Shown: in pieces, positions 1-64,000 of the stretch
Layout: the number at the start of each line of letters is the position of its first letter
Position numbering within the stretch: position 1 is the stretch's first letter
DNA from: an uncultured bacterium
GTDB taxonomy: Bacteria > Patescibacteriota > Patescibacteriia > UBA9570 > XYC2-FULL-38-9
NCBI GenBank assembly: GCA_937996685.1
Contig: CALKUP010000015.1
Span: 71,900 to 135,899, forward strand
DNA length: 64,000 nucleotides
Reading direction: 5' to 3'
Notes under the pieces: generated by a model
What the model was told of the DNA's origin: nothing
Seen by the model: the letters and a program-made list of their open reading frames with translations, nothing else
Databases searched by the model: none
Made by a program: the position numbers and the translations under genes

Positions 1-549
1 GAACTGCGTGATCGTTACCAAACAATCTACGCTTCCCTACCTGGCTCTGCCGCTGCGCCAACCGCTGGACTGCACTTCACCCCAGAACTCCTTGCGACAC
101 TCGAACAAATGGGCGTTGAGCGCGCTGAGGTGACGCTCCATGTTGGGCTCGGCACATTTTCACCGATCACAACAGACAACCTCGATGAACACGCAATGCA
201 TAGCGAGCGCATTGAGATTTCAGAGACAGCTGCAGAGCAAATCAACCGCGCAAAAGCAGACGGTCGGCGCGTCATCGCTGTTGGCACAACCTCTGTGCGC
301 GTGCTCGAAAGCCTCGCTGAAAACAGCCGTGTACAAGCAGGCAGCATGGACACACAGATCTTTATTCGCCCGGGATATCAATTTCAGATTATTGACGGAC
401 TCATCACAAACTTTCATTTACCTCATTCAACACTCTTGCTACTTGTTGCCGCCTTTGCCGGAACAGACACCATGCAACACGCCTACGACACTGCGATCAC
501 AGAAAAATACCGCTTCTATTCTTTTGGCGACGCCATGCTGATTGTATAA
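1..549 (+). CDS. queA: S-adenosylmethionine:tRNA ribosyltransferase-isomerase QueA, C-terminal part (5' end lies outside the window)
   Basis: ORF 109..549 translation ([11 protein letters not shown]...[10 protein letters not shown]) matches the conserved QueA C-terminus; the reading frame is open to position 1. Confidence 0.8.
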
Positions 550-612
550 TAAAAAAAAGAAGGTGTAAGTGATGTTTCAACGAGATCGCTGATTTGCAGG
601 TCAGAGTGCATC

Positions 613-639
613 AAAAAAACCGCGATTGCGGTTTTTTCT
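613..639. terminator. Bidirectional rho-independent terminator between queA and ntpD
   Basis: aaaaaaaccgcgattgcggttttttc: GC stem flanked by an A-run and a T-run. Confidence 0.6.
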
Positions 640-660
640 TTACAGGAAGCAGTAGAAATA

Positions 661-1278
661 CTACGCAACCTGTTCTTTGATTTTCATCAATGTGACTTTT
701 TCTTGACGAGCTGATTCTTCCAGTTTTGCTTGAATATATCGTACATCACGCTTCATGCCTGGAATAATAACGTATTCCAAACCATTCACACGACGACGTG
801 TTTTTTCAATTTCTTCTGCAAGACGACGCGCTGCATCTTCTAATTCAACCAGTCGAACGAGGTCTGGCATGAGCTCATTCAACGACACGAGTGATTCATC
901 CAAATCACGATTGGTATCAAGGACACCGTAGCAAAATGGATCGCCTTGAACGCTGGCTGTCATCTTTGAAATTCGAACGCCCATAATATTGGACTTTTCG
1001 GTTTTCAAAGACACAGTCGCTTTCGAATTTTTCGCAATTGCCGCCAGCAGAGCCGCTGATGTGCGGGCCTCTGCTAATGAAAATAATTGCTGCGCTTCGA
1101 TAATGCGTTCATCAACGAGTTTACGCAATTCCAAAGATTCTTTTACGATCTTCAAAAAGGCGCGAATCAAACCGTCTCGCTTGTCTTTTAAGAGCTTGTG
1201 CCCTTTTTCAGCGATCTTGAGCTTATTCTTGAGTTTCAAGAGCTCTTGTCGCGTTGGTTTGATTTGTGCGCTTGCCAT
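661..1278 (-). CDS. ntpD: V-type ATP synthase subunit D
   Basis: 205 aa coiled-coil protein with the typical NtpD/AtpD pattern (KLKNKLKIAEKGHKLLKDKRD...), last gene of the V-ATPase operon. Confidence 0.85.
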   Translation of the reverse strand: MASAQIKPTRQELLKLKNKLKIAEKGHKLLKDKRDGLIRAFLKIVKESLELRKLVDERIIEAQQLFSLAEARTSAALLAAIAKNSKATVSLKTEKSNIMGVRISKMTASVQGDPFCYGVLDTNRDLDESLVSLNELMPDLVRLVELEDAARRLAEEIEKTRRRVNGLEYVIIPGMKRDVRYIQAKLEESARQEKVTLMKIKEQVA

Positions 1279-1283
1279 AGAGA

Positions 1284-2678
1284 TTATTGGATACCTTTAC
1301 CGTATTTTTCAATATGCTCTACCTTCACTTTTTTGAGTTCCGCTTTTGGCAAAATCGCAAGTAATTCCCAAGCGATATTTAATGTATCAAGAATACTACG
1401 GTTTTCATTTTTGCCTTGTGTGACGTAGCGTTTTTCAAATTCATCAGAGAATTTCATGTACGCACGGTCAGTTGGAGACAATGCACTTTCACCCAAAATG
1501 AGCGCGAGTTCTTTAATTTCTTTACCCTTCGCGTATGAGCTAAAGAGCTGATCTTTCACACCAGAATAGTCTTCACGGATCTTTTCTTTATCAACTGGAA
1601 TACGAGACAATGAAGGCAAAATGTTCACTGATGGATAAATACCACTCTTATGTAATGGACGATCAATCATAATCTGACCTTCAGTAATATATCCAGTCAA
1701 ATCAGGAATTGGATGCGTTTTGTCATCATCAGGCATGGTGATAATTGGGATTTGAGTCAAAGACCCTTCAGACCCAATAACGCGACCGGCTCGTTCATAC
1801 AACATCGCGAGATCAGTGTAGAGGTATCCAGGATAGCCACGGCGTCCAGGAACTTCTTTACGAGACGCAGATACTTCACGAAGCGCATCAGCATAGTTGG
1901 TCATGTCAGTTAAGATCACGAGCACATGCATGTTCTTTTCAAACGCTAAGTATTCACCAAGTGTCAGAGCCATGCGAGGCAATGTAATACGTTCCACTAC
2001 TGGATCGTTCGCAACGTTGATGAGCAATGTTGCTCGTTCCATCGCACCAGTTCGTGAGAATTCGTTTTTAAAGAATTCTGCTTCTTCAAATGTTACACCC
2101 ATTGCCGCAAAGACAACGGCGAATTTTGAATCATCTTCGATTACCTTTTCACCATTCTCTACTTTTACCACACGAGCTTGGCGCGCGATTTGCGCAGCAA
2201 TTTCGTTATGTGGCAAACCAGAACCTGAGAAAATAGGCAGTTTTTGACCACGAGTCAGTGAGTTCAAACCATCGATTGTTGAAATACCAGTTTGAATGAA
2301 ATCATCTGGAAATTCACGACGCGCTGGGTTAATCGCTGAACCATTAATATCGAGATATGCTTCTGGAACGATTGCAGGACCACCATCTTTCGGGTTTCCG
2401 AAACCATCAAGCACGCGACCGAGCATTTGCTCAGACACACCCATTTGCAATGTTTCGCCCAAGAAGGCAACTTCTGCTTTGTCTGTATCAAGACCTTCAG
2501 TGGTTGTAAACAACTGTACAACAGCTGTATCACCTGATACTTCGAGAACGCGACCACGACGGATGCGACCTGAACCATCACGCACTTCAACCATTTCTTC
2601 GTAGGACACACCGCTCACTTTTTCCACGATCACGAGTGGTCCGGTAATTTCTTTAATTGTGTTATACCAAACTTTCAT
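1284..2678 (-). CDS. ntpB: V-type ATP synthase subunit B
   Basis: 464 aa; strong similarity to the regulatory B subunit ([11 protein letters not shown]..., [15 protein letters not shown]). Confidence 0.9.
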
Positions 2679-2692
2679 ATGTGTATTCCTGT

Positions 2693-4528
2693 CTAGTTAA
2701 TCGTATTATCATCAAATCCACCAACCATTTCAGAAATACCCATTTTGTCTGCACTCGCAGATGTATGGTCTTTGATGATTGTTGGTAAACTTTCAATCAG
2801 CGTTTTGATTTCGCCTTTTTGATCTTCTGGCAATTCTTTCAAACGCGCGATTTTATCACGAACTGGAACAGACAATACATCTTCTGCTTCAAGATCAGCG
2901 TTTGCTTCAACCGCTTTTACTGCTTCATGATGGAATGTCATCATCGCTTTCAACATCAAGTACATTTTTTCTGTTGACGTTGCTGCATCGACATCGTCAA
3001 ATGCATTTTGTTGCAAGAAATCTTCACGCAAACCTTTTGCAGTGTTCAATAAAATCTTTTCAGATTTTGAGAGAGCATCCATACCGACCAATTTGATAAT
3101 ATCTTCCAATTGGTTTTCTTTTTGCAAGATCAACATTGCTTCATCACGAAGCGCGCCCCAATCAGAACCAGCATGTTTTGCATAATAACTTTCAACGTCT
3201 TTTTCGTACAATGAGTAACTAGACAACCAGTTAATGGATGGGAAATGACGTTTACTTGCGAGTGACGCATCAAGACCCCAGAACGCTTTCACCACTTTCA
3301 AGGTTGCTTGAGTTACTGGCTCAGACAAGTCACCACCGGCTGGAGATACAGCGGCAATAACTGAGAGAGATCCACGACGACCTTCACTACCGAGACAATC
3401 AACGATACCAGCACGTTCATAAAAAGCTGAAATACGTGAACCAAGGTACGCAGGGTAGCCTTCTTCACCTGGCATTTCTTCTAAACGACCAGACATTTCA
3501 CGCATTGCTTCTGCCCAACGTGATGTTGAGTCAGCCATCATCGCAACATTGTATCCCATATCACGGAAGTATTCCGCCAATGTGATTCCAGTGTATACAG
3601 ACGCTTCACGCGCTGCAATCGGCATGTTTGATGTGTTCGCGATCAAAATAGTTCGTTCCATCAATGGCTTGCCAGTGTTTGGATCTTTCAAATGTGGGAA
3701 TTCACGCAATACATCAGTCATTTCGTTTCCACGTTCACCACAACCAACGTATACCACAACTTGTGCGTCAGAGTATTTCGCGAGTTGATGTTGAATCACT
3801 GTTTTACCAGCACCGAATGGTCCAGGCACTGCTGCTGCTCCACCTTTTGGAATTGGGAAAAACACGTCAACGACACGTTGCCCTGTGATCAATGGTTCTT
3901 GTGGCAACAGTTTTCGTTTTGTTGGGCGAGGCATACGCACTGGCCAACGATGCATCATTTGTACTGGAGTTCCAGCAACGGTTGCAACTGTTTCTTCAAC
4001 AGTAAATTCACCAGCTTTAATGTCTTCAACAACACCAGCAAGACCAACTGGTACCATGATTTTATGTTCAATCAATGATGTTTCTTGGACTGTTCCGAGA
4101 ACGTCTCCTGCTTCAACAGTGTCACCTTTTTTCACTACTGGAACAAAATTCCATTTTGCTGTTCGTGAAATTGATGGCACTTGAATACCACGTGGGATAT
4201 AACTTGCGTCCCCTTTCAATTCGGCAACTTTGTCTGCCACAACATCGAGTGGGCGTTGTACACCATCATAAATTGCTGTGAGCAGTCCGGGTCCAAGATC
4301 AAGAGACAGAGGCATACCAGTTGTTTCCACTGGTTCGCCGACTTTCATTCCGGTTGTTTCTTCGTACACTTGAATAGACGCTTCATCGCCATTCATTTCA
4401 ATCACTTCGCCCATGAGCTTTTCATGACCGACGCGAACCATGTCGTACATTTTGATATCAGGCACACCTTTGGCAATCACCAATGGTCCTGAGACTTTAA
4501 TAATTGTTCCTTGTAATTGTTCTGTCAT
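2693..4528 (-). CDS. ntpA: V-type ATP synthase catalytic subunit A
   Basis: 611 aa; Walker [10 protein letters not shown]; typical A-subunit N-terminal beta-barrel and non-homologous region. Confidence 0.9.
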
Positions 4529-4537
4529 ATTCGTGAA

Positions 4538-4870
4538 TTATTTTTCGCTCGTTAAGAAATTGAGTTTCATACCAACCGCTTTTTCAATCAGTTGTTCCAT
4601 TTGCGCTGTCGCAACTGCTTTTTGATCTCCGTGAATTGGAATTGTAATTGACGGGAGGCCAAGAGCTTGAAACTTTTTCAACTGTCGATCTGACAATTGA
4701 ATATCTGATGTTAAAAGCACCATGCCAATTCCTGCACGCTGCGCTTCGAGCATCTCGATAATGCCTGTCATGTCTTCCATATTGTCTACTTCATGGCAGA
4801 CAAAACCAAACATTCGAAGGCCGGTTGTTGTTCCTGTTTTTCCGATGGCGATGGCTGTTTGTTGTTTCAT
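4538..4870 (-). CDS. ntpF: V-type ATP synthase subunit F
   Basis: 110 aa; conserved position between subunits C and A; IAIGKTGTTTGLRMFG matches the F subunit. Confidence 0.7.
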   Translation of the reverse strand: MKQQTAIAIGKTGTTTGLRMFGFVCHEVDNMEDMTGIIEMLEAQRAGIGMVLLTSDIQLSDRQLKKFQALGLPSITIPIHGDQKAVATAQMEQLIEKAVGMKLNFLTSEK

Positions 4871-4882
4871 AAGAGTATTCTT

Positions 4883-5827
4883 TTACTGTGCGTTATACGC
4901 TACAAAACGTTTCGTGATTTCTTCTTCAGCAAGTCCCATCGCAACACCAGCGAATACGACTTTCATGTTTGAGATAAAAAATCGTAGTTGTTCAACGTAT
5001 TGAATGATACGAGCACCGCTCACACCTTCAAAGGTTGCTTTGTTGATTGTCGCCATTTCGCGATTGAACAATGCTGTTTCAATCGTTGTAACCGAAATCA
5101 TATCTGGACGCATGCCGAGTAGTAAACCGATTTCTGAAACGACGTCGCGGTATTCCAAATGTTCTAACGCGTATGTATCAGCAAGACCTTCAGTGACAAA
5201 CAATGATTCGATTAGTTCGCGACTTTTTCCAAGTTGCGCCATACGAAGTGTTGTCATGATGTTGTATTGCTCGATTTTTTCTTTCACAACACCGCGCAAA
5301 TACGCATCACTCTGCTTCGCAAGCCCTGCGAGTACGATTAAATATGTCCGGTCAATCAGACTGACAAATTCGAATGTATCATCAATATCATGAAGACTTG
5401 GCTCTAATTTTTTCAAGGCATCATCATACAAAGAAAACAATTTGAGTGAGCGAGCCCAATCTTGTTTCAGTGTAGTGTAAAAACTGCTTACTTCTCCAGA
5501 TCGAAACACCAAATATTTTTCTTTGATGAAACGAAACTCTTCAGCCAAAACAATGTATTGATATTCAATACTATCCTCTGGCAGTGATGTGACAATCGAA
5601 TCGATGATAGATCGATAATGCACATCCAATTGCTTATCAGATGCAATTGATCCTTCTGCTGTGCGGAATACAGAAGCAAGAAACGCTTCTGGGCTCTTAA
5701 ACAGAGAACCAGAATCTGCCGCTGTTTTCAACGCAGAAAACGGAGGGATCGCATACAAATCCTGTAAGAGAGAGGCTGCAATTGTAGAGATAGTATTAGC
5801 CATTTTTGCGAATATATTCTGAGACAA
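4883..5827 (-). CDS. ntpC: V-type ATP synthase subunit C (d)
   Basis: 314 aa helical protein in the conserved operon position; overlaps ntpE by about 30 nt (or starts at an internal Met). Confidence 0.7.
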   Translation of the reverse strand: MSQNIFAKMANTISTIAASLLQDLYAIPPFSALKTAADSGSLFKSPEAFLASVFRTAEGSIASDKQLDVHYRSIIDSIVTSLPEDSIEYQYIVLAEEFRFIKEKYLVFRSGEVSSFYTTLKQDWARSLKLFSLYDDALKKLEPSLHDIDDTFEFVSLIDRTYLIVLAGLAKQSDAYLRGVVKEKIEQYNIMTTLRMAQLGKSRELIESLFVTEGLADTYALEHLEYRDVVSEIGLLLGMRPDMISVTTIETALFNREMATINKATFEGVSGARIIQYVEQLRFFISNMKVVFAGVAMGLAEEEITKRFVAYNAQ

Positions 5828-6344
5828 ATGAAATCGTCATCTTTTTTACATCGGATACAAATTCTTCAACAGACCAATCAGCACGTGTTTCTCCTTGTGT
5901 ATACACGAGAGTTCCCTTGCTTGATCCGTCGCCCATTTCAACTGCTGTATGTCCGGCAGCTTTCACTGCGTCCGCAAGCAATTGAGCGTTTGCGCCACTG
6001 GCAGTAATCACTGTCGCAGCGTCAACGCCTTGTAAGAATTGAACAATTTGATTTTTAAAGGTTGTTGTTGTGAGCAATGTTGGCAAAGCTTGTTCATAAG
6101 CTTGCTCAATCACATTGGTGTCAGCGACAATATCAGCAAAATATGCATCTTGCTTCATTTGGTACGTTGAAAGAAATACTTTTTCTGCAATCACATCGTC
6201 AATCAATGTTTTTGCAAGTTTTTCTTTGTCCGCTTGTTCTTGGCGCTGTGCCAATAATCGAGATTCAGTTGATGCTTGCAACTCTTGTTCGAGTTGTTTG
6301 GCATCTTCTGTCATTCTCTGCTCAATTGTTGTGTAAAGAGTCAT
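5796..6344 (-). CDS. ntpE: V-type ATP synthase subunit E
   Basis: 182 aa; charged coiled-coil N-terminus (QLEQELQASTESRLLAQRQEQADKEK); operon position. Confidence 0.7.
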   Translation of the reverse strand: MTLYTTIEQRMTEDAKQLEQELQASTESRLLAQRQEQADKEKLAKTLIDDVIAEKVFLSTYQMKQDAYFADIVADTNVIEQAYEQALPTLLTTTTFKNQIVQFLQGVDAATVITASGANAQLLADAVKAAGHTAVEMGDGSSKGTLVYTQGETRADWSVEEFVSDVKKMTISFVSEYIRKNG

Positions 6345-6367
6345 GTGAATGAAAGTTGATCCAGTAA

Positions 6368-6841
6368 TTAGATTTTAACGCCGTTGATCATCAAGATAGT
6401 TACCAAGAGACCGAAAATCGCGAATGTTTCAACCATCGCAGCGAAAATGATTACTTGACCAGTACGTGATTTGTCTTTTGCAACAATTTGGATACCAGAA
6501 CTAATTGTGAAACCTTGGTACATACCAGACGCGAGACAAGTCAAACCTACTGGAAGACCAGCTGCAAGTAATACCAAACCTTGTTCGATGCTGACCGCTT
6601 TTGGCGCACCTGACAATAAACCAGTGTTTTGCAAGATCAAAATAGATGCAAGCATACCATAGACAGCTTGAGAACCTGGAAGCGCTGAGAACAACAGTAC
6701 ACTTCCGAATTGTGATTCATCTTCAGCAACGAGCCCAGCACCAGTACGACCGACACTTGCTACACCAATTGATGAACCGATACCAGCGAGACCAGCTGCG
6801 ATTGCAGCGCCGATGATTGCGAATACGATACCCATTTCCAT
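6368..6841 (-). CDS. ntpK: V-type ATP synthase proteolipid subunit K (c)
   Basis: 157 aa; two hairpin repeats of Gly/Ala-rich TM helices with a conserved acidic residue (GLVAEDESQ). Confidence 0.85.
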   Translation of the reverse strand: MEMGIVFAIIGAAIAAGLAGIGSSIGVASVGRTGAGLVAEDESQFGSVLLFSALPGSQAVYGMLASILILQNTGLLSGAPKAVSIEQGLVLLAAGLPVGLTCLASGMYQGFTISSGIQIVAKDKSRTGQVIIFAAMVETFAIFGLLVTILMINGVKI

Positions 6842-6870
6842 ATAGTAATTAGTTAATTGTTATTAATTAT

Positions 6871-8880
6871 TTATTGATTAGTAATACGAATATATTCTTC
6901 AGATGGAGACAGTGGTTGTAATTCTTGACCACCGCTTTCAAAGAATTTTCCGAAGAATTCCACAAAGTGCAGACGACCAACAGTAATGTATGAACCGAGT
7001 ACATTCAACGCGATGTTAAATGTATGACCGCCTAAGAATACAACGAGCATAATCAGGTACCCAATAACCATTTTACCACCACCTTGTGATGCAAGGCCAC
7101 CGCCAGCGAGTGTTGCAAGTGTATTGACCACCGAAGCGATAATACCAGTCGCAAGACCGAGGGCAACCAAACGAGTGTATGACAGTGTGTCTGAAATATA
7201 TCCGATGACTCCGAAGAACATATCGAATGCACCTTTCGCGAATTTCGCGAAGATGTTTCCAGCGTCACGTCCAACGATTGGCAACATGATGATGACATAA
7301 ATCACCAAGACATATTTCATGAATGACAGTCCTGCAAGGACAGTAACGATACTGAGCACCAAGAAGCCAAACCATGAACCAGACGCGAGTAATCCTTCAA
7401 CAAGTTCGCCACGTTTTTGTGATTGACGGAAACCAACAGCGAGACCGAGCAATAAATGCATCAAACCAAGCGCACCCATTGCAACCATCAATTCGATAAT
7501 TTTTTGGAGCGGGTTGATCAATTGCAAGTCTTGCAATAATGGCCATACACCAATATTGATCAAGAAACGTGTGTGCGGGAGGTATTTATCTGGGTTTGCG
7601 ATATCAATGTCCCATGGAGTGATACCAAACCATGAACCGTAGATTGTTCCAACAACGACTGTTGAAAGACCGGCCAAAAAGATGATTTGCATCAAATTTC
7701 GTGGACCTTCTTGCATGTTTCGAACAAACAAGAGTAATAGACCAGTAACGATCGCAATCACCACGCCGTATCCCGCTTCAGATAATGCGAGACCAAACAT
7801 GATTAAAAAGAAGAAACTCAAAATTGGAGTTGGATCAATTCCGTTCCCCATTGGAGTTCCCATCATGCGAGTCACCATTTCAAATGGTTTTACAAACCAG
7901 TTGTTTTTCATCACAACTTTATTTGGGTTGTCACCATCTGTCACAGATGTTGAAACGTCTGTGAGTTTTTCAAGTTCAGCAATTGTTGCATCAACTTTGT
8001 CTGGCGAAATATATCCACGAACGGTGTATCGATCACCCGCTGGTTTCAATGCGTGCCACGCAAAGATTGTTTTAATTTCAGAATGTAAGACGTCTTTTAA
8101 GACTGCGATTGATTCAATTTGATCAGCTTTTTCTTGCATGAAACCATCGATTTCAGCAATTGCTGCCTTCACTTCTTCTAATCGAGCTGTTGATTGATTG
8201 AATACATCATGAAATGAACCATTCACTGCTGTATCAACATTAATCAATGTCGCATTGTCCATTAAGTATGAAACCAATGCTTCACGATCTTCTTTTGCAA
8301 CGGCTGCAACTTGAACATAATCTTGTTCAATTTTATCAATCGCTTCAATCACAACGTCTGGAAAACGTTTTTTCACGTCTCCAAGAACTGCATCATTGCG
8401 ACTTTCATGCACAAAAAACGGCACAAAAGACACATAGTGGAAATCTCCGAAGATTTTTACATCTACTTCTCGGAGAGGACTCACTGTGTGGATGGTTTTT
8501 TCTAATACTTCTTTTTCATCACGCAAACGCAATTGTTCATCGTGTTTTGCGGTGATTTCTTCTGCCCATGCAAGTAATGTCTCTTTTTTTGCGACAGCGT
8601 CAACAAATTCCTCAGTTGAAATTTGAATACGGTTATCAGTCAAAAATGCGAGTGCACCTGGCTTGCCTGTGAGTGGAAGAAGTGAATCATATGCCTTGTT
8701 TGCAACTTCGATTTGGTGCATGAGCTCTGCTTCGAGGCCCACCAAATGCGCAGGCATTTGTGCGTTTTGTTGATCTTCAATCAACTCAACTGCCTGCAAC
8801 CGTTGCAACACAGCAAACACTTCCGACGGTGACTCCTTCGGAAGAGTGATTGTAATGTTTTTACATGCCAATACTGCCAT
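6871..8880 (-). CDS. ntpI: V-type ATP synthase subunit I (a)
   Basis: 669 aa; hydrophilic N-terminal half plus a polytopic C-terminal half; operon position. Confidence 0.8.
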   Translation of the reverse strand: MAVLACKNITITLPKESPSEVFAVLQRLQAVELIEDQQNAQMPAHLVGLEAELMHQIEVANKAYDSLLPLTGKPGALAFLTDNRIQISTEEFVDAVAKKETLLAWAEEITAKHDEQLRLRDEKEVLEKTIHTVSPLREVDVKIFGDFHYVSFVPFFVHESRNDAVLGDVKKRFPDVVIEAIDKIEQDYVQVAAVAKEDREALVSYLMDNATLINVDTAVNGSFHDVFNQSTARLEEVKAAIAEIDGFMQEKADQIESIAVLKDVLHSEIKTIFAWHALKPAGDRYTVRGYISPDKVDATIAELEKLTDVSTSVTDGDNPNKVVMKNNWFVKPFEMVTRMMGTPMGNGIDPTPILSFFFLIMFGLALSEAGYGVVIAIVTGLLLLFVRNMQEGPRNLMQIIFLAGLSTVVVGTIYGSWFGITPWDIDIANPDKYLPHTRFLINIGVWPLLQDLQLINPLQKIIELMVAMGALGLMHLLLGLAVGFRQSQKRGELVEGLLASGSWFGFLVLSIVTVLAGLSFMKYVLVIYVIIMLPIVGRDAGNIFAKFAKGAFDMFFGVIGYISDTLSYTRLVALGLATGIIASVVNTLATLAGGGLASQGGGKMVIGYLIMLVVFLGGHTFNIALNVLGSYITVGRLHFVEFFGKFFESGGQELQPLSPSEEYIRITNQ

Positions 8881-8890
8881 ACAGTGTGAA

Positions 8891-9175
8891 TTAGTTAATA
8901 TGTTCTAAAATGACCTTTTGGATATCAGCAGCTGAAAGTGATTTCTTGGCCGCTGCATCTTCTTTTTGCAATTGTTCTGTAATTGCACTTTGTTCTTTGC
9001 TGACCGCTGCTTCGACAACAGTGTCTTTGTCTTGCAAACGTTTTTCGAGCTCCTTCATGGCTGACGCGTGTTCAGCTTCTGATTTCTGCTCTTTTTGAGC
9101 CATTTCTGCTTTCAGATCCGACACCGCTTTCGCGTGGCGCTCTTCAAGCTCAATGAGTTCAACAATTTTTTGCAT
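8891..9175 (-). CDS. V-type ATP synthase subunit G/H (peripheral stalk), first gene of the operon
   Basis: 94 aa highly charged coiled-coil protein immediately upstream of ntpI. Confidence 0.5.
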   Translation of the reverse strand: MQKIVELIELEERHAKAVSDLKAEMAQKEQKSEAEHASAMKELEKRLQDKDTVVEAAVSKEQSAITEQLQKEDAAAKKSLSAADIQKVILEHIN

Positions 9176-9624
9176 GGTGAATTCAGTTAATTATATATAA
9201 ATAGTCGTCTTACAAACTACTTGTGTCATATCATATATGATTTTTCACGGAAAGTCAATAAAAACAGGCACAAAATACGGTTTTGCGACCCATCTTGTCT
9301 TGAAAAAGACAGTAATAATGACCTTTTTACAACTCGATCCTCCCACAGTCTGATGTTCGAGTTATCTATGGGGACCAAAGAACAATAGATTTGTTCACTC
9401 GTCTCCGTATATACTCGATAGGATCTGGTTGCCGTAAAAACAATCTGATATGAAATGAGCAAAAAGGAAATCCTTTTACGGAGCAACCGTACAACATGAC
9501 ATGGCTTTTGTCAATCCCTCATTATTCAGAATATCGAAGATTCTGCGCAATGAAGATTGCAGCATGCATTTCGAGGTGAAACACATGCTGTTGCGGCTCT
9601 ATTGCCGCTATCGTGACGAGTTGA

Positions 9625-10710
9625 TCAGTGCGGCAGAGTCGTCTGGAAGGCCCCTGAAACCGTCACAACGCCGGACACGCCCCAGAAGGGCTGGTTCCCG
9701 GTCACAACGCCTCCGGTGCCTTCGACGCCGAACTGGACACCCTCCCACGGCTCAGCCGTGAGGTTTGCCGTTCCGGCCACGCGGTAGAGGTTCGTCGAGT
9801 CACCGGCTGCATCAAGCAGCGTCGGGACGCTGTTGGCGCCGACGAGCTGCTCGCCGCAACCATCAACGCGCAGGGCGCCAGAGAACTTCTTGAAGCCTCG
9901 GACAGGCCCACCCACTCGCGCAGCCAGGAAGCCGCATTCAGTTGCGGACTGTCCGGGGTTGTAGCCGGCGTTCCCCTGCCAACGCAGAGTTGTCGTTGTT
10001 GACACGTACACTTCTCCGGCCGTGTCGGCATCGTAATGCCCGAGAGTTGGGGCAGCCGTCACATGCGCGGCGACCGAGCCCCAGTCACGGGCAATGCGGA
10101 CACCGCCGTACACCGTCGGCTGCTGCTCAGGCGGCTTCAACCGAACCACTCCGTCCCAAGTGCTGGAATACCCCAGAACGAAGGCGTTGCCGGAGCTGTG
10201 CGCGGCGACAAATTCGGCGCCGAAGTTCCAGTACGACCACTCATACGTCGGAGTGGCGTGCATCACGAACCATTGCTGGCTCACGCTGCCCGGCAGAACT
10301 GGCTCGAAGCCGCGCTGGTTGGCAAAGAGGCCGCCTTGAAGGCTGAGCGTCCAAGAGCGAACCGTACCGCCCAACGTCGAGTTGAGCGTCTGGAGCACCG
10401 GCATGCCGTTGGTGGTCTGCCCGAGCCCGCCGAACATGGCGCTCGAATCCACGACGGCGAAGAAGCTGCCATGCTCGACCTTGAGACCGAACTGCGCCCC
10501 TGCTTGCTGCGGACTGAAGTGCCAGGTCTGCGCGGTCGGAACAGCGACGTTCTGCAACGCCGTGGCATCCGAATTTGCCGGCTGAATGACACCCACAATC
10601 CCCTGTCCAACGCCCGCAAGCGTCAGAGTAACGGTCGTCGGTGCCGCATCCTCCGCAGACGCGGTGATGGACAGCGCGGAGAGAGCGAGCGCGATGATGG
10701 AAACGAACAT
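9625..10710 (-). CDS. Secreted hypothetical protein (signal peptide, Gly/Thr/Val-rich); GC-rich gene
   Basis: 361 aa; N-terminal signal-like MFVSIIALALSALSITASA; about 62% GC versus about 40% in the flanks. Confidence 0.5.
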   Translation of the reverse strand: MFVSIIALALSALSITASAEDAAPTTVTLTLAGVGQGIVGVIQPANSDATALQNVAVPTAQTWHFSPQQAGAQFGLKVEHGSFFAVVDSSAMFGGLGQTTNGMPVLQTLNSTLGGTVRSWTLSLQGGLFANQRGFEPVLPGSVSQQWFVMHATPTYEWSYWNFGAEFVAAHSSGNAFVLGYSSTWDGVVRLKPPEQQPTVYGGVRIARDWGSVAAHVTAAPTLGHYDADTAGEVYVSTTTTLRWQGNAGYNPGQSATECGFLAARVGGPVRGFKKFSGALRVDGCGEQLVGANSVPTLLDAAGDSTNLYRVAGTANLTAEPWEGVQFGVEGTGGVVTGNQPFWGVSGVVTVSGAFQTTLPH

Positions 10711-10976
10711 TGAATGCTCCTGCTGAAGTCATGGTGCCGAAAGTGACACACATTACTGCTTCATGTAGCGAATATTCCTTATCACACTTTTTTGCAGAAC
10801 AAAATACCGATACGGTAGATTTGTGTGGAAAAACAATTTTTACTTTCTATAATAGATATACAATATTATAGACAATAGAAATTGTGTGAGCCCGAGGAAC
10901 AATCATGCTGTGTGATGTCGCGGTACGCGAAGCATCGTGATGATTATTCAAAAGACTCACAAGTGAGCTTCTGTTC

Positions 10977-12488
10977 TTACAGAAGCAGCCAGACACACGT
11001 CGTCGACACGATGGCCAGCGGCACGGTAAACGGCAGTGCCATGTAGAGCATCTTCCCGTAACCGAGCTCGATCTTCGCTGCAAGCGGCGAAGTCAGCAGA
11101 AACAGGAAGGCGGCCTGCCCGTTAGGGGTTGCGATCGACAGGATGTTGGTCCCGGCATTGATCGCGATAGCAAGCTTCTCGAACTCGTGGGCTGTGATGA
11201 CACCCGAATCGTACGCTGCCTTGGCCTCGTTGATGAAGACCGTGGCGACGAAGACGTTGTCGCTGATCGAGCTCAGCGCACCTGATGCAGCGAAGAACGT
11301 AAGGAGGATCCCTTGAGCGTTCTGGGCAAGCGCGAACTCAACCACTGGCTGGAAGAGTTGGTTGTGACCAATGACATCCACGATGCCAAAGAACACAACC
11401 AGAAGCGCTACGAACGGCAGCGAAAACGTGAACGCTTGTCCGATGTGGTGCTCGTCGTTGACGCCGTTGAACACCGTCGTCAGCACAATCAGGAACAAGC
11501 CGAGAATGCCAACCTCAGCGATGTGCGTCGCGAGCCCAGTCACGAGCAGTGCAGCGCACACAGCTTGCACGGCAAGCTTGTAGGTCTCGTCGACCGTGCG
11601 GGTAGAAGACTCTTCCTTGGCGTTGGTCTCGAGCAAGGTGCGGATGGCGACGGGCATCTCTGCGCCGTAACCAAACACGCGAAGCTTCTCGACCAGCACC
11701 GACAGGACCATGCCCGCGAAAAGCGTCGGCACGGTGACTGGAGCCATGTGAACCATGAATCCGACGAAGGTCCAATCCTCGGCGAACTCCACAGGGAGCG
11801 CGCTCTCCATGACATGAGCAATCAGCAAGTTCTGTGGCTCACCGACCTTAGTGAGCACACCGCCGAGCATCGTGCCGATAGCTGCTTGCATCGAAAGCGA
11901 CTGCAAGAACGAGCGGAACTGTGCCAGCTCCGCATCGTCGCCGTCTTCCGTGCGACTACGGTAGTCGTTGTACGTCTTGTACAGCGCCAAGAACACTGTG
12001 ATCACAATCGAAATGACCGTGAGTGCATCGAGGTTCGCTGACAGGACGGCGCCGGACATGCAGAACGCGAGGCCGAGGAGTGACTTCGACTTGATCCCCG
12101 TAAGGATCTTACTGAAGACAAACATCAGTAAGTCCTTCAGGAATGCCACACCAGCGACGACGAAAACCAACAAGAGGATGACCGGGAAGTTGTGGTGCGC
12201 CTCCTCATAGAGACCCTCAACCGTGCCCATGCCCAACACCAGCGACTCCATTACGAGGAGTCCGCCGGGCAGAAGCGGGTAGCACTTGAGCGCACCCGCG
12301 AGGAAGACGATGAACTCGGCCATGATGGCCCAGCCGACCGCGAACTTGCTGAATCCGGTAGCGAGAAGCGCCGGATTCAGAACCAAGAACATGATCACCA
12401 TGGCCTTGTACCACTCGGGCGTCGAGACGCCGAGGAACGAACGGAATGCTGCCTGGGACAGCGAATGTGAATGCTGCTGAGTTTCCAT
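10977..12488 (-). CDS. nhaB: Na+/H+ antiporter NhaB; GC-rich gene
   Basis: 503 aa; close similarity to E. coli NhaB over its whole length (KCYPLLPGGLL..., LDALTV...); GC-rich. Confidence 0.8.
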   Translation of the reverse strand: METQQHSHSLSQAAFRSFLGVSTPEWYKAMVIMFLVLNPALLATGFSKFAVGWAIMAEFIVFLAGALKCYPLLPGGLLVMESLVLGMGTVEGLYEEAHHNFPVILLLVFVVAGVAFLKDLLMFVFSKILTGIKSKSLLGLAFCMSGAVLSANLDALTVISIVITVFLALYKTYNDYRSRTEDGDDAELAQFRSFLQSLSMQAAIGTMLGGVLTKVGEPQNLLIAHVMESALPVEFAEDWTFVGFMVHMAPVTVPTLFAGMVLSVLVEKLRVFGYGAEMPVAIRTLLETNAKEESSTRTVDETYKLAVQAVCAALLVTGLATHIAEVGILGLFLIVLTTVFNGVNDEHHIGQAFTFSLPFVALLVVFFGIVDVIGHNQLFQPVVEFALAQNAQGILLTFFAASGALSSISDNVFVATVFINEAKAAYDSGVITAHEFEKLAIAINAGTNILSIATPNGQAAFLFLLTSPLAAKIELGYGKMLYMALPFTVPLAIVSTTCVWLLL

Positions 12489-12624
12489 TGCTTACTCCTC
12501 TGCTCTGTTACGGAATGTGAATGTGCGTCACAATACGCATACGCGTTGTGAAACCGTATAGAATTAGCACAGTCCTTGTGAAAATACAAGCAATAATAAC
12601 GACTGTGTGTATAAGATTATAAAA

Positions 12625-12770
12625 AGAAAAAAGCCCGCATCAGACAAACGTCATAGCGGGCACAAAAGAACAAAGGGATCTGAATGAATCGTTGTCAGAG
12701 ATATGACCGGAGGGTCCCAGGTAGCGGCAGGTCTGCCGCCGCCTACCTGGGGTTGTCTCGCTGTGAGGTC
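12625..12770. repeat. kup 3' trailer module, copy 1 (imperfect 36-nt hairpin plus rho-independent terminator); inverted copy of 25753..25895
   Basis: Near-identical to the reverse complement of 25753..25895 by direct comparison; contains cccaggtagcggcaggtctgccgccgcctacctggg and gcccgc...gcgggc followed by a T-run. Confidence 0.85.
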
Positions 12771-15149
12771 CTAGTGAGCGCTGATCCGGGGGCCAGCAGG
12801 GCCACCCAAGTGGACCGGCAGAGTCTCCTCTTCAATGCCGTCGTGATCCCCGAGGCCGAAGTAGTACTGCGCCGGGAAGGACAGGCGCGACATTGCGCGG
12901 TAAAGCGCGATTCCGATGCTGGAGTACCAGGGAGCGTCGCTGTCAACGATGATGTGGTCGTTGCCAACCACGATCTCACAGCTACCCGGATCAACGCTGA
13001 TCTGTCCGCTCTCCTTGAGCTCGGTCAGAACCTGCATGATGTCCGGCTGCTCAGCCCAGCCAACGCGGTAAATGACCGAGGTCACACCTTCGCTGAAATG
13101 GATGCAAGACACCCGGTTTCCGTTAGCGCGAGGAGTATCAAGCGGCTCCACCGTCAAGAACATAACGCGTTCGGGAACGGAACCGTGCCGACGAACGTAC
13201 TCGCTTGCCTGCAAGGGCAAAGACTGCTGAAGGCCTGTCACGCCAGTTGCTGACAAGAACGCAAACTTCCTCGCGGTCACCGGAAGTGAGCTGCTTGGAT
13301 TTTTCTGCGCATTCACCAGCTCTTCAAGCGTCATCGCACCTTTTTGCGCTTCTTGGATTGCGCTACGGATATGCTCCCTTGCGATCTTCCAGGACATCAT
13401 GACGACGTAGACGCAGAGACCCATTGCAACAGGGATCCAGGCCCCATCCGTGAACTTCAAGGCATTCGCAATGAAGTACGGCCCGTCAATGAAGACGATC
13501 AAGGAACCCCAAACCACACCAGCCTTCAACGCCCCCCACTTCCAGAGGTACCTGGAGATGAAGTACATGCTGACGCTAGTGATCAGCATCACCGTCGTCA
13601 CAGCCATGCCGTACGCTGCTGCGAGCGCGCTCGAAGTCTTGAAGACCAAGACAAGAAGCGCGCACACCGCGTACAGCATCCAGTTGACCGCGGGGATGTA
13701 GATCTGACCCTGATGATGATCCGATGTATGCAAGATCTCGAGCCGAGGCAGCAAGCCGAAGCTAATCGCTGCAACAGTAAGAGAAAAAGCACCGGATATC
13801 AGCGCCTGAGAAGCAATCACCGTCGCAGGTGTCGCCAGGAACACCATCGGCACCCGGAACATCTCCGGAACAATGCTGAAGAAGATGTTGCCCTCAATCG
13901 GGACACCTCCAGTAGCAATGAACGCTGCCTGACCACCGTAGTTCAGGAGCAGCGACGGCCCAACAATGAAGAACCAGCTCTTCTTGATCGCATCCAGACC
14001 GAAGTGTCCCAGGTCTGCGTACATCGCTTCAGTACCGGTCTCGGCGAGCACGGTCGACCCAAGTATTGCCATGTCGTTCAAGGCCAAAGCCATAAACGCC
14101 ATGCCGCCCACTGAACCGGCCAGGATTGGATGGTTGAAGAGGAAATCCAGAGCCGTCAGCGGATTCAGTGCTTGGATCAAGACCCACGGAGCGGCGGCGA
14201 GCGCCATTCCACCGAAAACAGCCAAGGAGATGAACCACGCAAGCATGATCCAACCAAAGATGCCTCCAATGAACTCCGTGCCCCTGCGCTGAATCGAGAA
14301 CAGCGCAGTCAGGATGGCGAGTGCCAGCGGCACGATGAACGAATCCATCGCAGGGTTCACGACCTTGAGACCTTCAAGGGCACTCAAAACCGAAACCGGA
14401 GGAGTCAGGCCGCCCTCACCGAAGAGGAAGGAAGCTGCGATTGGCAGAACCCGCTCAGCAATCAGCACAGAGATCGACGCCATGAAGCCAGCGCCTGCCA
14501 GCTTCTTCGCGTTGATCTCACGCATGAGGCCCATGAGAGCGAAGGTGCCGCCTTCGCTCTTCATGCTCGCACGCAAGACGAAGACCGTGTACTTCACGGA
14601 CACGACGAGCAGCAGGGTCCAGACGATGATCGAGAGAATGCCGAGAGCAGCAGACTGCATCTCCTGAGCCGGAATCACGAACGCCTCTTTGGCCTCCGTA
14701 TTGGTCAGGCAGTCTTCATTTCCTGCGCAGTGATGCTTCCAGGCCATCTCGTGCAGATGATGGAAGGTTTCGTTCATCGCGTAGAGCGGGCTCGTGCCGA
14801 TGTCGCCGTAGACAACACCAAGAGCACCAAGAAGGGCGGCTCCACCAGCAGCGGCATGCACCTCGGGAGAGAGGTGCGGAGTCGTCTGGGTAGTGAAACG
14901 ACCAGTCGCCTTTTGCCACCACGACTTTTCTTCGGGGGGCCAGTAGGTCAGGCTCTGCTCAAGAGCCAAGGGGTTGTCGTCAGTCTTCAAAGCCGAAGCT
15001 TCAACGGTCACGCTGACCGTAGTGGACGTCTGAGCCTCACGAGCATTGCGAGCCTCGATGTCATCCGCCATCTGCGGACCATCTGCATGAGCATCGCCAT
15101 CAGCATCGAGCTGATGACGAAGCCGCGTTTCATCAGGAGGCCTGGTCAT
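12771..15149 (-). CDS. kup: KUP/HAK/KT family potassium transporter (copy 1) with an N-terminal extension of about 95 aa; GC-rich
   Basis: GVVYGDIGTSPLY signature, 12-TM core and C-terminal cytoplasmic domain; start set at the ATG 15149 immediately after the conserved leader (ORF track extends to 15179). Confidence 0.8.
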   Translation of the reverse strand: MTRPPDETRLRHQLDADGDAHADGPQMADDIEARNAREAQTSTTVSVTVEASALKTDDNPLALEQSLTYWPPEEKSWWQKATGRFTTQTTPHLSPEVHAAAGGAALLGALGVVYGDIGTSPLYAMNETFHHLHEMAWKHHCAGNEDCLTNTEAKEAFVIPAQEMQSAALGILSIIVWTLLLVVSVKYTVFVLRASMKSEGGTFALMGLMREINAKKLAGAGFMASISVLIAERVLPIAASFLFGEGGLTPPVSVLSALEGLKVVNPAMDSFIVPLALAILTALFSIQRRGTEFIGGIFGWIMLAWFISLAVFGGMALAAAPWVLIQALNPLTALDFLFNHPILAGSVGGMAFMALALNDMAILGSTVLAETGTEAMYADLGHFGLDAIKKSWFFIVGPSLLLNYGGQAAFIATGGVPIEGNIFFSIVPEMFRVPMVFLATPATVIASQALISGAFSLTVAAISFGLLPRLEILHTSDHHQGQIYIPAVNWMLYAVCALLVLVFKTSSALAAAYGMAVTTVMLITSVSMYFISRYLWKWGALKAGVVWGSLIVFIDGPYFIANALKFTDGAWIPVAMGLCVYVVMMSWKIAREHIRSAIQEAQKGAMTLEELVNAQKNPSSSLPVTARKFAFLSATGVTGLQQSLPLQASEYVRRHGSVPERVMFLTVEPLDTPRANGNRVSCIHFSEGVTSVIYRVGWAEQPDIMQVLTELKESGQISVDPGSCEIVVGNDHIIVDSDAPWYSSIGIALYRAMSRLSFPAQYYFGLGDHDGIEEETLPVHLGGPAGPRISAH

Positions 15150-15395
15150 GGCATTTTCCCAACGAAGGTCGCGTGGCACTTGCCGACGCGAACAAAGACG
15201 ATATGGTCAAACGGCACTCGCCGCTGACAACCATCGCCTACACACAGATTTTCGGTCTGCATGTTCTCCGCCTGGTGCGTTACGCCAGCTAAGGGTCCTT
15301 TTGACGCTTTAAAGTTTTTTGTCGTTTGTTCGACAAACAACGATTCATTCATGTGAATGTGCACGTTGTTCGATCGGCCATGGTAAGGAAGAAAA
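15150..15395 (-). promoter_or_regulatory. Conserved kup leader, copy 1 (block A of about 80 nt, a variable hairpin, block B of about 120 nt, then ATG)
   Basis: Blocks A and B are near-identical (about 90-95%) to 23351..23592 upstream of the second kup, although the two coding sequences are only about 35-40% identical in protein. Confidence 0.6.
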
Positions 15396-15729
15396 AGCTT
15401 CTGCTTCTAATTTCTTTTCACGGCAAATCGAGCAACAAAAATGGACACAGCTCGCCTGCTATTGCGATATCTTTTTTCTCTTGATCTATAGTGAATTACC
15501 TACTGTTTTTCTGCCCTCCTTTATGGAGAGAAGTCGTGCGTCGCTCTATTACAGACCAAGATATACCAACAATGAAATGTTCAGGAATACGAGCGTATTA
15601 TTGCCCTGTTTTCCGGGGCAAATGTAACGCTAAAGCTTTTTTATGTCAATAGTTGATATATCAAACTGTGTATATATCAAAAGAACTCCGATTACTTCGG
15701 AGTTCTTCGAAAAAAATGAATCAACTATT

Positions 15730-16260
15730 CTATTTTTGAATCTCTGCTAACACTTGTTTTACAACATCAGCAGGCAGCAAATTATCTGTATCAATCACTG
15801 TCATACTATGACTTGTATAGAGCTCATTACGATCATTAAACAGCTGTTGAATATTGTTTGTAATCCGCTCTTGATCAGATTGTGTTGCTTGCGGATGGCT
15901 GCCAATAATCCGTTTTGCAAGTACTTCTGGAGAAGCCTTTAAATAAACGATGTGTAGTGCGGCTGAATTTTCTCGAAAATATTCCAAGTTCAATTCATTT
16001 TCAACAATATCTCCACTGCATGCCACGACTGTTGCATTAGCGTGTGTGCTAATATCACGACTCACATCAAGTTCCAATTCTTGCCACAATGAACGACGCA
16101 CAGCATACACTTCTTCTGTTGAATCAAATCCAGAACGCTCAAGTGTGACTGCGTCCATCTCAATAAAATCTGCATTCAACTCTTTTGCGAGCGCTTGTCC
16201 AACTGTTGTTTTTCCTGAACCAATCAGGCCGAATAAAAGAATTTTCATAAATAGTTTCAA
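15730..16260 (-). CDS. P-loop kinase, shikimate kinase/gluconokinase-like
   Basis: 176 aa; Walker A LIGSGKTTVG; the size and fold are typical of the AroK family. Confidence 0.5.
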   Translation of the reverse strand: MKLFMKILLFGLIGSGKTTVGQALAKELNADFIEMDAVTLERSGFDSTEEVYAVRRSLWQELELDVSRDISTHANATVVACSGDIVENELNLEYFRENSAALHIVYLKASPEVLAKRIIGSHPQATQSDQERITNNIQQLFNDRNELYTSHSMTVIDTDNLLPADVVKQVLAEIQK

Positions 16261-16266
16261 TCAAAT

Positions 16267-18039
16267 TTATTTTAAAATCATTGGAGCATCAGAATCGAAC
16301 TCGACCGTACTGCGGTTATGTTGAAAATTACGTTGACCAACGCGACTAATAAACAACATGACAATTGTTAATACACCAACGCGACCGATAAACATCATGA
16401 TTGCCATAATAACTTTCGCTGTCACACTAAATGCAGAATAATTTCCTGTCGCACCAGAATTAGAGGCGCCGTTAATGACGGCTGGTCCAATATTTCCAAG
16501 ATTTGCAATCGCTGCTGTAAACGCTGTTTCTAAATCCATTGTTGCAGATCCACCGTTCACAAAATAAATTGTTGCACTGGTGAGCGCAATTAAGACCGCG
16601 CCAGCGAAGAAAATCAAGAAGTAAATAATCATATTCACCAAAATCAACCCAGCTGTTTTGTTGTCATATCGCATTCCATCAACCACGAATGAATCGTCAT
16701 TGCGTCCATGAATGACATTGAGAATTTGCATTTTGCAATATTTGTACAACACAACAAACCGCAATGTTTTCAAACCACCGCCAGTTGAACCAACAGATCC
16801 ACCCATGAGGTATGACAAGAATAAAATTGCAATTGCACCAATTGGCCACACAGAGAAATCTGTATTTGCATATCCAGTTGTTGAAACAATTGTTGTCACA
16901 CTGAAAAACGCATAACGCAAATTATCAAGCGCAGTTCCAATGCGGTCAGGCCATGTCATGAGCACTGCCCAAATTCCAAGAGTTGAGAGAATAATGAACG
17001 CCCAAAATGCACGGAACTCTGTGTTGTTAAACATTGCACTGGCTTTCTTTTTGAACATCAACATATACCACAGCGCAAGATTCATTCCGGCAAATGCCAT
17101 GAAAAATGCGAGCACCCATTCAGACATTGGATTTTGTAATCCACCAATCACCCGTGTGCCGTCTGGCAATGTTTGCATCAACCCAACACTTGTATCGTAC
17201 ACACCAAAGCCACCGGTTCCGAGAGCGCCAAACATCATTGTCAGCGCATCAAACACATTGTCGTACCATTGCGTATAAGGAGTTACACGGAAATACGCAC
17301 CAGTAATCAGCAGTAACACAGTACAAATCACACTCAATACAACATAGACTTTCAAAAATTCTGCACCTGAATTAATCGCCTCTTCCTCATCTTTGTAGAG
17401 CATGAAGACTGGAGTCTCGGCTTCAGAGTTAATGATTTCACCACGACGTGTTTGAAAACCGCGCCATAGTGTAATGATCATATATGCAATACCCATGCCA
17501 CCAACCCAATGAGTCCACGATCGATAGAAGATTACCGAACGTGGAAAGGCTTCAACACTTGGCAAGATACTTGTTCCAGTTGTTGTGAACCCAGACATTG
17601 CCTCATAAAATCCATCAACATATTGACGCCAGAGGCCAAATGTTTCTGCTTGCGCTGGAACTGGGAAACCACTCAAGATGAAATAAAAACTTGAGATAGA
17701 ACACGCAAAAAACCACACAAGCAAAATCACGAATGCGCCATGTTTTAAATCAAGCTTGGTTTGCACTGGATAGACTTTGCGAATAATTTGCCCGATCGCA
17801 AAAGCACCAAAACTTACAAGAGCAGCCCATACAATGTTCATCGGTTGCTCTACTGGAAATCGCGGATCATTCATTCCAATGTAAAACCAACTGACAAGTA
17901 ATGTGAGCACAAAAGACAAGCCAAGAATCACTTGCACTTCTAATGCTGGGACAAGCACGCTGACAACTTCATCAAACGCACGTTTCAAAAAATTCCCTTC
18001 TTTTTTTGTTTGTCGACTCTCTTCTTGCGACATATTCAT
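16267..18039 (-). CDS. TrkH/KtrB/HKT-family cation (K+) transporter
   Basis: 590 aa polytopic protein; selectivity-filter-like motif AMSGFTTTGTS and repeated membrane-pore-membrane organisation. Confidence 0.6.
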   Translation of the reverse strand: MNMSQEESRQTKKEGNFLKRAFDEVVSVLVPALEVQVILGLSFVLTLLVSWFYIGMNDPRFPVEQPMNIVWAALVSFGAFAIGQIIRKVYPVQTKLDLKHGAFVILLVWFFACSISSFYFILSGFPVPAQAETFGLWRQYVDGFYEAMSGFTTTGTSILPSVEAFPRSVIFYRSWTHWVGGMGIAYMIITLWRGFQTRRGEIINSEAETPVFMLYKDEEEAINSGAEFLKVYVVLSVICTVLLLITGAYFRVTPYTQWYDNVFDALTMMFGALGTGGFGVYDTSVGLMQTLPDGTRVIGGLQNPMSEWVLAFFMAFAGMNLALWYMLMFKKKASAMFNNTEFRAFWAFIILSTLGIWAVLMTWPDRIGTALDNLRYAFFSVTTIVSTTGYANTDFSVWPIGAIAILFLSYLMGGSVGSTGGGLKTLRFVVLYKYCKMQILNVIHGRNDDSFVVDGMRYDNKTAGLILVNMIIYFLIFFAGAVLIALTSATIYFVNGGSATMDLETAFTAAIANLGNIGPAVINGASNSGATGNYSAFSVTAKVIMAIMMFIGRVGVLTIVMLFISRVGQRNFQHNRSTVEFDSDAPMILK

Positions 18040-18371
18040 AGAATGTGTTAGAGTCTGCAGCTTGTGCTTTGAAAAATTTCCTGCACAAAAACAGACGTAT
18101 ATCGAATTAAATTACCCTTGACAATGAATGGATGTACTAGCGACATGTATCATTTTTGTAAAAAAATTCCACATGTCGATAGTCATCTGCGCAAACCTTT
18201 TTGTTCGCACAAACAATCAACAACGTATCATTTTTTTATTACGTTGTCGCAAGTACAGTGCATTGCACACGAGCATAGCACAGACTACTCTTGTTTTTTT
18301 TACGCGTCAAGAAACGAAAAAAAACGGAAGCTAGTCCGTTTTTTTTATTTGTAGAAAAATGCTTGTTTTTA

Positions 18372-20018
18372 TTAACCGATTTGCACTTTTTGTGCACCCG
18401 CGTGATCTTCTGATGGCGGATGGTTATGGAAACGTCGTTTCCATGGAAGTGCTGCAAGTAATGTCAACGGTCCAACGCGACCAAATAACATTGTTGCAAT
18501 CAACAAGAACTTTGAGAACGGAGTCAAAATTGCTGCGAAACTTGTGACGCCGCCAGCAAAGCCCATTGAAAGACCAACAGTACCGAACGCTGAGAAAATT
18601 TCAAAGATAACTTTCAAGAAGTTGAATGTTGGATCTGGAGTCATCAAGAATTTATATTCAACCAGTGTAATCAAGAATGTAACAACACCGATGAATGACA
18701 AACTAAAGAAGAACAAACGAATTGCATGTGATACAGCAAATTTACTGATCACACCTCCAAATAAACGCACTGGTTCGTTTGGTTTTTTGAACCAATCAAG
18801 AATGTATCCAACGAGAACTGCAAAGGTTGGGATTTTGATACCACCACCTGTACCAGCTGGATTGGCACCGATATACATCAAGAGCATGTACAAGAATAAT
18901 GTCGCAGCACCAAGCGCTCCGATATCAATCGTATTGAAACCGGCTGTTCGAGTTGAAGTACTTTGGAAAAATGCGATGAGCACTTTTTGCCACACTGTGT
19001 GACCTTCCATGATTGGATTATTCCATTCAACGATCAACGGGATAATTGTTCCGATACTGAGTAATGCGAATGTTCCCCAGATCGCAACACGCAATTGGAC
19101 TGGAGAAGCCATAACGCCGTTGACTGATTTTTCTAACGCTTGTTGTTTTGCACTTTCACGTTTGCGAATCACACGACTCATTGCAGCATGTCCAGCAATT
19201 AATACTGGATAGCCAATACCGCCGAGGATAATCAAGAATGCAATTGTGAGAGAAATAACAGAATCGTTCACGAAATTTACAAGATTGTTATTCATCAATC
19301 CAAAGCCAGCATTGTTAAACGCTGAAACTGAATGGAAGAGAGACCACCACCATGGGTTCAAATTGTTAATCATTGCTGGATCAACAAAAAATTGCAGGTG
19401 CACACCCATAATCACTGTCGCGAGACCTTCAATTAAGAAAGTGTACATAAACACATGTTTCAACATGGTTCCAACTTCATGTCCTTCTGCATCTAAAATA
19501 TTTGCAAGTAAATTTTTAAATGAAGAACCTTCAGACAATCCTTGAACAACCGCGAATGCAAACAATGAAGTAAACACGATAATCCCAAGACCGCCCATTT
19601 GAATCAAAATCATTGTGATGATTTGACCGCCGAGGGTAAATTCTGAAAAGTCTGTTGATGTCAGACCAGTTACACACAGCGCTGAAACAGCAGTAAACCA
19701 CGTGTCGATAAATTTTTCACCTTTGTACTGAATGTTTTGCACAAACGTGTGTGTTTGTGTCGGCGCTTCACCAACAGTCCCGCTAAACAATGGTGTTGTT
19801 GGAGTGACATTCACTTCTTGCAAGACAGCTTGCTTTGCGTGGACATCGCGATTTTTTTCTGTTCCGTATAAAATACCACCACCAATCAGTGACATTAATA
19901 CAAACGAAATGATCGTTGCCTCAGCAGCTGTAAAGAACGAAAATTTTTCAAACAAGGATTCAACAATTTTTTTCATATTAAAAATACTCTTTCTTAAGTC
20001 ACAATAACTGACCCACAA
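18372..20018 (-). CDS. TrkH/KtrB-family K+ transporter
   Basis: 548 aa; CVTGLTSTDFS and STRTAGFNTIDI motifs typical of KtrB/TrkH pore loops. Confidence 0.65.
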   Translation of the reverse strand: MWVSYCDLRKSIFNMKKIVESLFEKFSFFTAAEATIISFVLMSLIGGGILYGTEKNRDVHAKQAVLQEVNVTPTTPLFSGTVGEAPTQTHTFVQNIQYKGEKFIDTWFTAVSALCVTGLTSTDFSEFTLGGQIITMILIQMGGLGIIVFTSLFAFAVVQGLSEGSSFKNLLANILDAEGHEVGTMLKHVFMYTFLIEGLATVIMGVHLQFFVDPAMINNLNPWWWSLFHSVSAFNNAGFGLMNNNLVNFVNDSVISLTIAFLIILGGIGYPVLIAGHAAMSRVIRKRESAKQQALEKSVNGVMASPVQLRVAIWGTFALLSIGTIIPLIVEWNNPIMEGHTVWQKVLIAFFQSTSTRTAGFNTIDIGALGAATLFLYMLLMYIGANPAGTGGGIKIPTFAVLVGYILDWFKKPNEPVRLFGGVISKFAVSHAIRLFFFSLSFIGVVTFLITLVEYKFLMTPDPTFNFLKVIFEIFSAFGTVGLSMGFAGGVTSFAAILTPFSKFLLIATMLFGRVGPLTLLAALPWKRRFHNHPPSEDHAGAQKVQIG

Positions 20019-20116
20019 TACACATTGCAGTCAGTATTTCTTAAGAAGAGTATAAAAACGAACCCCTTGAGTCAATCAATTTTTATCAACAAATATATCT
20101 AATTTTAGCTATATCA

Positions 20117-21448
20117 TTAAGCGATATACCACCAATAGAGCATGCCAAATGTCACCAGCCCATTAATGAATACAAGCGGGAAACCATACGCCAAATATTT
20201 CAAGAAAATAACATGGAATTTTTCTCGTTCTGCTTGCCCGAGAGCAACAACGTTACACGCTGCCCCAATTGGAGATCCAGCGCCGCCAAGTGATGTTCCA
20301 AGGTTGAGTGCCCACCATAACGGATAGACGAAAATCCCTGCTTTTGCCATTGCTTGAATCGCACCGACCATCGCGATGTTGTATGGCACGTTATCAATAA
20401 AGGTTGAAATTGCGCCAGAGCCAACTGATGTAAAGAATAATAATTTTCCTAAATCTCCATCAGTCAATTCAACGAGCTTCTCTGCTAAAAATGCAATAAC
20501 TCCAGTATGCTCTAGCCCACCGACAATAATAAACAGGCCCATGAAAAAGAAAATAATTTCCCAATCAATCAGCTTTGTAAAAACGTCGTGCATATCTTTT
20601 TTAAACGCGATAATCGCAAGGAACGCGCCGGTGAGTGTCAGTGTTGCGTTGTCGAGCGTGATGCCAGTTGCCTCAGTAATATATTCACGTGTCACCATTA
20701 ATAAAATGACAACGATTAATAGTGGGACACCGAATTTCAAAATTTGACGATCTTTAATTGCGGCTTTTGGATTAAACAATTTTAAGCTTTCAGTTTTCAC
20801 CTCAACGGCTTTCAGTTGTTTATTAAAGACAAGTAATGAATAGCTCATTACAACAACAGACAAGATCCATACAATAGCGCCAGAATTTCGCACCACTTCT
20901 GCAAAGCCAAGCCCAACAGTTTTGGCTTGATAATAGGTTGTCGGGTCAGAGATTGGCGTCATCGCACCACCGATATTTGCCATGGTGATCATCACAAAAA
21001 AATACGGCAGAAATGGCAACTTCAATTCTCGAATCAAGACAATGAGCACGGGAGTTAAAATCAATACAGTCGGAATATTTGAAAGCAGCGCTGTCATTAC
21101 TAATGACAAATACCCAAACACAATCAATAAAAGACGCGGCTTCCCTTTCACCAGTTGTACTAATCGAATGGCAAGTGACTCAAAAAGACCGGATTCTTTG
21201 ACGATGCCAACCAGCACCATCATCCCGATAATAAACCCTAAGACGTCAATATTTTTCTTCACAAACTCAAGCGCGCCGGCCTGGGAACTCGCTTCAACGG
21301 TTTTGAACACTTGCAAATAAATGAGGATCGCAGCGCCAAGCATCACAACGATCACTTTGTTAATTTTTTCAGCGATAAGAAAGGCGTACGTGACAAACAA
21401 TACAACGATGGCCATTGCTCCGTATACTGTAATATGATCTGGATTCAT
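20117..21448 (-). CDS. ArsB/NhaD/CitMHS-superfamily ion permease
   Basis: 443 aa; 12-14 TM with internal duplication; resembles the anion-permease ArsB/NhaD fold. Confidence 0.55.
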   Translation of the reverse strand: MNPDHITVYGAMAIVVLFVTYAFLIAEKINKVIVVMLGAAILIYLQVFKTVEASSQAGALEFVKKNIDVLGFIIGMMVLVGIVKESGLFESLAIRLVQLVKGKPRLLLIVFGYLSLVMTALLSNIPTVLILTPVLIVLIRELKLPFLPYFFVMITMANIGGAMTPISDPTTYYQAKTVGLGFAEVVRNSGAIVWILSVVVMSYSLLVFNKQLKAVEVKTESLKLFNPKAAIKDRQILKFGVPLLIVVILLMVTREYITEATGITLDNATLTLTGAFLAIIAFKKDMHDVFTKLIDWEIIFFFMGLFIIVGGLEHTGVIAFLAEKLVELTDGDLGKLLFFTSVGSGAISTFIDNVPYNIAMVGAIQAMAKAGIFVYPLWWALNLGTSLGGAGSPIGAACNVVALGQAEREKFHVIFLKYLAYGFPLVFINGLVTFGMLYWWYIA

Positions 21449-21467
21449 AAAAGTGTTATTTCTGTTT

Positions 21468-21914
21468 TTATTTCATTGCGTTTAATAAAACGCTTCGCAA
21501 TTCTGTTCGAGTGAAAATTCCGAGGAGCTTCCCATCTTCAAGCACTGGAACGACATATAAATCGTTATGCAAAAAGTCTGCGATAATTGTCATCACATCG
21601 GCGTCTTTTGTGACAGACAAAAAATCAGTTCGCATCACATCGCCAACGGTTTTTGTTGCAACACTTTTCGCTTCTTCTGTAAAAAACTCTGGAGTAAACA
21701 TTGCAGCAGCAAGCGCTTCATTACTCTTAAATGAAGGCGGCACAACTGCAGCAGCGATATCTTGGACTGATACCAAACCTTGTACACTTCCATTTGTATC
21801 AACAACCACAAAGGCATTGTGGTGTTCGTCAACCATTTTTTGCGCGACATCACGGAGAGTCATTTCAGCAGAGACTGTTGAAACACCGGTTTTGTACAAA
21901 GCTTCGATTGTCAT
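21468..21914 (-). CDS. CBS-pair domain protein
   Basis: 148 aa; two CBS motifs (e.g. VVDTNGSVQGLVSVQDI); same size class as ligand-sensing CBS proteins. Confidence 0.7.
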   Translation of the reverse strand: MTIEALYKTGVSTVSAEMTLRDVAQKMVDEHHNAFVVVDTNGSVQGLVSVQDIAAAVVPPSFKSNEALAAAMFTPEFFTEEAKSVATKTVGDVMRTDFLSVTKDADVMTIIADFLHNDLYVVPVLEDGKLLGIFTRTELRSVLLNAMK

Positions 21915-22061
21915 AGAATAAGCGCATTTCGCGCGATTAAAAATAATAAAGAGTGTTTAAATAATGCAAATTGATTGGGGATCAAAAGAGAAAATGCAAA
22001 CGTTAGAAATACTACTCCCACAAAAAACAGCCGTCAAGAGATTTTGACGGCGTGCGGTGGA

Positions 22062-22532
22062 TTAATATTCAACGCCTAAAATATCGGCCATTGCATGTTT
22101 GATTTCTGAACGAGACAGGAGTCCAACAACTTCACGTTGTTTGTTGATCACTGGCACATAACGGACATGTTTTTTTGATGCCATTGCGGCCGCTCGAACA
22201 AGTGGCGCGTCTTCATCAATCACACATCCTTCAACAGATGTAGTCATTTCTGAAATTGGCGCATCTGCCGCTTCTTTGACGGTCATTGCGAATGATTCGT
22301 CGTTCACAAATGTCGCGAGACTTGGATTGCTAATCAAATATTGTGGCATTAATGCGTTCATCATGTGAAATGAATCAATCACTCCCACGACTTCATTCTC
22401 AGCATTTGTTACCACTAAGCCATTTGTTTTTGCTTGCACCATCATTGCGAGCGCCTCTCGAAACGTCGTTGTTTCAGGAATTGTCACAATTTGTGTCCGC
22501 ATATATTGCTTTACTGTCATATATTTCATCAA
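22062..22532 (-). CDS. CBS-pair domain protein
   Basis: 156 aa; two CBS motifs (VVTNAENEVVGVIDSFHMM..., VINKQREVVGLLSRSEI). Confidence 0.7.
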   Translation of the reverse strand: MMKYMTVKQYMRTQIVTIPETTTFREALAMMVQAKTNGLVVTNAENEVVGVIDSFHMMNALMPQYLISNPSLATFVNDESFAMTVKEAADAPISEMTTSVEGCVIDEDAPLVRAAAMASKKHVRYVPVINKQREVVGLLSRSEIKHAMADILGVEY

Positions 22533-22608
22533 GAAAATAATCTGATTATAGCGATAGTATATATGACTATCCTCTATTCAAGCAATGGAGCTATCTCTCA
22601 GGCAGTCC

Positions 22609-23016
22609 TTATTCTTCATCCTCAAGTGCCTGATCAACAGGTTTTTCAAAGGTTGATTGATGAAATAGCGTAATAATATGATACAAACGAGCAATTTCTT
22701 GAGATAGTAATACATTTCCAGCAGCAGTCAATTGATAGTAGCGACGATTTTGCTCTTGAAAGGTTGGGTATAAATCTGCATCAGCATCATTTGCCACCTC
22801 TTCAATCACCCCTTCATCCAGCATTTTCTTAATTAGTCCATAAACGCTTCCTGGACCGATTTTAATAAGACCGTCTGTGTCTTTTCGGACACGCTGCATA
22901 ATCCCATATCCATGTTTTTTTCCATCACGCATGGTAAACAAAAAATAAAAGACCAAAGGCGTCAACGGCAACCGAATTTTTTCTATTTTTTGCTTCATGT
23001 ACTGTATTATAGGCAC
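22609..23016 (-). CDS. padR: PadR-family transcriptional regulator
   Basis: 135 aa; winged-helix PadR signature (GYGIMQRV...GPGSVYGLIKKM). Confidence 0.75.
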   Translation of the reverse strand: MPIIQYMKQKIEKIRLPLTPLVFYFLFTMRDGKKHGYGIMQRVRKDTDGLIKIGPGSVYGLIKKMLDEGVIEEVANDADADLYPTFQEQNRRYYQLTAAGNVLLSQEIARLYHIITLFHQSTFEKPVDQALEDEE

Positions 23017-23045
23017 CTCAAAACGGTTGTCTAGTGGAGTATATC

Positions 23046-23185
23046 AACTTTGATATATATAGTATATCAGAAAAAAAATACATATTTTACTGTAATCGTT
23101 TTATTTCACTTTTTTTATTAAAAACCCTTTGTTTTAGATATATCGATGTTTGATATATATCTATATTTTTTATTGATATACATGT
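23046..23185. promoter_or_regulatory. Cluster of TGATATA-type inverted repeats in the padR/kup intergenic region (candidate PadR operators)
   Basis: TGATATAtatagTATATCA (23048..23066); AGATATAT-N11-ATATATCT (23127..23153); ttgatatacatgtg (23172..23185). Confidence 0.4.
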
Positions 23186-23207
23186 GTAAAATTATACTTT
23201 TTTTTGA

Positions 23208-23236
23208 TTGACATGACCTATCGCGGGGTATAAATT
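23208..23236 (+). promoter_or_regulatory. Sigma70-like promoter for the second kup (TTGACA, 16-17 nt spacer, TATAAAT)
   Basis: Read directly from the sequence; it would give a 5'UTR of about 350 nt that covers the conserved leader. Confidence 0.45.
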
Positions 23237-23350
23237 TTGCTCGAAATTGAATGGAAAGTTTCCATTATAAGCGTACTTCCTAGAGAAATTGCAATACCAT
23301 TTTGTTGCTCGATTTGCCCTGAAAAGAAAGACGCGTTTTTTACACCTTCT

Positions 23351-23592
23351 CTTCCTTACCATGGCCGATCGAACAACGTGCACATTCACATGAATGAATC
23401 GTTGTTTGTCGAACAAACGACAAAAACCTACAACGCGCAAGAGGCCTTAACCACTATTAGCGCTAGTGGACGGAGAACACACGGACCAAAAATCTGTGCG
23501 TAGGCGATGGTTGTCAGCGGCGGGTGCCGTTTGACCATATCGTCTTTGATCGCGTCGGCAAGTGCCACGTGACCTTCGTTGGGAAAATACAG
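23351..23592 (+). promoter_or_regulatory. Conserved kup leader, copy 2 (blocks A and B)
   Basis: See copy 1; ends immediately at ATG 23593. Confidence 0.6.
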
Positions 23593-25752
23593 ATGGACAG
23601 ACTCAAATCGTGGCTTGGGTGGCTCGCAAAGCTTCCAAGTTCCTGCAAGGTCCTCTTCTTCGCCGTTCTTGCGGCGTTGAAGGTGGCCGCAATCATCCTC
23701 GAGAAGAGGACGAGGTCGCTCGTCATTGCGACCTGGAACGGGCTGATGACCTATGTCTTCTGGTCTGAAGATGCTGCACCTCAGCAGGCAAAAGACGGTC
23801 ACGGCCATCACCCGGAAACGGGGTGGTTCAGCCTTCGCACACTCTGGAATTCGTTGAGCGCACTCGGCATCGTCTACGGCGATATCGGCACGAGCCCGCT
23901 CTACGCTCTGCGAGCCGCACTTGGCTGGTTCAGGGACTCGTCCGGAGTTGTGAGCGGACATCGAGTTCCGATCATCTTGGACAACGTCCTTGGCGTCGTC
24001 TCCTTGATCAACTGGACGCTGCTCATCGTTGTGACCCTGAAGTACGTGGCGTTTGTCCTCCGCGCTGACAATCGCGGCGAGGGCGGCATCATGTCGCTGA
24101 TGGTTCTCGTGACCAGCACCTTGAAACGGCGCGGCTACATGCTCGCGATGACCGGAGCAACGCTCGCTGGCGTCTTCGGCTCGGCCCTGATCTACGGCGA
24201 CGGTGTTCTGACTCCCGCAGTCAGCGTCCTCGCCGCTGTTGAGGGCCTTGGAACAGCCTACCCAATCCTCAGCTTCGTGGTGGTTCCGCTGGCCTGCCTG
24301 ATCCTGATCGGGCTGTTCAGTGTTCAGTCGAAGGGCACCGGCAAAGTCGGCAAGATCTTCGGGCCGATCATGCTGCTCTGGTTCCTCTTCCTTGGGGGTG
24401 AAGGGCTCTATAACATTCTGGTCTACAAGCCGGAGATGTTGTATGCCCTGAGCCCGGTGTACGCGATCAAGTTCCTGATCGCAAACCCGCTCCTCGGAAG
24501 CTCGGTCATGGGCGGTGTGTTCCTGGTGGCAACCGGTGGCGAAGCACTCTACGCCGACATGGGCCACTTCGGCCCCAAGGCTATCAGGATCGCATGGATG
24601 TTCGTCGTCGCCCCAAGTCTGATGCTTCAGTACATGGGACAAGGCGCGATCGTTCTCGTGAACCCAGAAGCGAAGTTCGACCCGTTCTTCGCCGCTGTTC
24701 ATCTCGAGGGAGAAGCGCTCGCGGTGTTCGTCATCTTCCCGACGATCGCGACGATCATCGCGTCTCAGGCTCTGATCTCCGGTGTGTTCTCGCTGACGGC
24801 GCAGGCAATCCAGCTTGGTCTGCTTCCGCGCATGCCGGTGTATCACACCGACGCGAACGAGCGTGGCCAGATCTATGTCCCGGTGATCAACTGGGTTGTC
24901 TGCCTGATGGTCATACTGACCGTCATTGGTTTCGGCAGCTCGGGTGCACTTGAGTCGGCCTACGGCATCGCCGTCTCTCTGTGCATGCTCTTCACGACGG
25001 GCCTGATGATGTTCGCCAGCTTCTACCTCTGGCACTGGCGTGCTTGGGTGGTTGCGGCAGTCTGGGGTCCAATCCTCATCCTCGAAACGTTCTTCGTCTA
25101 CGCAAACGGCCAGAAGATCGCTCACGGCGGGTGGTATCCGTTGCTCATGGGCGCCGTGCTCTTCACGATCATGACCACCTTCAAGAGGGGTCAGGAGATC
25201 AAGGGCTGGTACATGAGCCGGATGTCTTTGCCGGTTGAGCGCTACCTTGCTGCAGCTCAGGACGCGTTCGTCAACCCAAAAACAGCCATCGCCTTGACAG
25301 CCGCTGCGGACCGCGTTCCGTTGGCGCTGCGGGCGATCCTTCTCGCCCAAAACGTCCGCTACGCACAAACCGTTCTTGCGACGGTCGTCACGGCTGACGA
25401 ACCGTACTGGACCGGAGATCGCGTCACTTGGCGCGACCTCGGCAACGGCATGTGGGAGGCGATCATCCATTACGGCTTCATGGAACAGAGCGCGATCAAT
25501 GTCCCTCTTGCACTGGCGCAGAGCCATGTGCCTGAAGGGGTCGACATCGATGGCATCTACATCCTGGGCCGTGATGCGGTAGTCCCTCATCAGGACGTTG
25601 GCGCGCCTGTTGAAGACGATCAGCCTGCTCCGATGGCCTATTGGCGCGAGAAGCTCTTTGAGCTGATGATCGCCAACGCGCAAAACGCGGTCACCTGGTT
25701 CAAGGTGCCGCCTGGACGCTTCCACCAGATCGGCATTTCGGTTGTGATCTAA
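23593..25752 (+). CDS. kup: KUP/HAK/KT family potassium transporter (copy 2); GC-rich
   Basis: GIVYGDIGTSPLY signature; 719 aa from the ATG that follows the conserved leader (ORF track begins at 23524 inside the leader). Confidence 0.8.
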   Translation: MDRLKSWLGWLAKLPSSCKVLFFAVLAALKVAAIILEKRTRSLVIATWNGLMTYVFWSEDAAPQQAKDGHGHHPETGWFSLRTLWNSLSALGIVYGDIGTSPLYALRAALGWFRDSSGVVSGHRVPIILDNVLGVVSLINWTLLIVVTLKYVAFVLRADNRGEGGIMSLMVLVTSTLKRRGYMLAMTGATLAGVFGSALIYGDGVLTPAVSVLAAVEGLGTAYPILSFVVVPLACLILIGLFSVQSKGTGKVGKIFGPIMLLWFLFLGGEGLYNILVYKPEMLYALSPVYAIKFLIANPLLGSSVMGGVFLVATGGEALYADMGHFGPKAIRIAWMFVVAPSLMLQYMGQGAIVLVNPEAKFDPFFAAVHLEGEALAVFVIFPTIATIIASQALISGVFSLTAQAIQLGLLPRMPVYHTDANERGQIYVPVINWVVCLMVILTVIGFGSSGALESAYGIAVSLCMLFTTGLMMFASFYLWHWRAWVVAAVWGPILILETFFVYANGQKIAHGGWYPLLMGAVLFTIMTTFKRGQEIKGWYMSRMSLPVERYLAAAQDAFVNPKTAIALTAAADRVPLALRAILLAQNVRYAQTVLATVVTADEPYWTGDRVTWRDLGNGMWEAIIHYGFMEQSAINVPLALAQSHVPEGVDIDGIYILGRDAVVPHQDVGAPVEDDQPAPMAYWREKLFELMIANAQNAVTWFKVPPGRFHQIGISVVI

Positions 25753-25895
25753 ACAGCGAGACAATCCCAGGTAGGCGGCGGCAGACCTGCCGCTACCTGG
25801 GACCCTCCGGTCATATCTCTGACAACGATTCATTCAGATCCCTTTGTTCTTTTGTGCCCGCTATGACGTTTGTCTGATGCGGGCTTTTTTCTTAT
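25753..25895. repeat. kup 3' trailer module, copy 2 (hairpin plus terminator)
   Basis: Near-identical to the reverse complement of 12625..12770. Confidence 0.85.
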
Positions 25896-25974
25896 AAAAT
25901 TCCCACTCTTTTTACCTGAACACACAGCAAAAATCAGATTGACAGAAGGGCTATCTCTTTGTATTCTGAGGGCA

Positions 25975-27714
25975 ATGAAACGACAAAAACTCAACCAATG
26001 GTACGCAACGGCAATTTGCGGAAATGACATCATGAGCTCGACTTTATATGTCTCTGGAATTGCCATTATTTTCGCCGGAGCCTATGCGCCACTCGTCCTT
26101 CTCGCTATTGCCTTAGTCTTATTTTTTTACAAAGCCGTTTACACTGAAGTCGTTGAAGCCCTCCCAGTCAACGGCGGCGCCTACAACTGCTTACTCAATG
26201 GGACCTCAAAAACAATTGCGGCCATTGCTGGAATCATGAACTTTTTGTCCTATATCGCAACTGCTGTCTTGTCAGCAAAAGTCGGCATAGGGTATCTGCA
26301 TACAATCGCACCAATGGTGCCAGTAATCCTCGGCACGATCTTGTTATTATTATTCTTTTTATTACTCGTTCTCTCAGGCATTAAACACGCCGCAAAAATT
26401 GCGCTAGTGATTTTCATCTTCCACATTATTACACTCACAACACTGGCAATTGTTGGGACGATCTTTTTCTTGAATGGTCATTCGTATTTCATGGAAAATG
26501 TTGCGTATACAAAAACAATGATGGAAGGTCACGGCGGCCTCTGGATTGGCCTCTACCTCGCATTCTCTGCTTCCCTCCTTGGTGTCTCTGGTTTTGAAAG
26601 TTCAGCAAACTTTGTGGAAGAACAAGGCAAAGGAGTCTTCCGTAAAACCTTACGCAACATGCTGATTGGTGTGGCGATTTTTAACCCACTTATGGCATTA
26701 GTTGTTCTCAACAGCCTGCCATTTGAAGCGATTGTCAACGCAAAGGACTTTTTACTCGCTGACGCTGGTTTGCAGATGGGTGGCGAATTCTTGAAATATA
26801 TGGTCGCTATTGATGCAGCGCTTGTGCTCTCTGGTGCAGTTCTAACGTCGTATGTTGGAGTTAGTGGATTATTGTCTCGCATGACTTTGGACAACTGTCT
26901 GCCAAGCTATTTCGGAAAGATGAACAAACACGGTGCGTACCCTCGTATTCTCATTGCATTTTTCTTACTCTGTGGCGCAATTTTATTAGTGACAAAAGGA
27001 AACCTCTTATCACTGGCTGGTATTTACACTATTGCCTTTTTAGGTGTGATGACACTGTTTGGTATTGGTAATTTAATTTTGCGGCAAACCCGCACAGATC
27101 TGCAGCGTCCATATAAAGCGCCGTTGCTTTTTGTTGGACTTGCGTCAGTTGCGACATTATTTGGAATCATTGGAAATATTCGCATCGACCAAGAAAATCT
27201 CCAATTCTTTGAATTATATTTCATCCCGGCAGTCATCATTGTGTTGATCATGGTCTATCAAGATCACATTACAAAAGCCCTTGTGCGAATCACCGAGCAA
27301 TACACATGGTTGCATGGTATACACCGTTGGTTATTAAAGCACTTCAAAGATCAATCAGAAGGCAATCTTGTGATTTTTATTCATCACGCTGCTCGATTAC
27401 ACGCTGTGCTTGATTATATTAACCGAAATGAAACAAGTGAAAATATCACGATCGTCCACTGCAATGACCCACGAGATATCCTCCAATTAGAGTTTAAAAA
27501 AATCCAAAACATCCTGCCTCTTTTAAAAGAAGTTGGTATGTTTTCTCATTTTACATATCGCTTAGAGTACGTTGAACAAGAGTTCAGCGCACAGGCAATT
27601 GACGCTGTTGTTCGTGATTTAAAAATCAATAAAAATCGTGTCATGATTGGTGCAATCCGTGACTTCAAACGGTTTAATTACGATGAGCTGCGTGGTGTTC
27701 GGGTGATTATTTAA
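25975..27714 (+). CDS. APC-superfamily transporter with a C-terminal cytoplasmic domain, possibly a KimA-like K+ importer
   Basis: About 579 aa from Met 25975; 12 TM followed by a soluble domain of about 170 aa; the neighbourhood is dominated by K+ transporters. Confidence 0.45.
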   Translation: MKRQKLNQWYATAICGNDIMSSTLYVSGIAIIFAGAYAPLVLLAIALVLFFYKAVYTEVVEALPVNGGAYNCLLNGTSKTIAAIAGIMNFLSYIATAVLSAKVGIGYLHTIAPMVPVILGTILLLLFFLLLVLSGIKHAAKIALVIFIFHIITLTTLAIVGTIFFLNGHSYFMENVAYTKTMMEGHGGLWIGLYLAFSASLLGVSGFESSANFVEEQGKGVFRKTLRNMLIGVAIFNPLMALVVLNSLPFEAIVNAKDFLLADAGLQMGGEFLKYMVAIDAALVLSGAVLTSYVGVSGLLSRMTLDNCLPSYFGKMNKHGAYPRILIAFFLLCGAILLVTKGNLLSLAGIYTIAFLGVMTLFGIGNLILRQTRTDLQRPYKAPLLFVGLASVATLFGIIGNIRIDQENLQFFELYFIPAVIIVLIMVYQDHITKALVRITEQYTWLHGIHRWLLKHFKDQSEGNLVIFIHHAARLHAVLDYINRNETSENITIVHCNDPRDILQLEFKKIQNILPLLKEVGMFSHFTYRLEYVEQEFSAQAIDAVVRDLKINKNRVMIGAIRDFKRFNYDELRGVRVII

Positions 27715-27867
27715 CGACGAATTACTCAGGCCCACTGACACACTTTTGTGTCTATTTTGTTATAAAAAGAAAAAACGCGCCGGGAGTCCGAAGACATGGC
27801 GCGTGTTGGTGAGTGTGTTGCGGTTATTTGAACTGCAACCGGCTCTAACCCGAGATCGCGCAGACCC

Positions 27868-28425
27868 TTAGTCTGCTTTTTCGCGACGGAAGTGAACCAC
27901 ATCACCCGAACCACGATAACCACTCGTCTCCACCTCAGGCAGAAGGAGGCAACGAAGAACATGACAAGGGCGCTCAGTGAAGTACGCCATAGCCTTCAGC
28001 ACCGAGCTCGCATCAATTTCCACTACCTCACTCGACTCAAGTCCTCCGATGATTTGATCCAGTGCAGCGCAGACAATTGCGATATCGCACTCACAGAAAT
28101 TGACGAAGCCAAGCAGGGCGATCTTGTGAGCATCTCCCGTCACCCGCTTGGCCACGTGCGGGTACCGCGCAAGAGCCGCACCCACCAAAGGAAGCGTGGA
28201 TGCAAGCTCCTGATACAACTCAATCTGACGCTGGATCGTTTCAGCATTTTCCTGAGGAACCCTTACGCGTAGATCAGGCTCAGTCTTGACGATCTCCTGC
28301 GCCATTTGCAGCTCCTGGAGGGAGTTGAGACCGATGATCCACTTAAAGTAGTCCCAGCCTCGCTCAATCTCATTCTCCTCAGCAAGCACCGCCTGAAGCA
28401 CTTCGATCATTTCAGCCTTGTTCAT
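27868..28425 (-). CDS. Hypothetical protein; GC-rich gene adjacent to the tRNA-Val fragment and gene
   Basis: 185 aa; no recognisable motifs; local GC about 57%. Confidence 0.4.
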   Translation of the reverse strand: MNKAEMIEVLQAVLAEENEIERGWDYFKWIIGLNSLQELQMAQEIVKTEPDLRVRVPQENAETIQRQIELYQELASTLPLVGAALARYPHVAKRVTGDAHKIALLGFVNFCECDIAIVCAALDQIIGGLESSEVVEIDASSVLKAMAYFTERPCHVLRCLLLPEVETSGYRGSGDVVHFRREKAD

Positions 28426-28613
28426 TGCGAACTCCTTCTACATGCTACATGAGGTAGCTTTTGGGTTTGCTCAATTTCACAGACCGCTCAATAAAAAGGT
28501 GCTACATACCGAATTTGAGTGCACATCCTCCTCTCTCAAATTACGCCTCTATAGGATCATGTTACCCCTCTTTTGTCAATACAAAAAAGACCCTACGGGT
28601 CTCCTTTGTTTTT

Positions 28614-28630
28614 GTGGGCGCTGAGGGGCT
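28614..28630 (-). repeat. 17-bp copy of the tRNA-Val 3' end (att-like remnant) preceded by a terminator-like hairpin
   Basis: gtgggcgctgaggggct is identical to 28812..28828 inside tRNA-Val; both copies are preceded by a hairpin plus cctttNtttt. Confidence 0.6.
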
Positions 28631-28809
28631 TTCGCCTCGCTCGCTCACGCTCACTTCGTTGTCCTGGGCAGCGCCAATTTGCCACTGGCAAATCGTCGGC
28701 ATTCACTGCGTCGCGCTCTCGCTTCGCTCGTTGCGCTCCTGGTTCATTTCTGCCCGTTCTCGCCCGTGCAAACCAAAAGAAAAACAGCCCTGAAGGGCTG
28801 CCTTTCTTT

Positions 28810-28886
28810 TGGTGGGCGCTGAGGGGCTCGAACCCCCGACCCCCTCGGTGTAAACGAGGTGCTCTAGCCAACTGAGCTAAGCGCCC
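28810..28886 (-). tRNA. tRNA-Val (anticodon TAC), CCA encoded
   Basis: Manual cloverleaf: GGGCGCT/AGCGCCC acceptor stem, anticodon loop TTTACAC, T-loop TTCGAGC. Confidence 0.8.
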
Positions 28887-28951
28887 AAATATCATGCAAA
28901 ATGCAGTGGATATAGGATAACGCAACTTTTACTTCTTTGCAAGAAGGTTGT

Positions 28952-29036
28952 GCGCGGAAGAGGACTTGAACCTCCACGAGAAAAATTCCCACAGACCCCT
29001 CAAGCCTGCGCGTCTACCAGTTCCGCCACCCGCGCA
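28952..29036 (-). tRNA. tRNA-Leu (anticodon GAG), long variable arm
   Basis: Manual fold: GCGCGGG acceptor stem, D-loop with GGTAGA, anticodon loop TTGAGGG, variable arm of about 17 nt, T-loop TTCAAGT. Confidence 0.7.
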
Positions 29037-29165
29037 TACGGTTTACGGCCTATTTTTCAATAGATTGCAATACATTATGTCTCTTTTTCCCCTTTCTTGT
29101 CAAGAGTCTTGCAACAAAAAACTGGCACATGGCCAGCTTTTTATCAAATCCTTCAAAACACTGTA

Positions 29166-29651
29166 TTAACTTTTGTTTACCAATGTTTCTTTCAAGCGTT
29201 TTCCGTAATCACGGATGAAGAATAATTTTGAACGACGCACTTTCGCAATTTTCACAATCTCAATCTTGTCGATGAGTGGTGATGCAAGTGGGAAAATACG
29301 TTCAACACCGACACCAAAACTCACTTTTCGGACAGTCATTGTTTTTGTTGCTGGTGTTTTACCACGCAATGCCAAGATCATGCCTTGGAATACTTGAATA
29401 CGTTCTTTTTCACCTTCACGAATCTTGAAATGGACACGAATTGTCATTCCTGGGCGCAAATCTTGTTCGTTTTTGAGCTCTTCAGCCGCCAAAGCCTCTT
29501 CTTCTGCTTGTTTTTTTGCAGCTTCTGCTTCAGCCGCAGCACGCTCTTCTTCAGACACGTCAGCGACAACTTCAGCTGTTTCTTCAGCAACAACAGAAGT
29601 CACTTCAGCTGCGACTTCTTCTGATTGTGCCTCTTTTTCTTGTTCAGACAT
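29166..29651 (-). CDS. rplS: 50S ribosomal protein L19 with an acidic Glu/Ala-rich N-terminal extension of about 60 aa
   Basis: C-terminal 100 aa match L19 ([29 protein letters not shown]...). Confidence 0.8.
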
Positions 29652-29750
29652 AGAATTTCAATAAATTTGATAGCTCACGGAGTATACGAGAAAATACCGT
29701 TGCCGTCAAGGCTTCTGGTCATATTGTCGGCTATTTGCTATCATTTGCCT

Positions 29751-29978
29751 ATGAAATACTTTATTGGATTCCTTATGATCGCAGTCGGCACATTTGAAGT
29801 GATGAAAAGTGACTGGATTATTCGCAATTTTGGCATTATTCCATGGGCGGAAGACAAATTCGGCTCCGGCGGGACATGGACATTCCACAAAATCCTCGGC
29901 ATTTTGATCATTCTCCTCGCTTTCATGCTGATGAGCGGACAAGTCGAAGGCATTCTCCAATTTTTGTTTGTTCGGTAA
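29751..29978 (+). CDS. Small membrane protein (hypothetical)
   Basis: 75 aa from MKYFIGFLMIAVG; two TM helices; upstream part of the track ORF overlaps rplS and is discarded. Confidence 0.35.
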   Translation: MKYFIGFLMIAVGTFEVMKSDWIIRNFGIIPWAEDKFGSGGTWTFHKILGILIILLAFMLMSGQVEGILQFLFVR

Positions 29979-30048
29979 ACAAGGGTAATAATAGATTGTC
30001 TTGACGATATTTGCTGAAAATAGTATACTTTTTTTGCTATAAATTCTG

Positions 30049-30121
30049 GGCCTTTAGCTCATCTGGTAGAGCGCCTGCTTTGCACGCAGGAGGTGGCAGG
30101 TTCGAGTCCTGTAAGGTCCAC
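30049..30121 (+). tRNA. tRNA-Ala (anticodon TGC)
   Basis: Manual fold: GGGCCTT acceptor stem (one G-U pair), anticodon loop TTTGCAC. Confidence 0.75.
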
Positions 30122-30131
30122 AACCATTTTA

Positions 30132-30157
30132 AAATCCCCTTTTACGGGGATTTTTTG
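30132..30157. terminator. Bidirectional terminator hairpin aaaatccccttttacggggatttttt (copy 1 of a duplicated hairpin)
   Basis: Perfect 5-bp GC stem with flanking A-run and T-run; near-identical copy at 31358..31382. Confidence 0.7.
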
Positions 30158-30158
30158 T

Positions 30159-31205
30159 TTACCGTCCAAGCGCTTGGTGGAGTCGCTGAATTTTTTCTGC
30201 GCTCCTTGCTCGTACTTTTTCTTCTGCTCGAACACTGATAACCAAATCTTGAACCATCTGTGCAGTATCCATTACTGCGCTGCTTTTGTAACGCGCCGGA
30301 AACTCTTGCAACCACCGCTGACCATCAGGATCAGTTTGCATCCGGGCGATTGCCTGATTTTGTAACAGTGTCGTGCGAATGTGATCTTCACTCATCTCAG
30401 GAGAGAGTTGTGCAAATACCTGTTCAAATTGTGGCACAAACTTTTTCAATGCATTTTCATATTCACTTTGAATCATCTGCTCAACAAATGCGATATCATC
30501 ATCTGAAATATGCTTTTTTAAATATGTAATATCTGTCAGATCATAAGAGCGGCCAGTTTCAATTTTGTGATACACAATGAGCGCCGGATGTGAGATCGGA
30601 ATTTCACCTCCGCTGCGAGTGCGGTAGAATTCAACCGGCTGCATAAATTTTTTTGGAATTGTCGCGCCTGTGTAACGTGTAACAGTATCCCCATTAGAAT
30701 TACGATGTGAGATATGCAAATCTACAAAGTCGAGAGTGTCCCCTACCTCGATTGAATGATTGACCCCCACCTTTGCGATTTGTATATCATCAAGGTCTTC
30801 ACGCAAAATATCAACAGCGCTTATAGACTCAACCCACCGTTGTCCATCTGCGTCTTTTTCGGCTCGATGTTTTGTAAATTGATACCCATGTTTTTGCAAA
30901 TACGCCTCCACTTTTTCAAGCTCATCATCGAACACACCAATATCGACATCTTTATGGTTACGAACAAAACGCCTTTCGAGTAATGAAATATTGGTTCCAC
31001 CATCAAGTTGCCAGGCAAAATCGGCATCCTTCATCAAATCAGCCAATGCGTCAAGTCGCGCTTCCATAAAATCCACTTGTTCAGGAGTCGGCGGTGTGTA
31101 CTGACCAGCTTCTGCTATTTGAGGTTCTAGAAAAGTCTGAAAATCAGGCACAAATTGGCCCTGTTTTGGCTGAGTATTCTCTAGCATAACCTCTCGATTT
31201 ATCAT
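30159..31205 (-). CDS. Nucleotidyltransferase, ANT(2'')/LinA-like domain, with an uncharacterised C-terminal half
   Basis: 348 aa; LDGGTNISLLERRFVRNHKDVDIGVF matches the G[GS]...D.D NTase motif of lincosamide and aminoglycoside 2''-nucleotidyltransferases; C-terminal 170 aa have no match. Confidence 0.55.
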   Translation of the reverse strand: MINREVMLENTQPKQGQFVPDFQTFLEPQIAEAGQYTPPTPEQVDFMEARLDALADLMKDADFAWQLDGGTNISLLERRFVRNHKDVDIGVFDDELEKVEAYLQKHGYQFTKHRAEKDADGQRWVESISAVDILREDLDDIQIAKVGVNHSIEVGDTLDFVDLHISHRNSNGDTVTRYTGATIPKKFMQPVEFYRTRSGGEIPISHPALIVYHKIETGRSYDLTDITYLKKHISDDDIAFVEQMIQSEYENALKKFVPQFEQVFAQLSPEMSEDHIRTTLLQNQAIARMQTDPDGQRWLQEFPARYKSSAVMDTAQMVQDLVISVRAEEKVRARSAEKIQRLHQALGR

Positions 31206-31357
31206 ACGATTTTATGCTATCACCTAATGAGTCGTACCTGCAAATTGTCGATTATATCAAAGAGTTCAGGGTATAGGAATTTTTGTATTTCTTTTAAGAA
31301 GCATACTAGTATTCACCCACAAACAAGAACACGCCTCTTTAAGAAATCTTTCAATTC

Positions 31358-31382
31358 AATCCCCTTTTAACGGGGATTTTTT
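31358..31382. repeat. Second copy of the 30132..30157 hairpin (aatccccttttaacggggatttttt)
   Basis: Direct comparison; the two copies flank the nucleotidyltransferase gene. Confidence 0.7.
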
Positions 31383-31451
31383 GTTTGTGTGAATAGCGTC
31401 TTTCTACTATTATTGTGGTAGCATGGATACTTAATATAGTAAGGATTTTAT

Positions 31452-32186
31452 ATGAAAAAAGGACTTTTGGTCGTCGTGGCTCTTCTCATCATCGCTGCCG
31501 TCGCAATTGGCGGGTACGTGATGTACAACACAACAACAGACGAGGAATCAGAAAAGACAACAGTAAATACAAATTCTACTGTTACGAATGAATCAAAGAC
31601 AAACACCGTAGTTGCAAATGATAACGCAAACACAAATACAGCGACTGCTGATGACCGGTACACAAACTCAAAACTTGGTTTTTCTGTAAAACTTCCTGAG
31701 ACATGGGTTGCATATGAAGGCGATGATTATTGTGGCAAAGATTTGAAAAAAAATAACGCGATTGGATTTATTTCAAAAGATGTCTACAAAAAAATTCAAG
31801 CGGATAATGAAAATTACGCGGCAGGAAAAAGTAAACAAGCTCCTTGCTATGAGGGCGTGAACCCAATCACGATCACAGTCCGTCAATACAACTCTGTTAA
31901 TGAGTTGGAAAACAACACAAAAAAACTCTCACTCACAGAGTATATTGCACAACAAAAGAAAGCAGCTGAAACATCACTCACTCCAATGGTTCAAAAAATC
32001 CAGGGAGAAAACGTGGACAGTTATCGCATCCAAAGTGCATACGACGGCATTTCTGAAGAACATGTATTTGTGACAAGTGGCGCAAAAGTATACAACATCA
32101 CAACGATCTATACAGACGCAGTAGCCGGAAAAACAACAGACACAGCGACACAAAAACAAATTGTTGAGTCATTCAAAAATTTGTAA
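31452..32186 (+). CDS. Membrane-anchored hypothetical protein with an Asn/Thr-rich linker
   Basis: 244 aa; N-terminal TM helix followed by a low-complexity region. Confidence 0.5.
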   Translation: MKKGLLVVVALLIIAAVAIGGYVMYNTTTDEESEKTTVNTNSTVTNESKTNTVVANDNANTNTATADDRYTNSKLGFSVKLPETWVAYEGDDYCGKDLKKNNAIGFISKDVYKKIQADNENYAAGKSKQAPCYEGVNPITITVRQYNSVNELENNTKKLSLTEYIAQQKKAAETSLTPMVQKIQGENVDSYRIQSAYDGISEEHVFVTSGAKVYNITTIYTDAVAGKTTDTATQKQIVESFKNL

Positions 32187-32214
32187 AGACAAACGATGTG
32201 TAATGAAATTATGC

Positions 32215-32242
32215 GGAGCTCACTACTCCGCATTTTTTTATT
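32215..32242. terminator. Terminator hairpin gcggagctcactactccgc plus T-run (copy 1)
   Basis: Perfect 6-bp stem; a degenerate copy lies at 33265..33292. Confidence 0.6.
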
Positions 32243-32333
32243 TAGAAAGCATAAATCAATGAGAGGTTTTGGCCAAAATATAGAAAATAGAATAAGAAAA
32301 TGAAAGCAAGCAGGGTATCGGTCTGAAACCGTA

Positions 32334-33170
32334 CTACTCTGCCTGCTTTTTTGGAGACCCCGTGCCCCTAGCTGCGGAAGGCATCAGCTCCACAAGCCTG
32401 CTTTGAAGCTCGACCGCTTCGACTTCACGATCTGCTGCTTGACGCAAGACTCGGTCTCGGGCTGCGTTAAGCTGCGCCTGCGCATCAGCCAGGTTATCGA
32501 GCGCAAGCGTCAGTGTTGCGGGATCATGCGCCTTCACTTCTGCATCCCGGAGATGCTCCGCGATAAGCGCTGCGCAATCAACCTGCGGCGGATCTGTATT
32601 GATCTTGTAGGTCTTCATGGGCGTCAAGAAATACAGATCAATGAAGCCGTTATAAGCGCGATTTATGTCGGAAAACGAGGCCCACTTCGGATACGCCATT
32701 CTTAACTTACTAAGATCTACGATTCCTGGATTCTGAGGATGAGGCCCGATGAAGCATTCATCGAAAAAGAAGATCATGTTTTTGATGTATTGAAGCATTT
32801 GCTCACGCTGTGCCTGCAACACCAACAGATCCTCTCCTGTCGCACCCTGGATGGACTTGTTGATTGCCGAGAGCCAGCTCAACACGCGACTGACGTACAC
32901 CGGCAGCAAATCAAAGTGCTGGTAAAGCGCAGTGAACTGCGGGTTAGTCACAGGACACTCATCACGAAAACGGCGCTGGTAACCTTTGAGCGCGGTACGC
33001 AATTGGTCCTCCAGGCTTTGCTCCTGAATCTGCGGCTGCTCCTTGCGCTCTTGCATGGAGTAATACCGAGGCAACACCCTGAAGACACCGAACAAAACAC
33101 CGGCGACGCCACCAAGCATAAAAAAGTCATACACGACGCCTCCAATCCTTGATTTATCAAGGTACATCAA
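32334..33170 (-). CDS. Hypothetical protein with an N-terminal TM helix; GC-rich gene
   Basis: 278 aa; local GC about 58%; no recognisable domain. Confidence 0.45.
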   Translation of the reverse strand: MMYLDKSRIGGVVYDFFMLGGVAGVLFGVFRVLPRYYSMQERKEQPQIQEQSLEDQLRTALKGYQRRFRDECPVTNPQFTALYQHFDLLPVYVSRVLSWLSAINKSIQGATGEDLLVLQAQREQMLQYIKNMIFFFDECFIGPHPQNPGIVDLSKLRMAYPKWASFSDINRAYNGFIDLYFLTPMKTYKINTDPPQVDCAALIAEHLRDAEVKAHDPATLTLALDNLADAQAQLNAARDRVLRQAADREVEAVELQSRLVELMPSAARGTGSPKKQAE

Positions 33171-33264
33171 TCAACGGTTGATTCCGCTATGAGATTGACG
33201 GTAGACCCTATCAAAAGCAACGGCGGCAGTCAATAGTATAATTTATAATTTTATTTTCAATGCT

Positions 33265-33292
33265 GCAGAGCTCACTACTCCACATTTTTTTA
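33265..33292. repeat. Degenerate second copy of the 32215..32242 hairpin (gcagagctcactactccac plus T-run)
   Basis: 24 of 28 nt identical; two substitutions disrupt the stem. Confidence 0.55.
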
Positions 33293-33461
33293 TCAAAAAT
33301 CACACAAAGTGAAGCATGCTATCATATAAAAAGCCTTGGATTCAACGACACACAACACCCCTCATCGCCGCGGTCTTTCTGTTGAGCTTTGCCGTTGTTT
33401 TACTCACCTCTTCATGGAACGACTCGACGATTATTGATGAAATCTCCCACATTGGAGCTGG

Positions 33462-35426
33462 TTATTCATATCTCACTCTGACTGACTGTACTTTATCGTC
33501 AATCAACGTACGGTCAAGAGCATTGAGTGTTTCTGGTCGTAACAAATCAAACGCATCGCGCCCAACCCCAGCAGTGAGGAACACGTCAGCATTTTCCGGC
33601 AAGACAATCGGATATCGCATTGTCACAGTTTCTCCTTCTTTCAGTGTTTCAGGATTCCATAATCCATACCCCAGTGCACGAGGCTGCTGAATCACACTCC
33701 AACCATCTGGCGTGACCCATGAAAAAAAGAGGTAGACAGCAAATGGATCATACGGCACGAAAGATGCTTGTGATTGTTTTTTATATGTCAGATGCACTTC
33801 TGCGGCTGTCACGTCATACCGTGATCCGACAAGTAACAGATCAGGGGTCACACGATACGGTGTTTCCAACGGCTGGGTTATCGCATTAATCACAATCGGA
33901 TTCGCAGCCTCACTCCTCTGTTTTGCAGAGCCATACACAACACCGAGTTCATTCACAAACACCGGCTCTAACTGATTATCATTGATAATGCGCTGGTATC
34001 GTTCACTCATGGCACGATGCGCGCTTTCTGATTCTACAGCCCACCACGCAAACGCTGTGTGCTCAACAAATAACCACTGAACTGACTGGAGCTGCACAGG
34101 TGCGGCAGAAAAATGCTCTGTGCCAGTTGCCAACCGAGAGACCGGATACAGCTTTTGCCGACTCGCAAGCAATGGCCAATATCGATTCGAGCCATATACC
34201 GCATCTCCTTCTGGGATTTGACGAGCAACATCTGCAATGCGCTGACGATCTTCACCGGCAACCGTACTATAATTTGAAAGCTCCCAGTGCGGACCAAAGG
34301 CCGCCACGTTCAACAGTAAGACACTCACAAGCAATGCCGTTGATATTGAAATGTTTCCCAGCGGTGTCGGAATCACTGGCAATCGCTGAAACATCCTTGG
34401 CAACGCCATCAGTAATGCAATAAAAAACCAGACCACAACGGTTACTCCATAATGATAATAAAACAACTCCACGCCTCCGGCATCATTGCTTGCGAGCACA
34501 TACGGCAGCGCTGCGAATGCCGCAGGAATCAGTACGCGCGGAAACCACAACACACCCCCTGCTGTTGTAAGAACGCACAGTAGCGCAATCACACTATTTC
34601 GTATCGTCATTCCATGCAGAATAAACCGAACAGGGTGAAGAAACGGAAATACAACAATATCGTGCATTGTATTTCCCATCCAATCATATAATTGAGTGAA
34701 TAATAATGAGTTATTCGTTGCGAGCATTCGCCCAAGCAGCGCCATCCCGATAAACCACAAGACACTGACGGCGATCAATCCAGCACCGTGAGCCATCCGG
34801 TGCGGTAGTTTGCGATCAGTCAGCAAAAATACACCATACCCCACAACCATAAACGCCGCGTCATCACGCACCAATAATAGCGCGATACAACACAGCCAAA
34901 AAAAGAATAGTCGGCGCTTCAATAACGCATACCAACTCCACAAGATAATCGGCAACAGAAACACCAAAAAATGAAACTCCGCAAGTTGCAAGCGCATCAC
35001 CGTCGGATATGTCGCATACAAAAGAGCCGACACAATTGTCAGGCGGTGGGCTGCGCGTTGCTCAATGCCATGCAATACGTGCTTGCAGATAGCGTAGACC
35101 GGAAACACGCCACTCAATACCCATACACTTTGCGCGATGAGCAACATACGCGGATCTGCCCAAATCCAATAGAGTGGCGTCAACGCGATGAGCAGCCATT
35201 CTCTATGGTCAACAAGATAGGTCCAATCATTAAATGAGCCGATAAAGATGCGGCCGTGAGCCGTATTCCACAACACCTGATGATAAATGCCTAAATCAAA
35301 CGACCAATACAACAATGCGTGATATTTCAAAAACGCGAGCACAATCATCCCGGCGCTACTGCAGACATACACCAACCATAACCACCACGGAACGTGGCGC
35401 ACAGACTGTAAAAAATCAAATCGCAT
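33462..35426 (-). CDS. Large polytopic membrane protein, possibly a glycosyltransferase-like (ArnT/PMT/YfhO-type) enzyme
   Basis: 654 aa; more than 12 predicted TM helices plus a C-terminal soluble domain. Confidence 0.3.
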   Translation of the reverse strand: MRFDFLQSVRHVPWWLWLVYVCSSAGMIVLAFLKYHALLYWSFDLGIYHQVLWNTAHGRIFIGSFNDWTYLVDHREWLLIALTPLYWIWADPRMLLIAQSVWVLSGVFPVYAICKHVLHGIEQRAAHRLTIVSALLYATYPTVMRLQLAEFHFLVFLLPIILWSWYALLKRRLFFFWLCCIALLLVRDDAAFMVVGYGVFLLTDRKLPHRMAHGAGLIAVSVLWFIGMALLGRMLATNNSLLFTQLYDWMGNTMHDIVVFPFLHPVRFILHGMTIRNSVIALLCVLTTAGGVLWFPRVLIPAAFAALPYVLASNDAGGVELFYYHYGVTVVVWFFIALLMALPRMFQRLPVIPTPLGNISISTALLVSVLLLNVAAFGPHWELSNYSTVAGEDRQRIADVARQIPEGDAVYGSNRYWPLLASRQKLYPVSRLATGTEHFSAAPVQLQSVQWLFVEHTAFAWWAVESESAHRAMSERYQRIINDNQLEPVFVNELGVVYGSAKQRSEAANPIVINAITQPLETPYRVTPDLLLVGSRYDVTAAEVHLTYKKQSQASFVPYDPFAVYLFFSWVTPDGWSVIQQPRALGYGLWNPETLKEGETVTMRYPIVLPENADVFLTAGVGRDAFDLLRPETLNALDRTLIDDKVQSVRVRYE

Positions 35427-35494
35427 ATAACCTCAGTATATTCTATAAAATGGGTGGAGGCTAGCCGATTTTCTGGCAATTTGCTAGTATACGA

Positions 35495-35588
35495 AAGCTC
35501 ATATCTCTGGAGAGATGGCTGAGCGGTCGAAAGCAACAGTTTACTAAACTGTCGATCCTTCACGGGATCCCAGGGTTCGAATCCCTGT
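35495..35588 (+). tRNA. tRNA-Ser, anticodon read as ACT (unusual), long variable arm, CCA encoded
   Basis: Manual alignment to bacterial tRNA-Ser: 3-bp D-stem, anticodon stem ACAGT/ACTGT with loop TTACTAA, T-loop TTCGAAT. Confidence 0.6.
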
Positions 35589-35614
35589 CTCTCCGCCACA
35601 TTTTCAACCACCGT

Positions 35615-35974
35615 ATGAAACAATCATCCAAAAAACAAACAGTACAATCATATATCGCCGATTTTGATGGCGAAGTCGCAAAACGTTTGAAAGCTCTGCG
35701 CGTGGCAGTCAAAAAAGCTGCTCCAAAAGCTGAAGAATCAATCAGCTATGGCATGATTGGTTACAAACTGAACGGCAAACCACTCGTCTACTTTGGTGGT
35801 TTCAAAAAACACATTGGCCTGTATCCGACTCCTGCCGGCATCGCAACCTTCGCCAAAGAACTCGCACCCTACAAACACGCCAAAGGATCGGTTCAATTTC
35901 CGCATGACGAAACACTCCCACTCACGCTCATCACAAAAATCGTGAAGATGAAAGTAAAAGAATTAAGCGCATAA
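35615..35974 (+). CDS. DUF1801 (YdhG-like) domain protein
   Basis: 119 aa; similarity pattern to the YdhG/DUF1801 family. Confidence 0.4.
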   Translation: MKQSSKKQTVQSYIADFDGEVAKRLKALRVAVKKAAPKAEESISYGMIGYKLNGKPLVYFGGFKKHIGLYPTPAGIATFAKELAPYKHAKGSVQFPHDETLPLTLITKIVKMKVKELSA

Positions 35975-36052
35975 GCGCTTCTTTTTTTATTGACTATACA
36001 GTAAAATATGAGTAGTGTTACAAGCACTCAACGCAAAAAATAGGGTACTACA

Positions 36053-36523
36053 ATGCTGATCGATGATCCTATTGCCATCCGCGCTATTCAAATCCTTGCA
36101 AGCGCTCCAAATGGGATGAAAAAAGCAGATCTTATGTCTGCCCTCAATCTGCGAAGCAAAGCCTCCCAGGAAACGCTATGGGAATTACTTACAACAATGG
36201 ACGGCATTGAATTAGCTGGCAACGGAAAAAACTTCTCCTTGAAGTACGCAGGTGCAAGATCAAGGGAAATAACACCAGCCATCTCCCATGAATGGGAAGA
36301 CAGCGATGACATTTCGGAAACAATAGATGCAAAAGCAATACGGCGGATTTGGGCGCTATTCGAAGAAAGGGATCTCGTCACTCAGAGTGATTTGAAAAAT
36401 CTTCGGATTAATATACCGCGCTTGCGGCGGATTATATCTGAATGGCTGGCTTCAGAAAAAATCATCATGGTTCCAGCAGGAAAAACAAGGCACTATCGAA
36501 AAGCAAAAAACATCTCCGAATGA
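36053..36523 (+). CDS. Hypothetical protein
   Basis: 156 aa ORF with reasonable codon usage for this genome. Confidence 0.35.
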   Translation: MLIDDPIAIRAIQILASAPNGMKKADLMSALNLRSKASQETLWELLTTMDGIELAGNGKNFSLKYAGARSREITPAISHEWEDSDDISETIDAKAIRRIWALFEERDLVTQSDLKNLRINIPRLRRIISEWLASEKIIMVPAGKTRHYRKAKNISE

Positions 36524-36595
36524 GTTGAGCAACGTCGTAAAGCATCGCGGACCTGACATCTCCGCATCTTTTTTTATTCAACTATTCTGTGTAGA

Positions 36596-37255
36596 TCACG
36601 CCACGCGCAAATACGAAAGCAAAAACCAAAAATGGCAAAAACTACCAGCGATAACGAGTAAATGAAATACCTCATGCCAACCGAACCAGCGCGGTTTCCA
36701 GATAAAACTCAAGCCAAAGCAGATTGCACCCACGGTGTAGCACACTCCTCCGAGTAATAACCAGAAAAATAGCGACGCTGAAATCGTCTGCATCACAACC
36801 GGCAACGCAAAAACCACCAGCCACCCCATTGCAAGATAATGCATGACGGAAAACCAAACCGGCGGGCGCAAGCGCGGAAATGCAGTCATAACAATTCCAA
36901 GGAGCGCCAATCCCCAACCAACACCGAAGAGAGACCAGCCCCAAGCACCTCCAATCACCACAACACAAATCGGTGTGTAGGTCGCAGCAATTAACACGTA
37001 GATCATTAAGTGATCAAAAATCCGCAACATCGCTTTCGTGCGCGCTCGGTGTGGCGGAAATAAATGATAGACACTGCTCGCAAAATACAACAACAGCAAA
37101 CCGCTTCCAAAAATCGTCACAGTCGTCACTTGAGCGCCTGTCTGCGCGAACACAATCAGCAACACCAACGCAGCAACAGATAGCCCAAAACCAATCAGAT
37201 GAAGCAAACCGCTGATAATGTCATTTGGTCGGTGATGTGTAAATTGCTGTGTCAT
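36596..37255 (-). CDS. Hemolysin III / PAQR family channel protein
   Basis: 219 aa; 7 TM; the HLFPPHRARTKAMLRIFDHLMIYVLIAATYTP motif region is typical of HlyIII. Confidence 0.7.
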   Translation of the reverse strand: MTQQFTHHRPNDIISGLLHLIGFGLSVAALVLLIVFAQTGAQVTTVTIFGSGLLLLYFASSVYHLFPPHRARTKAMLRIFDHLMIYVLIAATYTPICVVVIGGAWGWSLFGVGWGLALLGIVMTAFPRLRPPVWFSVMHYLAMGWLVVFALPVVMQTISASLFFWLLLGGVCYTVGAICFGLSFIWKPRWFGWHEVFHLLVIAGSFCHFWFLLSYLRVA

Positions 37256-37363
37256 TCACTCCATCCTACTCTCTTTTAGAAGAAGTACAATGTTGATATT
37301 TTTTCAATATCCTTAATTATTGCTATAGTAACAGTAATAATTTGAACAACCTGTATTGAATAT

Positions 37364-38920
37364 ATGCAATCTGAACGATTCCGCCTCCCTTTTCAAAAAC
37401 CTCCTGTTGAAACACCTACAGTAGCAGAGGAGGACGACAACTTCAGCGACCCATGGTTTACCGCTGACTCAGAACCCACCCACAGAAGCGCTGTCGATCG
37501 TCTGACCCACCTCTTGCGAGACAACCCACGCGCCGGCAGTATTGTTACACTTGCGACAATCATTGCAGCTGCTTGCTCAAGCGAGATGTTTCAGAAAGGG
37601 TCAGCAAACAGTGAGTCACAGGCTCTCACGCCAATGGATCATATTGAGATAATAAAAGAAGCAGAAGGAGACCTTCGTGTCTTGTTTAATTACGACGAAT
37701 CAATGCGTATTACCTCTTGGAATAATCGAGAAGAGTGGGATCAAGAACTCACACCAGAAATGGGCAATCAAACATTTGCCTGGCATCGCCATGTATTTGA
37801 AAAACAATATGCGCCGTTTACAGCGAGTCCAATACTACAAACAGAAACCGAGCCATTGCTCATGAAAGCAAATGAATATCCAAATTTCACGAGCGTATAT
37901 GGCAACATGGAAATTGGCGATATCAGACATCTCACTGAACTGTTTGTCGAAGACTGGATTGACGCAGCGCAAGTACTCGGAAAAGACATTGACAGCGAAC
38001 ACGATCTTGAAACGCTCACTGCTGCGGAATGGATGCATGTCTTGCAAGCCCCAGCAATACAACTGCAGTACGACAAACGACTGGCTTCTATTTTTCCTGA
38101 ATATAATGAAGCACTCACAAACGCACATTTCCAAAAAACAATTGAGCAATTAGTAACAGAAGGCGTTGGTGTCTGCCGAGACAATGAACGCATTAACATC
38201 ACAAGCTACGTTATCGCAGACAAGATGTTTCATCTCGCTGACAACGGACTCTTGTATCTCCCAGCAACAAACATCATTGATGCAAAGCACACGCGTGGTG
38301 CGTTTTATCTTTCACAAAATCCTCAAGAAATGATTGTCGTCGGCGTTGACACAACATTTGGAGATGGGAATATTGAAAAGGCATTAACCGTTGTTTCACC
38401 AACAGATGAAGCGATCTGGCACTCGCAACAATACGACAAAGACATTCCACTTACCCCTGCCGCTCGTTTAGAAAGCCTGAAATTATTTGAACAACTCCAA
38501 ACTGACCTATCACCAACAACAAGAGCCATTCTTGAACGCGAGGAGCTTCTTGCAATGAAGGAAGCCTTTGAAGGAACTCAAGTAAAGGCAGAAAAATCTG
38601 TGATTGCGCGTGAGAAATACAATACCCTACTTTCAATTGTCACACGTGATGCTGCAACAGCTACCTTTCCGCTAAACATGCCATCACGTCTTGTTGGATT
38701 ATTTGATCAGCTACTTTCCACCAGCCGCGAACTTGATAAACTCGAAGGAAATCCAGGTGTATATCAAGCAACTGCACAAACAATGTTCGCGGATTACTTA
38801 CAAAAAAATGGTGTTGACGCTGACAAAGCCCGCGCATTTGTTGGACAAATTGATCGACTCCCACATAATGAACGCGAAGAACAATTAGAAATCATTCGAG
38901 GTATTCTCACAAAAAAATAA
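37364..38920 (+). CDS. Hypothetical protein
   Basis: 518 aa soluble ORF, no recognisable motif. Confidence 0.4.
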   Translation: MQSERFRLPFQKPPVETPTVAEEDDNFSDPWFTADSEPTHRSAVDRLTHLLRDNPRAGSIVTLATIIAAACSSEMFQKGSANSESQALTPMDHIEIIKEAEGDLRVLFNYDESMRITSWNNREEWDQELTPEMGNQTFAWHRHVFEKQYAPFTASPILQTETEPLLMKANEYPNFTSVYGNMEIGDIRHLTELFVEDWIDAAQVLGKDIDSEHDLETLTAAEWMHVLQAPAIQLQYDKRLASIFPEYNEALTNAHFQKTIEQLVTEGVGVCRDNERINITSYVIADKMFHLADNGLLYLPATNIIDAKHTRGAFYLSQNPQEMIVVGVDTTFGDGNIEKALTVVSPTDEAIWHSQQYDKDIPLTPAARLESLKLFEQLQTDLSPTTRAILEREELLAMKEAFEGTQVKAEKSVIAREKYNTLLSIVTRDAATATFPLNMPSRLVGLFDQLLSTSRELDKLEGNPGVYQATAQTMFADYLQKNGVDADKARAFVGQIDRLPHNEREEQLEIIRGILTKK

Positions 38921-38931
38921 CTATCCTGTCT

Positions 38932-39978
38932 ATGAAACAATCCATTGCACTCTTTTTTGGCGGCACATCTGGCGAACACGATGTCTCAATCAATAGCGCG
39001 AAAAATGTCCTCGCGGTGATTGATCGCGAGCGCTATGCCGTTACACCAGTCATGATTACCCGCGACGGACGGTGGCGCATTCCAGATACAGCATGGGACG
39101 GTAATCTCTCTGTCTGGCCGCTTGCCGATGATTCAACAACTGAATATTCTGCGCTTGAAGGTTTAATTGAATTACAACAACGCAATTGGATTGATATTGC
39201 TTACATTTTGATTCATGGCGGCGAAGGTGAAGACGGCCGCTTGCAAGGTTTTTTTGATCTCGCAGGCATTGCCTACACCGGCTCATCTCAAAAAGCCGCT
39301 GCAATTACAATGGACAAACCACGATTTCAAGATGTGCTCACAGCACACAACATCCGCACACCACAATCAATCACAATAGAGTGGCCACTTACTGAAAACG
39401 AAACCATCGAAACAATAACTACACAGATTAAAAGCGGCTTTGGATTTCCGTGTTTCGTGAAACCAGCCAGTGGCGGATCAAGTGTCGGCACATCGCGGGT
39501 TGAAACAGCTGGTGATCTCGAATCAGCTCTTGTTTCTGCGGGCGCGGACGATCATCGCATTCTCATTCAAGAGCTTGTCAGCGGCGATGAACTCTCTTGT
39601 GGCGTGCTTGATATCAACGGCGTAGCAACTCCGCTTCTCCCAACACTCATCAAGCCAAAGGATGGTGTGTTTTTTGATTACAAAGCGAAATATACTCCGG
39701 GCGCTTCATCAGAAATCACTCCTGCACCAATTTCCGCAGAGCTCACACAAGCAATTCAAGCAAAAGCCTTGCTTTGTCACCAATTATTTGAATGCAACGG
39801 CGTGAGTCGCACAGATTTTTTACTCGACAGTTCGCGGAGCAACGACATTGTGATTCTTGAAACCAATACCGTCCCTGGCATGACGCAAACCAGCCTGGTT
39901 CCGCAAGGCGCTGCCGCAATTGGCATTTCATTTGCACAAACAGTGCAACACATTATTGAAAGCGCTACGAAATTGTAA
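38932..39978 (+). CDS. ddl: D-alanine--D-alanine ligase
   Basis: 348 aa; N-terminal FGGTSGEHDVSINSA plus ATP-grasp motifs. Confidence 0.85.
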   Translation: MKQSIALFFGGTSGEHDVSINSAKNVLAVIDRERYAVTPVMITRDGRWRIPDTAWDGNLSVWPLADDSTTEYSALEGLIELQQRNWIDIAYILIHGGEGEDGRLQGFFDLAGIAYTGSSQKAAAITMDKPRFQDVLTAHNIRTPQSITIEWPLTENETIETITTQIKSGFGFPCFVKPASGGSSVGTSRVETAGDLESALVSAGADDHRILIQELVSGDELSCGVLDINGVATPLLPTLIKPKDGVFFDYKAKYTPGASSEITPAPISAELTQAIQAKALLCHQLFECNGVSRTDFLLDSSRSNDIVILETNTVPGMTQTSLVPQGAAAIGISFAQTVQHIIESATKL

Positions 39979-41533
39979 TCGTAAACGACAGTGTATAGGT
40001 TCCTGTTGGTTGTCTCCCTGGAATCACCTGACTCAAACCCACACCTGTCACGTCCCATGTGCAAAATCCAGATGCGCCAGAACTTGCACTAGCGAGTGTA
40101 ATACTACTCACTGCAGTGGCAATTTCACGAAACGAACTACTACTTCCTGCGCTCACACCTGTTGTTGAGGCGCATGGTGACACCGGCGTGACTGTAATAC
40201 TCGCTGGATTGACGGTTAAACGTCCGCCTTTCGAATCTGTATCTGCGTCGTCTGACCCGTCAGAATTACTATCATTAAAATCATACGTATTTCCGCCTGA
40301 AGTCCAAAGTCCTGTGCTCCCCGATGTCGGGGCCATTGTCACAGACCACGTTCCAACTCCAGTTCCATTACTCACCCGAATTTTTTGACTCGATGTTCCA
40401 AGTGTCCCAGTTGTTGTTGTTGCGGCAAATGGAAATGTTGTTGAAGAAAAACCAACTGACGGACTCCCAACAGTTGAACCACCACTATCGACAATCGAGA
40501 CAGCAAGAGGAGTTGTCAGCGTAATCGTCGGCGAGCTCGCAATAGATGTCAGTGTTCCGCTCGAATCAACCTGTGATTTTGTTGTAATGGTATTCACACC
40601 TGGAGTGCTCGGCAAATCCACACCAGATGTTCCCCCGCCAGCACCGTATGTCACAGTCGCAGTTTCATTCAATGCCATTTGCAAAAAGCGAACACGAATA
40701 TCGGTGTTACTCCCATTCGCCACAAACGTTGGCGTTCCCGGGCCAATCAATATGTCATCAACATAGACCTGCTTTGCATCAAGTCCAGCGTTTCCGGCAG
40801 CAATAAAACAAATAGCGCGCACACTACTCCGTGTTGAACCCGCGCCAGCAAATGTCCATGTCACATATGTCCATGTATTTGCAGACAAAACAGGCAACGT
40901 CATGCTGTCATTAATCGAATCACACGCCGCTGAATCATCAAAACCAACACTAACTGAACCAGCTGTCAGCGCTGTATTACTTCGAAACCAAAAGCCAAGC
41001 TTTGTGTACGCCGAAAAGTTTTGCCCCGTCGCATAATCATAACTAAAACTATCAGTCGCATCAGGGCCCGCGTTTCCGTCATTATCGCACGAAATAGAGC
41101 CCGTTGTTTCATAAAAGACGCCTGTATCAAGCCCCCAACCATCTACCCATTGCGTTGCAGTATTGCAGGTATCTGTATCGTCCTCTGTCCAACCCGTCAC
41201 ACTATCCGCTTCATTAATTGAATCCGCAATCATTGCAGAACCTGAAACACTGGCGGTTGTGCGCCCCGCAGTCCCAGCAACACCTTGCGGGGTTGACCAG
41301 CTCGAACTGGTCGGAATTGTGATAGCAAGACCACCACTATTCAGCGCTTCAGCAGCAGTGTAGGTAAACGCAAAGGTTTGGTCAGTTGAACTCACGCCAA
41401 CCGACGTTGGACTGACAACATTTGTTCCTGAGCCATCAGCTGCAAATGCACCAAACGGCAACACACTCAATAAAAGCACTGCAATGAATTGCTTTTTCAA
41501 AAAAAATCGAAACAGTGGGCGCCAAGAAATCAT
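39965..41533 (-). CDS. Secreted Ser/Thr/Gly-rich surface protein with a WxL-like C-terminal domain
   Basis: 522 aa; signal peptide; the C-terminal 100 aa are paralogous to those of 42862..43554 and include a TWD(V/L)TGVGL motif. Confidence 0.45.
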   Translation of the reverse strand: MISWRPLFRFFLKKQFIAVLLLSVLPFGAFAADGSGTNVVSPTSVGVSSTDQTFAFTYTAAEALNSGGLAITIPTSSSWSTPQGVAGTAGRTTASVSGSAMIADSINEADSVTGWTEDDTDTCNTATQWVDGWGLDTGVFYETTGSISCDNDGNAGPDATDSFSYDYATGQNFSAYTKLGFWFRSNTALTAGSVSVGFDDSAACDSINDSMTLPVLSANTWTYVTWTFAGAGSTRSSVRAICFIAAGNAGLDAKQVYVDDILIGPGTPTFVANGSNTDIRVRFLQMALNETATVTYGAGGGTSGVDLPSTPGVNTITTKSQVDSSGTLTSIASSPTITLTTPLAVSIVDSGGSTVGSPSVGFSSTTFPFAATTTTGTLGTSSQKIRVSNGTGVGTWSVTMAPTSGSTGLWTSGGNTYDFNDSNSDGSDDADTDSKGGRLTVNPASITVTPVSPCASTTGVSAGSSSSFREIATAVSSITLASASSGASGFCTWDVTGVGLSQVIPGRQPTGTYTLSFTITIS

Positions 41534-41539
41534 TGGATA

Positions 41540-42769
41540 TTACGACGTTGTCGTTTTTTTACGAGGTGTTTTTCGTGGGGCTTTTTTACCTGTTGTCGAT
41601 GCTGCTGCTTTCTTTCTTACAGGTTTTGCTGCCGCTCGTTTGCGAGGTTTTTTCACCGGCACAGGAACAACCTCTTCTTCGGATTCGTCTTCATCAGCAA
41701 TCACCTCTTCAACATGCTTCGTGCCTTCTTGGGCTTTTAATAACTGCAACGCTCGGCGCAATCGAATAATCGTGCGCACCACTCCCCAAACAATAAGTAC
41801 AACCGCAATCAATGCAACAAGAACCACAACACCAATGATCATCAGTTGTTTTTGTGGCGGCAACACCCATTGCTCAACTGGAGTTGCGGCAATTGTTTGT
41901 TTTTCACCATTAACATCCATGTACACAACCGTTGCAGTGGCTTTCACTTTTGCAATTTTTGGGCTCACAAATTGAAATGAACTGCGAAGTGTATCATCTC
42001 GTAATACTTGCATGCCACGTTCATTACTGATTGGCAACAAACCAGTCCGATCAAAAATCTTTGAAAGCCATGGGTATACTGGCTCAATTTTTGTCACAAT
42101 CGTTAAATCTTCGCGCACTGTTCCTGTATTTTGTACTTCAATTTCTGCTTCTTTGTCTGTAAATAAGCCGTTTTCACTGGTTTTTAAGTTAAAGGATTTG
42201 ATTGTCACATCTTCCTTCACCTCTCCCGGCACCGTCACATACACACGCACACCAATGCGAGTGCTGAGCTGAATCCCGCCAGTCGTTGTTGTTGGCGCTT
42301 CCTTTTTTTCTTGGATTAAAATTCCACCCGCGTGCTCACCTGCGTCGACAGTTGCATCTGCTGGAATTTCAATAGAAAACGGCACTTCTTGTGTCGTGTG
42401 TGGCTCAAGTGTGACTTCAGATGTAGACAATGTAATCCATTTTCCTACTTCATCACGCTCTTCCACTTCTTGCTCAAGCGCAAAACCACCGTCAGAGCTC
42501 TTCGCTGAATCAGCTGGATAGACCTTTAATGTCAACGGCGCGTCAGAATCATTTGATAATAATAATGTATCATCGCGCTTTTCGCCGAGCGGCAATGCTG
42601 TATAAATAAACCATTGTTTTGTGTGGTCATTTCCTTCACCTGGATGCGCTGGTTTTCCGCCGTAATTTCCTGTATCAACCGCTTGCGCTGCACTTGCGCT
42701 CACAAAAAAAGACCCAATAATACAGAGAACGCTCACAAACACTCGATGATACAGAAACGATATACGCAT
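41540..42769 (-). CDS. DUF916-like cell-surface protein (signal peptide, C-terminal TM anchor, Lys/Ala-rich tail)
   Basis: 409 aa; the architecture matches the DUF916 partners found in WxL surface-complex loci. Confidence 0.4.
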   Translation of the reverse strand: MRISFLYHRVFVSVLCIIGSFFVSASAAQAVDTGNYGGKPAHPGEGNDHTKQWFIYTALPLGEKRDDTLLLSNDSDAPLTLKVYPADSAKSSDGGFALEQEVEERDEVGKWITLSTSEVTLEPHTTQEVPFSIEIPADATVDAGEHAGGILIQEKKEAPTTTTGGIQLSTRIGVRVYVTVPGEVKEDVTIKSFNLKTSENGLFTDKEAEIEVQNTGTVREDLTIVTKIEPVYPWLSKIFDRTGLLPISNERGMQVLRDDTLRSSFQFVSPKIAKVKATATVVYMDVNGEKQTIAATPVEQWVLPPQKQLMIIGVVVLVALIAVVLIVWGVVRTIIRLRRALQLLKAQEGTKHVEEVIADEDESEEEVVPVPVKKPRKRAAAKPVRKKAAASTTGKKAPRKTPRKKTTTS

Positions 42770-42861
42770 AATTTTTATTTTGTATTGATGAATAGACTGA
42801 GTATATCATTTTTCACAAAAAAACACACCAAGGACATTGGTGTGTTTGCGTTTGTATCGTT

Positions 42862-43554
42862 TTATGAAAGAGTGATTGTGAAAGAAAGTGTATATGCACC
42901 ACTTGGTTGGGATGGTGGTAATACTTGTGATAAACCAACCCCTGTTAAATCCCATGTACAATAGGTTGTTGCAGAGGATCCACCGGTGAGCAGTGTAATA
43001 CTACTGACTGCTGCGGCAACTTCACGGAATGAGGATGAAGAGCCGAGTGTTAAGTCTGTAATTGGACATGCGGTATTATCTGGAGAACCTGCGCGGGTTC
43101 CGGACGCTGGATTGACGGTTAAACGACCACCTTTTGAGTCAGAATCGGCATCATCTGTGCCATCTGTATTACTATCATTGAAATCGTATGTGTGTGAACC
43201 ATCACTCCACGTCGCTGTTGAACCACCAGTTGCGGCAATCGCAATCGTCCATGTTGCATCAGATGTCGGATTATACACACGAATACGCTGTGATGATGTA
43301 CCGAGTGTCCCTGTTACTGTTTGTGAACTGGTTGAAAATGTCGCACTGGAGAATGTGACACTTGGACTCCCAACAGTTGTTCCACCAGCATCAACAATAT
43401 CGACTGATTGCGAACCATCACTGATCGTTTGTGAAAACGACGAAGCAACACCGAACACGGTTTGATATAAACCGACGGATGCAACCGCAGCGAGGACAAT
43501 ACCAACGATGATTGTTAGCATTGATGACCGAATTGCCTGAAAAACAGCAGTCAT
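42862..43554 (-). CDS. WxL-like domain surface protein (short paralog)
   Basis: 230 aa; N-terminal TM or signal; C-terminus paralogous to 39965..41533. Confidence 0.45.
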   Translation of the reverse strand: MTAVFQAIRSSMLTIIVGIVLAAVASVGLYQTVFGVASSFSQTISDGSQSVDIVDAGGTTVGSPSVTFSSATFSTSSQTVTGTLGTSSQRIRVYNPTSDATWTIAIAATGGSTATWSDGSHTYDFNDSNTDGTDDADSDSKGGRLTVNPASGTRAGSPDNTACPITDLTLGSSSSFREVAAAVSSITLLTGGSSATTYCTWDLTGVGLSQVLPPSQPSGAYTLSFTITLS

Positions 43555-43722
43555 AAATGTATGTTAAATTGTTTTTTGTTTTGTTTTTTTATCGAACAAA
43601 TGTATTGTAGCACACTTTTACAAAAAGTGCAAGACAATAAAACACGAGTCTTGTACACGGAAAGAAAAAAAATATGCTATACTGGGTGAAAATAAATCAC
43701 TAGAATTTTCTTTATAGATCTT

Positions 43723-45405
43723 ATGGTCAATCAACAATTACAAGACTACATCAAAACTCAAATTCAGCGCGGTGTTCCAAAAGATGCGGTTGAACAAGCC
43801 TTATTAAAAGCCGGTTGGCCAGCCGCAGACGTCACACTTGGCATGCAAGAGCTCGACGCTCCGTCTCCAGTTGCGCCAGTTGCAGCAAAACCTGTCGCCA
43901 CTGAAACAACACCAGCAACTCCGGTTGATTTATTTGAAGGAATTGAAAAATCAACACCAAACACAGCCGCAACACCTGCTGCCAGCATGCCTGTGACCAC
44001 AAAACAGCCATTATCACCAAATATGCTTGGTCAAACAGCGAAAAGTACTTCTATTTTCCCAAAAACAAAGGTGAAAATGGTTGATGGACTCTCAAATCGC
44101 GCACAAATCATCGGCATTGTCGTTGCCGTTGTTGTTGGAATTGGTGTGATCGCTGGCGGTGTCTATGCATACACTGCACTTTCAAGCTCTGGAAAAGGTA
44201 ATATTGCAACAGCGTTAACAAATTTGAACAGCCTGCAGTCAACTTCTTTTGCTATCACTATTGTTCCACAACTACAAGCCGGAAAGACCATTCAAAACCC
44301 GCTGACACAAAAAGCGGAAAGCGATATCGCGTTGCAACTCAGTGGAACAGCCAGCGGTCTTACAACTGCAACACCTTCAATGCAAGGAACTGTCATTGCA
44401 CAGCTCAAAAACAGCGCCGGAACTGACTCATATGAAGCAGAGGTCCGCAGTGTAAACAGTGTTTTATATACAAAATTCGGTAACCTTAGTGGCGCCCCAG
44501 CTGTCACAACCTCTGTATTGCAAAATCAATGGTTTTCACTCAGCAACCAAAGCATCGCAGCAGTGAATACTGCTGGCATTGCAAAATTTGATGGTCGCAT
44601 TATCAAACAGTTTTCTGGAACAGAGCTCACACAAATCAAAAATTCGCTTATTTCAGCGAATATGATCAGTATCACTGATAAAAGTGGGACTGAAACGATC
44701 CAAAACACTGTGACAAATAAGTATGGCATGTCTGTGAGCGGCGCTGGGATGAAGCAATTTTTGACATCAATTACACCAGTGCTCACTGCTCGTGGCGCAA
44801 CAACCGCGCAAATTCAATCATGGCAAGCGGCAATTGAAAAAGGCGGTGATATTCAAGGAACTGTATGGATTGGCAAAAAAGACAAGCAACTCTATCAAGT
44901 GCAATTCAGCCTCCCTGTTTCTGGGAACTCTGGCATTGAACGCCTGGTTGTTGGAATTACACTGTGGGACCACAACAAAGCAACAACAATCGATGTTCCA
45001 AGTCCTGTAAAAGCCTTAGATACAGTCTTGCTAGAAGCGCAACGAAATGCGCAAAATGCTGCGACATTGCCAGCACTCACAACAACTCCGGAAACAACGA
45101 CAACAACTGACACGACTGCAGACACAACCGAAGATACGGTTGATACAACAACGACGGACTCTACAACAGATGACACAACAGCCCTTGATGAAACAACATC
45201 AGACACAGCTGACACCACAGAAGACACAGAACCTGTCGATTTAGACATATCAATTGATGACGCCGATGACGATGGCTTAACAACTGCACAAGAAAAGCAG
45301 TACGGGACAGACCCAGAAAACGACGATACTGATGATGACGGGTATCTCGACGGCGAAGAAGTCAAAGCCGGATATAATCCAAATGGTGACGGAAAACTCA
45401 AATAA
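43723..45405 (+). CDS. Membrane-anchored hypothetical protein with C-terminal acidic, thrombospondin-type-3-like Ca-binding repeats
   Basis: 560 aa; Thr/Asp-rich tail with DDADDDGLT and DDTDDDGYLDGEE motifs. Confidence 0.45.
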   Translation: MVNQQLQDYIKTQIQRGVPKDAVEQALLKAGWPAADVTLGMQELDAPSPVAPVAAKPVATETTPATPVDLFEGIEKSTPNTAATPAASMPVTTKQPLSPNMLGQTAKSTSIFPKTKVKMVDGLSNRAQIIGIVVAVVVGIGVIAGGVYAYTALSSSGKGNIATALTNLNSLQSTSFAITIVPQLQAGKTIQNPLTQKAESDIALQLSGTASGLTTATPSMQGTVIAQLKNSAGTDSYEAEVRSVNSVLYTKFGNLSGAPAVTTSVLQNQWFSLSNQSIAAVNTAGIAKFDGRIIKQFSGTELTQIKNSLISANMISITDKSGTETIQNTVTNKYGMSVSGAGMKQFLTSITPVLTARGATTAQIQSWQAAIEKGGDIQGTVWIGKKDKQLYQVQFSLPVSGNSGIERLVVGITLWDHNKATTIDVPSPVKALDTVLLEAQRNAQNAATLPALTTTPETTTTTDTTADTTEDTVDTTTTDSTTDDTTALDETTSDTADTTEDTEPVDLDISIDDADDDGLTTAQEKQYGTDPENDDTDDDGYLDGEEVKAGYNPNGDGKLK

Positions 45406-45449
45406 CTATTGAGTTTTCTACACAAAAATAGAGGGCCTTGCGGGACTCT

Positions 45450-46658
45450 CTATTTTTTTAACCCAAGAAGCAGCGTTTTATAACTGACTGCAAGCCACGT
45501 CCAAAAAAGAAGCGCGAGGTCATTTTTAAAATATGGAACATCAACGATTCCATATACACAAATAGCGATGATCGGCGCAAGCAACACCAACGTTGCATTC
45601 CGTGTACTCAATCGAGAGTGATACAGGCATTTCACCGCAATACCAATTGTGACACAAATCCAAATAGCGCCGAAAATACCAAATTGTGTCCAAAAATCAA
45701 ACAATAAATTGTGCGAATACTCCAATAATTCAACGTGAGATGGTAAACGATAGAGGTCATAGACTTGCGGAAATGCTGCAATGCCAGCACCAGTAATGGC
45801 TTGATGAGAAATCAAATTCCACGTTCCTTTCCAAAGAGCGAGGCGCACATCCCCGGACACATCACGAAATAACAAAATCTCACGTGTTTGCGGCAATGCA
45901 AGCGCGAGTACCAGGCCGATTGCAGACACCGCGAGCGTGAAAAACCGAGCCCTCGTAAACAACAACATCACAATAGCACTCCCAACAATTGCAATCACCG
46001 CCCCATCAGCTCGAGCACACACAACGGCAATTGACCCGAGGATAGTCGCTGTAATCGCAAGAAACAGCAGCAGCTTCTCTTGTCGTACTGTATTTTCAAA
46101 AAACCGCTCTACAAAGCGCCGGTGGACGAGATATGCAACAGCGCTTGCAATGATTGGAGCAAGCAACAAACCGACAGCATTTGGATATGAAAACACACCA
46201 ACTGCTCGACGATCCGGCCACGCGTTCCATGGCTCTGGAATTCCCGCGCCTGTGATGTATTGATAGATCGCGACAACACTCACAACAATAACCAGTGCCC
46301 ATGCTGCTTGTAATAACACTGTGATATCTTTCGGTTTTTTAATTACAAGCGACAGCGCAAATGCAAACAATACCGGCTCAACACAATAGGCTTTCCAAAT
46401 CCCAAGACCATCTCGCAGCGCCGGGGTCCAAAAGAGAGCAGCTGTTGTGAGCACTAAAAAACCAAAAGCAATCATTCGAACAACCCGTGTGTGCGGATCA
46501 CGCAAAAAACTCCAAGCAGCGCGATATTCACGAACAATGACAATCACCGTGAATGCCACAACAGCAACCTCAAGAGCAGTCAGTGGGATTCCAGCAATTG
46601 CAAACCGTAGTTGGTACAACGGCAACAACACGATAATAGCGGCAGCAAATAATATCAT
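45450..46658 (-). CDS. O-antigen ligase/polymerase-like (Wzy_C-type) polytopic membrane protein
   Basis: 402 aa; 10-12 TM with a large periplasmic loop. Confidence 0.4.
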   Translation of the reverse strand: MILFAAAIIVLLPLYQLRFAIAGIPLTALEVAVVAFTVIVIVREYRAAWSFLRDPHTRVVRMIAFGFLVLTTAALFWTPALRDGLGIWKAYCVEPVLFAFALSLVIKKPKDITVLLQAAWALVIVVSVVAIYQYITGAGIPEPWNAWPDRRAVGVFSYPNAVGLLLAPIIASAVAYLVHRRFVERFFENTVRQEKLLLFLAITATILGSIAVVCARADGAVIAIVGSAIVMLLFTRARFFTLAVSAIGLVLALALPQTREILLFRDVSGDVRLALWKGTWNLISHQAITGAGIAAFPQVYDLYRLPSHVELLEYSHNLLFDFWTQFGIFGAIWICVTIGIAVKCLYHSRLSTRNATLVLLAPIIAICVYGIVDVPYFKNDLALLFWTWLAVSYKTLLLGLKK

Positions 46659-46667
46659 GTCTGTATT

Positions 46668-48122
46668 CTATACAGACTGCGTGTCTTTCGGCAAGGCAGC
46701 ATTTTGCAGTGCGATATTTTGCAACGCGATTAATAACCCGATAACAAACCAGACATGGACGATAAATAGCACAGAAAATGTATTATATTGCACGATAATT
46801 CCAATAAATGCAGCGAGCGTTGCGACAAGCAATAGGCGCGTTTCTTCTCCTTTGCCGTACGTCAAAGCGTAGATTGAGCGAATAATCACAATAATCCATG
46901 ACGAAAAGAGTGCGAACGCTCCGAGAATACCAGTTTCCGTCAGAACCTCTAAATAGACATTGTTCACAATGCCCCAGCCGGTATCAGGTTGTGTGAACGG
47001 ATGCGGAGCAATGTATGGACCGAAACTTCCAGGGCCAATACCAACGAGTGGGTGTGTCCAAAACGCATCTTTCGCCTGCTCAATTGTGTAGGCTCGTTCA
47101 TTATAGGATGCGCCGGCAAAAATATTCACAACATGTGAGGCAACTTTTTCAGTCAGTCCATCAAACTGTTGTAACTGTGTCACTGCAACAATCCCAACAA
47201 TTCCGAGTCCTGCAAGTGTTGCAATCACGCGCCATGAAATCAATTGGCGATTCAAAAAATACCAGGTAATAATTACCGCAAGAGATGCACTCATCGCGAT
47301 GTATCCACCACGCGCAACCGTCAGCGCGAGATTCAAAAAACCAAGAGCCGCGAGACCGAATGCGACCGGCAACGACACAATTGTGTTCTTTCGAATAAAT
47401 AAGACCGTTGTCATTGATAACGGCAACAATAAATAATTCGCAAAATAGAGCGGCTCTAATGCAGTTGATTGGATGCGTGGAAATCCAAGAATTTCTTTTG
47501 TATATAATTCACGAAGGCCCGTGAGCGCTGTCGGCAATCCAATGAAATCTCCAACCCATTGATACAAACCGAACACTGTCACGACTGTCATTGACGCAAG
47601 CAACACACGAACAAGTGTGCGCTGCTTTTCTTCGGTATTCAAAAATGCCGGGACAATAAAACTCGCTGTCATCGTAAATAAAATAAAAGCGAGCACGCTC
47701 ACTGATCGAGTAAGGTTCGGAGCATACAATAATGAAAAGCCAGCAATAATAGCGTATGCAATAAGTGGCACTGCAATCGGGTATGATTTTGGCAGAATAT
47801 TTGGAATCCGACGTGTCACTCCAAAAAACAGATACGCCAATAAACACAACAACACTACTTGCGACACCCGAACAGTACTCCCTGCAATATCAACAGAGCC
47901 GATACGCTCAAACGGCAGTGCAAATGCGAGCGCTAAAAAGGCAAATTGCGGGCTGCGAAGTAACGCAAAGATCACCAGCATTCCAAGAATGCCAGCAAAT
48001 GTATACTCAACTGGAAATCGAACCAAGAGCCATCCAAGGATATACGCTGCTGCTGCCGCAATAATCGCAAGCGCTACCCAAGAGGCAAGGTGTTTCGTTG
48101 AAAATGACATCTGTTTTTTCAT
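46668..48122 (-). CDS. O-antigen ligase/polymerase-like polytopic membrane protein
   Basis: 484 aa; similar topology to the neighbouring gene. Confidence 0.4.
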   Translation of the reverse strand: MKKQMSFSTKHLASWVALAIIAAAAAYILGWLLVRFPVEYTFAGILGMLVIFALLRSPQFAFLALAFALPFERIGSVDIAGSTVRVSQVVLLCLLAYLFFGVTRRIPNILPKSYPIAVPLIAYAIIAGFSLLYAPNLTRSVSVLAFILFTMTASFIVPAFLNTEEKQRTLVRVLLASMTVVTVFGLYQWVGDFIGLPTALTGLRELYTKEILGFPRIQSTALEPLYFANYLLLPLSMTTVLFIRKNTIVSLPVAFGLAALGFLNLALTVARGGYIAMSASLAVIITWYFLNRQLISWRVIATLAGLGIVGIVAVTQLQQFDGLTEKVASHVVNIFAGASYNERAYTIEQAKDAFWTHPLVGIGPGSFGPYIAPHPFTQPDTGWGIVNNVYLEVLTETGILGAFALFSSWIIVIIRSIYALTYGKGEETRLLLVATLAAFIGIIVQYNTFSVLFIVHVWFVIGLLIALQNIALQNAALPKDTQSV

Positions 48123-48136
48123 AGGATATCTATACC

Positions 48137-49219
48137 TTACTGACTTTTCGCGCGTTGTAAAATAGCCATTGTTTGTTCACCGGCTTTTTTCCAAGAAAAC
48201 CGCGCTGCCTGGGCAACAGATTTTTGTTGCAATTCTCGACGCAAATCAATGTCATCGAATAATAAATCAAGCCGTTTTCGCAAATCATCAGCATCGTGCG
48301 GATCAAACAAAATTCCCGCATCCCCCACCACTTCAGGCAAGGCAGTATTTTGACTTACAATCACTGCTGCCCCAGACTGCATTGCCTCAAGAGCCGACAA
48401 TCCAAACCCTTCATACACCGATGGCATGACAAAAAAACTACACGCATTATAGAGTGCAACAAGATCTTCATCGCCAATGTAATCAACAAATTTCACCGCA
48501 TCTTCTAAATGATACTTTCGCACCATTTCAGACAGCTTTGCAAACTTGTCACCTTTTTTTCCAGCAATCACCAGCTGATGGTTGCCGCGCTTTGAAAATG
48601 CAAATGCTTGAATAAGTGTTTCATAATTTTTTCGCGATTCCGTTGTGCCAACGCTCACGATAAATGGCGCTCGCACGCCCAAGCGACGAATCCGCGCTGC
48701 AATCGCCTCTGAATCGTCAATCATGCGATAGGCTTTTCCAGCCGCAGGATAGATAACAGACATCCGATCTTCTGATATATCCAAGTGTGTCATCAGCTCT
48801 TGTTTTGTGAATTCGGAAATACAAATAATATGATCAGCTCGACGCAATGACTGCGGCAACACTTGTGCCCAATATCGCTTGTCTGCGCCAGAAAAATTAT
48901 CAGGGTAGCGTAATCCATATACATCATGCGCCGTTACAACAACTGGTTTTGGAAACCGTGGCACAGAAAACGCAGGTTGAAACAACATATCAACTCCTCG
49001 AATCAATGCTGTCAGCGGCAAACCAAGCTGATCCCAAAGCAATTGCTTTTGACCAGACAATTGTGTTGTCACACGATCAATTCCCATGATATGCACACCA
49101 CTTTCTTCTTCAAGAGCTCGCAGCTCTGCGAGAATATTCTCAACATAAAAACCATATCCACTTTTTTGCGGGGCAAGTGCTGCGAGGTCGATACCAATAC
49201 GAAACGGATAATGGGACAT
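48137..49219 (-). CDS. Glycosyltransferase family 4
   Basis: 360 aa; EGFGLSALEAM E-x7-E motif region. Confidence 0.7.
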   Translation of the reverse strand: MSHYPFRIGIDLAALAPQKSGYGFYVENILAELRALEEESGVHIMGIDRVTTQLSGQKQLLWDQLGLPLTALIRGVDMLFQPAFSVPRFPKPVVVTAHDVYGLRYPDNFSGADKRYWAQVLPQSLRRADHIICISEFTKQELMTHLDISEDRMSVIYPAAGKAYRMIDDSEAIAARIRRLGVRAPFIVSVGTTESRKNYETLIQAFAFSKRGNHQLVIAGKKGDKFAKLSEMVRKYHLEDAVKFVDYIGDEDLVALYNACSFFVMPSVYEGFGLSALEAMQSGAAVIVSQNTALPEVVGDAGILFDPHDADDLRKRLDLLFDDIDLRRELQQKSVAQAARFSWKKAGEQTMAILQRAKSQ

Positions 49220-49228
49220 AGGGGCAGA

Positions 49229-50743
49229 TTAACGATTACGAAGAAATAATGAACGCAATTCAGACAACGTTGTAACACGAAACAAGAGAATAGTCACGCC
49301 AAAGACACTCGCGCCAATGACCGCGAACACGCCAGTTGTAACAAGCGCGTTGAGCAGCTCTGGCAAGCCTGACCACGCATTTGCAAGCGGCAACAATAGA
49401 CGCAATACCGCGTACATAATACAGGCTGCGGCAGCGGCTCCGATAATCGGATACCACGAAAGTCGAATCCGCGTTGTACGTAAAATAATTGTCAGACCAA
49501 TCAACACAACCATTGTTTCAGAATAGACCGTCACTGCTGCTGCGCCATACACTGAAAATCGCGGGATAAAAATAAGATACCCAGCCAGCGCCGACGCCGC
49601 GACAAACGCATACCCCAACAACATGGTTTTTTGTTTATTCAATGAAACAACAAGGTAGCCAAATAATGTGCCGAAATAAATCGCGCCGGTTGCGACAATC
49701 AAAATACGCAACACCGCAACAACTCGCTCTGCACCGCCTGGGTCTGTTGCAAAATCACTTCCAGCAATAATCGTCATAATCTGTGGAGCAAGCACTTGCA
49801 CGCCAGCAATCAACGGCAATGCGATCAACGCAATTGCAGTAAACGATTTTTGAAAGATCTCCTGAAACCGCGCTTGATCATGCGCTTCCCACGCAGCACC
49901 AAGAATTGGCAATACCAATCCCGCAAACATCGCTGGGAAGGTCACGAGCACTTCAAGAATTTTATATGGCGCGCCGTATTGTCCAATAATCGCATCACTC
50001 GCAAAAAAGGTCATGATAAATGTATCGCCTTTGAAATAAATCAACGTGAACACAATCGACAACGCAATCGGCCACGCTTCTTGCGCGATATCGCGAAATA
50101 ACGGCATGTCCCACACAAATCGTAACCGCACAAATTTGCGCACAAACCACAAATTAATCAAAAAGTTTGCTCCGCTGCTCGCAACCAATGTCATTAACAT
50201 CCAAAAGACTGAACCATTCAATGCAATAACAAGCAACACACCGCCCAGCTGCACTGCTTTCCCAAGAAACTCACCAATTGCTACGGGTGCTGTATAGAGA
50301 AACTTTTGAAAAATGGCGGACAACAATTGATTGAGCGATAAGAAAAAATAAAACCCAGCTGTTGCGGCAATCGCGATCACAATTTGCGGCGTGTAATTAT
50401 CATTAAACTGACTAATGATGAGCGCAATGACTGGTGCGCTCGACAACACAATCGCCCCAACCACAACCCGCAGCGTCACAATCGCGTTCACTACGCGGGA
50501 TTCTCGCTCCGGAGTGTCAAACGAAATTGTTGCGAGTCGTTTGATCAAAATAATATATAAACCCAAATCAATGCCGATGCCGAACATCTGCAAATAGGCC
50601 GTCACTTTTGTATAGACACCATTTCCGTCGTCTTTCAAATAATGCAATGTCAACGACGCAGCAAGCAGCGCGAGCACTAAACCAAGGATTTTTCCAATCG
50701 CTTGAATCGCTGTATTGTGTGCAATTTTGGCTCCAGTAGACAT
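49229..50743 (-). CDS. MOP-superfamily flippase (Wzx/MurJ-like polysaccharide biosynthesis protein)
   Basis: 504 aa; 14 TM. Confidence 0.55.
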   Translation of the reverse strand: MSTGAKIAHNTAIQAIGKILGLVLALLAASLTLHYLKDDGNGVYTKVTAYLQMFGIGIDLGLYIILIKRLATISFDTPERESRVVNAIVTLRVVVGAIVLSSAPVIALIISQFNDNYTPQIVIAIAATAGFYFFLSLNQLLSAIFQKFLYTAPVAIGEFLGKAVQLGGVLLVIALNGSVFWMLMTLVASSGANFLINLWFVRKFVRLRFVWDMPLFRDIAQEAWPIALSIVFTLIYFKGDTFIMTFFASDAIIGQYGAPYKILEVLVTFPAMFAGLVLPILGAAWEAHDQARFQEIFQKSFTAIALIALPLIAGVQVLAPQIMTIIAGSDFATDPGGAERVVAVLRILIVATGAIYFGTLFGYLVVSLNKQKTMLLGYAFVAASALAGYLIFIPRFSVYGAAAVTVYSETMVVLIGLTIILRTTRIRLSWYPIIGAAAAACIMYAVLRLLLPLANAWSGLPELLNALVTTGVFAVIGASVFGVTILLFRVTTLSELRSLFLRNR

Positions 50744-50791
50744 AGATATATCATCTATACTACGGGGTTTTGACGCTATTGTCTACTTGTC

Positions 50792-51739
50792 TTATTCAGC
50801 GGAAAACAGCGCGAAATGTTCCGGTAATGGCGCGATGATACTCAGTGACTCACCAGTCGTCGGATGCGCGAATGCCAAGCGTTCACTATGTAAAAATAAT
50901 GCATCAGATTTTTGAAATACTGGGTATTTTTTTGAGATATACAAACGATCCCCAACCACTGGATGATCAATCGCTGCTAAATGCGCGCGAATTTGATGGG
51001 TACGGCCCGTGTGAATTTGCACTTTCAGCACAGAATATCGATCATTGATGTTTTGCAACACTGCATATTCTGTCCATGCATCACGACCTTCCGCGTGTTC
51101 TGGACGCGCTGCCATTTTGCCTGGATTCATACTTGATCGATGCAACGCAAAACGAATATCACCGGCTTCTTGTGGTAATACTCCGTACACCACTGCGCGA
51201 TATTCTTTTTCAACAGTTCGTTCTTGAAATTGTTTTTTCAAATTCTCTAATACTTCTGGTGTTTTCGCGAGCACCATCACTCCAGTCACGAACTTATCAA
51301 GACGATGCACAATTCCTGGACGAAATGCACTCTCCCACGCAAGGTCAATCACATCAGATCCCATGTGCTTCACAAACCAGCCTGACACACTTGGTTGATC
51401 ATCGTTTTCATTTCCTGGATGCACAATTAAATCAGTTGGTTTATTTACAACAATAATTGCATCATCTTCAAACAACACACTCAAATCATAGTCCGGTGAA
51501 ATCAGCACGTGATCTGGTTTTGTCGGTGCCGCAATTTCTTGTGTCATTGAAATAACATCACCCAAACGTAAAAATTGATGCTTTGTCGCTGGCTTATCGT
51601 TAATCAACACCTGTTTTGCTTGAATGGCTTTTTGAACGCGTGATCGAGACACCTCCGGAGACAATGTCGCAACCAAAAATTGATCAAGACGTGTGCCGAC
51701 ATGTTCTTCTGTGATGTGGATCGTTGAATGAGCAGTCAT
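50792..51739 (-). CDS. rluD: RluA-family pseudouridine synthase (RluD-like) with S4 domain
   Basis: 315 aa; HRLDKFVTGVMVLAKT catalytic motif. Confidence 0.8.
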   Translation of the reverse strand: MTAHSTIHITEEHVGTRLDQFLVATLSPEVSRSRVQKAIQAKQVLINDKPATKHQFLRLGDVISMTQEIAAPTKPDHVLISPDYDLSVLFEDDAIIVVNKPTDLIVHPGNENDDQPSVSGWFVKHMGSDVIDLAWESAFRPGIVHRLDKFVTGVMVLAKTPEVLENLKKQFQERTVEKEYRAVVYGVLPQEAGDIRFALHRSSMNPGKMAARPEHAEGRDAWTEYAVLQNINDRYSVLKVQIHTGRTHQIRAHLAAIDHPVVGDRLYISKKYPVFQKSDALFLHSERLAFAHPTTGESLSIIAPLPEHFALFSAE

Positions 51740-52582
51740 TTAATCAGTGTGAATTTCAGAACGCATGTCAGGAAAATACGCTTCTTCTACTTGTGGCGCA
51801 GTGCGCGTTTTATCTGGCGTTCCGGTTTTTAAAATAATCTCCATTGCCTCTTCTGGAGTATCAACAATGTGAAACAACTCCAAATCTTTTTCAGCAATTG
51901 TTTTGTATTGTGCGAGCAACTTGTCTTTCATGAATGTTTCCAGTCCACCCCAAAAATCTCGGCCAAACAAAATCATTGGCACGCGTTGCATTTTGCCGGT
52001 TTGTAACAATGTCATGACTTCAAAGACTTCGTCGATTGTGCCGAAGCCGCCTGGAAAGGCAACAAAGGCTTGCGATGGTGATGTAAGCATCACTTTTCGT
52101 GTGAAGAAGAAATGAAAACCGATGGTGTGACGAACGTATGGATTCACGCGTTGTTCAAACGGCAATTGAATGTTCAGTCCAACAGACTCGCCGCCGGCTT
52201 CATACGCTCCTTTATTCGCCGCTTCCATAATCCCAGGTCCGCCGCCAGTAATCACTGAAAAGCCGCTTTCTGCGAGAAGTTTGCCGAGTTTTTCAGCATT
52301 TTGATACGCTTCTGTGTCTGGGGTTAACCGCGCTGACCCAAAAACGGTAATGTCTGCGTGCAGCGTTGAAAGAAAGTCATATCCTTCAACAAACTCAGAC
52401 ATAATGCGAAAAATCCGCCAGGTTGCTGTTGTGCTGCGAAATTCCTTTGGATTAATCACTTCTCCGCGCAATTTTGCTTTGTGCAATGCCGCGTCTCCGT
52501 GAGCACCAGACTTTTGATTATGGTGCGTGTGATTATGTTCTTGCTCTGAATCTGGTTGTCGTTTTGAAAATAATGATGTCAT
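51740..52582 (-). CDS. LOG family (TIGR00730) protein with a His-rich N-terminal extension
   Basis: 280 aa; GGGPGIMEA...PGGFGTIDE motifs. Confidence 0.7.
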   Translation of the reverse strand: MTSLFSKRQPDSEQEHNHTHHNQKSGAHGDAALHKAKLRGEVINPKEFRSTTATWRIFRIMSEFVEGYDFLSTLHADITVFGSARLTPDTEAYQNAEKLGKLLAESGFSVITGGGPGIMEAANKGAYEAGGESVGLNIQLPFEQRVNPYVRHTIGFHFFFTRKVMLTSPSQAFVAFPGGFGTIDEVFEVMTLLQTGKMQRVPMILFGRDFWGGLETFMKDKLLAQYKTIAEKDLELFHIVDTPEEAMEIILKTGTPDKTRTAPQVEEAYFPDMRSEIHTD

Positions 52583-52630
52583 AAAATATGGTAATGAATA
52601 CCGCTACTATAGCACGAAACGCGAAAATAG

Positions 52631-53269
52631 CTACTGCGCGCGCTTTTTTTGAAAAATGCGCATATCTTTGAATGACGCCGGATGAAACAACGACAAACGA
52701 CGAGCAAGTGTCGGTGTGAGCCCGGCAGCAGCAAACGCGGCTATGGTGGCGGTTTCTGTATGTGGAATACATTGATAGATAAAACCAATCAATCGACCAT
52801 AGGCACTATCTCGCAAGGGTGAATAATAAAACAACCCGTCTGATTTCAACTGCTGCGCGAGCATTGCAACGGTTTCAGTGAGTGGCGCATATTCGAGCAC
52901 ACCAGACGCAATAATAAGGTCAAACGGTGCTTGCGGGTATGCCAGCAACGGCTGTGTGATGTCATGCGTTGAAACAGCGCAGACAATGTCCGGAAATTCA
53001 GTCGCCATATCAGACTCTAATTGCGCCACCATATCAGCGTTCATATCAAATGCAACAATCTGCGCATTCGGAAAACGTTTCGCGAGCGCTTTTGTGTAGA
53101 CACCTGTTCCACAACCAACATCTAAAATATGCAGCGGTGCGGCTTCCTCGAGCGGAATCTGTGAAACAAAAAATCGGACTGATTGCTCATAGCCAAAGAG
53201 GCGCAAGAATTGGTTGTATTGTTTCGAAAATCTCCCAAACAATCGATAGGATAGCTTTTGTTGTTTCAT
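52631..53269 (-). CDS. Class I SAM-dependent methyltransferase
   Basis: 212 aa; LDVGCGTGVYT motif I. Confidence 0.7.
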   Translation of the reverse strand: MKQQKLSYRLFGRFSKQYNQFLRLFGYEQSVRFFVSQIPLEEAAPLHILDVGCGTGVYTKALAKRFPNAQIVAFDMNADMVAQLESDMATEFPDIVCAVSTHDITQPLLAYPQAPFDLIIASGVLEYAPLTETVAMLAQQLKSDGLFYYSPLRDSAYGRLIGFIYQCIPHTETATIAAFAAAGLTPTLARRLSLFHPASFKDMRIFQKKRAQ

Positions 53270-53275
53270 ATGTAT

Positions 53276-53352
53276 TGGTACTCCCTCCTGGACTTGAACC
53301 AGGGACCGCCGAGATATAAGCTCGGTGCTCTAACCACCTGAGCTAAGGGAGC
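53276..53352 (-). tRNA. tRNA-Ile-like with anticodon TAT (UAU), CCA encoded
   Basis: Manual fold; the body closely resembles bacterial tRNA-Ile2 (ileX) but the anticodon loop is CTTATAT rather than CTCATAA. Confidence 0.65.
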
Positions 53353-53507
53353 GCAGGATTCGTCACTCTTTTGTAACTGATTTTTGGACATCTTGCAATC
53401 TAATTCGCTAGAAAGAAGTATTTCTTTCCACTGAACTAGGGACGTCGATGTACATTTGCGGGAGATGACAACGACGTCGGAGAGAAACGACTTGAGCGGG
53501 GCAGTAC

Positions 53508-53855
53508 CTAGAAGGAGGAAGGTCCCTGTAGTGCAATTCCGACAAGCAGGGGGAGTAGCGCCAGGAAGATCAAGGTGGCCAGAATGATCACGAACCAGTT
53601 GATTTCCGGGTGTGATTCCCGCGAGAGATCCTCCCAACCCTCACTGACAAGCCTGGGAGCGATCTTGTGCCGCCAAACAAGTTCAGCCGCCAGGTCAACC
53701 ATCACCGTGACCCGTAGGTCCGAGACGGCCTCGCCCCATCCTTCAGTAGTCATGCCGGTGTGCCTGCTAATTGCCTCATCGACAATTCGCTTGGCTTCTT
53801 CAACAGTCTGCACGCGCTGCGGTGCGCGCAAGATCACGCTTTTGTATCTTCTCAA
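53508..53855 (-). CDS. Hypothetical small protein with a C-terminal TM helix; GC-rich gene
   Basis: 115 aa; about 58% GC, embedded between two tRNA genes. Confidence 0.35.
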   Translation of the reverse strand: MRRYKSVILRAPQRVQTVEEAKRIVDEAISRHTGMTTEGWGEAVSDLRVTVMVDLAAELVWRHKIAPRLVSEGWEDLSRESHPEINWFVIILATLIFLALLPLLVGIALQGPSSF

Positions 53856-53986
53856 AGCACCTCCTTTTCAGCACTGTACTGTGCCAAAATGTGCGGCGAC
53901 TGTAGCAGAGAGAAGTAAAAAATGCAATACCATGCATTGACAGTCCTTGTAAAAATTCATAGACTACGTGAGCTCACAGAATTCTG

Positions 53987-54063
53987 TGGGCGATTAGCTC
54001 AGTTGGCTAGAGCGCTTGCTCGACATGCAAGAGGTCACTGGTTCGAGCCCAGTATCGCCCACC
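53987..54063 (+). tRNA. tRNA-Val (anticodon GAC), CCA encoded; anticodon loop TCGACAT has C at position 33
   Basis: Manual cloverleaf, GGGCGAT acceptor stem. Confidence 0.7.
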
Positions 54064-54098
54064 AAAAAAGCTGCGTTTTCCACGCAGCTTTTGTTTTA
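54064..54098 (+). terminator. Rho-independent terminator after tRNA-Val
   Basis: aagctgcgttttccacgcagctt followed by ttgtttt. Confidence 0.6.
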
Positions 54099-54119
54099 TA
54101 CAGATATTCTGTTTCTGAA

Positions 54120-55103
54120 TTATTGCTTTGGAGCCCGATTCCAGAATTGTTTTGTGACTGAACTTTTTCGTCCAGCAAGTAATTCACGATAGAACAATGT
54201 CCAGCTCCCCATGTGCCAACTGGAAAACAGCGCAACAACAATCATCAAGATCAACGCGCCAACTGAATGATAGAACGTCGAATAAAAAACATATCCGTTC
54301 ATTCCCCAAATCATCACTGAGTCTCCAGCCGCAGCAAACAAAATTGGTAAACTCACAAGTTGCGTGAGCACAACCGCAAGCGCTGTTGCGATCACGTAAA
54401 CAATATAGACAAACACAAGAAATTCAAGGATCACACCGAACTGCGCTCGCACGAGCACTCGCCCACGAGTCAGCGCCGCAACCCACGGAGTTTTGTTGAT
54501 CACCACATCATTCATTGCAAATTTTGCAACCGTTGAAAGATAGACCGCGACAGGTGTCACAATAAAAAATAACAAGAATGAGTACACGATTTGCCATTGT
54601 CCGAGTTGGTCAAAAAATAACGGCAACGCTGCGAGCGCAAGTAATCCATATGACACTGCTTTTGTCACCAGCTGCACACTCGCCACACCCCAGAAATGCT
54701 GCTTGATCGCAGTCAGCGCATGATGCGTTTTGTATCGTCCATGTGTGTTCGCATCAAATTGTCCGTAGGCATCAATCAATCCGATATGCGCGCTCATGAT
54801 CAAGACAAACGCGATCAGTAAAAACAGTGCGACAATGACAGCAAAACCGGCAATCCACACTTGATCACCATTAAACAAATCAACAATCACCATCCATTGT
54901 CTCCCAGACCAAAATGTCGGCCGCAATGGAGACAGGTCGCTGCGCAATAAATCTGCATTTGTGAAAAACTGTTCGAGCTCAATGCCTTTGCCTCCCCAAA
55001 AAAAGACACAGATACCAAAAAACCACAGCAGCGGATGTCGCCGTGTGATTTCCCATGATTCTTGAAAAATGCTTTTGTACAATTTCATAACGTTCCAATA
55101 CAA
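54120..55103 (-). CDS. Polytopic membrane protein (hypothetical)
   Basis: 327 aa; 8-10 TM. Confidence 0.45.
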   Translation of the reverse strand: MYWNVMKLYKSIFQESWEITRRHPLLWFFGICVFFWGGKGIELEQFFTNADLLRSDLSPLRPTFWSGRQWMVIVDLFNGDQVWIAGFAVIVALFLLIAFVLIMSAHIGLIDAYGQFDANTHGRYKTHHALTAIKQHFWGVASVQLVTKAVSYGLLALAALPLFFDQLGQWQIVYSFLLFFIVTPVAVYLSTVAKFAMNDVVINKTPWVAALTRGRVLVRAQFGVILEFLVFVYIVYVIATALAVVLTQLVSLPILFAAAGDSVMIWGMNGYVFYSTFYHSVGALILMIVVALFSSWHMGSWTLFYRELLAGRKSSVTKQFWNRAPKQ

Positions 55104-55150
55104 TAAATATAATTTACTGCATTGTACCGTTTTTTGAAGTTGAACGCCAG

Positions 55151-57214
55151 TTATGCAATGGTGTTTTGGCCGCTGTTTGGAAGCGCTTGCATTGTGTCTT
55201 TCATCAATGCTTCAAAATCTTCACGCTCTAATGTCTCAACAGCAAGGAGCTTCAACGCGAGCGCATCAAGCGCTGCTTTGTGTTCACGCAACAATTGTGT
55301 CGCAAGTTCATATTGTGTGCGGATCAAGCCAGTCACTTCTGCGTCAATTTGTTCAGCTGTTTTTTCACTGTAATCACGCTGATGTTGGATTTCACGGCCT
55401 AAAAACGGCATGTCATCGTTTGTCCCGAACGTACGCGTTCCAAGTGTTTCGCTCATTCCGAAACGCGTCATCATACGGTGCGCCATTGATGTCGCTTTTT
55501 CCAAATCGTTTGACGGACCAGTTGATACGTCGCCATATTGCAACACTTCAGCAGCATATCCACCAAGAGACACCGCGATATCCGCCATCATATTTTTACG
55601 GGTTTGCAATTTACGATCGTCATCTGGCAATTTCAATGTATATCCACCAGCTCGACCTCGAGGAATAATCGTAATTTTATGCACTGGGTCAGATTCTTTG
55701 AGCATGTACGCCACAAGCGCGTGACCACCTTCATGATACGCCGTTTTTTCTTTTTCCAATTCTGAGGTGCGTGGGTCTTTTTTCTGTGGACCCATCATCA
55801 CTTTATCAATCGCTTCAAGACAATCTTTCATTGTCACTTTCACACGATCTTGGCGCGCTGCAAAAATTGCTGCTTCATTTAATAAGCTCATTAAGTCTGC
55901 GCCAGAAAATCCAGTTGTGCGTTGCGCAATGGTTTTCAAATTCACTTCTTCTGTGAACACTTTATTTCGCGCATGAACGTTTAAAATTTCTTCACGATCT
56001 TTCAAGTCCGGTAAATCAATCACCACGCGACGATCAAATCGACCTGGGCGAAGAAGCGCCGGATCAAGTACATCTGGACGATTCGTCGCTGCAATCACAA
56101 TCACTGCATCCTCTTCTTCGAAACCATCCATCTCTGTCAAAATTTGATTCAAGGTTTGTTCACGCTCATCATTTCCGCCTCCCATACCAGCGCCACGTTG
56201 ACGACCGACTGCATCAATTTCATCGATGAACAAAATTGCTGGCGCTGCTTTTTTCGCTTTTTTGAAAACGTCACGCACACGACTCGCGCCGACACCAACA
56301 AACATTTCCATGAACTCTGAACCACTCATGTGAAAAAATGGAACATTCGCTTCGCCAGCAACTGCGCGCGCGAGCAAAGTTTTACCAGTTCCGGGAGATC
56401 CCATCAGCAATACGCCAGTTGGGATTTTCGCGCCAATTGCTTTGTATTTCTTTGGATTTTTCAAAAAATCAACCACTTCAGACAATTCTTCTTTTGCTTC
56501 TGCAGCTCCGGCAACATCTTTAAATGTTTTTTTGCCAGATGCATTTGGATCAAACATTTTTGCTGTTGATTGCCCGAATGACATTGCTTTATTGTTTGCA
56601 CCATTGGCTTGACGCATCATGAACCAAAAGAAACCGATGATCAAAATTGCTGGCAACAAAATCGGAATCAATGTGCCAAGAAGATATTTCCAACCACTCG
56701 CACTTTTCACTGTAATATCTGAACTTGCAAGTTGCTCTGCAGAAACGCCGTAATTACTCAGCAACGTCGGTAACGACTCAGACGCTTCTTTTTGAGACGC
56801 TTGTTTTTTGCCGTCTTTCAATTCGATTTTTAATTCTGAACCTTCAACAACTGTAATGGTTTTCACCTCTTGTTTTTTCACTGACTCTGCAAGTTGACTC
56901 ACACTCACCTGTTGTGGTTTTTCAAGTGGGTTATTATAGAGCGACAACACCCATGCGAATGCGACAAACGCAAGGACAAAAAACAACACGCTGCGCATTG
57001 GTCCGCGCGGAGCTTTTTTTCCACCACCAATTTGGATGGTGAGCATTTTTTTCGTTTCCTTTTTTGTCGGCGTTGCTGGAGCGTCTTTTTTCGCACCATC
57101 TGTCGCGCTCTCAACTGGTTTTTTTGGCGATGTGTCTCGAGCTTCGTCGAGAGGAGCGTTATCGAGGGGCGCTTTTTCTACAACCTCTTCAGACTTCTTT
57201 TCTTGTTCGTTCAT
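55151..57214 (-). CDS. ftsH: ATP-dependent zinc metalloprotease FtsH
   Basis: 687 aa; AAA Walker [12 protein letters not shown]; HEGGHA zinc motif; N-terminal TM anchor. Confidence 0.9.
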
Positions 57215-57287
57215 GTGATTTTCATTATTCTATATACGAGAAATTTGTATTGCTCGTGCGCCCTACTATAATTGAATTCAACGAAAA

Positions 57288-57304
57288 AAGCAACAAATGT
57301 AATA
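57288..57304. repeat. 17-bp direct repeat tcaacgaaaaaagcaac (left copy)
   Basis: Identical copy at 58278..58294; the two flank gene 57377..58192. Confidence 0.8.
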
Positions 57305-57376
57305 AAAAAATTGCCACGCCACCTATGTAGGTAATAGGCAGCGCAGCGAGCCGGGCTGAAGTGTCGTTTTACAGCT

Positions 57377-58192
57377 TTACGGCTTTTTCCCGAACTCGAG
57401 CGAGGAGTTGAAGCGTGCATTAACACTCGCAAGCCAAGTCTTCACTGCTGTGTTGAATCCACCTCCACGGTGCGGAATCCTTGTAACATCCACACCGATA
57501 AGGTCTCGAACTGTGGCTTTGTACCACAATGGATCAATAACCCTCCTTGCCCTACTCTCCCAAAGAGTACCCTCGTAAGAACTGGTTGGACGAAGCTCGT
57601 CAAGCTCCTTTTCAGCAATGGCTTGAAACAATGCCTTTCGAAAGGCACCGACGATCTGCGCATTCAATGTTTTTCTGCCTGGAGCAAAAACGACATTTGC
57701 CGCTGCAGACGCTAGAAACTCTTCGATTGTATTTACCTCTGTTTCCAACGGAGATGCAATGACGGTACTGAATCCTTCTGGAGCTAACTCAAAGTCCGTT
57801 CCGAACTCTGCGTTGATATTTGCAAGCCCTTGACGAATTCTTTGAATACTACGATCGCCAATCCTTTGACTCCTTTCCTTCAGGGCTTCATTATTGCACT
57901 GAAGTAAATCATCCAGACTAACAATCCCTGCGTACGCCAACGGCTCAATGACTGAGGTGCGCCATACGCGAGCAGACCGCATCAATTCAGGACTATCAAG
58001 CCTTAAGCTCAATAGATAATTACTGCGATCAGCTGGATTTGCGCCTAGAAGGCTTTCTGTTTCAACAACACGCAAAGCATCTGCGGCCAATTTAATGACA
58101 ATGAGTCCATCCGCACTTTTCAAAACAAAGGAACCATCCGACTCCTTGACCAAGGTGGTTGCAGTAGAACGCAGGTCAATTTCAACGTACAT
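57377..58192 (-). CDS. Hypothetical protein (about 50% GC) flanked by perfect 17-bp direct repeats
   Basis: 271 aa ORF, no recognisable motif. Confidence 0.45.
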   Translation of the reverse strand: MYVEIDLRSTATTLVKESDGSFVLKSADGLIVIKLAADALRVVETESLLGANPADRSNYLLSLRLDSPELMRSARVWRTSVIEPLAYAGIVSLDDLLQCNNEALKERSQRIGDRSIQRIRQGLANINAEFGTDFELAPEGFSTVIASPLETEVNTIEEFLASAAANVVFAPGRKTLNAQIVGAFRKALFQAIAEKELDELRPTSSYEGTLWESRARRVIDPLWYKATVRDLIGVDVTRIPHRGGGFNTAVKTWLASVNARFNSSLEFGKKP

Positions 58193-58277
58193 CAGACCTC
58201 CTCATCCGCTCAATTTTCGTATATTCCAGCACCATGCCGAAACACTACGAAATGAGGGACAAAACACCATACCACGC

Positions 58278-58294
58278 TCAACGAAAAAAGCAAC
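58278..58294. repeat. 17-bp direct repeat tcaacgaaaaaagcaac (right copy)
   Basis: Identical to 57288..57304. Confidence 0.8.
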
Positions 58295-58396
58295 GTTTCG
58301 CGCATCTCAGATGTAACAGCGCGAACACAAACAGCGCCTTTGCGATTCACCGGTGAGCATGTATACTCCAATGCAACACGGCGCAACCGATTGTTT

Positions 58397-59518
58397 ATGA
58401 AAAAACCAGCCATTCTTATTGTAAAATTCCCCTATTCTTCAACATTTGGCGGGGGCGAAAAGCACACTCTGACCATCGTTGAAAAGCTATCCGATCAGTA
58501 CGATTTTTATCTTGCTTCAACATGCGCTGTATTATTGAAAGAGTTTGAGGCCCGAAACTGGAATGCACGACGTTATTGGATGCCAACCGAACCGGTCACT
58601 CCAAAAGCCTTGCTTCTATTGCTCTGCATCTGGCCAATTGCGCTCGTTCAACTGATTCGCATTGCGCTGCACTATCGCCACACATACGGCGTTCGCACAC
58701 TCTATTGCCTGTCACTCACCGAAAAAATCATCCTAACCCCATGGGCACGCCTGTTTGGGATGCGCGTTCTCTGGATCGAACATCTGCAAATTGAGCGCTG
58801 GCTCCTGCAAAGCCCGTTGCGCTTGCTCTATGTTCTTTGGTCTCGTTTTGCGACAATTATTACCGTTGTTGAAGCAGTTCGCACTCAATTAATCGCGCTC
58901 GGTGTTCCAGAAAAAGCTGTCACTGTCATTTATAATTCAGTGCACGCACTTGATTTCACACCGCCACATACGCGCGCGCTCGCCGAAAACAAGCCATTTC
59001 ACGTGCTGTTTGTTGGTCGTCTTGCTATAGAAAAAGGCGTGAGCGACCTCATTTCAGCAGTCGCGAGCATTCAGACAACGATTCCGAACATCTCATTGAC
59101 CATTGCCGGTGATGGACCTGAAAAACAAGCCTTAGAGCAACAAGTTACTACTCTCAATCTCAGTAAAACCGTCACATTTGCCGGATTTATTAACGATGTT
59201 GCGAGCGCACTACATGCCGCTGACGTGCTTGTTTTGCCGTCCACCCGACGTGAAACCTTTGGTATTATTGCCGCAGAAGCCCTCGCCTGCGAACTTCCCG
59301 TCATTGTCACAACTGCCGGCGGTGTCTCCGAGGTAGTTGGTGATTGCGGGTGGATTGTGCCGCCTCACCATCCAGAGGCAATTGCGCGCGCACTCACAGA
59401 AATCTACACGGATTACGAAAATGCCTATAAAAAGGCGAAAAATGGCCGAAAACGGATGATTGAGCGCTTTTCAGAAGAAACAATGATCGAACAATACAGC
59501 ATTGCTCTGCGTGGTTGA
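58397..59518 (+). CDS. Glycosyltransferase family 4
   Basis: About 373 aa from MKKPAILIV; C-terminal GT4 motif region (TFGIIAAEALACELPVIV). Confidence 0.7.
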   Translation: MKKPAILIVKFPYSSTFGGGEKHTLTIVEKLSDQYDFYLASTCAVLLKEFEARNWNARRYWMPTEPVTPKALLLLLCIWPIALVQLIRIALHYRHTYGVRTLYCLSLTEKIILTPWARLFGMRVLWIEHLQIERWLLQSPLRLLYVLWSRFATIITVVEAVRTQLIALGVPEKAVTVIYNSVHALDFTPPHTRALAENKPFHVLFVGRLAIEKGVSDLISAVASIQTTIPNISLTIAGDGPEKQALEQQVTTLNLSKTVTFAGFINDVASALHAADVLVLPSTRRETFGIIAAEALACELPVIVTTAGGVSEVVGDCGWIVPPHHPEAIARALTEIYTDYENAYKKAKNGRKRMIERFSEETMIEQYSIALRG

Positions 59519-59643
59519 CGAATCCGCCCCTCTTTGGTATACTCTTTTCACTTATTTAATATCTTGGATCTTCTGAGCACTTGTTGCAGGATCCGCCGCA
59601 ATACGCAGTAATATGCGATTCGGTTAACATTTTTGCTTGTTTT

Positions 59644-60855
59644 ATGTCTACAAAAACAACACAACATCAAATGGATGAATTACTTGATTCAAACCCAGAT
59701 GTTATTTTCCCTGCTGTTGGCGCCCTCGTCGATGGTATTGTTATTAGTGCGCGTAATAATGAAGTACACGTTGATTTAAACGGTATCGCGAGTGGCGTCG
59801 TTCGTGGTCCAGAGCTCGTTGACGAATCTGGAATCTTCCAAAACCTACAACCTGGCGACCCTGTGACTGTCACCGTTGTTGACGCTGAAAATGAACTTGG
59901 TGTTCTTGAATTGTCATTCCGTGAAGCTGGCCATAAAAAAGCCTGGGATGAACTTCAAGGTAAATACGAAGCAAAAGACATTGTTGAAGGTCTTATTTTG
60001 GATGCAAATAAAGGTGGTTTGATTGTTCGCCTCGGCAATGTCAACGGCTTCCTTCCTGTATCACAACTCACTGTGGAACATTACCCACGTGTTGAAGGCG
60101 CAAACAAAGCCAAAATCTTGGAACGCCTCAAAAGTTATGTTGGCGAATACTTCAAATTGCGTATTATCGACGTGAACGAAGCTGACAACAAACTTATTTT
60201 CTCAGAAAAAGCTGCAAAAGCTGATGAACAATCACAACAATTGGAAAGTTACGCTGTTGGCAACGTTGTTGAAGGCGTTGTGACTGGTGTTGTTGATTTC
60301 GGTGCATTCGTTGAATTTGGCGAAGGCTTGGAAGGTTTGGTGCATATTTCTGAACTTGCATGGCAACGTATTGATAATCCAAAAGAAATCATCAATGTTG
60401 GCGACAAGGTGAAAGCGCAAATCATCAGTATTGAAAACGGCAAAATCTCACTGTCAATCCGTCGTTTGCAAAACGATCCATGGGCTGAAGTTGCGAAAAA
60501 ATACAACGTTGGAGATGTTGTTGAAGGAACTGTTTTGAAACTCAACCCATTTGGCGCCTTTGTTGAACTCGACAATGACATTCATGGACTTGCGCATATT
60601 TCTGAACTTTCTTGGAAGAAAATCAATTCTCCAGAAGATGTATTGAAAGCTGGCGAACGTTCAAAATTCAAAATTGTCAGTATTGAGCCAAATAATCATC
60701 GTCTTGGACTCTCTTTGAAACAATTGACTGAAAAGCCAAAGGATTTAGAAGAAAAGGAAGAAAAAACTCCTCTCGACGAAACTCGAGGCGAATCGGAAGA
60801 GGCAAAGGTTGAAGAAGTAAAAGAAGAAGTTGCTGAAGAAAAAGCGGCAGAATAA
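59644..60855 (+). CDS. Ribosomal protein S1-like protein (four S1 domains) with an acidic C-terminal tail
   Basis: About 403 aa from MSTKTT; repeated S1 folds (GxVxG...FGAFVE). Confidence 0.65.
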   Translation: MSTKTTQHQMDELLDSNPDVIFPAVGALVDGIVISARNNEVHVDLNGIASGVVRGPELVDESGIFQNLQPGDPVTVTVVDAENELGVLELSFREAGHKKAWDELQGKYEAKDIVEGLILDANKGGLIVRLGNVNGFLPVSQLTVEHYPRVEGANKAKILERLKSYVGEYFKLRIIDVNEADNKLIFSEKAAKADEQSQQLESYAVGNVVEGVVTGVVDFGAFVEFGEGLEGLVHISELAWQRIDNPKEIINVGDKVKAQIISIENGKISLSIRRLQNDPWAEVAKKYNVGDVVEGTVLKLNPFGAFVELDNDIHGLAHISELSWKKINSPEDVLKAGERSKFKIVSIEPNNHRLGLSLKQLTEKPKDLEEKEEKTPLDETRGESEEAKVEEVKEEVAEEKAAE

Positions 60856-60879
60856 CCCTCTTTGCGAAAGAGGTACACA

Positions 60880-60915
60880 AAAACAGCCAGCGCCATGCTG
60901 GTTGTTTTTTTATTG
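60880..60915 (+). terminator. Rho-independent terminator after the S1 gene
   Basis: acagccagcgccatgctggttgt followed by ttttttt. Confidence 0.6.
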
Positions 60916-60941
60916 GCCTCGTACCATGTGAGACAGCATAT

Positions 60942-61033
60942 AATAAGACAAAACCCGAAACACCGCGACAACAATCTTCATGGAAGATGTTGTGTTGGTG
61001 CTCCGGGGAGCCGAGCGACGAGACGGAGTCGAC
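60942..61033 (-). repeat. Cassette 3' module, copy A (about 90-nt imperfect hairpin plus GAGTCGACTC palindrome)
   Basis: About 90% identical to 62642..62748; lies directly downstream of the stop codon of gene 61034..61441. Confidence 0.8.
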
Positions 61034-61441
61034 TCAGGCCTTTGGAACGCGGCGGTAGTCTTTGAATGTAGGGTGTTGCAGCACACCAACATTCGTATCC
61101 ACCAGATGCCTCCTTTCTTCAATTTCCCCCGCTTCGACGAGGCCGTTAAGCCAGTCAAGCAGACTGGAGTCAAAGCCGGGATACACCCACTCGCCCTCAG
61201 GCGCGTCGGCGAACATTTGCGCAAAGTGCGCTTTTTTAGCCAAGCGCTCTTTCTCCTGGTCTTCCGGGGTCACAGTCCTCACAGACAGAACGGTACCGCC
61301 AGGGTAGGTCTGCTTGTAACCTCCTGGGATCAACTCCAAAATTCCGTCATCCTGAGGCACGCGTTTTTTCGATTTTTTACGGAAAGAAGACCGCAAGAGG
61401 AGCAAGAGACACAGGACAGACAGACCGATGAAAAACCACAT
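61034..61441 (-). CDS. Small GC-rich membrane-anchored hypothetical protein (cassette gene A)
   Basis: About 135 aa from MWFFIGLSV; N-terminal TM; the upstream part of the track ORF (61442..61573) is the shared 5' module and is probably non-coding. Confidence 0.45.
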   Translation of the reverse strand: MWFFIGLSVLCLLLLLRSSFRKKSKKRVPQDDGILELIPGGYKQTYPGGTVLSVRTVTPEDQEKERLAKKAHFAQMFADAPEGEWVYPGFDSSLLDWLNGLVEAGEIEERRHLVDTNVGVLQHPTFKDYRRVPKA

Positions 61442-61447
61442 GAGGCC

Positions 61448-61557
61448 TCCGGTTTGACCTAGACGGTCAAGGTTGCAACGAACATCAACTCTTTTTGCAG
61501 CACCATGCCGCGGAAAAGCTGACGCTCGATCATACTGATTTCTATTACATCCGTCAA
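61448..61557 (-). promoter_or_regulatory. Cassette 5' module, copy A: sigma70-like promoter (TTGACG, 17 nt, TATGAT) plus a conserved 5'UTR of about 75 nt
   Basis: Near-identical to 63080..63165; the -10 element lies inside the conserved block and the -35 just outside it. Confidence 0.55.
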
Positions 61558-61649
61558 GAGAACGCATTAACACATAGGGTTGACTTTCGGTTTTTATTCG
61601 GTTATTATTTTTATACCTTTATACGAATACAAAAAAACAATTATTTACT

Positions 61650-62636
61650 ATGAAAAAGAAGCCTGTATCTCAAACACTCATTTATCAAACAAAATCCGGA
61701 GCCTTGGAACTGCGAGGCGATTATTCGCGTGAAACCATTTGGGCAACACGCACACAAATGGCCGAGATATTCAATGTGAATCCACCGGCGATTTCAAAGC
61801 ATATTCAAAATATCTATAAAGAAGACGAACTAAAGCGAAAAGCAACTAGTTCCAAAATGGAACTAGTTCAAGACGAAGGGGGCCGCCAAATTAAACGTAC
61901 AGTTGATATTTATAATCTCGATGTCATTATAGCCGTTGGCTATCGAATTAATTCGGTAGTTGGCACTCAATTCCGACAATGGGCGACCAAAACTCTCCGC
62001 TCACACATTGTCGATGGCTACACCATCAACAAAAAACGAATCAAATACAACCTTGATTCATTTTTACAATCAGTCGATGACATTCGCGCGCTATTGCCTA
62101 ACGAACAAGCTATTGATCCAAAAAATGTACTGGATTTAGTGAAAGAGTTTGCAACCACCTGGATGTCACTGGATGCGTATGATAAAGACACCTTACAAAT
62201 CAGTGGAACAACGAAAAAATCAGTCGAACTCAATGGAGAAGAATTACTCAGCGCCATTCAAACATTACGGGCAGAACTCATCAAAAAACGTGAGGCAACG
62301 GACATTTTTGCGCAAGAACGCACAATAAAAAGCGTTGAAGGGATTATCGGAAACGTCATGCAATCATTTAGTGGTAAACCTGTCTATCCAACAATTGAAG
62401 AAAAGGCCGCTCATTTACTCTATTTTATGGTGAAAAATCATCCATTTGTTGATGGAAATAAGAGATCCGGGGCATTTGCCTTTGTATGGTTTTTACGAAA
62501 AACGCCGATTGCAGGCGCTCAAAACATGAACCCTGCAGCCCTCACTGCCCTCACACTGCTTATCGCTGAAAGCAATCCGACCAAAAAAGACCAAATGATT
62601 GCCTTAGTGACAACGCTATTGCGCGGGCAGAAATAA
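61650..62636 (+). CDS. Fic/Doc-family protein with an N-terminal RhuM-like DNA-binding domain
   Basis: 328 aa; Fic motif HPFVDGNKRSGA; N-terminal RhuM/KilA-N-like region. Confidence 0.7.
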   Translation: MKKKPVSQTLIYQTKSGALELRGDYSRETIWATRTQMAEIFNVNPPAISKHIQNIYKEDELKRKATSSKMELVQDEGGRQIKRTVDIYNLDVIIAVGYRINSVVGTQFRQWATKTLRSHIVDGYTINKKRIKYNLDSFLQSVDDIRALLPNEQAIDPKNVLDLVKEFATTWMSLDAYDKDTLQISGTTKKSVELNGEELLSAIQTLRAELIKKREATDIFAQERTIKSVEGIIGNVMQSFSGKPVYPTIEEKAAHLLYFMVKNHPFVDGNKRSGAFAFVWFLRKTPIAGAQNMNPAALTALTLLIAESNPTKKDQMIALVTTLLRGQK

Positions 62637-62641
62637 ACTAT

Positions 62642-62756
62642 AACAGTACTCTAATAAAACAAAACCCCGAAACACCGCGACAACAATCTTCATGGAAGAC
62701 GTTGTGTTGGTGTCCGAGGGAGCCGAGCGACGAGACGGAATCGACTTAGCGTTCAG
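62642..62756 (-). repeat. Cassette 3' module, copy B
   Basis: See copy A. Confidence 0.8.
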
Positions 62757-63062
62757 CTACTGCCCTTGCTCGAGGGCAGCAATTTGAGCCTCGACCTCAG
62801 GAGTGCAGGGGACATTGGCCATAACGAACCCGTCATGACCAAGGCTATCGTGCTTGAAAAAGCACAGATTTGTTCTGAAGTCCCGGATGTAATACCCTTC
62901 GAGAACCTCTTCTTGAGAGTCTGCCAAGCGAGAATCTTCTTCGGGCCAGAACAACATAAAGAGGATCGAAAAAATCAAGAAGGCGCAGAAGATCAACGAG
63001 AACAGAGCCTCCGCATTCTTGTCGAGGAAACCCTTAAACCAAGACCGCAGATTTGCGAACAT
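62757..63062 (-). CDS. Small GC-rich membrane-anchored hypothetical protein (cassette gene B)
   Basis: 101 aa; N-terminal TM helix; unrelated in sequence to gene A. Confidence 0.45.
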   Translation of the reverse strand: MFANLRSWFKGFLDKNAEALFSLIFCAFLIFSILFMLFWPEEDSRLADSQEEVLEGYYIRDFRTNLCFFKHDSLGHDGFVMANVPCTPEVEAQIAALEQGQ

Positions 63063-63079
63063 GGGACACCTCTGGTAAT

Positions 63080-63180
63080 CGACCTAAACGGCCGAGGTTG
63101 CAACGAACATCAACTCTTTTTGCAGCACCATGCCGCGGAAAAGCTGACGCTCGATCATACTGACTACACCCAAAAAAGTC
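63080..63180 (-). promoter_or_regulatory. Cassette 5' module, copy B: promoter (TTGACT, 16 nt, TATGAT) plus conserved 5'UTR
   Basis: See copy A. Confidence 0.55.
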
Positions 63181-63278
63181 AAGGAAATACCCAAGCTCAG
63201 AAAGAACAATATTGCTTGGCGAAAGAGCGTACAATATGCTATACTTTGCCTATAAATCTCTGAATTTCTTACTATTTT

Positions 63279-63881
63279 ATGCATATTTACTGGCACGGAC
63301 TTTCCTGCGTGAAGCTCCAAGTGGGCGATATCAATGTCGTCATTAACCCATTCCAAAACGAGACTGGCCTTTCAATGCCAAAGCTCAAAGTTGACATCGT
63401 CGCGACAACAAATCTCGATGACCCACAAACCAACAACATCGATCGCCTTCAAGGAGATCCTATCATTGTCCAAAACGCAGGTGAATATGAAATTCACGGC
63501 GTGTTCTTTTATGGACTGCAACACAAATCAGGCAACACCTTGTTTGCAATTGAAGCTGAAGGCATGCGCTTGGGTCATCTTGGCAGCGAACCCGTTGAAC
63601 TCACCTCTCAAGAGTTAGAATTATTCGAAGGCGTCGATATTTTGTTCCTCCCAATCACTGGCGACCAAAAATTAATCGCGAAACTCATCTCGCACATTGA
63701 ACCACGCGTCATTATCCCGATCCAATACGCGTCAAAGGGTGTCAAAGCAAAACTCGACAATCTCGAAGGCTTCAGTAAAGAAATGGGAATGAAGATGCCT
63801 GAACCAGAAACAAAAGTCATCATCAAAGAAAAGCAATTGCCTGCCGAAGAAACACAAGTGATTGTCCTTGCAGCCGCTTAA
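63279..63881 (+). CDS. MBL-fold metallo-hydrolase
   Basis: 200 aa; beta-lactamase-fold pattern (HGVFFYG...GHLGSE...). Confidence 0.55.
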   Translation: MHIYWHGLSCVKLQVGDINVVINPFQNETGLSMPKLKVDIVATTNLDDPQTNNIDRLQGDPIIVQNAGEYEIHGVFFYGLQHKSGNTLFAIEAEGMRLGHLGSEPVELTSQELELFEGVDILFLPITGDQKLIAKLISHIEPRVIIPIQYASKGVKAKLDNLEGFSKEMGMKMPEPETKVIIKEKQLPAEETQVIVLAAA

Positions 63882-63899
63882 CTCCATATCACCCAGGCT

Positions 63900-64000
63900 A
63901 TGAACGCTGAAGAACAAAAAAAATTCGCCATTCTCGTTGGACTCGCCTTTCTCATCATCGTCCTTCTCTGGATTGCAACGTGGGGTTGGCAAAGTCAGCA
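63900..64000 (+). CDS. Hypothetical membrane protein, N-terminal fragment (continues beyond the window)
   Basis: ATG at 63900 followed by a hydrophobic stretch FAILVGLAFLIIVLLWIA. Confidence 0.3.
   Translation, partial: MNAEEQKKFAILVGLAFLIIVLLWIATWGWQSQ

Follow-up and report, generated by a model that had tools for sequence, protein, structure and literature searches.

At the locus described here, within the 64-kb stretch of DNA that was analysed (the window), a tRNA-Ala(UGC) gene on the + strand (30048-30121 according to ARAGORN, 30048-30120 according to Rfam, 65.9 bits) is followed by a nucleotidyltransferase (NTase) gene on the - strand, listed as 348 aa (30159-31205). This ORF alone is bracketed by two copies of a repeat unit of ~32 nt, composed of a hairpin, a T-run and GTTT. 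The tRNA gene, in which CCA is not encoded, forms the anchor of the slot, and its end lies 10 nt from repeat copy 1 (30129-30160, + strand), which comprises the terminator palindrome of tRNA-Ala, AAAATCCCC-TTTTAC-GGGGATTTT, the T-run and GTTT. The right edge of this copy (30160) is overlapped by the NTase stop codon (30159-30161). Repeat copy 2 (31355-31387, + strand), recognised by sequence reading and folding, is an orphan terminator in + orientation, located between divergently transcribed genes; no + strand gene precedes it, and there is nothing for it to terminate. Translation of the NTase probably begins at the second ATG (31187; 342 aa), favoured because a GAGAGG Shine-Dalgarno sequence lies 4 nt upstream of it. 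An extended -10 element, TGATATAAT (31251-31259, - strand), is predicted from the sequence approximately 45 nt ahead of the ATG annotated at 31205, although it was not listed by a two-hexamer promoter scan; the module thus appears to carry its own promoter. Among ORFs of at least 50 aa, no partner gene was found between the NTase ORF and either hairpin, and Rfam did not find an RNA family over the region upstream of the gene.

The two repeat copies differ by one additional A in the loop and by two differences at the left edge (blastn-short E = 2e-7). Copy 1 folds with a 9-bp stem at -12.1 kcal/mol on the + strand and at -13.5 kcal/mol on the - strand, and the A-run upstream of it makes termination possible in both directions. 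Copy 2 folds at -9.8 kcal/mol, its stem cut to 7 bp and its loop carrying the extra A. The pattern ATCCCC-N3-8-GGGGAT has exactly two matches in the 64 kb, compared with a mean of 0.01 in shuffled sequences, two matches being reached in none of 100 shuffles. In addition, no further copies of the repeat 28-mer were found in the 64-kb window with up to three mismatches allowed. Repeat comparison, shuffles and 28-mer search therefore all support the original prediction, made from the letters of the sequence, that the same hairpin stands on both sides of the gene. Of the positions it gave, that of the second hairpin (31358-31382, 152 nt upstream of the annotated ATG) was correct, and the first hairpin, placed at 30132-30157, truly occupies 30131-30156. 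Upstream of the hairpin, the similarity of copy 2 to the tRNA 3' end is not significant (p = 0.39); the window repeat stops short of the tRNA and is not a classical displaced tRNA fragment. As a specific marker the hairpin was rejected, since it is a generic terminator: the pattern TCCCCTTTYAN{1,2}GGGGATTTTT gave more than 120 single unrelated matches among the metagenome matches listed, none of them like the window or its closest relative outside the hairpin, and all 12 matches in IMG/VR were unrelated.

The NTase protein consists of a segment predicted to be disordered (1-32), an LnuA-like catalytic region (49-227) and a helical domain with no known fold (233-348). The fold that had been proposed for the 348-aa ORF was recovered by Pfam PF10706 (Aminoglyc_resit; ANT(2'')/LnuA superfamily), which scored 32.2 bits against a cutoff of 21 in an alignment limited to profile positions 4-63 of 149, and by hhalign, which aligned residues 49-227 with LnuA 9-150 of 161 at 92.9% probability. 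The C-terminal extension, originally put at ~170 aa, measures only ~115 aa, the LnuA-equivalent part ending at 227. Furthermore, a profile search of solved structures returned the LnuA chains 4wh5 and 4fo1 (5e-6), and Foldseek retrieved MenT1, LnuA and ANT(2'') at target TM-scores of 0.6-0.66, with MenT1 (8an5_B) as the top match (E = 7e-5, target TM-score 0.63). The catalytic motifs comprise G69, D86-x-D88, D162 and Y221-D-L-T, and G69, D86, D88 and D162 are invariant across a 17-sequence alignment. The correspondence of the YDLT motif to LnuA was confirmed by hhalign; a short peptide from this region had no match when searched against the PDB. A fold search with the C-terminal domain alone returned nothing below E = 1. 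Judged by its sequence and predicted model, the protein is a minimal nucleotidyltransferase of the LnuA/ANT(2'') type joined to an uncharacterised C-terminal domain. Such an enzyme would depend on Mg2+ and would nucleotidylylate a substrate hydroxyl, with an NTP as the NMP donor and D86, D88 and D162 as the catalytic residues.

LnuA (Lnu(A)/LinA; PDB 4fo1, 4wh5) is homologous to the NTase across the whole LnuA chain, and the two share the hG[GS] and DxD motifs, the third Asp and the C-terminal H-x-x-YDLT. They are also alike in fold (target TM-score 0.66) and in acidity (pI ~5 in the NTase family, 4.8 in LnuA). Relative to LnuA, however, the NTase is twice as large, owing to an N-terminal tail of ~45 aa, an inserted beta-rich segment and the helical C-terminal domain of 115 aa. 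Its scores with the NCBIfam models Lnu(A)/(E)/(AN2)/(P) are 18-21.5 bits, far under the curated cutoffs of 300-350; the best of them, 21.5 bits with Lnu(E), covers residues 48-108 only. Unlike the Lnu enzymes, it was not found on the plasmids searched, and a role in resistance is putative. The substrate may tentatively be sought among small, probably cationic, antibiotic-like compounds, which are favoured over RNA and envelope polymers. The 3' end of a tRNA or another RNA, by analogy with MenT toxins, is a more doubtful candidate, and an envelope polymer, as in LicD/FKRP, is improbable.

The family to which the NTase is assigned has no name and comprises at least 333 clusters (50% identity); no match to it was found in plasmid, phage and IMG/VR libraries. 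A recurrent feature of its members is their proximity to tRNA genes, one of which adjoins them in six of eight contexts (the window, L004, L011, L007, L190 and L193). In five of the eight this is a tRNA-Ala, of two isoacceptor types and ~40-630 nt away; in one it is a tRNA-Ser instead, and in another alaS lies 840 nt downstream. For instance, in L004 a tRNA-Ala(CGC) lies 38 nt upstream of the NTase gene, whose stop is followed after 9 nt by a fragment made up of T-arm and acceptor, CCGGGTCCGACTCCCGG-TGAGTCCA; the gene thus stands between tRNA-Ala and a displaced 3' piece of a tRNA-Ala. On both strands of 417 kb, the T-arm pattern matched just one site besides 27 tRNA 3' ends. The T-stem of the displaced fragment differs from that of the intact tRNA, of which it is therefore not a copy. 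Rfam did not report the fragment at a permissive threshold, the fragment being too short. No convincing direct repeats were found around the homologues in L001, L010 and L011, and perfect 55-nt repeats in L007 were discounted, as they border stretches of N and suggest scaffolding artefacts.

Some members of the family are accompanied by a small upstream gene. A 67-aa HTH_3 partner occurs only in the P0002/P0007/P0010 subgroup, where it precedes the NTase gene with a 4-nt gap, and it resembles the control (C-) proteins of restriction-modification (R-M) systems and not known MenA antitoxins. In L190 this partner gene is reduced to its last ~14 codons, which indicates deletional decay. R-M systems neighbour some members, and the neighbourhoods are variable and of a defence type. 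An antitoxin-like partner is absent from most members, including the NTase of the window. The C-protein-like HTH partners and R-M neighbours of some members hint at a conflict or toxic role. Since the family travels with tRNA genes, C-protein-like regulators and R-M systems, it may harbour a new enzyme for resistance or conflict.

These associations also bear on an explanation in which the NTase acts on tRNA-Ala, either as a MenT-like 3'-end toxin or in repair or maturation, and the hairpins are incidental. MenT toxins and their DUF1814 domain with four signature motifs have been described (PMC10435456). The nearest structural match of the NTase, MenT1 (Rv0078A), is a tRNA-modifying toxin, the match concerning the predicted fold only. 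Five of the eight contexts contain tRNA-Ala and a sixth contains alaS, the tRNA-Ala of the window lacks an encoded CCA, and the HTH gene placed 4 nt ahead of some members recalls a toxin-antitoxin arrangement; small upstream partners and variable, defence-type neighbourhoods are likewise the points of likeness with the MenT/AbiEii systems. However, PF08843 (DUF1814) gave no match in the NTase at E <= 1, which leaves the likeness at the fold level, and PADLOC gave no credible match. The window gene stands apart from MenT/AbiEii in having no partner, the partner seen elsewhere being of the XRE/C-protein type, and one context involves tRNA-Ser. A pI of ~5 is unlike that of typical RNA-binding enzymes, a weak argument. 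The site next to the tRNA also varies whatever its cargo, as described below. A purely functional linkage is regarded as improbable.

The variability of this slot became apparent from related genomes. In the closest of them (L012; L19 protein 79% identical), by-eye comparison showed the tRNA-Ala gene and its promoter region to be identical to those of the window, with similarity stopping directly past the hairpin and TTTTTGTTTA. The L012 slot contains an unrelated HAD hydrolase gene, which is likewise antisense and has its stop codon at the same junction as the NTase gene. In L013 and L014 the slot contains a gene for a 391-aa protein of no known identity and a Crp-like gene, followed by a shared TSP3-repeat gene. 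Altogether, the post-tRNA-Ala slot is occupied by four unrelated genes in four related genomes; no empty-site allele was found among the related genomes retrieved. Around its different cargo, L012 carries the hairpin unit three times. The second copy includes 19 nt of the trailer and tRNA 3' end (17/19 identical, p = 0.0005), and the third, 4.2 kb beyond the second, shares with it the flank CACACTCATT (p = 0.0045), whereas the flank CACAACCATT is common to the two tRNA-linked copies of the window and L012. Hairpin loops are shared within each genome (TTTTA(A)C in the window, TTTCAT in L012), and in both the repeat ends sharply on its right, with divergence setting in after GTTT. The original claim that the gene was inserted beside the tRNA gains support from the four unrelated slot genes, the threefold unit of L012 and the displaced fragment of L004. 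The same gene beside a single hairpin in relatives, or a protein lacking the nucleotidyltransferase fold, had been named as observations that would speak against the original interpretation; the fold is present, and no such arrangement was seen in the related genomes. Exact sequence look-ups with the NTase, a 75-aa membrane protein, the 244-aa protein next door and a cluster member returned no record, and homologue searches with two flanking proteins returned essentially only the queries themselves, which makes these proteins near-ORFans.

A second hairpin pair lies next door and repeats the geometry of the NTase unit. Its first copy (32207-32241, + strand, -17.2 kcal/mol) ends the 244-aa gene (31452-32186), and its second copy (33259-33293, + strand) is 31/35 identical; with two non-compensatory changes it has no fold left (-2.6 kcal/mol, z = 0.07) and appears as a relic and not as a working terminator. 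The pair brackets a 278-aa gene on the - strand (32334-33170) that has no Pfam match. With a GC content of 52% and GC3 of 60%, against a mean GC of 45.7% over the window genes and ~39-43% in the immediate neighbours, this gene is foreign as far as its nucleotide composition tells. The NTase gene, by contrast in the same measure, is host-like (GC 43%, GC3 35%), so that its acquisition would be old or its donor a close relative; it is no compositional outlier, and composition gives no support for a recent foreign origin.

The features described above are best accounted for, at a rough probability of 0.5, by reading the 1.2-kb segment 30161-31354, with the NTase gene and its predicted promoter, as a minimal islet acquired by att-type recombination at a hot spot on the 3' side of tRNA-Ala(UGC). 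The chromosomal site would be the palindromic terminator past the tRNA, with inverted arms of ~11 nt and a 6-nt loop. A tyrosine-recombinase-type exchange would join this site to a matching one on an incoming circular DNA, with the result that a copy would flank the insert at either end, in the role of attL and attR. The gene for the recombinase would later have been deleted, or its product would act in trans, making the present unit CIME-like, and the distal copy, having no terminator job, would be decaying. No integrase or recombinase was found in the islet, in the 43 of 52 window ORFs scanned or among the called genes of related loci. The host-like composition of the NTase gene and the lack of family matches in IMG/VR, plasmid and phage libraries are counted against the islet. 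Furthermore, two different hairpins are each duplicated in the window, which a single sequence-specific recombinase explains poorly.

The doubling of two different terminators, that of tRNA-Ala and that of the 244-aa gene, each around a single antisense gene, would be covered naturally by a structure-directed, sequence-independent process. Herein, hairpin-targeting machinery (transposase-like or Cas1-like) would cut on both sides of a stem-loop, and gap repair would duplicate the resident terminator; the loops shared within each genome and the sharp right edge of the repeat fit such a target-site duplication. Known transposon target duplications, however, are far shorter than the 32-45 nt seen here, and by sequence reading the inserts have no terminal inverted repeats. 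In addition, two substitutions are common to the distal copies B and C of L012 and absent from its tRNA-linked copy, a pattern not obtainable by merely doubling a single resident site and more in keeping with attP x attB recombination, and the T-stem of the L004 fragment shows that it was not copied from the intact tRNA. The flank sharing of the L012 copies would be expected for successive attP-bearing elements. Insertion with target duplication, as put forward in the original prediction, is supported in its first half, and the duplication of the target is unlikely.

If there had been no mobility at all, the NTase gene would be a resident one, and the second hairpin would stem from local duplication or gene conversion, or would be a regulatory or insulating hairpin kept independently. 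Host-like GC and GC3, the lack of a recombinase among the window ORFs scanned, the absence of the family from the plasmids and phages searched, and the frequency of such hairpins as common terminators all agree with a resident gene. Yet in L012 it is another gene that the copies of this unit enclose, the slot differs in all four genomes, and the linkage of the family to tRNA genes is recurrent. Moreover, copy 2 stands where there is nothing to terminate, and its analogue at 33259-33293 is unfolded, which indicates that selection is not maintaining the copies. A resident origin is, on this evidence, not likely.

Patescibacteria are generally thought to be competent, and the gene could alternatively have entered by homology-facilitated illegitimate recombination after transformation, with tRNA-Ala as the anchor and the hairpin as microhomology, requiring no site-specific recombinase. 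The tRNA-Ala and promoter region, being identical in the window and L012, would be usable as such an anchor, and no recombinase was found in the ORFs scanned. However, this process predicts neither the precise displaced tRNA fragment with a different T-stem in L004 nor the three ordered copies in L012, and it leaves the second hairpin pair, which has no adjoining conserved anchor, unexplained; it is considered very improbable.

Returning to the att-type islet, its closest parallels are found among known mobile elements. tRNA-targeted islands regenerate their target and leave a displaced fragment, which is the basis of the Islander definition (PMC4383910). The window shares with them an intact tRNA at one end, a direct repeat at the other and cargo varying between relatives, and outside the window the likeness extends to displaced tRNA 3' sequence in L012 and L004 and to tandem copies in L012. 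In contrast to such islands, the window unit spans only 1.2 kb with one gene and no integrase, and its repeat covers the terminator downstream of the tRNA and not the tRNA itself. CIMEs are decayed integrative elements that retain attL and attR (PMC5704250). Here too there are att-like direct repeats (candidate att sites) without integration or transfer genes, a tandem arrangement with other repeat-bounded segments, and visible decay, as in the truncated HTH gene of L190. The definition of CIMEs, however, comes from ICE/IME systems of Firmicutes whose cognate integrase is known, whereas for the window unit, which is much smaller, there is no known cognate element or integrase. The locus reads as a clean example of tRNA-linked gene insertion and not as a new kind of system. 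Current views are not overturned by it, islets next to tRNA genes and decayed elements being familiar already. If the islet is real, it would represent a compact, sequence-defined case of ultra-small Patescibacteria genomes using a tRNA-Ala hot spot to gain and swap individual accessory genes, with a terminator palindrome doubling as a recombination site and no integrase in sight. Its value would lie in a testable model system and in an NTase family worth characterising.

Independent decay alone would hardly produce three units (in the window, L012 and L004) that each hold one gene, have no integrase and keep their bracketing repeats intact. In this lineage of Patescibacteria, a trans-acting system could move single, self-contained genes as cassettes into the palindromic terminators of tRNA-Ala and other genes, with the stem-loop as the recombination site; such a system is rather unlikely, and if real it would correspond in function to integrons or pdif modules, with tRNA and terminator sites as its basis. 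In a variant of this proposal, the NTase family would be functionally tied to tRNA-Ala and would act on its 3' end. Integron cassettes and the pdif (XerC/D) modules of Acinetobacter likewise consist of single genes with short palindromic sites and a stop codon abutting the site, and the 11-6-11 nt layout of inverted arms, as read from the sequence, resembles a tyrosine-recombinase core site. The window hairpin is nevertheless a perfect 24-nt stem-loop, against 57-141 nt for attC, and its copies are direct and near-identical, not hybrid. By reading, identity with attC, an imperfect palindrome with R''/R' core GTTRRRY, was rejected, as this core is not matched by the heptamers that follow the hairpin (GTTTACC, GTTTGTG) and no IntI was found, and so was identity with a dif/Xer site, there being no resemblance to the dif consensus. 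The cargo seen so far in such single-gene units comprises the NTase, the HAD hydrolase and the foreign 278-aa gene.

The tRNA-Ala(UGC) gene (30048-30120, plus strand; tRNA and Rfam calls) is followed, ten bases past its end, by the palindromic terminator AAAATCCCC-TTTTAC-GGGGATTTT and then TTGTTT. This unit of about 32 nt (hairpin, T-run and GTTT; 30129-30160) was found to recur, plus-oriented, at 31355-31387. This second copy lies 152 nt ahead of the annotated ATG of the 348-aa nucleotidyltransferase (NTase) ORF (31205 to 30159, minus strand), whose TAA stop overlaps the GTTT of the first copy. The copies differ by one extra loop A and two left-edge changes. The 64 kb contain exactly two matches to the hairpin core pattern, and not one of 100 shuffles contained two, which confirms the duplication around the NTase gene described in the original prediction; the pair is real, and only the coordinates assigned to its first copy were one base off. 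Both copies fold, the tRNA-linked one at -12.1 kcal/mol and the distal one, with a shorter stem, at -9.8 kcal/mol. The distal copy lies between divergently transcribed genes and, as no plus-strand gene precedes it, has nothing to terminate. Furthermore, a putative extended -10 element (TGATATAAT, 31251-31259, minus strand) and a GAGAGG Shine-Dalgarno before the second NTase ATG, at 31187, make the repeat-bracketed segment look like a self-contained expression module.

The synteny comparison suggested in the original prediction covered the slot after tRNA-Ala in the nearest related genome (L012) and two more distant relatives (L013 and L014). The window belongs to a Patescibacteria genome, and its ribosomal protein L19 is 79%, 73% and 70% identical to that of three MAGs, one labelled Candidatus Kerfeldbacteria; in the window (29166-29651) and in L012 (10004-10474), L19 carries a conserved, acidic Ala/Glu-rich N-terminal extension of ~50-60 aa. 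L012 has the small membrane-protein gene of the window and the same kind of hairpin, and side-by-side reading showed its tRNA-Ala gene and promoter region to be identical to those of the window. The similarity breaks off directly past hairpin-TTTTTGTTTA, and the slot holds an unrelated, antisense HAD-family hydrolase gene with its stop codon at the same junction. L013 and L014 retain the membrane-protein gene and tRNA-Ala, followed directly by mutually unrelated genes, a 391-aa gene of no assigned function and a Crp-like regulator, respectively; after the slot gene they have a TSP3-repeat gene in common, whose window homologue lies 13.6 kb away. Four genomes thus carry four unrelated genes in the slot, which upholds the proposed insertion, and no empty site was found among the related genomes retrieved. 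Altogether, the four lines of comparison made all favour the NTase gene being an insert beside tRNA-Ala.

The repeat copies of L012 bear on how such inserts may have arisen. The second copy, past the HAD gene, is extended on its upstream side by 19 nt of tRNA 3'-end and trailer sequence (17/19 identical, p = 0.0005), and the third lies 4.2 kb beyond the second, after a block with a HigB/Gp49-like and XRE pair. This segment, bounded by repeats on the downstream side of tRNA-Ala, holds a probable toxin-antitoxin pair at 1824-2644, encoding Gp49/HigB-like (119 aa) and XRE/MqsA-like HTH (154 aa) proteins. The flank CACACTCATT is common to both distal L012 copies, while the tRNA-linked copies of L012 and the window have CACAACCATT. 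This pattern would be expected from successive integrations of elements with their own attP and is unlike the copying of a single resident target, so the target duplication originally invoked is not favoured.

The best-supported origin of the islet, with a probability of about 0.5, is site-specific recombination of the att type, acting on either the 3' end of tRNA-Ala or the terminator palindrome. Such an event would have inserted the NTase segment, and the recombinase would since have been lost, or been supplied in trans, leaving a minimal islet resembling a cis-mobilizable element (CIME; PMC5704250). The layout of the palindrome, with inverted arms of ~11 nt and a 6-7-nt loop, may fit a tyrosine-recombinase core site. 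No domain of an integrase or other recombinase turned up in the 43 ORFs scanned, out of 52 larger ones in the window, or among the called genes of related loci, the window repeat does not extend into the tRNA (p = 0.39), and the composition of the NTase gene is host-like (GC 43%, GC3 35%). Local copying of the terminator with no mobility at all would sit well with the lack of a recombinase and the host-like composition; it is nevertheless improbable next to the varied contents of the slot. Homology-facilitated illegitimate recombination, with the conserved tRNA as anchor, would likewise need no integrase, and is the least probable of the explanations considered, as it does not predict the three ordered copies in L012. 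In its working the unit resembles a tRNA-linked genomic islet, although in the window it differs from the Islander criteria in two respects, having neither an integrase nor a displaced tRNA fragment. An integron cassette was rejected as its identity. Nothing at the locus conflicts with current understanding, and the insertion account is tidy and testable.

A second terminator hairpin in the window is also duplicated. Its first copy (32207-32241, -17.2 kcal/mol) and its distal copy (33259-33293, 31/35 identical) enclose a single 278-aa gene (32334-33170, minus strand; no Pfam match) in the same geometry as around the NTase gene, and a weak third copy lies at 36541-36575. The composition of the 278-aa gene is foreign (GC 52%, GC3 60%, against a window gene mean of 45.7% and ~39-43% in its immediate neighbours), and two non-compensatory changes have abolished folding of the distal copy. 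In addition, the last ~17 nt of tRNA-Val(UAC) (28810-28886, minus strand) and its terminator are repeated 198 nt downstream (28583-28630 and 28781-28828), around a GC-rich segment of ~150 nt (cgagcgaagcgagagcg...); a small repeated element or the remnant of an att site may account for this arrangement. Similar GC-rich stretches follow tRNA-Ala genes and NTase genes in three loci holding NTase homologues (L007, L011 and L190). Decaying orphan terminator copies are thus seen as a recurring by-product of insertion in this genome, not as maintained signals. Two different hairpins, each duplicated, are poorly explained by a single sequence-specific integrase; structure-directed insertion duplicating the whole terminator would accommodate both, but the L012 flanks leave it doubtful. 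The hairpin sequence type is common, with more than 120 unrelated loci among the matches listed in a metagenome scan.

Linkage to tRNA genes extends to the NTase family, a tRNA gene adjoining a member in six of eight distinct contexts. In the window, tRNA-Ala(UGC) is convergent with the NTase gene. Elsewhere the tRNA lies upstream of the NTase: tRNA-Ala(CGC) by 38 nt in L004-L006 and 105 nt in L190, tRNA-Ala(UGC), truncated where the contig begins, by 410 nt in L007, tRNA-Ser(GGA) by 310 nt in L193, and tRNA-Pro with tRNA-Ala(CGC), 630 nt ahead of an HTH-NTase pair, in L011. The exceptions are L010, where a gene for seryl-tRNA synthetase lies upstream, and L001, with murJ upstream and alaS 840 nt downstream. 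A functional tie of the NTase to tRNA-Ala could account for such recurrence; the tRNA-Ser neighbour in L193 fits it poorly, and it is rated unlikely. In L004, CCGGGTCCGACTCCCGG-TGAGTCCA, 9 nt past the NTase stop, corresponds to a T-arm and an Ala-type acceptor end (U70, C71, C72, A73), with a T-stem unlike that of the intact tRNA upstream; on both strands of 417 kb, the T-arm pattern matched just one site apart from the 3' ends of 27 tRNAs. A regenerated target with a displaced tRNA fragment is the signature of tRNA-integrated islands (PMC4383910), and the L004 arrangement is this signature around one gene. In L190, only the last ~14 codons of the HTH partner gene are left, making deletional decay beside the tRNA directly visible. 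In L007, tRNA-Ala and the HTH-NTase pair are separated by a partial copy of the NTase 3' end (1-330 and 1722-1844), which has perfect 55-mers at its boundaries and an internal run of N; this copy is a tandem-module relic or else a scaffolding artefact. A more speculative proposal, rated unlikely, is a trans-mobilised single-gene cassette system acting on tRNA/terminator palindromes, or an NTase directed at tRNA-Ala.

The predicted LnuA/ANT(2'') fold was borne out. PF10706 (ANT(2'')/LnuA family) scores above cutoff over residues 53-112 only, the family profile matches the LnuA structures 4wh5 and 4fo1 (5e-6), and hhalign aligns residues 49-227 with residues 9-150 of the 161 in LnuA of plasmid pKH21 (92.9% probability), including a C-terminal YDLT motif in both. 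G69, D86, D88, D162, K214, Y221, D222 and D225 are invariant across the family alignment. In the AlphaFold model (pLDDT 80, pTM 0.72) the N-terminus is disordered, and the NTase core is followed by a C-terminal part that is helical throughout (235-346). Foldseek matches in the PDB (MenT1 toxin, LnuA, ANT(2'')-Ia, TM1012 and FKRP; target TM-scores 0.5-0.66) are all confined to the N-terminal ~200 residues, and the C-terminal domain modelled by itself (pLDDT 77) gave no match below E = 1, in keeping with its description as uncharacterised. The protein therefore combines a complete LnuA-like catalytic unit with a 115-aa domain without known fold, rather than carrying the ~170-aa extension first described. 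It belongs to the PF10706 superfamily; membership of the curated Lnu resistance family was rejected, as it reaches just 12-21 bits against NCBIfam Lnu cutoffs of 300-350, and DUF1814 toxin membership was rejected because the defining features were not found.

The family is real, without a name and uncharacterised. A word-indexed search returned 17 relatives, whereas an exhaustive profile search returned 333 representatives at E <= 1e-3, of which 98 reached E <= 1e-30. Most of them are full-length matches of 340-390 aa. Searches of PLSDB plasmids, GenBank phages and IMG/VR found no relatives, and the NTase matched no PADLOC model. Among the representatives P0051, P0065 and P0037, a SAM methyltransferase is fused to the NTase, the NTase to a PRK/AAA_18-type P-loop kinase, and a radical-SAM domain to the C-terminal helical domain only; such fusions may hint at the substrate.

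Two-metal nucleotidyl transfer onto a hydroxyl group is predicted with fair confidence. A small-molecule, Lnu/ANT-like role is supported by sequence homology exclusively to LnuA/ANT(2'') and by the acidity of the family proteins (pI ~5, as LnuA). A conflict or toxin function is suggested by the best structural match, MenT1, by a 67-aa HTH protein resembling restriction-modification control proteins, encoded with a 4-nt gap to the NTase in three close relatives, and by an HNH and methyltransferase restriction-modification system adjoining the gene in two contexts; however, the partner gene is missing in most members, including the window NTase, which argues against a constitutive toxin. Weak hints of a LicD-like envelope function come from matches to LicD/FKRP-type transferases among viral models (BFVD) and from neighbouring genes, among them murJ, GT2 and UDP-glucose dehydrogenase.

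Several further features of the window were recorded. Blocks at 9625-15179 and 23428-25833 have 58-64% GC and GC3 up to 77% in a genome of ~43-45% GC, and look foreign or otherwise unusual; the latter is an 801-aa ORF with no Pfam match, with a 742-aa ORF open on the opposite strand. The tRNA-Ser at 35509-35598 has the anticodon loop TTACTAA, giving anticodon ACU with A34; the expected anticodon would be GCU, which makes this tRNA unusual among bacterial serine tRNAs. Finally, a RhuM/Fic-domain gene (61650-62636) is flanked by two direct-repeat pairs of 83-88 nt (60950-61037 / 62662-62749 and 61456-61538 / 63081-63163; 91-96% identical, ~1.7 kb apart), and this region may be a duplicated module.

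What the first reader, a model, noticed from the sequence alone, without database searches (positions are those of the whole stretch)
60942..63180. Twin mini-cassettes: two unrelated small GC-rich membrane-protein genes share a module from the promoter -10 through the 5'UTR and a 3' hairpin module, bracketing a Fic/Doc gene
Genes 61034..61441 and 62757..63062 both lie on the minus strand, both have an N-terminal TM helix, and have no sequence similarity to each other. Each is preceded by the same conserved block of about 85 nt (61448..61535 and 63080..63165). In both copies this block contains a TATGAT -10 element, and a TTGAC(G/T) -35 element lies 16-17 nt further upstream in non-conserved sequence. 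Each gene is followed immediately after its stop codon by the same module of about 90 nt (60942..61033 and 62642..62748). That module is an imperfect 18-bp-arm hairpin (caccgcgacaacaatcttc...gaagatgttgtgttggtg) with a GAGTCGACTC palindrome. A Fic/Doc RhuM-like gene sits between the two cassettes on the opposite strand. This architecture, variable cargo between fixed 5' promoter/UTR and 3' hairpin modules, resembles integron cassettes or toxin-immunity islands but lacks canonical attC cores. Together with the kup case it suggests a lineage-specific cassette system.
Basis: seen in the sequence. Interest (0 to 1): 0.75.

Follow-up and report, generated by a model that had tools for sequence, protein, structure and literature searches.

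The report
Shared promoter/terminator modules around swapped small genes
Two unrelated small membrane-protein genes in an uncultured Kerfeldbacteria (CPR) genome carry near-identical promoter-leader and terminator modules and sit in a spot between two housekeeping genes where close relatives hold zero to three or more different such genes, much like the "mobile regulatory cassettes" known from T4-type phages.

Summary
A ~95-nt 5' block (61440-61540 / 63063-63165, 93-96% identical) and a ~99-nt 3' block (60938-61036 / 62649-62748, 90-91%) flank two unrelated minus-strand ORFs of 135 and 101 aa. A RhuM/Fic gene lies between them.

Each unit reads as a self-contained transcription unit:
- a sigma70-like promoter, TTGAC(G/T)-17-TATGAT;
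- a two-hairpin leader with GGAGG;
- a small protein with an N-terminal TM helix;
- a long hairpin plus U-tract, i.e. an intrinsic terminator.

The organism is a Candidatus Kerfeldbacteria (Patescibacteria). In close relatives the same rpsA(S1)-MBL interval holds 0, 1 or at least 2-3 cassettes with different cargos. Homologues of the 3' module flank three cargo types. Homologues of the leader flank about six, including a third, diverged copy at window 33132-33210.

Changes in the hairpins keep pairing through G-U wobble and compensatory substitutions, which points to RNA function. The window has no attC cores, no TIR/TSD and no recombinase.

Best reading: moron/PeSL-like expression cassettes in a hypervariable hotspot, shuffled by recombination within the shared modules, with the modules homogenised inside each genome. 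The 5' module meets the published definition of a "putative mobile promoter". This is a new variant of a known kind. The exchange mechanism is inferred, not shown.

The parts
60938..61036 (-). 3' module of cassette A: short 3'UTR, then a ~22-pair imperfect hairpin (core 60954-61008), then a U-rich tail. Predicted intrinsic terminator. Convergent with the rpsA terminator.
   Evidence: Repeat D1. Fold -40.3 kcal/mol, z=-5.2. CM R1 120.6 bits. Pairing kept by wobble and compensatory changes across winA, winB and L002.
61034..61441 (-). Cargo A: 135-aa ORFan with an N-terminal TM helix. GC3 0.61, against 0.32-0.49 for neighbouring native genes.
   Evidence: No Pfam, PADLOC or PHROG hit. Only itself found in 5.8 billion proteins. 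Representative search gave only repeat-type hits. AF2 pLDDT 54.
61440..61540 (-). 5' module of cassette A: -10 TATGAT (61534-61529), a long 15+6-bp hairpin H1, a short hairpin H2 (TTGACC..GGTCAA), and SD GGAGG.
   Evidence: Repeat D2. Fold -38.4 kcal/mol, z=-4.6. CM R2 122.6 bits. Its 3' half is homologous to the L055/L057 leaders.
61552..61557 (-). -35 box TTGACG of cassette A, 17 nt upstream of the -10, outside the near-identical block.
   Evidence: alignment.
61650..62636 (+). RhuM/Fic-DOC gene, 328 aa, with its own promoter-like site at 61580-61608. Full-length match to the PADLOC candidate defence family PDC-S23. Native-like composition (GC3 0.38).
   Evidence: Pfam PF13310 and PF02661. 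PADLOC PDC-S23, E=4e-112. PHROG Doc-like toxin. for the promoter-like site.
62649..62748 (-). 3' module of cassette B: terminator hairpin plus U-tract.
   Evidence: CM R1 109.2 bits.
62757..63062 (-). Cargo B: 101-aa protein with an N-terminal TM helix and a small beta-alpha domain. It has a diverged homologue next to a homologous 3' module in relative L002.
   Evidence: Smith-Waterman score 90 against shuffles of 23±4. 42% aa identity, 55% nt identity, dS saturated. AF2 pLDDT 72. No fold match.
63063..63165 (-). 5' module of cassette B: -10 TATGAT at 63159-63154, then H1, H2 and SD. H2 differs from copy A by a compensatory U-A to C-G change.
   Evidence: CM R2 129.5 bits.
63177..63182 (-). 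-35 box TTGACT of cassette B. The surrounding CCTTGACTTTTT is shared with the MBL-proximal cassettes of relatives L001 and L053.
33132..33210 (-). Third, diverged member of the leader family (TAGGGT -10, H1, H2, GGAGG). It lies upstream of a ~265-aa ORF (32334-33170) with a hydrophobic N-terminal stretch (read from the translation; no hydropathy computed), at an unrelated locus.
   Evidence: blastn 68% over 103 nt to the L055 leader, E=5e-7. CM R3 71.1 bits, E=4.7e-22. Sequence.
59581..60855 (+). rpsA (ribosomal protein S1), the left border of the variable interval.
63279..63881 (+). MBL-fold hydrolase gene, the right border of the variable interval.
   Evidence: Pfam PF13483. Homologues. Synteny.

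Best explanation
Each mini-cassette is an autonomous one-gene expression unit. It has a sigma70-type promoter and a ~85-nt leader. The leader starts with a long hairpin and ends with a short hairpin just before a GGAGG ribosome-binding site. A small membrane-anchored protein follows, then an intrinsic terminator made of a long hairpin plus a U-tract.

The promoter-leader and the terminator belong to module families that are spread through one clade of Candidatus Kerfeldbacteria. There they flank unrelated small ORFs in a hypervariable interval between rpsA and an MBL-fold hydrolase gene.

I infer that cargo turnover works as proposed for the PeSL 'mobile regulatory cassettes' of T4-type phages. 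Recombination within the shared modules, or within the conserved flanking genes after DNA uptake, inserts, deletes or replaces whole ORFs while keeping them expression-ready. The two module copies in this genome are more alike than orthologous copies in relatives. They are therefore either recently duplicated or kept uniform by gene conversion.

Shown: the repeats, the unrelated cargos, the RNA-type structure conservation, the presence/absence and cargo polymorphism in relatives, and the absence of recombinase genes and attC features.

Inferred: promoter and terminator activity, the stabilising or regulatory role of the leader, and recombination as the exchange mechanism.
For: - Modules and unrelated cargos.
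- Promoter and terminator features.
- RNA-level structure. The 5' hairpin has four G-U pairs that would be C-A mismatches on the other strand. The 3' hairpin keeps pairing through one-sided wobble changes and two UA-to-CG compensatory changes. In L053 its 5' arm (ORF-proximal) carries the extra substitutions while the 3' arm is nearly invariant, yet the hairpin still folds. Leader stem H1 is 97.6% paired with two compensatory pairs.
- Hotspot content in relatives that share 82% nt identity in rpsA:
  - L054 is empty.
  - L001, L053 and L057 each carry one different cassette.
  - L002 plus L055, assembled from the same sample, carry at least 2-3.
- Module homologues with other cargos. 3' module: L002 at 81%, L053 at 47.9 bits, E=2.6e-9. 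Leader: L002small, L055, L056 and L057 are 85-94% alike with different ORFs behind them. The window 33-kb copy adds another. winA vs L055/L057 scores 30-31 against shuffles of 13.6±2.3.
- Within-genome module identity is 90%, against 64-73% between genomes.
- Cargo composition is foreign-like: GC3 0.58-0.63 against 0.32-0.49.
- No integrase, transposase or recombinase among any ORF of 150 aa or more in the window.
- PeSL features and model are taken from PMC2839356. The mobile-promoter definition is from PMC3488235.
Against: - No recombination intermediate or junction was seen.
- Only two near-identical copies of each module are visible in the 64 kb available. The remaining ~100 kb of the source contig could not be read.
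- Exact-match scans of the viral, genome and metagenome collections found no further copies.
- The relatives are mostly short contigs.
- Homologous recombination explains shuffling of existing cassettes. It does not explain how unrelated ORFs first came to sit between the same modules with breakpoints within a few bases of the start and stop codons.
- In PeSLs the terminator and promoter form one composite intergenic motif. Here the 3' and 5' modules are separate sequences, and a 1.1-kb gene on the opposite strand lies between them.
Confidence: 0.55

Rival explanations
1. The conserved leader is primarily a cis-regulatory RNA, such as an attenuator, a protein- or ligand-binding leader, or an mRNA stabiliser. 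It would define a regulon of small membrane proteins. The twin copies would be an ordinary recent duplication of a regulatory region, with no cassette mobility involved.
For: A two-hairpin architecture with covariation is conserved across genomes. A diverged copy sits at an unrelated locus upstream of another N-terminal-TM protein. Every cargo whose N-terminus is known and that carries this leader is hydrophobic at the N-terminus. This reading is compatible with the main explanation rather than exclusive of it.
Against: It does not explain why the 3' module is shared as well. It does not explain why 91-96% identical flanks enclose unrelated ORFs, nor why the interval differs in cassette number and content in every close relative. 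No Rfam family matches.
Confidence: 0.2
2. The cassettes are toxic small-membrane-protein loci, either type I toxin-antitoxin-like or abortive-infection-like. The structured UTRs would control translation, and an unseen antisense RNA would act as the antidote. The hotspot would then be a defence or addiction island.
For: Cassettes in relatives encode 33-aa and 47-aa hydrophobic peptides typical of type I toxins. The leaders are highly structured. A candidate defence gene, RhuM/Fic of family PDC-S23, lies in the same hotspot. The cargo turns over rapidly: B vs L002B shows dS saturated and dN 0.58, while the neighbouring rpsA is 82% identical.
Against: Cargos A and B are 135 and 101 aa with soluble C-terminal parts. 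Cargos in L001 (152 aa) and L053 (100 aa) have no TM helix. No promoter-like site was found on the opposite strand inside the cassettes. No PADLOC or PHROG hit for any cargo. 5'-3' UTR complementarity is no better than in shuffles, -41 against -39.9±4.7 kcal/mol.
Confidence: 0.1
3. The cassettes move by site-specific recombination at the hairpins. This could be integron/attC-like, or like the single-strand hairpin ends of IS200/IS605 elements, using a recombinase encoded elsewhere in the genome.
For: Imperfect long hairpins lie directly after the ORFs. The cargo is variable, and relatives carry tandem arrays in one orientation. Only 64 kb of the genome was visible.
Against: No GTTRRRY or RYYYAAC cores are present in the modules (read directly). 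No tyrosine or HUH recombinase appears among any window ORF of 150 aa or more. The cassettes carry their own promoters. Hairpin conservation relies on G-U wobble, and a U-tract follows, which fits an RNA terminator. The 5' and 3' hairpins are unrelated to each other, and there are no TIRs or target duplications.
Confidence: 0.05
4. It is a plain tandem duplication of one cassette whose coding part then diverged, or an assembly artefact that placed two alleles of one locus in tandem.
For: The direct repeats are spaced 1625-1712 nt apart. The genome is a metagenome assembly.
Against: The cargos differ in length (408 vs 306 nt) and show no protein or DNA similarity, while the flanks are 91-96% identical. 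Cargo B has its own homologue in another genome. Independent assemblies from other samples show the same cassette architecture and multi-cassette arrays. A complete, intact Fic gene with its own promoter-like site separates the copies.
Confidence: 0.04

Closest known systems
PeSL (promoter-early stem-loop) mobile regulatory cassettes of T4-type phages (Arbiol et al. 2010, PMC2839356; Comeau et al. 2014, PMC4122927)
   Same: A conserved motif of about 100 bp combines a sigma70-like promoter, a stem-loop and a Shine-Dalgarno sequence, ending at the start codon. The motifs flank ORFans in hyperplastic regions. Insertions, deletions and replacements of single ORFs between close relatives are bounded by the motifs. 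G-T pairs occur in the stems. The model is homologous recombination between motifs.
   Different: This is a bacterial (CPR) chromosome, not a phage. The terminator and the promoter-leader are two separate module families rather than one composite intergenic motif. Only 2-3 copies are visible here, against about 50 per phage genome. Mini-circles were not tested.
Putative mobile promoters (Matus-Garcia, Nijveen and van Passel 2012, PMC3488235)
   Same: Upstream regions of 50 nt or more at 80% identity or more precede non-homologous CDSs within one genome. In their Treponema example the conservation also stops about 5 nt before the start codon.
   Different: Here a 3' terminator module is co-duplicated with the promoter. 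The units also sit in a strain-variable hotspot. The published survey did not address 3' ends or CPR genomes.
Phage morons (Hendrix and colleagues; from my own knowledge)
   Same: A single gene with its own promoter and factor-independent terminator is inserted between two resident genes and differs from them in base composition.
   Different: Morons are defined in prophages or phages. They do not share near-identical flanks with one another.
Integron gene cassettes / attC arrays (from my own knowledge)
   Same: Variable small ORFs, many of them ORFans, are each followed by an imperfect hairpin repeat and form arrays in one orientation.
   Different: There are no attC core sites and no integrase. 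The cassettes have their own promoters. There is a conserved 5' module. The hairpin behaves as an RNA terminator.
Repeated type I toxin-antitoxin loci (Ldr/Rdl, Ibs/Sib, Hok/Sok; from my own knowledge)
   Same: Multi-copy loci encode small hydrophobic proteins with long structured UTRs.
   Different: In those loci the ORFs of the copies are homologous. Here they are unrelated, mostly larger than 60 aa, and no antisense RNA is evident.

Membership tests
Integron cassette / attC | attC site with inverse core RYYYAAC and core GTTRRRY at the base of the hairpin | tested here: not met
   Direct reading of both strands of the 3' modules: neither motif is present at the stem base.
Integron cassette / attC | Integron integrase (tyrosine recombinase) and attI adjacent to the array | tested here: not met
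   Pfam scan of every window ORF of 150 aa or more found no recombinase. The rest of the genome was not visible.
Integron cassette / attC | Cassettes are generally promoterless | tested here: not met
   Each cassette has a 10/12 sigma70-like site: TTGAC(G/T)-17-TATGAT.
PeSL mobile regulatory cassette | A ~100-bp conserved intergenic motif with sigma70 -35/-10 boxes, a stable stem-loop, SD, and the start codon of the downstream ORF | tested here: met
   5' module plus -35 box. Features as described in PMC2839356.
PeSL mobile regulatory cassette | Motifs flank ORFans in hyperplastic regions, and indels or replacements between close relatives are bounded by them | tested here: met
   The cargos are ORFans. 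The interval holds 0, 1 or at least 2-3 cassettes with different cargos in relatives.
PeSL mobile regulatory cassette | Resides in a T4-type phage genome, with dozens of copies per genome | tested here: not met
   The window is a CPR chromosome carrying a V/A-ATPase operon, ribosomal proteins, FtsH and tRNAs. Only 3 leader copies are present in 64 kb.
PeSL mobile regulatory cassette | Recombination between motifs yields circular mini-circles | not testable with these tools
   Needs read data or PCR from the source sample.
Putative mobile promoter (PMP) | Upstream regions align over more than 50 nt at 80% identity or more | tested here: met
   83-95 nt at 93-96% identity. Criterion from PMC3488235.
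Putative mobile promoter (PMP) | The downstream CDSs and the upstream CDSs do not align | tested here: met
   Cargo A vs cargo B gives E=10. The upstream neighbours are a Fic gene and an MBL gene, which belong to different families.
Moron | Promoter + gene + intrinsic terminator as one unit, with deviant base composition | tested here: met
   GC3 0.61-0.63 against 0.32-0.49. Based on sequence only; activity was not tested.
Moron | Located in a phage or prophage | tested here: not met
   No phage genes in the window. No phage-record match apart from the Fic gene.
Type I toxin-antitoxin | Hydrophobic toxin peptide, usually under 60 aa | tested here: not met
   A is 135 aa and B is 101 aa. Cassettes in relatives do encode 33-aa and 47-aa TM peptides.
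Type I toxin-antitoxin | Antisense or divergent small RNA antitoxin | tested here: inconclusive
   No promoter-like site on the + strand inside the cassettes, but this was only a consensus scan.
Intrinsic (Rho-independent) terminator | Stable hairpin directly followed by a U-rich tract at the 3' end of a gene | tested here: met
   A ~22-pair hairpin is followed by UUUUGUCUUAUUA. It is longer and more A/U- and G-U-rich than the simple scan's model, so one search did not list it.
MITE / IS-type transposable element | Terminal inverted repeats and target-site duplication | tested here: not met
   No inverted repeat between the cassette ends, and no duplicated flanks.

The most novel reading that the evidence does not exclude
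This clade of CPR bacteria may have a recombinase-independent gene-capture system. Fixed native expression adaptors, a promoter-leader on one side and a terminator on the other, would take in foreign GC-rich ORFs with breakpoints within a few bases of the start and stop codons. Examples would be the small membrane proteins here and the two 35%-identical kup transporters elsewhere in the window. The adaptors would be kept uniform within a genome by gene conversion. That would be a chromosomal functional analogue of an integron built from RNA-level regulatory modules. The leader would also be an undescribed cis-regulatory RNA family.
Probability: 0.2. Interest if true: 0.8.

Novelty: new variant of a known kind. 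Interest (0 to 1): 0.5.

Why it matters
CPR/Patescibacteria have tiny, streamlined genomes, and little is known about how they gain and express new genes. This locus shows a concrete route. A spot between two housekeeping genes turns over small genes from strain to strain, and each gene sits in a ready-made promoter-leader-terminator frame.

If this is general, it extends the phage concept of mobile regulatory cassettes to bacterial chromosomes. It would also help explain how horizontally acquired, compositionally foreign ORFs become expressed at once in these organisms. Finally, it provides a candidate new leader RNA motif and a set of fast-evolving small membrane proteins that may act in host or phage interactions.

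Tried and rejected
- Exact-match scans for the 5' module in viral, GTDB-genome and JGI metagenome collections found nothing. The 3' module found nothing in viral contigs. In metagenomes it gave four chance 20-mers in unrelated 57-60% GC contigs.
- The window's own contig could not be fetched through the look-up of encoding contigs.
- Rfam gave nothing at gathering or permissive thresholds.
- CM R2, built from the two window leaders, found no other copy. CM R3, built from the relatives' leaders, did not recover winA or winB. Their homology rests on a local alignment.
- Cargo function stayed unknown. Pfam, PADLOC and PHROGs were empty. Protein searches found nothing. The representative search returned only repeat-type matches to a 25-residue stretch. 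The AF2 models had low to moderate confidence. Foldseek against PDB gave E>1.
- Phage and plasmid blastn hit only the Fic gene.
- 5'-3' UTR pairing was no better than in shuffles.
- Upstream ORF idea: the ATG inside the conserved TTGATG would give MFVATLTV* in the window. Its frame, length and stop are not conserved among family members, and in the 33-kb copy it is in frame with the main ORF. I therefore dropped it (reading).
- An apparent breakpoint at the hairpin loop in L053 turned out to be higher divergence of one arm with pairing kept.
Full report
**Observation**

The region was read on both strands. The repeat finder reports two direct-repeat families. The first is 61456-61538 vs 63081-63163 (83 nt, 96%). 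The second is 60950-61037 vs 62662-62749 (88 nt, 91%). Gapped alignment and covariance-model hits extend them to 61440-61540 / 63063-63165 and 60938-61036 / 62649-62748. The longest identical runs are 69, 34 and 22 nt. Probes allowing 3 mismatches find exactly two copies of each module in the 64-kb window, with none expected by chance. A sensitive blastn finds no further copy.

The enclosed minus-strand ORFs are 61034-61441 (135 aa) and 62757-63062 (101 aa). They are unrelated at protein level (E=10) and at DNA level. Homology between the two units ends a few bases before each ATG, just after GGAGG. It resumes at the stop codon in A and 8 nt after the stop in B. The GAGTCGACTC palindrome is present only in copy A.

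**Anatomy**

- Promoters: both units have a sigma70-like site among the four 10/12 sites, the best score in a 7-kb scan, TTGACG-17-TATGAT and TTGACT-17-TATGAT. The -35 lies outside the near-identical block.
- Leader: it folds into a long hairpin of 15+6 bp and a short hairpin just before the SD (-38.4 and -37.3 kcal/mol, z=-4.6 and -3.9). The long hairpin contains four G-U pairs that are mismatches on the opposite strand. The short hairpin differs between copies A and B by a compensatory U-A to C-G change.
- 3' module: it folds into a ~22-pair hairpin followed by UUUUGUCUUAUUA (z=-5.2 for A). This is the form of an intrinsic terminator.
- No Rfam family matches.
- Cargo composition: cargo GC3 is 0.61-0.63, against 0.32 for rpsA, 0.38 for Fic and 0.49 for MBL.
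- Cargo proteins: both have an N-terminal hydrophobic helix. Both are database orphans.
- Gene between the cassettes: a RhuM/Fic-DOC protein. It matches the PADLOC candidate defence family PDC-S23 over its full length (E=4e-112).

**Organism and context**

Relatives of the adjacent S1 protein identify the source as Candidatus Kerfeldbacteria, in the Patescibacteria. The window is ordinary chromosome. It carries a V/A-type ATPase operon, TrkH, Kup, NhaB, ribosomal protein L19, FtsH, cell-envelope genes and six tRNAs. No integrase, transposase or other recombinase appears among any ORF of 150 aa or more.

**The interval in relatives**

The interval was fetched through S1 and through MBL-protein homologues and their cluster members. 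Flanking genes are 79-82% identical in DNA. The rpsA-MBL interval differs in every genome:

| Locus | Content of the rpsA-MBL interval |
|---|---|
| L054 | Empty, about 190 nt |
| L001 | One minus-strand GC-rich ORF of about 152 aa, no TM helix |
| L053 | One unrelated 100-aa ORF |
| L057 | One 47-aa hydrophobic peptide |
| L002 | A 33-aa hydrophobic peptide cassette, then a cargo-B homologue |
| L055 (same sample as L002) | Yet another ORF start next to MBL |
| A JGI contig without DNA | A 95-aa minus-strand gene |

All cargos lie on the strand opposite to the flanking genes. Each has its own TTGAC..TA...T promoter.

**Module families**

The window's 3' module has homologues after the cargo-B homologue in L002 (81%) and after the unrelated L053 cargo (CM R1 47.9 bits, E=2.6e-9). 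There is a marginal hit at the orthologous position in L001 (E=0.09).

Across these copies the hairpin is preserved by one-sided wobble changes and two UA-to-CG compensatory changes. In L053 the 5' arm (ORF-proximal) carries the extra substitutions while the 3' arm is nearly invariant, and the hairpin still folds. This pattern fits selection on an RNA structure.

The leaders of L002small, L055/L056 and L057 are 85-94% identical to one another although their ORFs differ. The window contains a third, diverged member of this leader type at 33132-33210(-), upstream of a ~265-aa ORF with a hydrophobic N-terminal stretch, read from its translation (CM R3 71 bits, E=4.7e-22).

The SD-proximal half of the winA/winB leader, TTGATGTTC[GTTGCAAC]CTTGACCGTCTAGGTCA, is homologous to the L055/L057 type. 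The alignment score is 30-31 against 13.6±2.3 in shuffles, with 0-1 of 1000 shuffles as high. The basal stem of hairpin 1 is 97.6% paired across six leaders, with two compensatory pairs.

The promoter's CCTTGACTTTTT is shared by the MBL-proximal cassettes of the window, L001 and L053.

**Rates**

The window's two 3' modules are 90% identical to each other but only 64-73% identical to those of other genomes, including copies at orthologous positions. The modules are therefore recently duplicated or homogenised within a genome. Cargo B and its L002 homologue share 42% of residues and 55% of nucleotides, with saturated dS, while the neighbouring rpsA is 82.6% identical. The cargo evolves, or is exchanged, far faster than the backbone.

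**The kup parallel**

The two kup genes, 12771-15149(-) and about 23590-25752(+), are both Pfam K_trans and only 35% identical as proteins. They nevertheless share about 290 nt of 5' flank (85% overall, blocks at 91-97%) and 141 nt of 3' flank (99%). Homology stops within a few bases of the start and stop codons. These flanks are unrelated to the mini-cassette modules. The pattern of shared flanks around divergent ORFs is therefore recurrent in this genome, but it does not rest on a single universal module.

**Interpretation**

The units are self-contained expression cassettes in a hypervariable hotspot. By the published operational definition, the 5' module is a putative mobile promoter: more than 50 nt at 80% identity or more upstream of non-homologous CDSs. 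In that paper's Treponema example the conservation also stops about 5 nt before the start codon (PMC3488235).

The closest mechanistic model is the PeSL of T4-type phages. There, conserved promoter/stem-loop/SD motifs flank ORFans in hyperplastic regions, and recombination between the motifs deletes, inserts or replaces single ORFs (PMC2839356).

In this window, recombination between the two 5' modules would delete Fic plus cassette B. Recombination between the two 3' modules would delete cassette A plus Fic. Either event would leave the single-cassette states seen in relatives. This step is inferred. No junction or circle was observed.

Integron-like, transposon-like and simple-duplication readings fail specific tests (see the membership table and the rival explanations). 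A regulatory role for the leader and a toxic or defence role for the cargos remain open, and both are compatible with the main reading.

**Limits**

- Only 64 kb of a 168-kb contig could be read.
- The relatives are mostly short contigs.
- Promoter, terminator and leader functions are predictions from sequence.
- How unrelated ORFs first came to lie between the same modules is unexplained.

Noticed in passing
window 12624-12764 / 25753-25893 and 15153-15444 / 23297-23588: Two inverted kup K+ transporter genes are only 35% identical as proteins. They share a 141-nt 3' flank (99%) and a ~290-nt 5' flank (85% overall, blocks at 91-97%) that end within a few bases of the stop and start codons. The long shared leader has no Rfam match and could be an undescribed cis-regulatory RNA.
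   Followed up: partly
window 9500-15200 and 23500-25900: Islands of 57-64% GC lie in a ~43% GC genome. They encode an unknown 361-aa protein, NhaB, and the two Kup transporters (GC3 0.69-0.77). These look like horizontally acquired ion transporters placed next to native TrkH and CitMHS genes.
   Followed up: partly
window 33132-33210 (-), ORF 32334-33170 (-): A third, diverged copy of the promoter-leader family lies upstream of a ~265-aa ORF with a hydrophobic N-terminal stretch and no Pfam match, at a locus unrelated to the twin cassettes.
   Followed up: partly
window 58224-58250 (-), upstream of ORF 57377-58192 (-): The leader of a 271-aa ORF of unknown function contains GTGTTTCGG|CATGGTGCTGG. 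This is a 14-nt match to the 3'-module stem joined at a shared CGG to a 16-nt match to the 5'-module loop region. It may be a relic of recombination between the two module types. Each match alone is not significant (E about 0.9).
   Followed up: no
window 57215-59580 compared with L054, L057, L001, L002: The FtsH-rpsA interval is also variable. It is about 240-320 nt in L054 and L057 and about 600-900 nt in L001 and L002. In the window it is 2.3 kb and carries the 271-aa ORF and a GT4 glycosyltransferase. rpsA therefore has variable intervals on both sides.
   Followed up: partly
L003 11492-12697, L005 11533-12666, L007 3713-5320 (all minus strand): More distant Kerfeldbacteria carry 65-75% GC islands directly downstream of rpsA. 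These hold 377-535-aa minus-strand ORFs with no Pfam match; the two also scanned against PHROGs (L003, L007) had no hit there either. The position seems to accept foreign GC-rich genes across the group.
   Followed up: partly
window 32207-32241, 33259-33293, 36541-36575; 30129-30160, 31355-31386: Near-identical terminator-like hairpins (69-89% over 32-35 nt) recur after different genes. This suggests that reuse of small regulatory modules is common in this genome.
   Followed up: no
window 61650-62636 (+): The RhuM/Fic-DOC gene matches the PADLOC candidate defence family PDC-S23 over its full length (E=4e-112). It is absent from the same interval in all relatives examined.
   Followed up: partly
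window 35509-35598 (+) and 53276-53352 (-): ARAGORN calls a tRNA-Ser with anticodon ACT and a tRNA-Ile with anticodon TAT. Both are unusual anticodons for bacteria.
   Followed up: no
window 661-8880 (-): A V/A-type ATPase operon (subunits D, B, A, C/AC39, c, I) lies next to the ion-transporter cluster.
   Followed up: no
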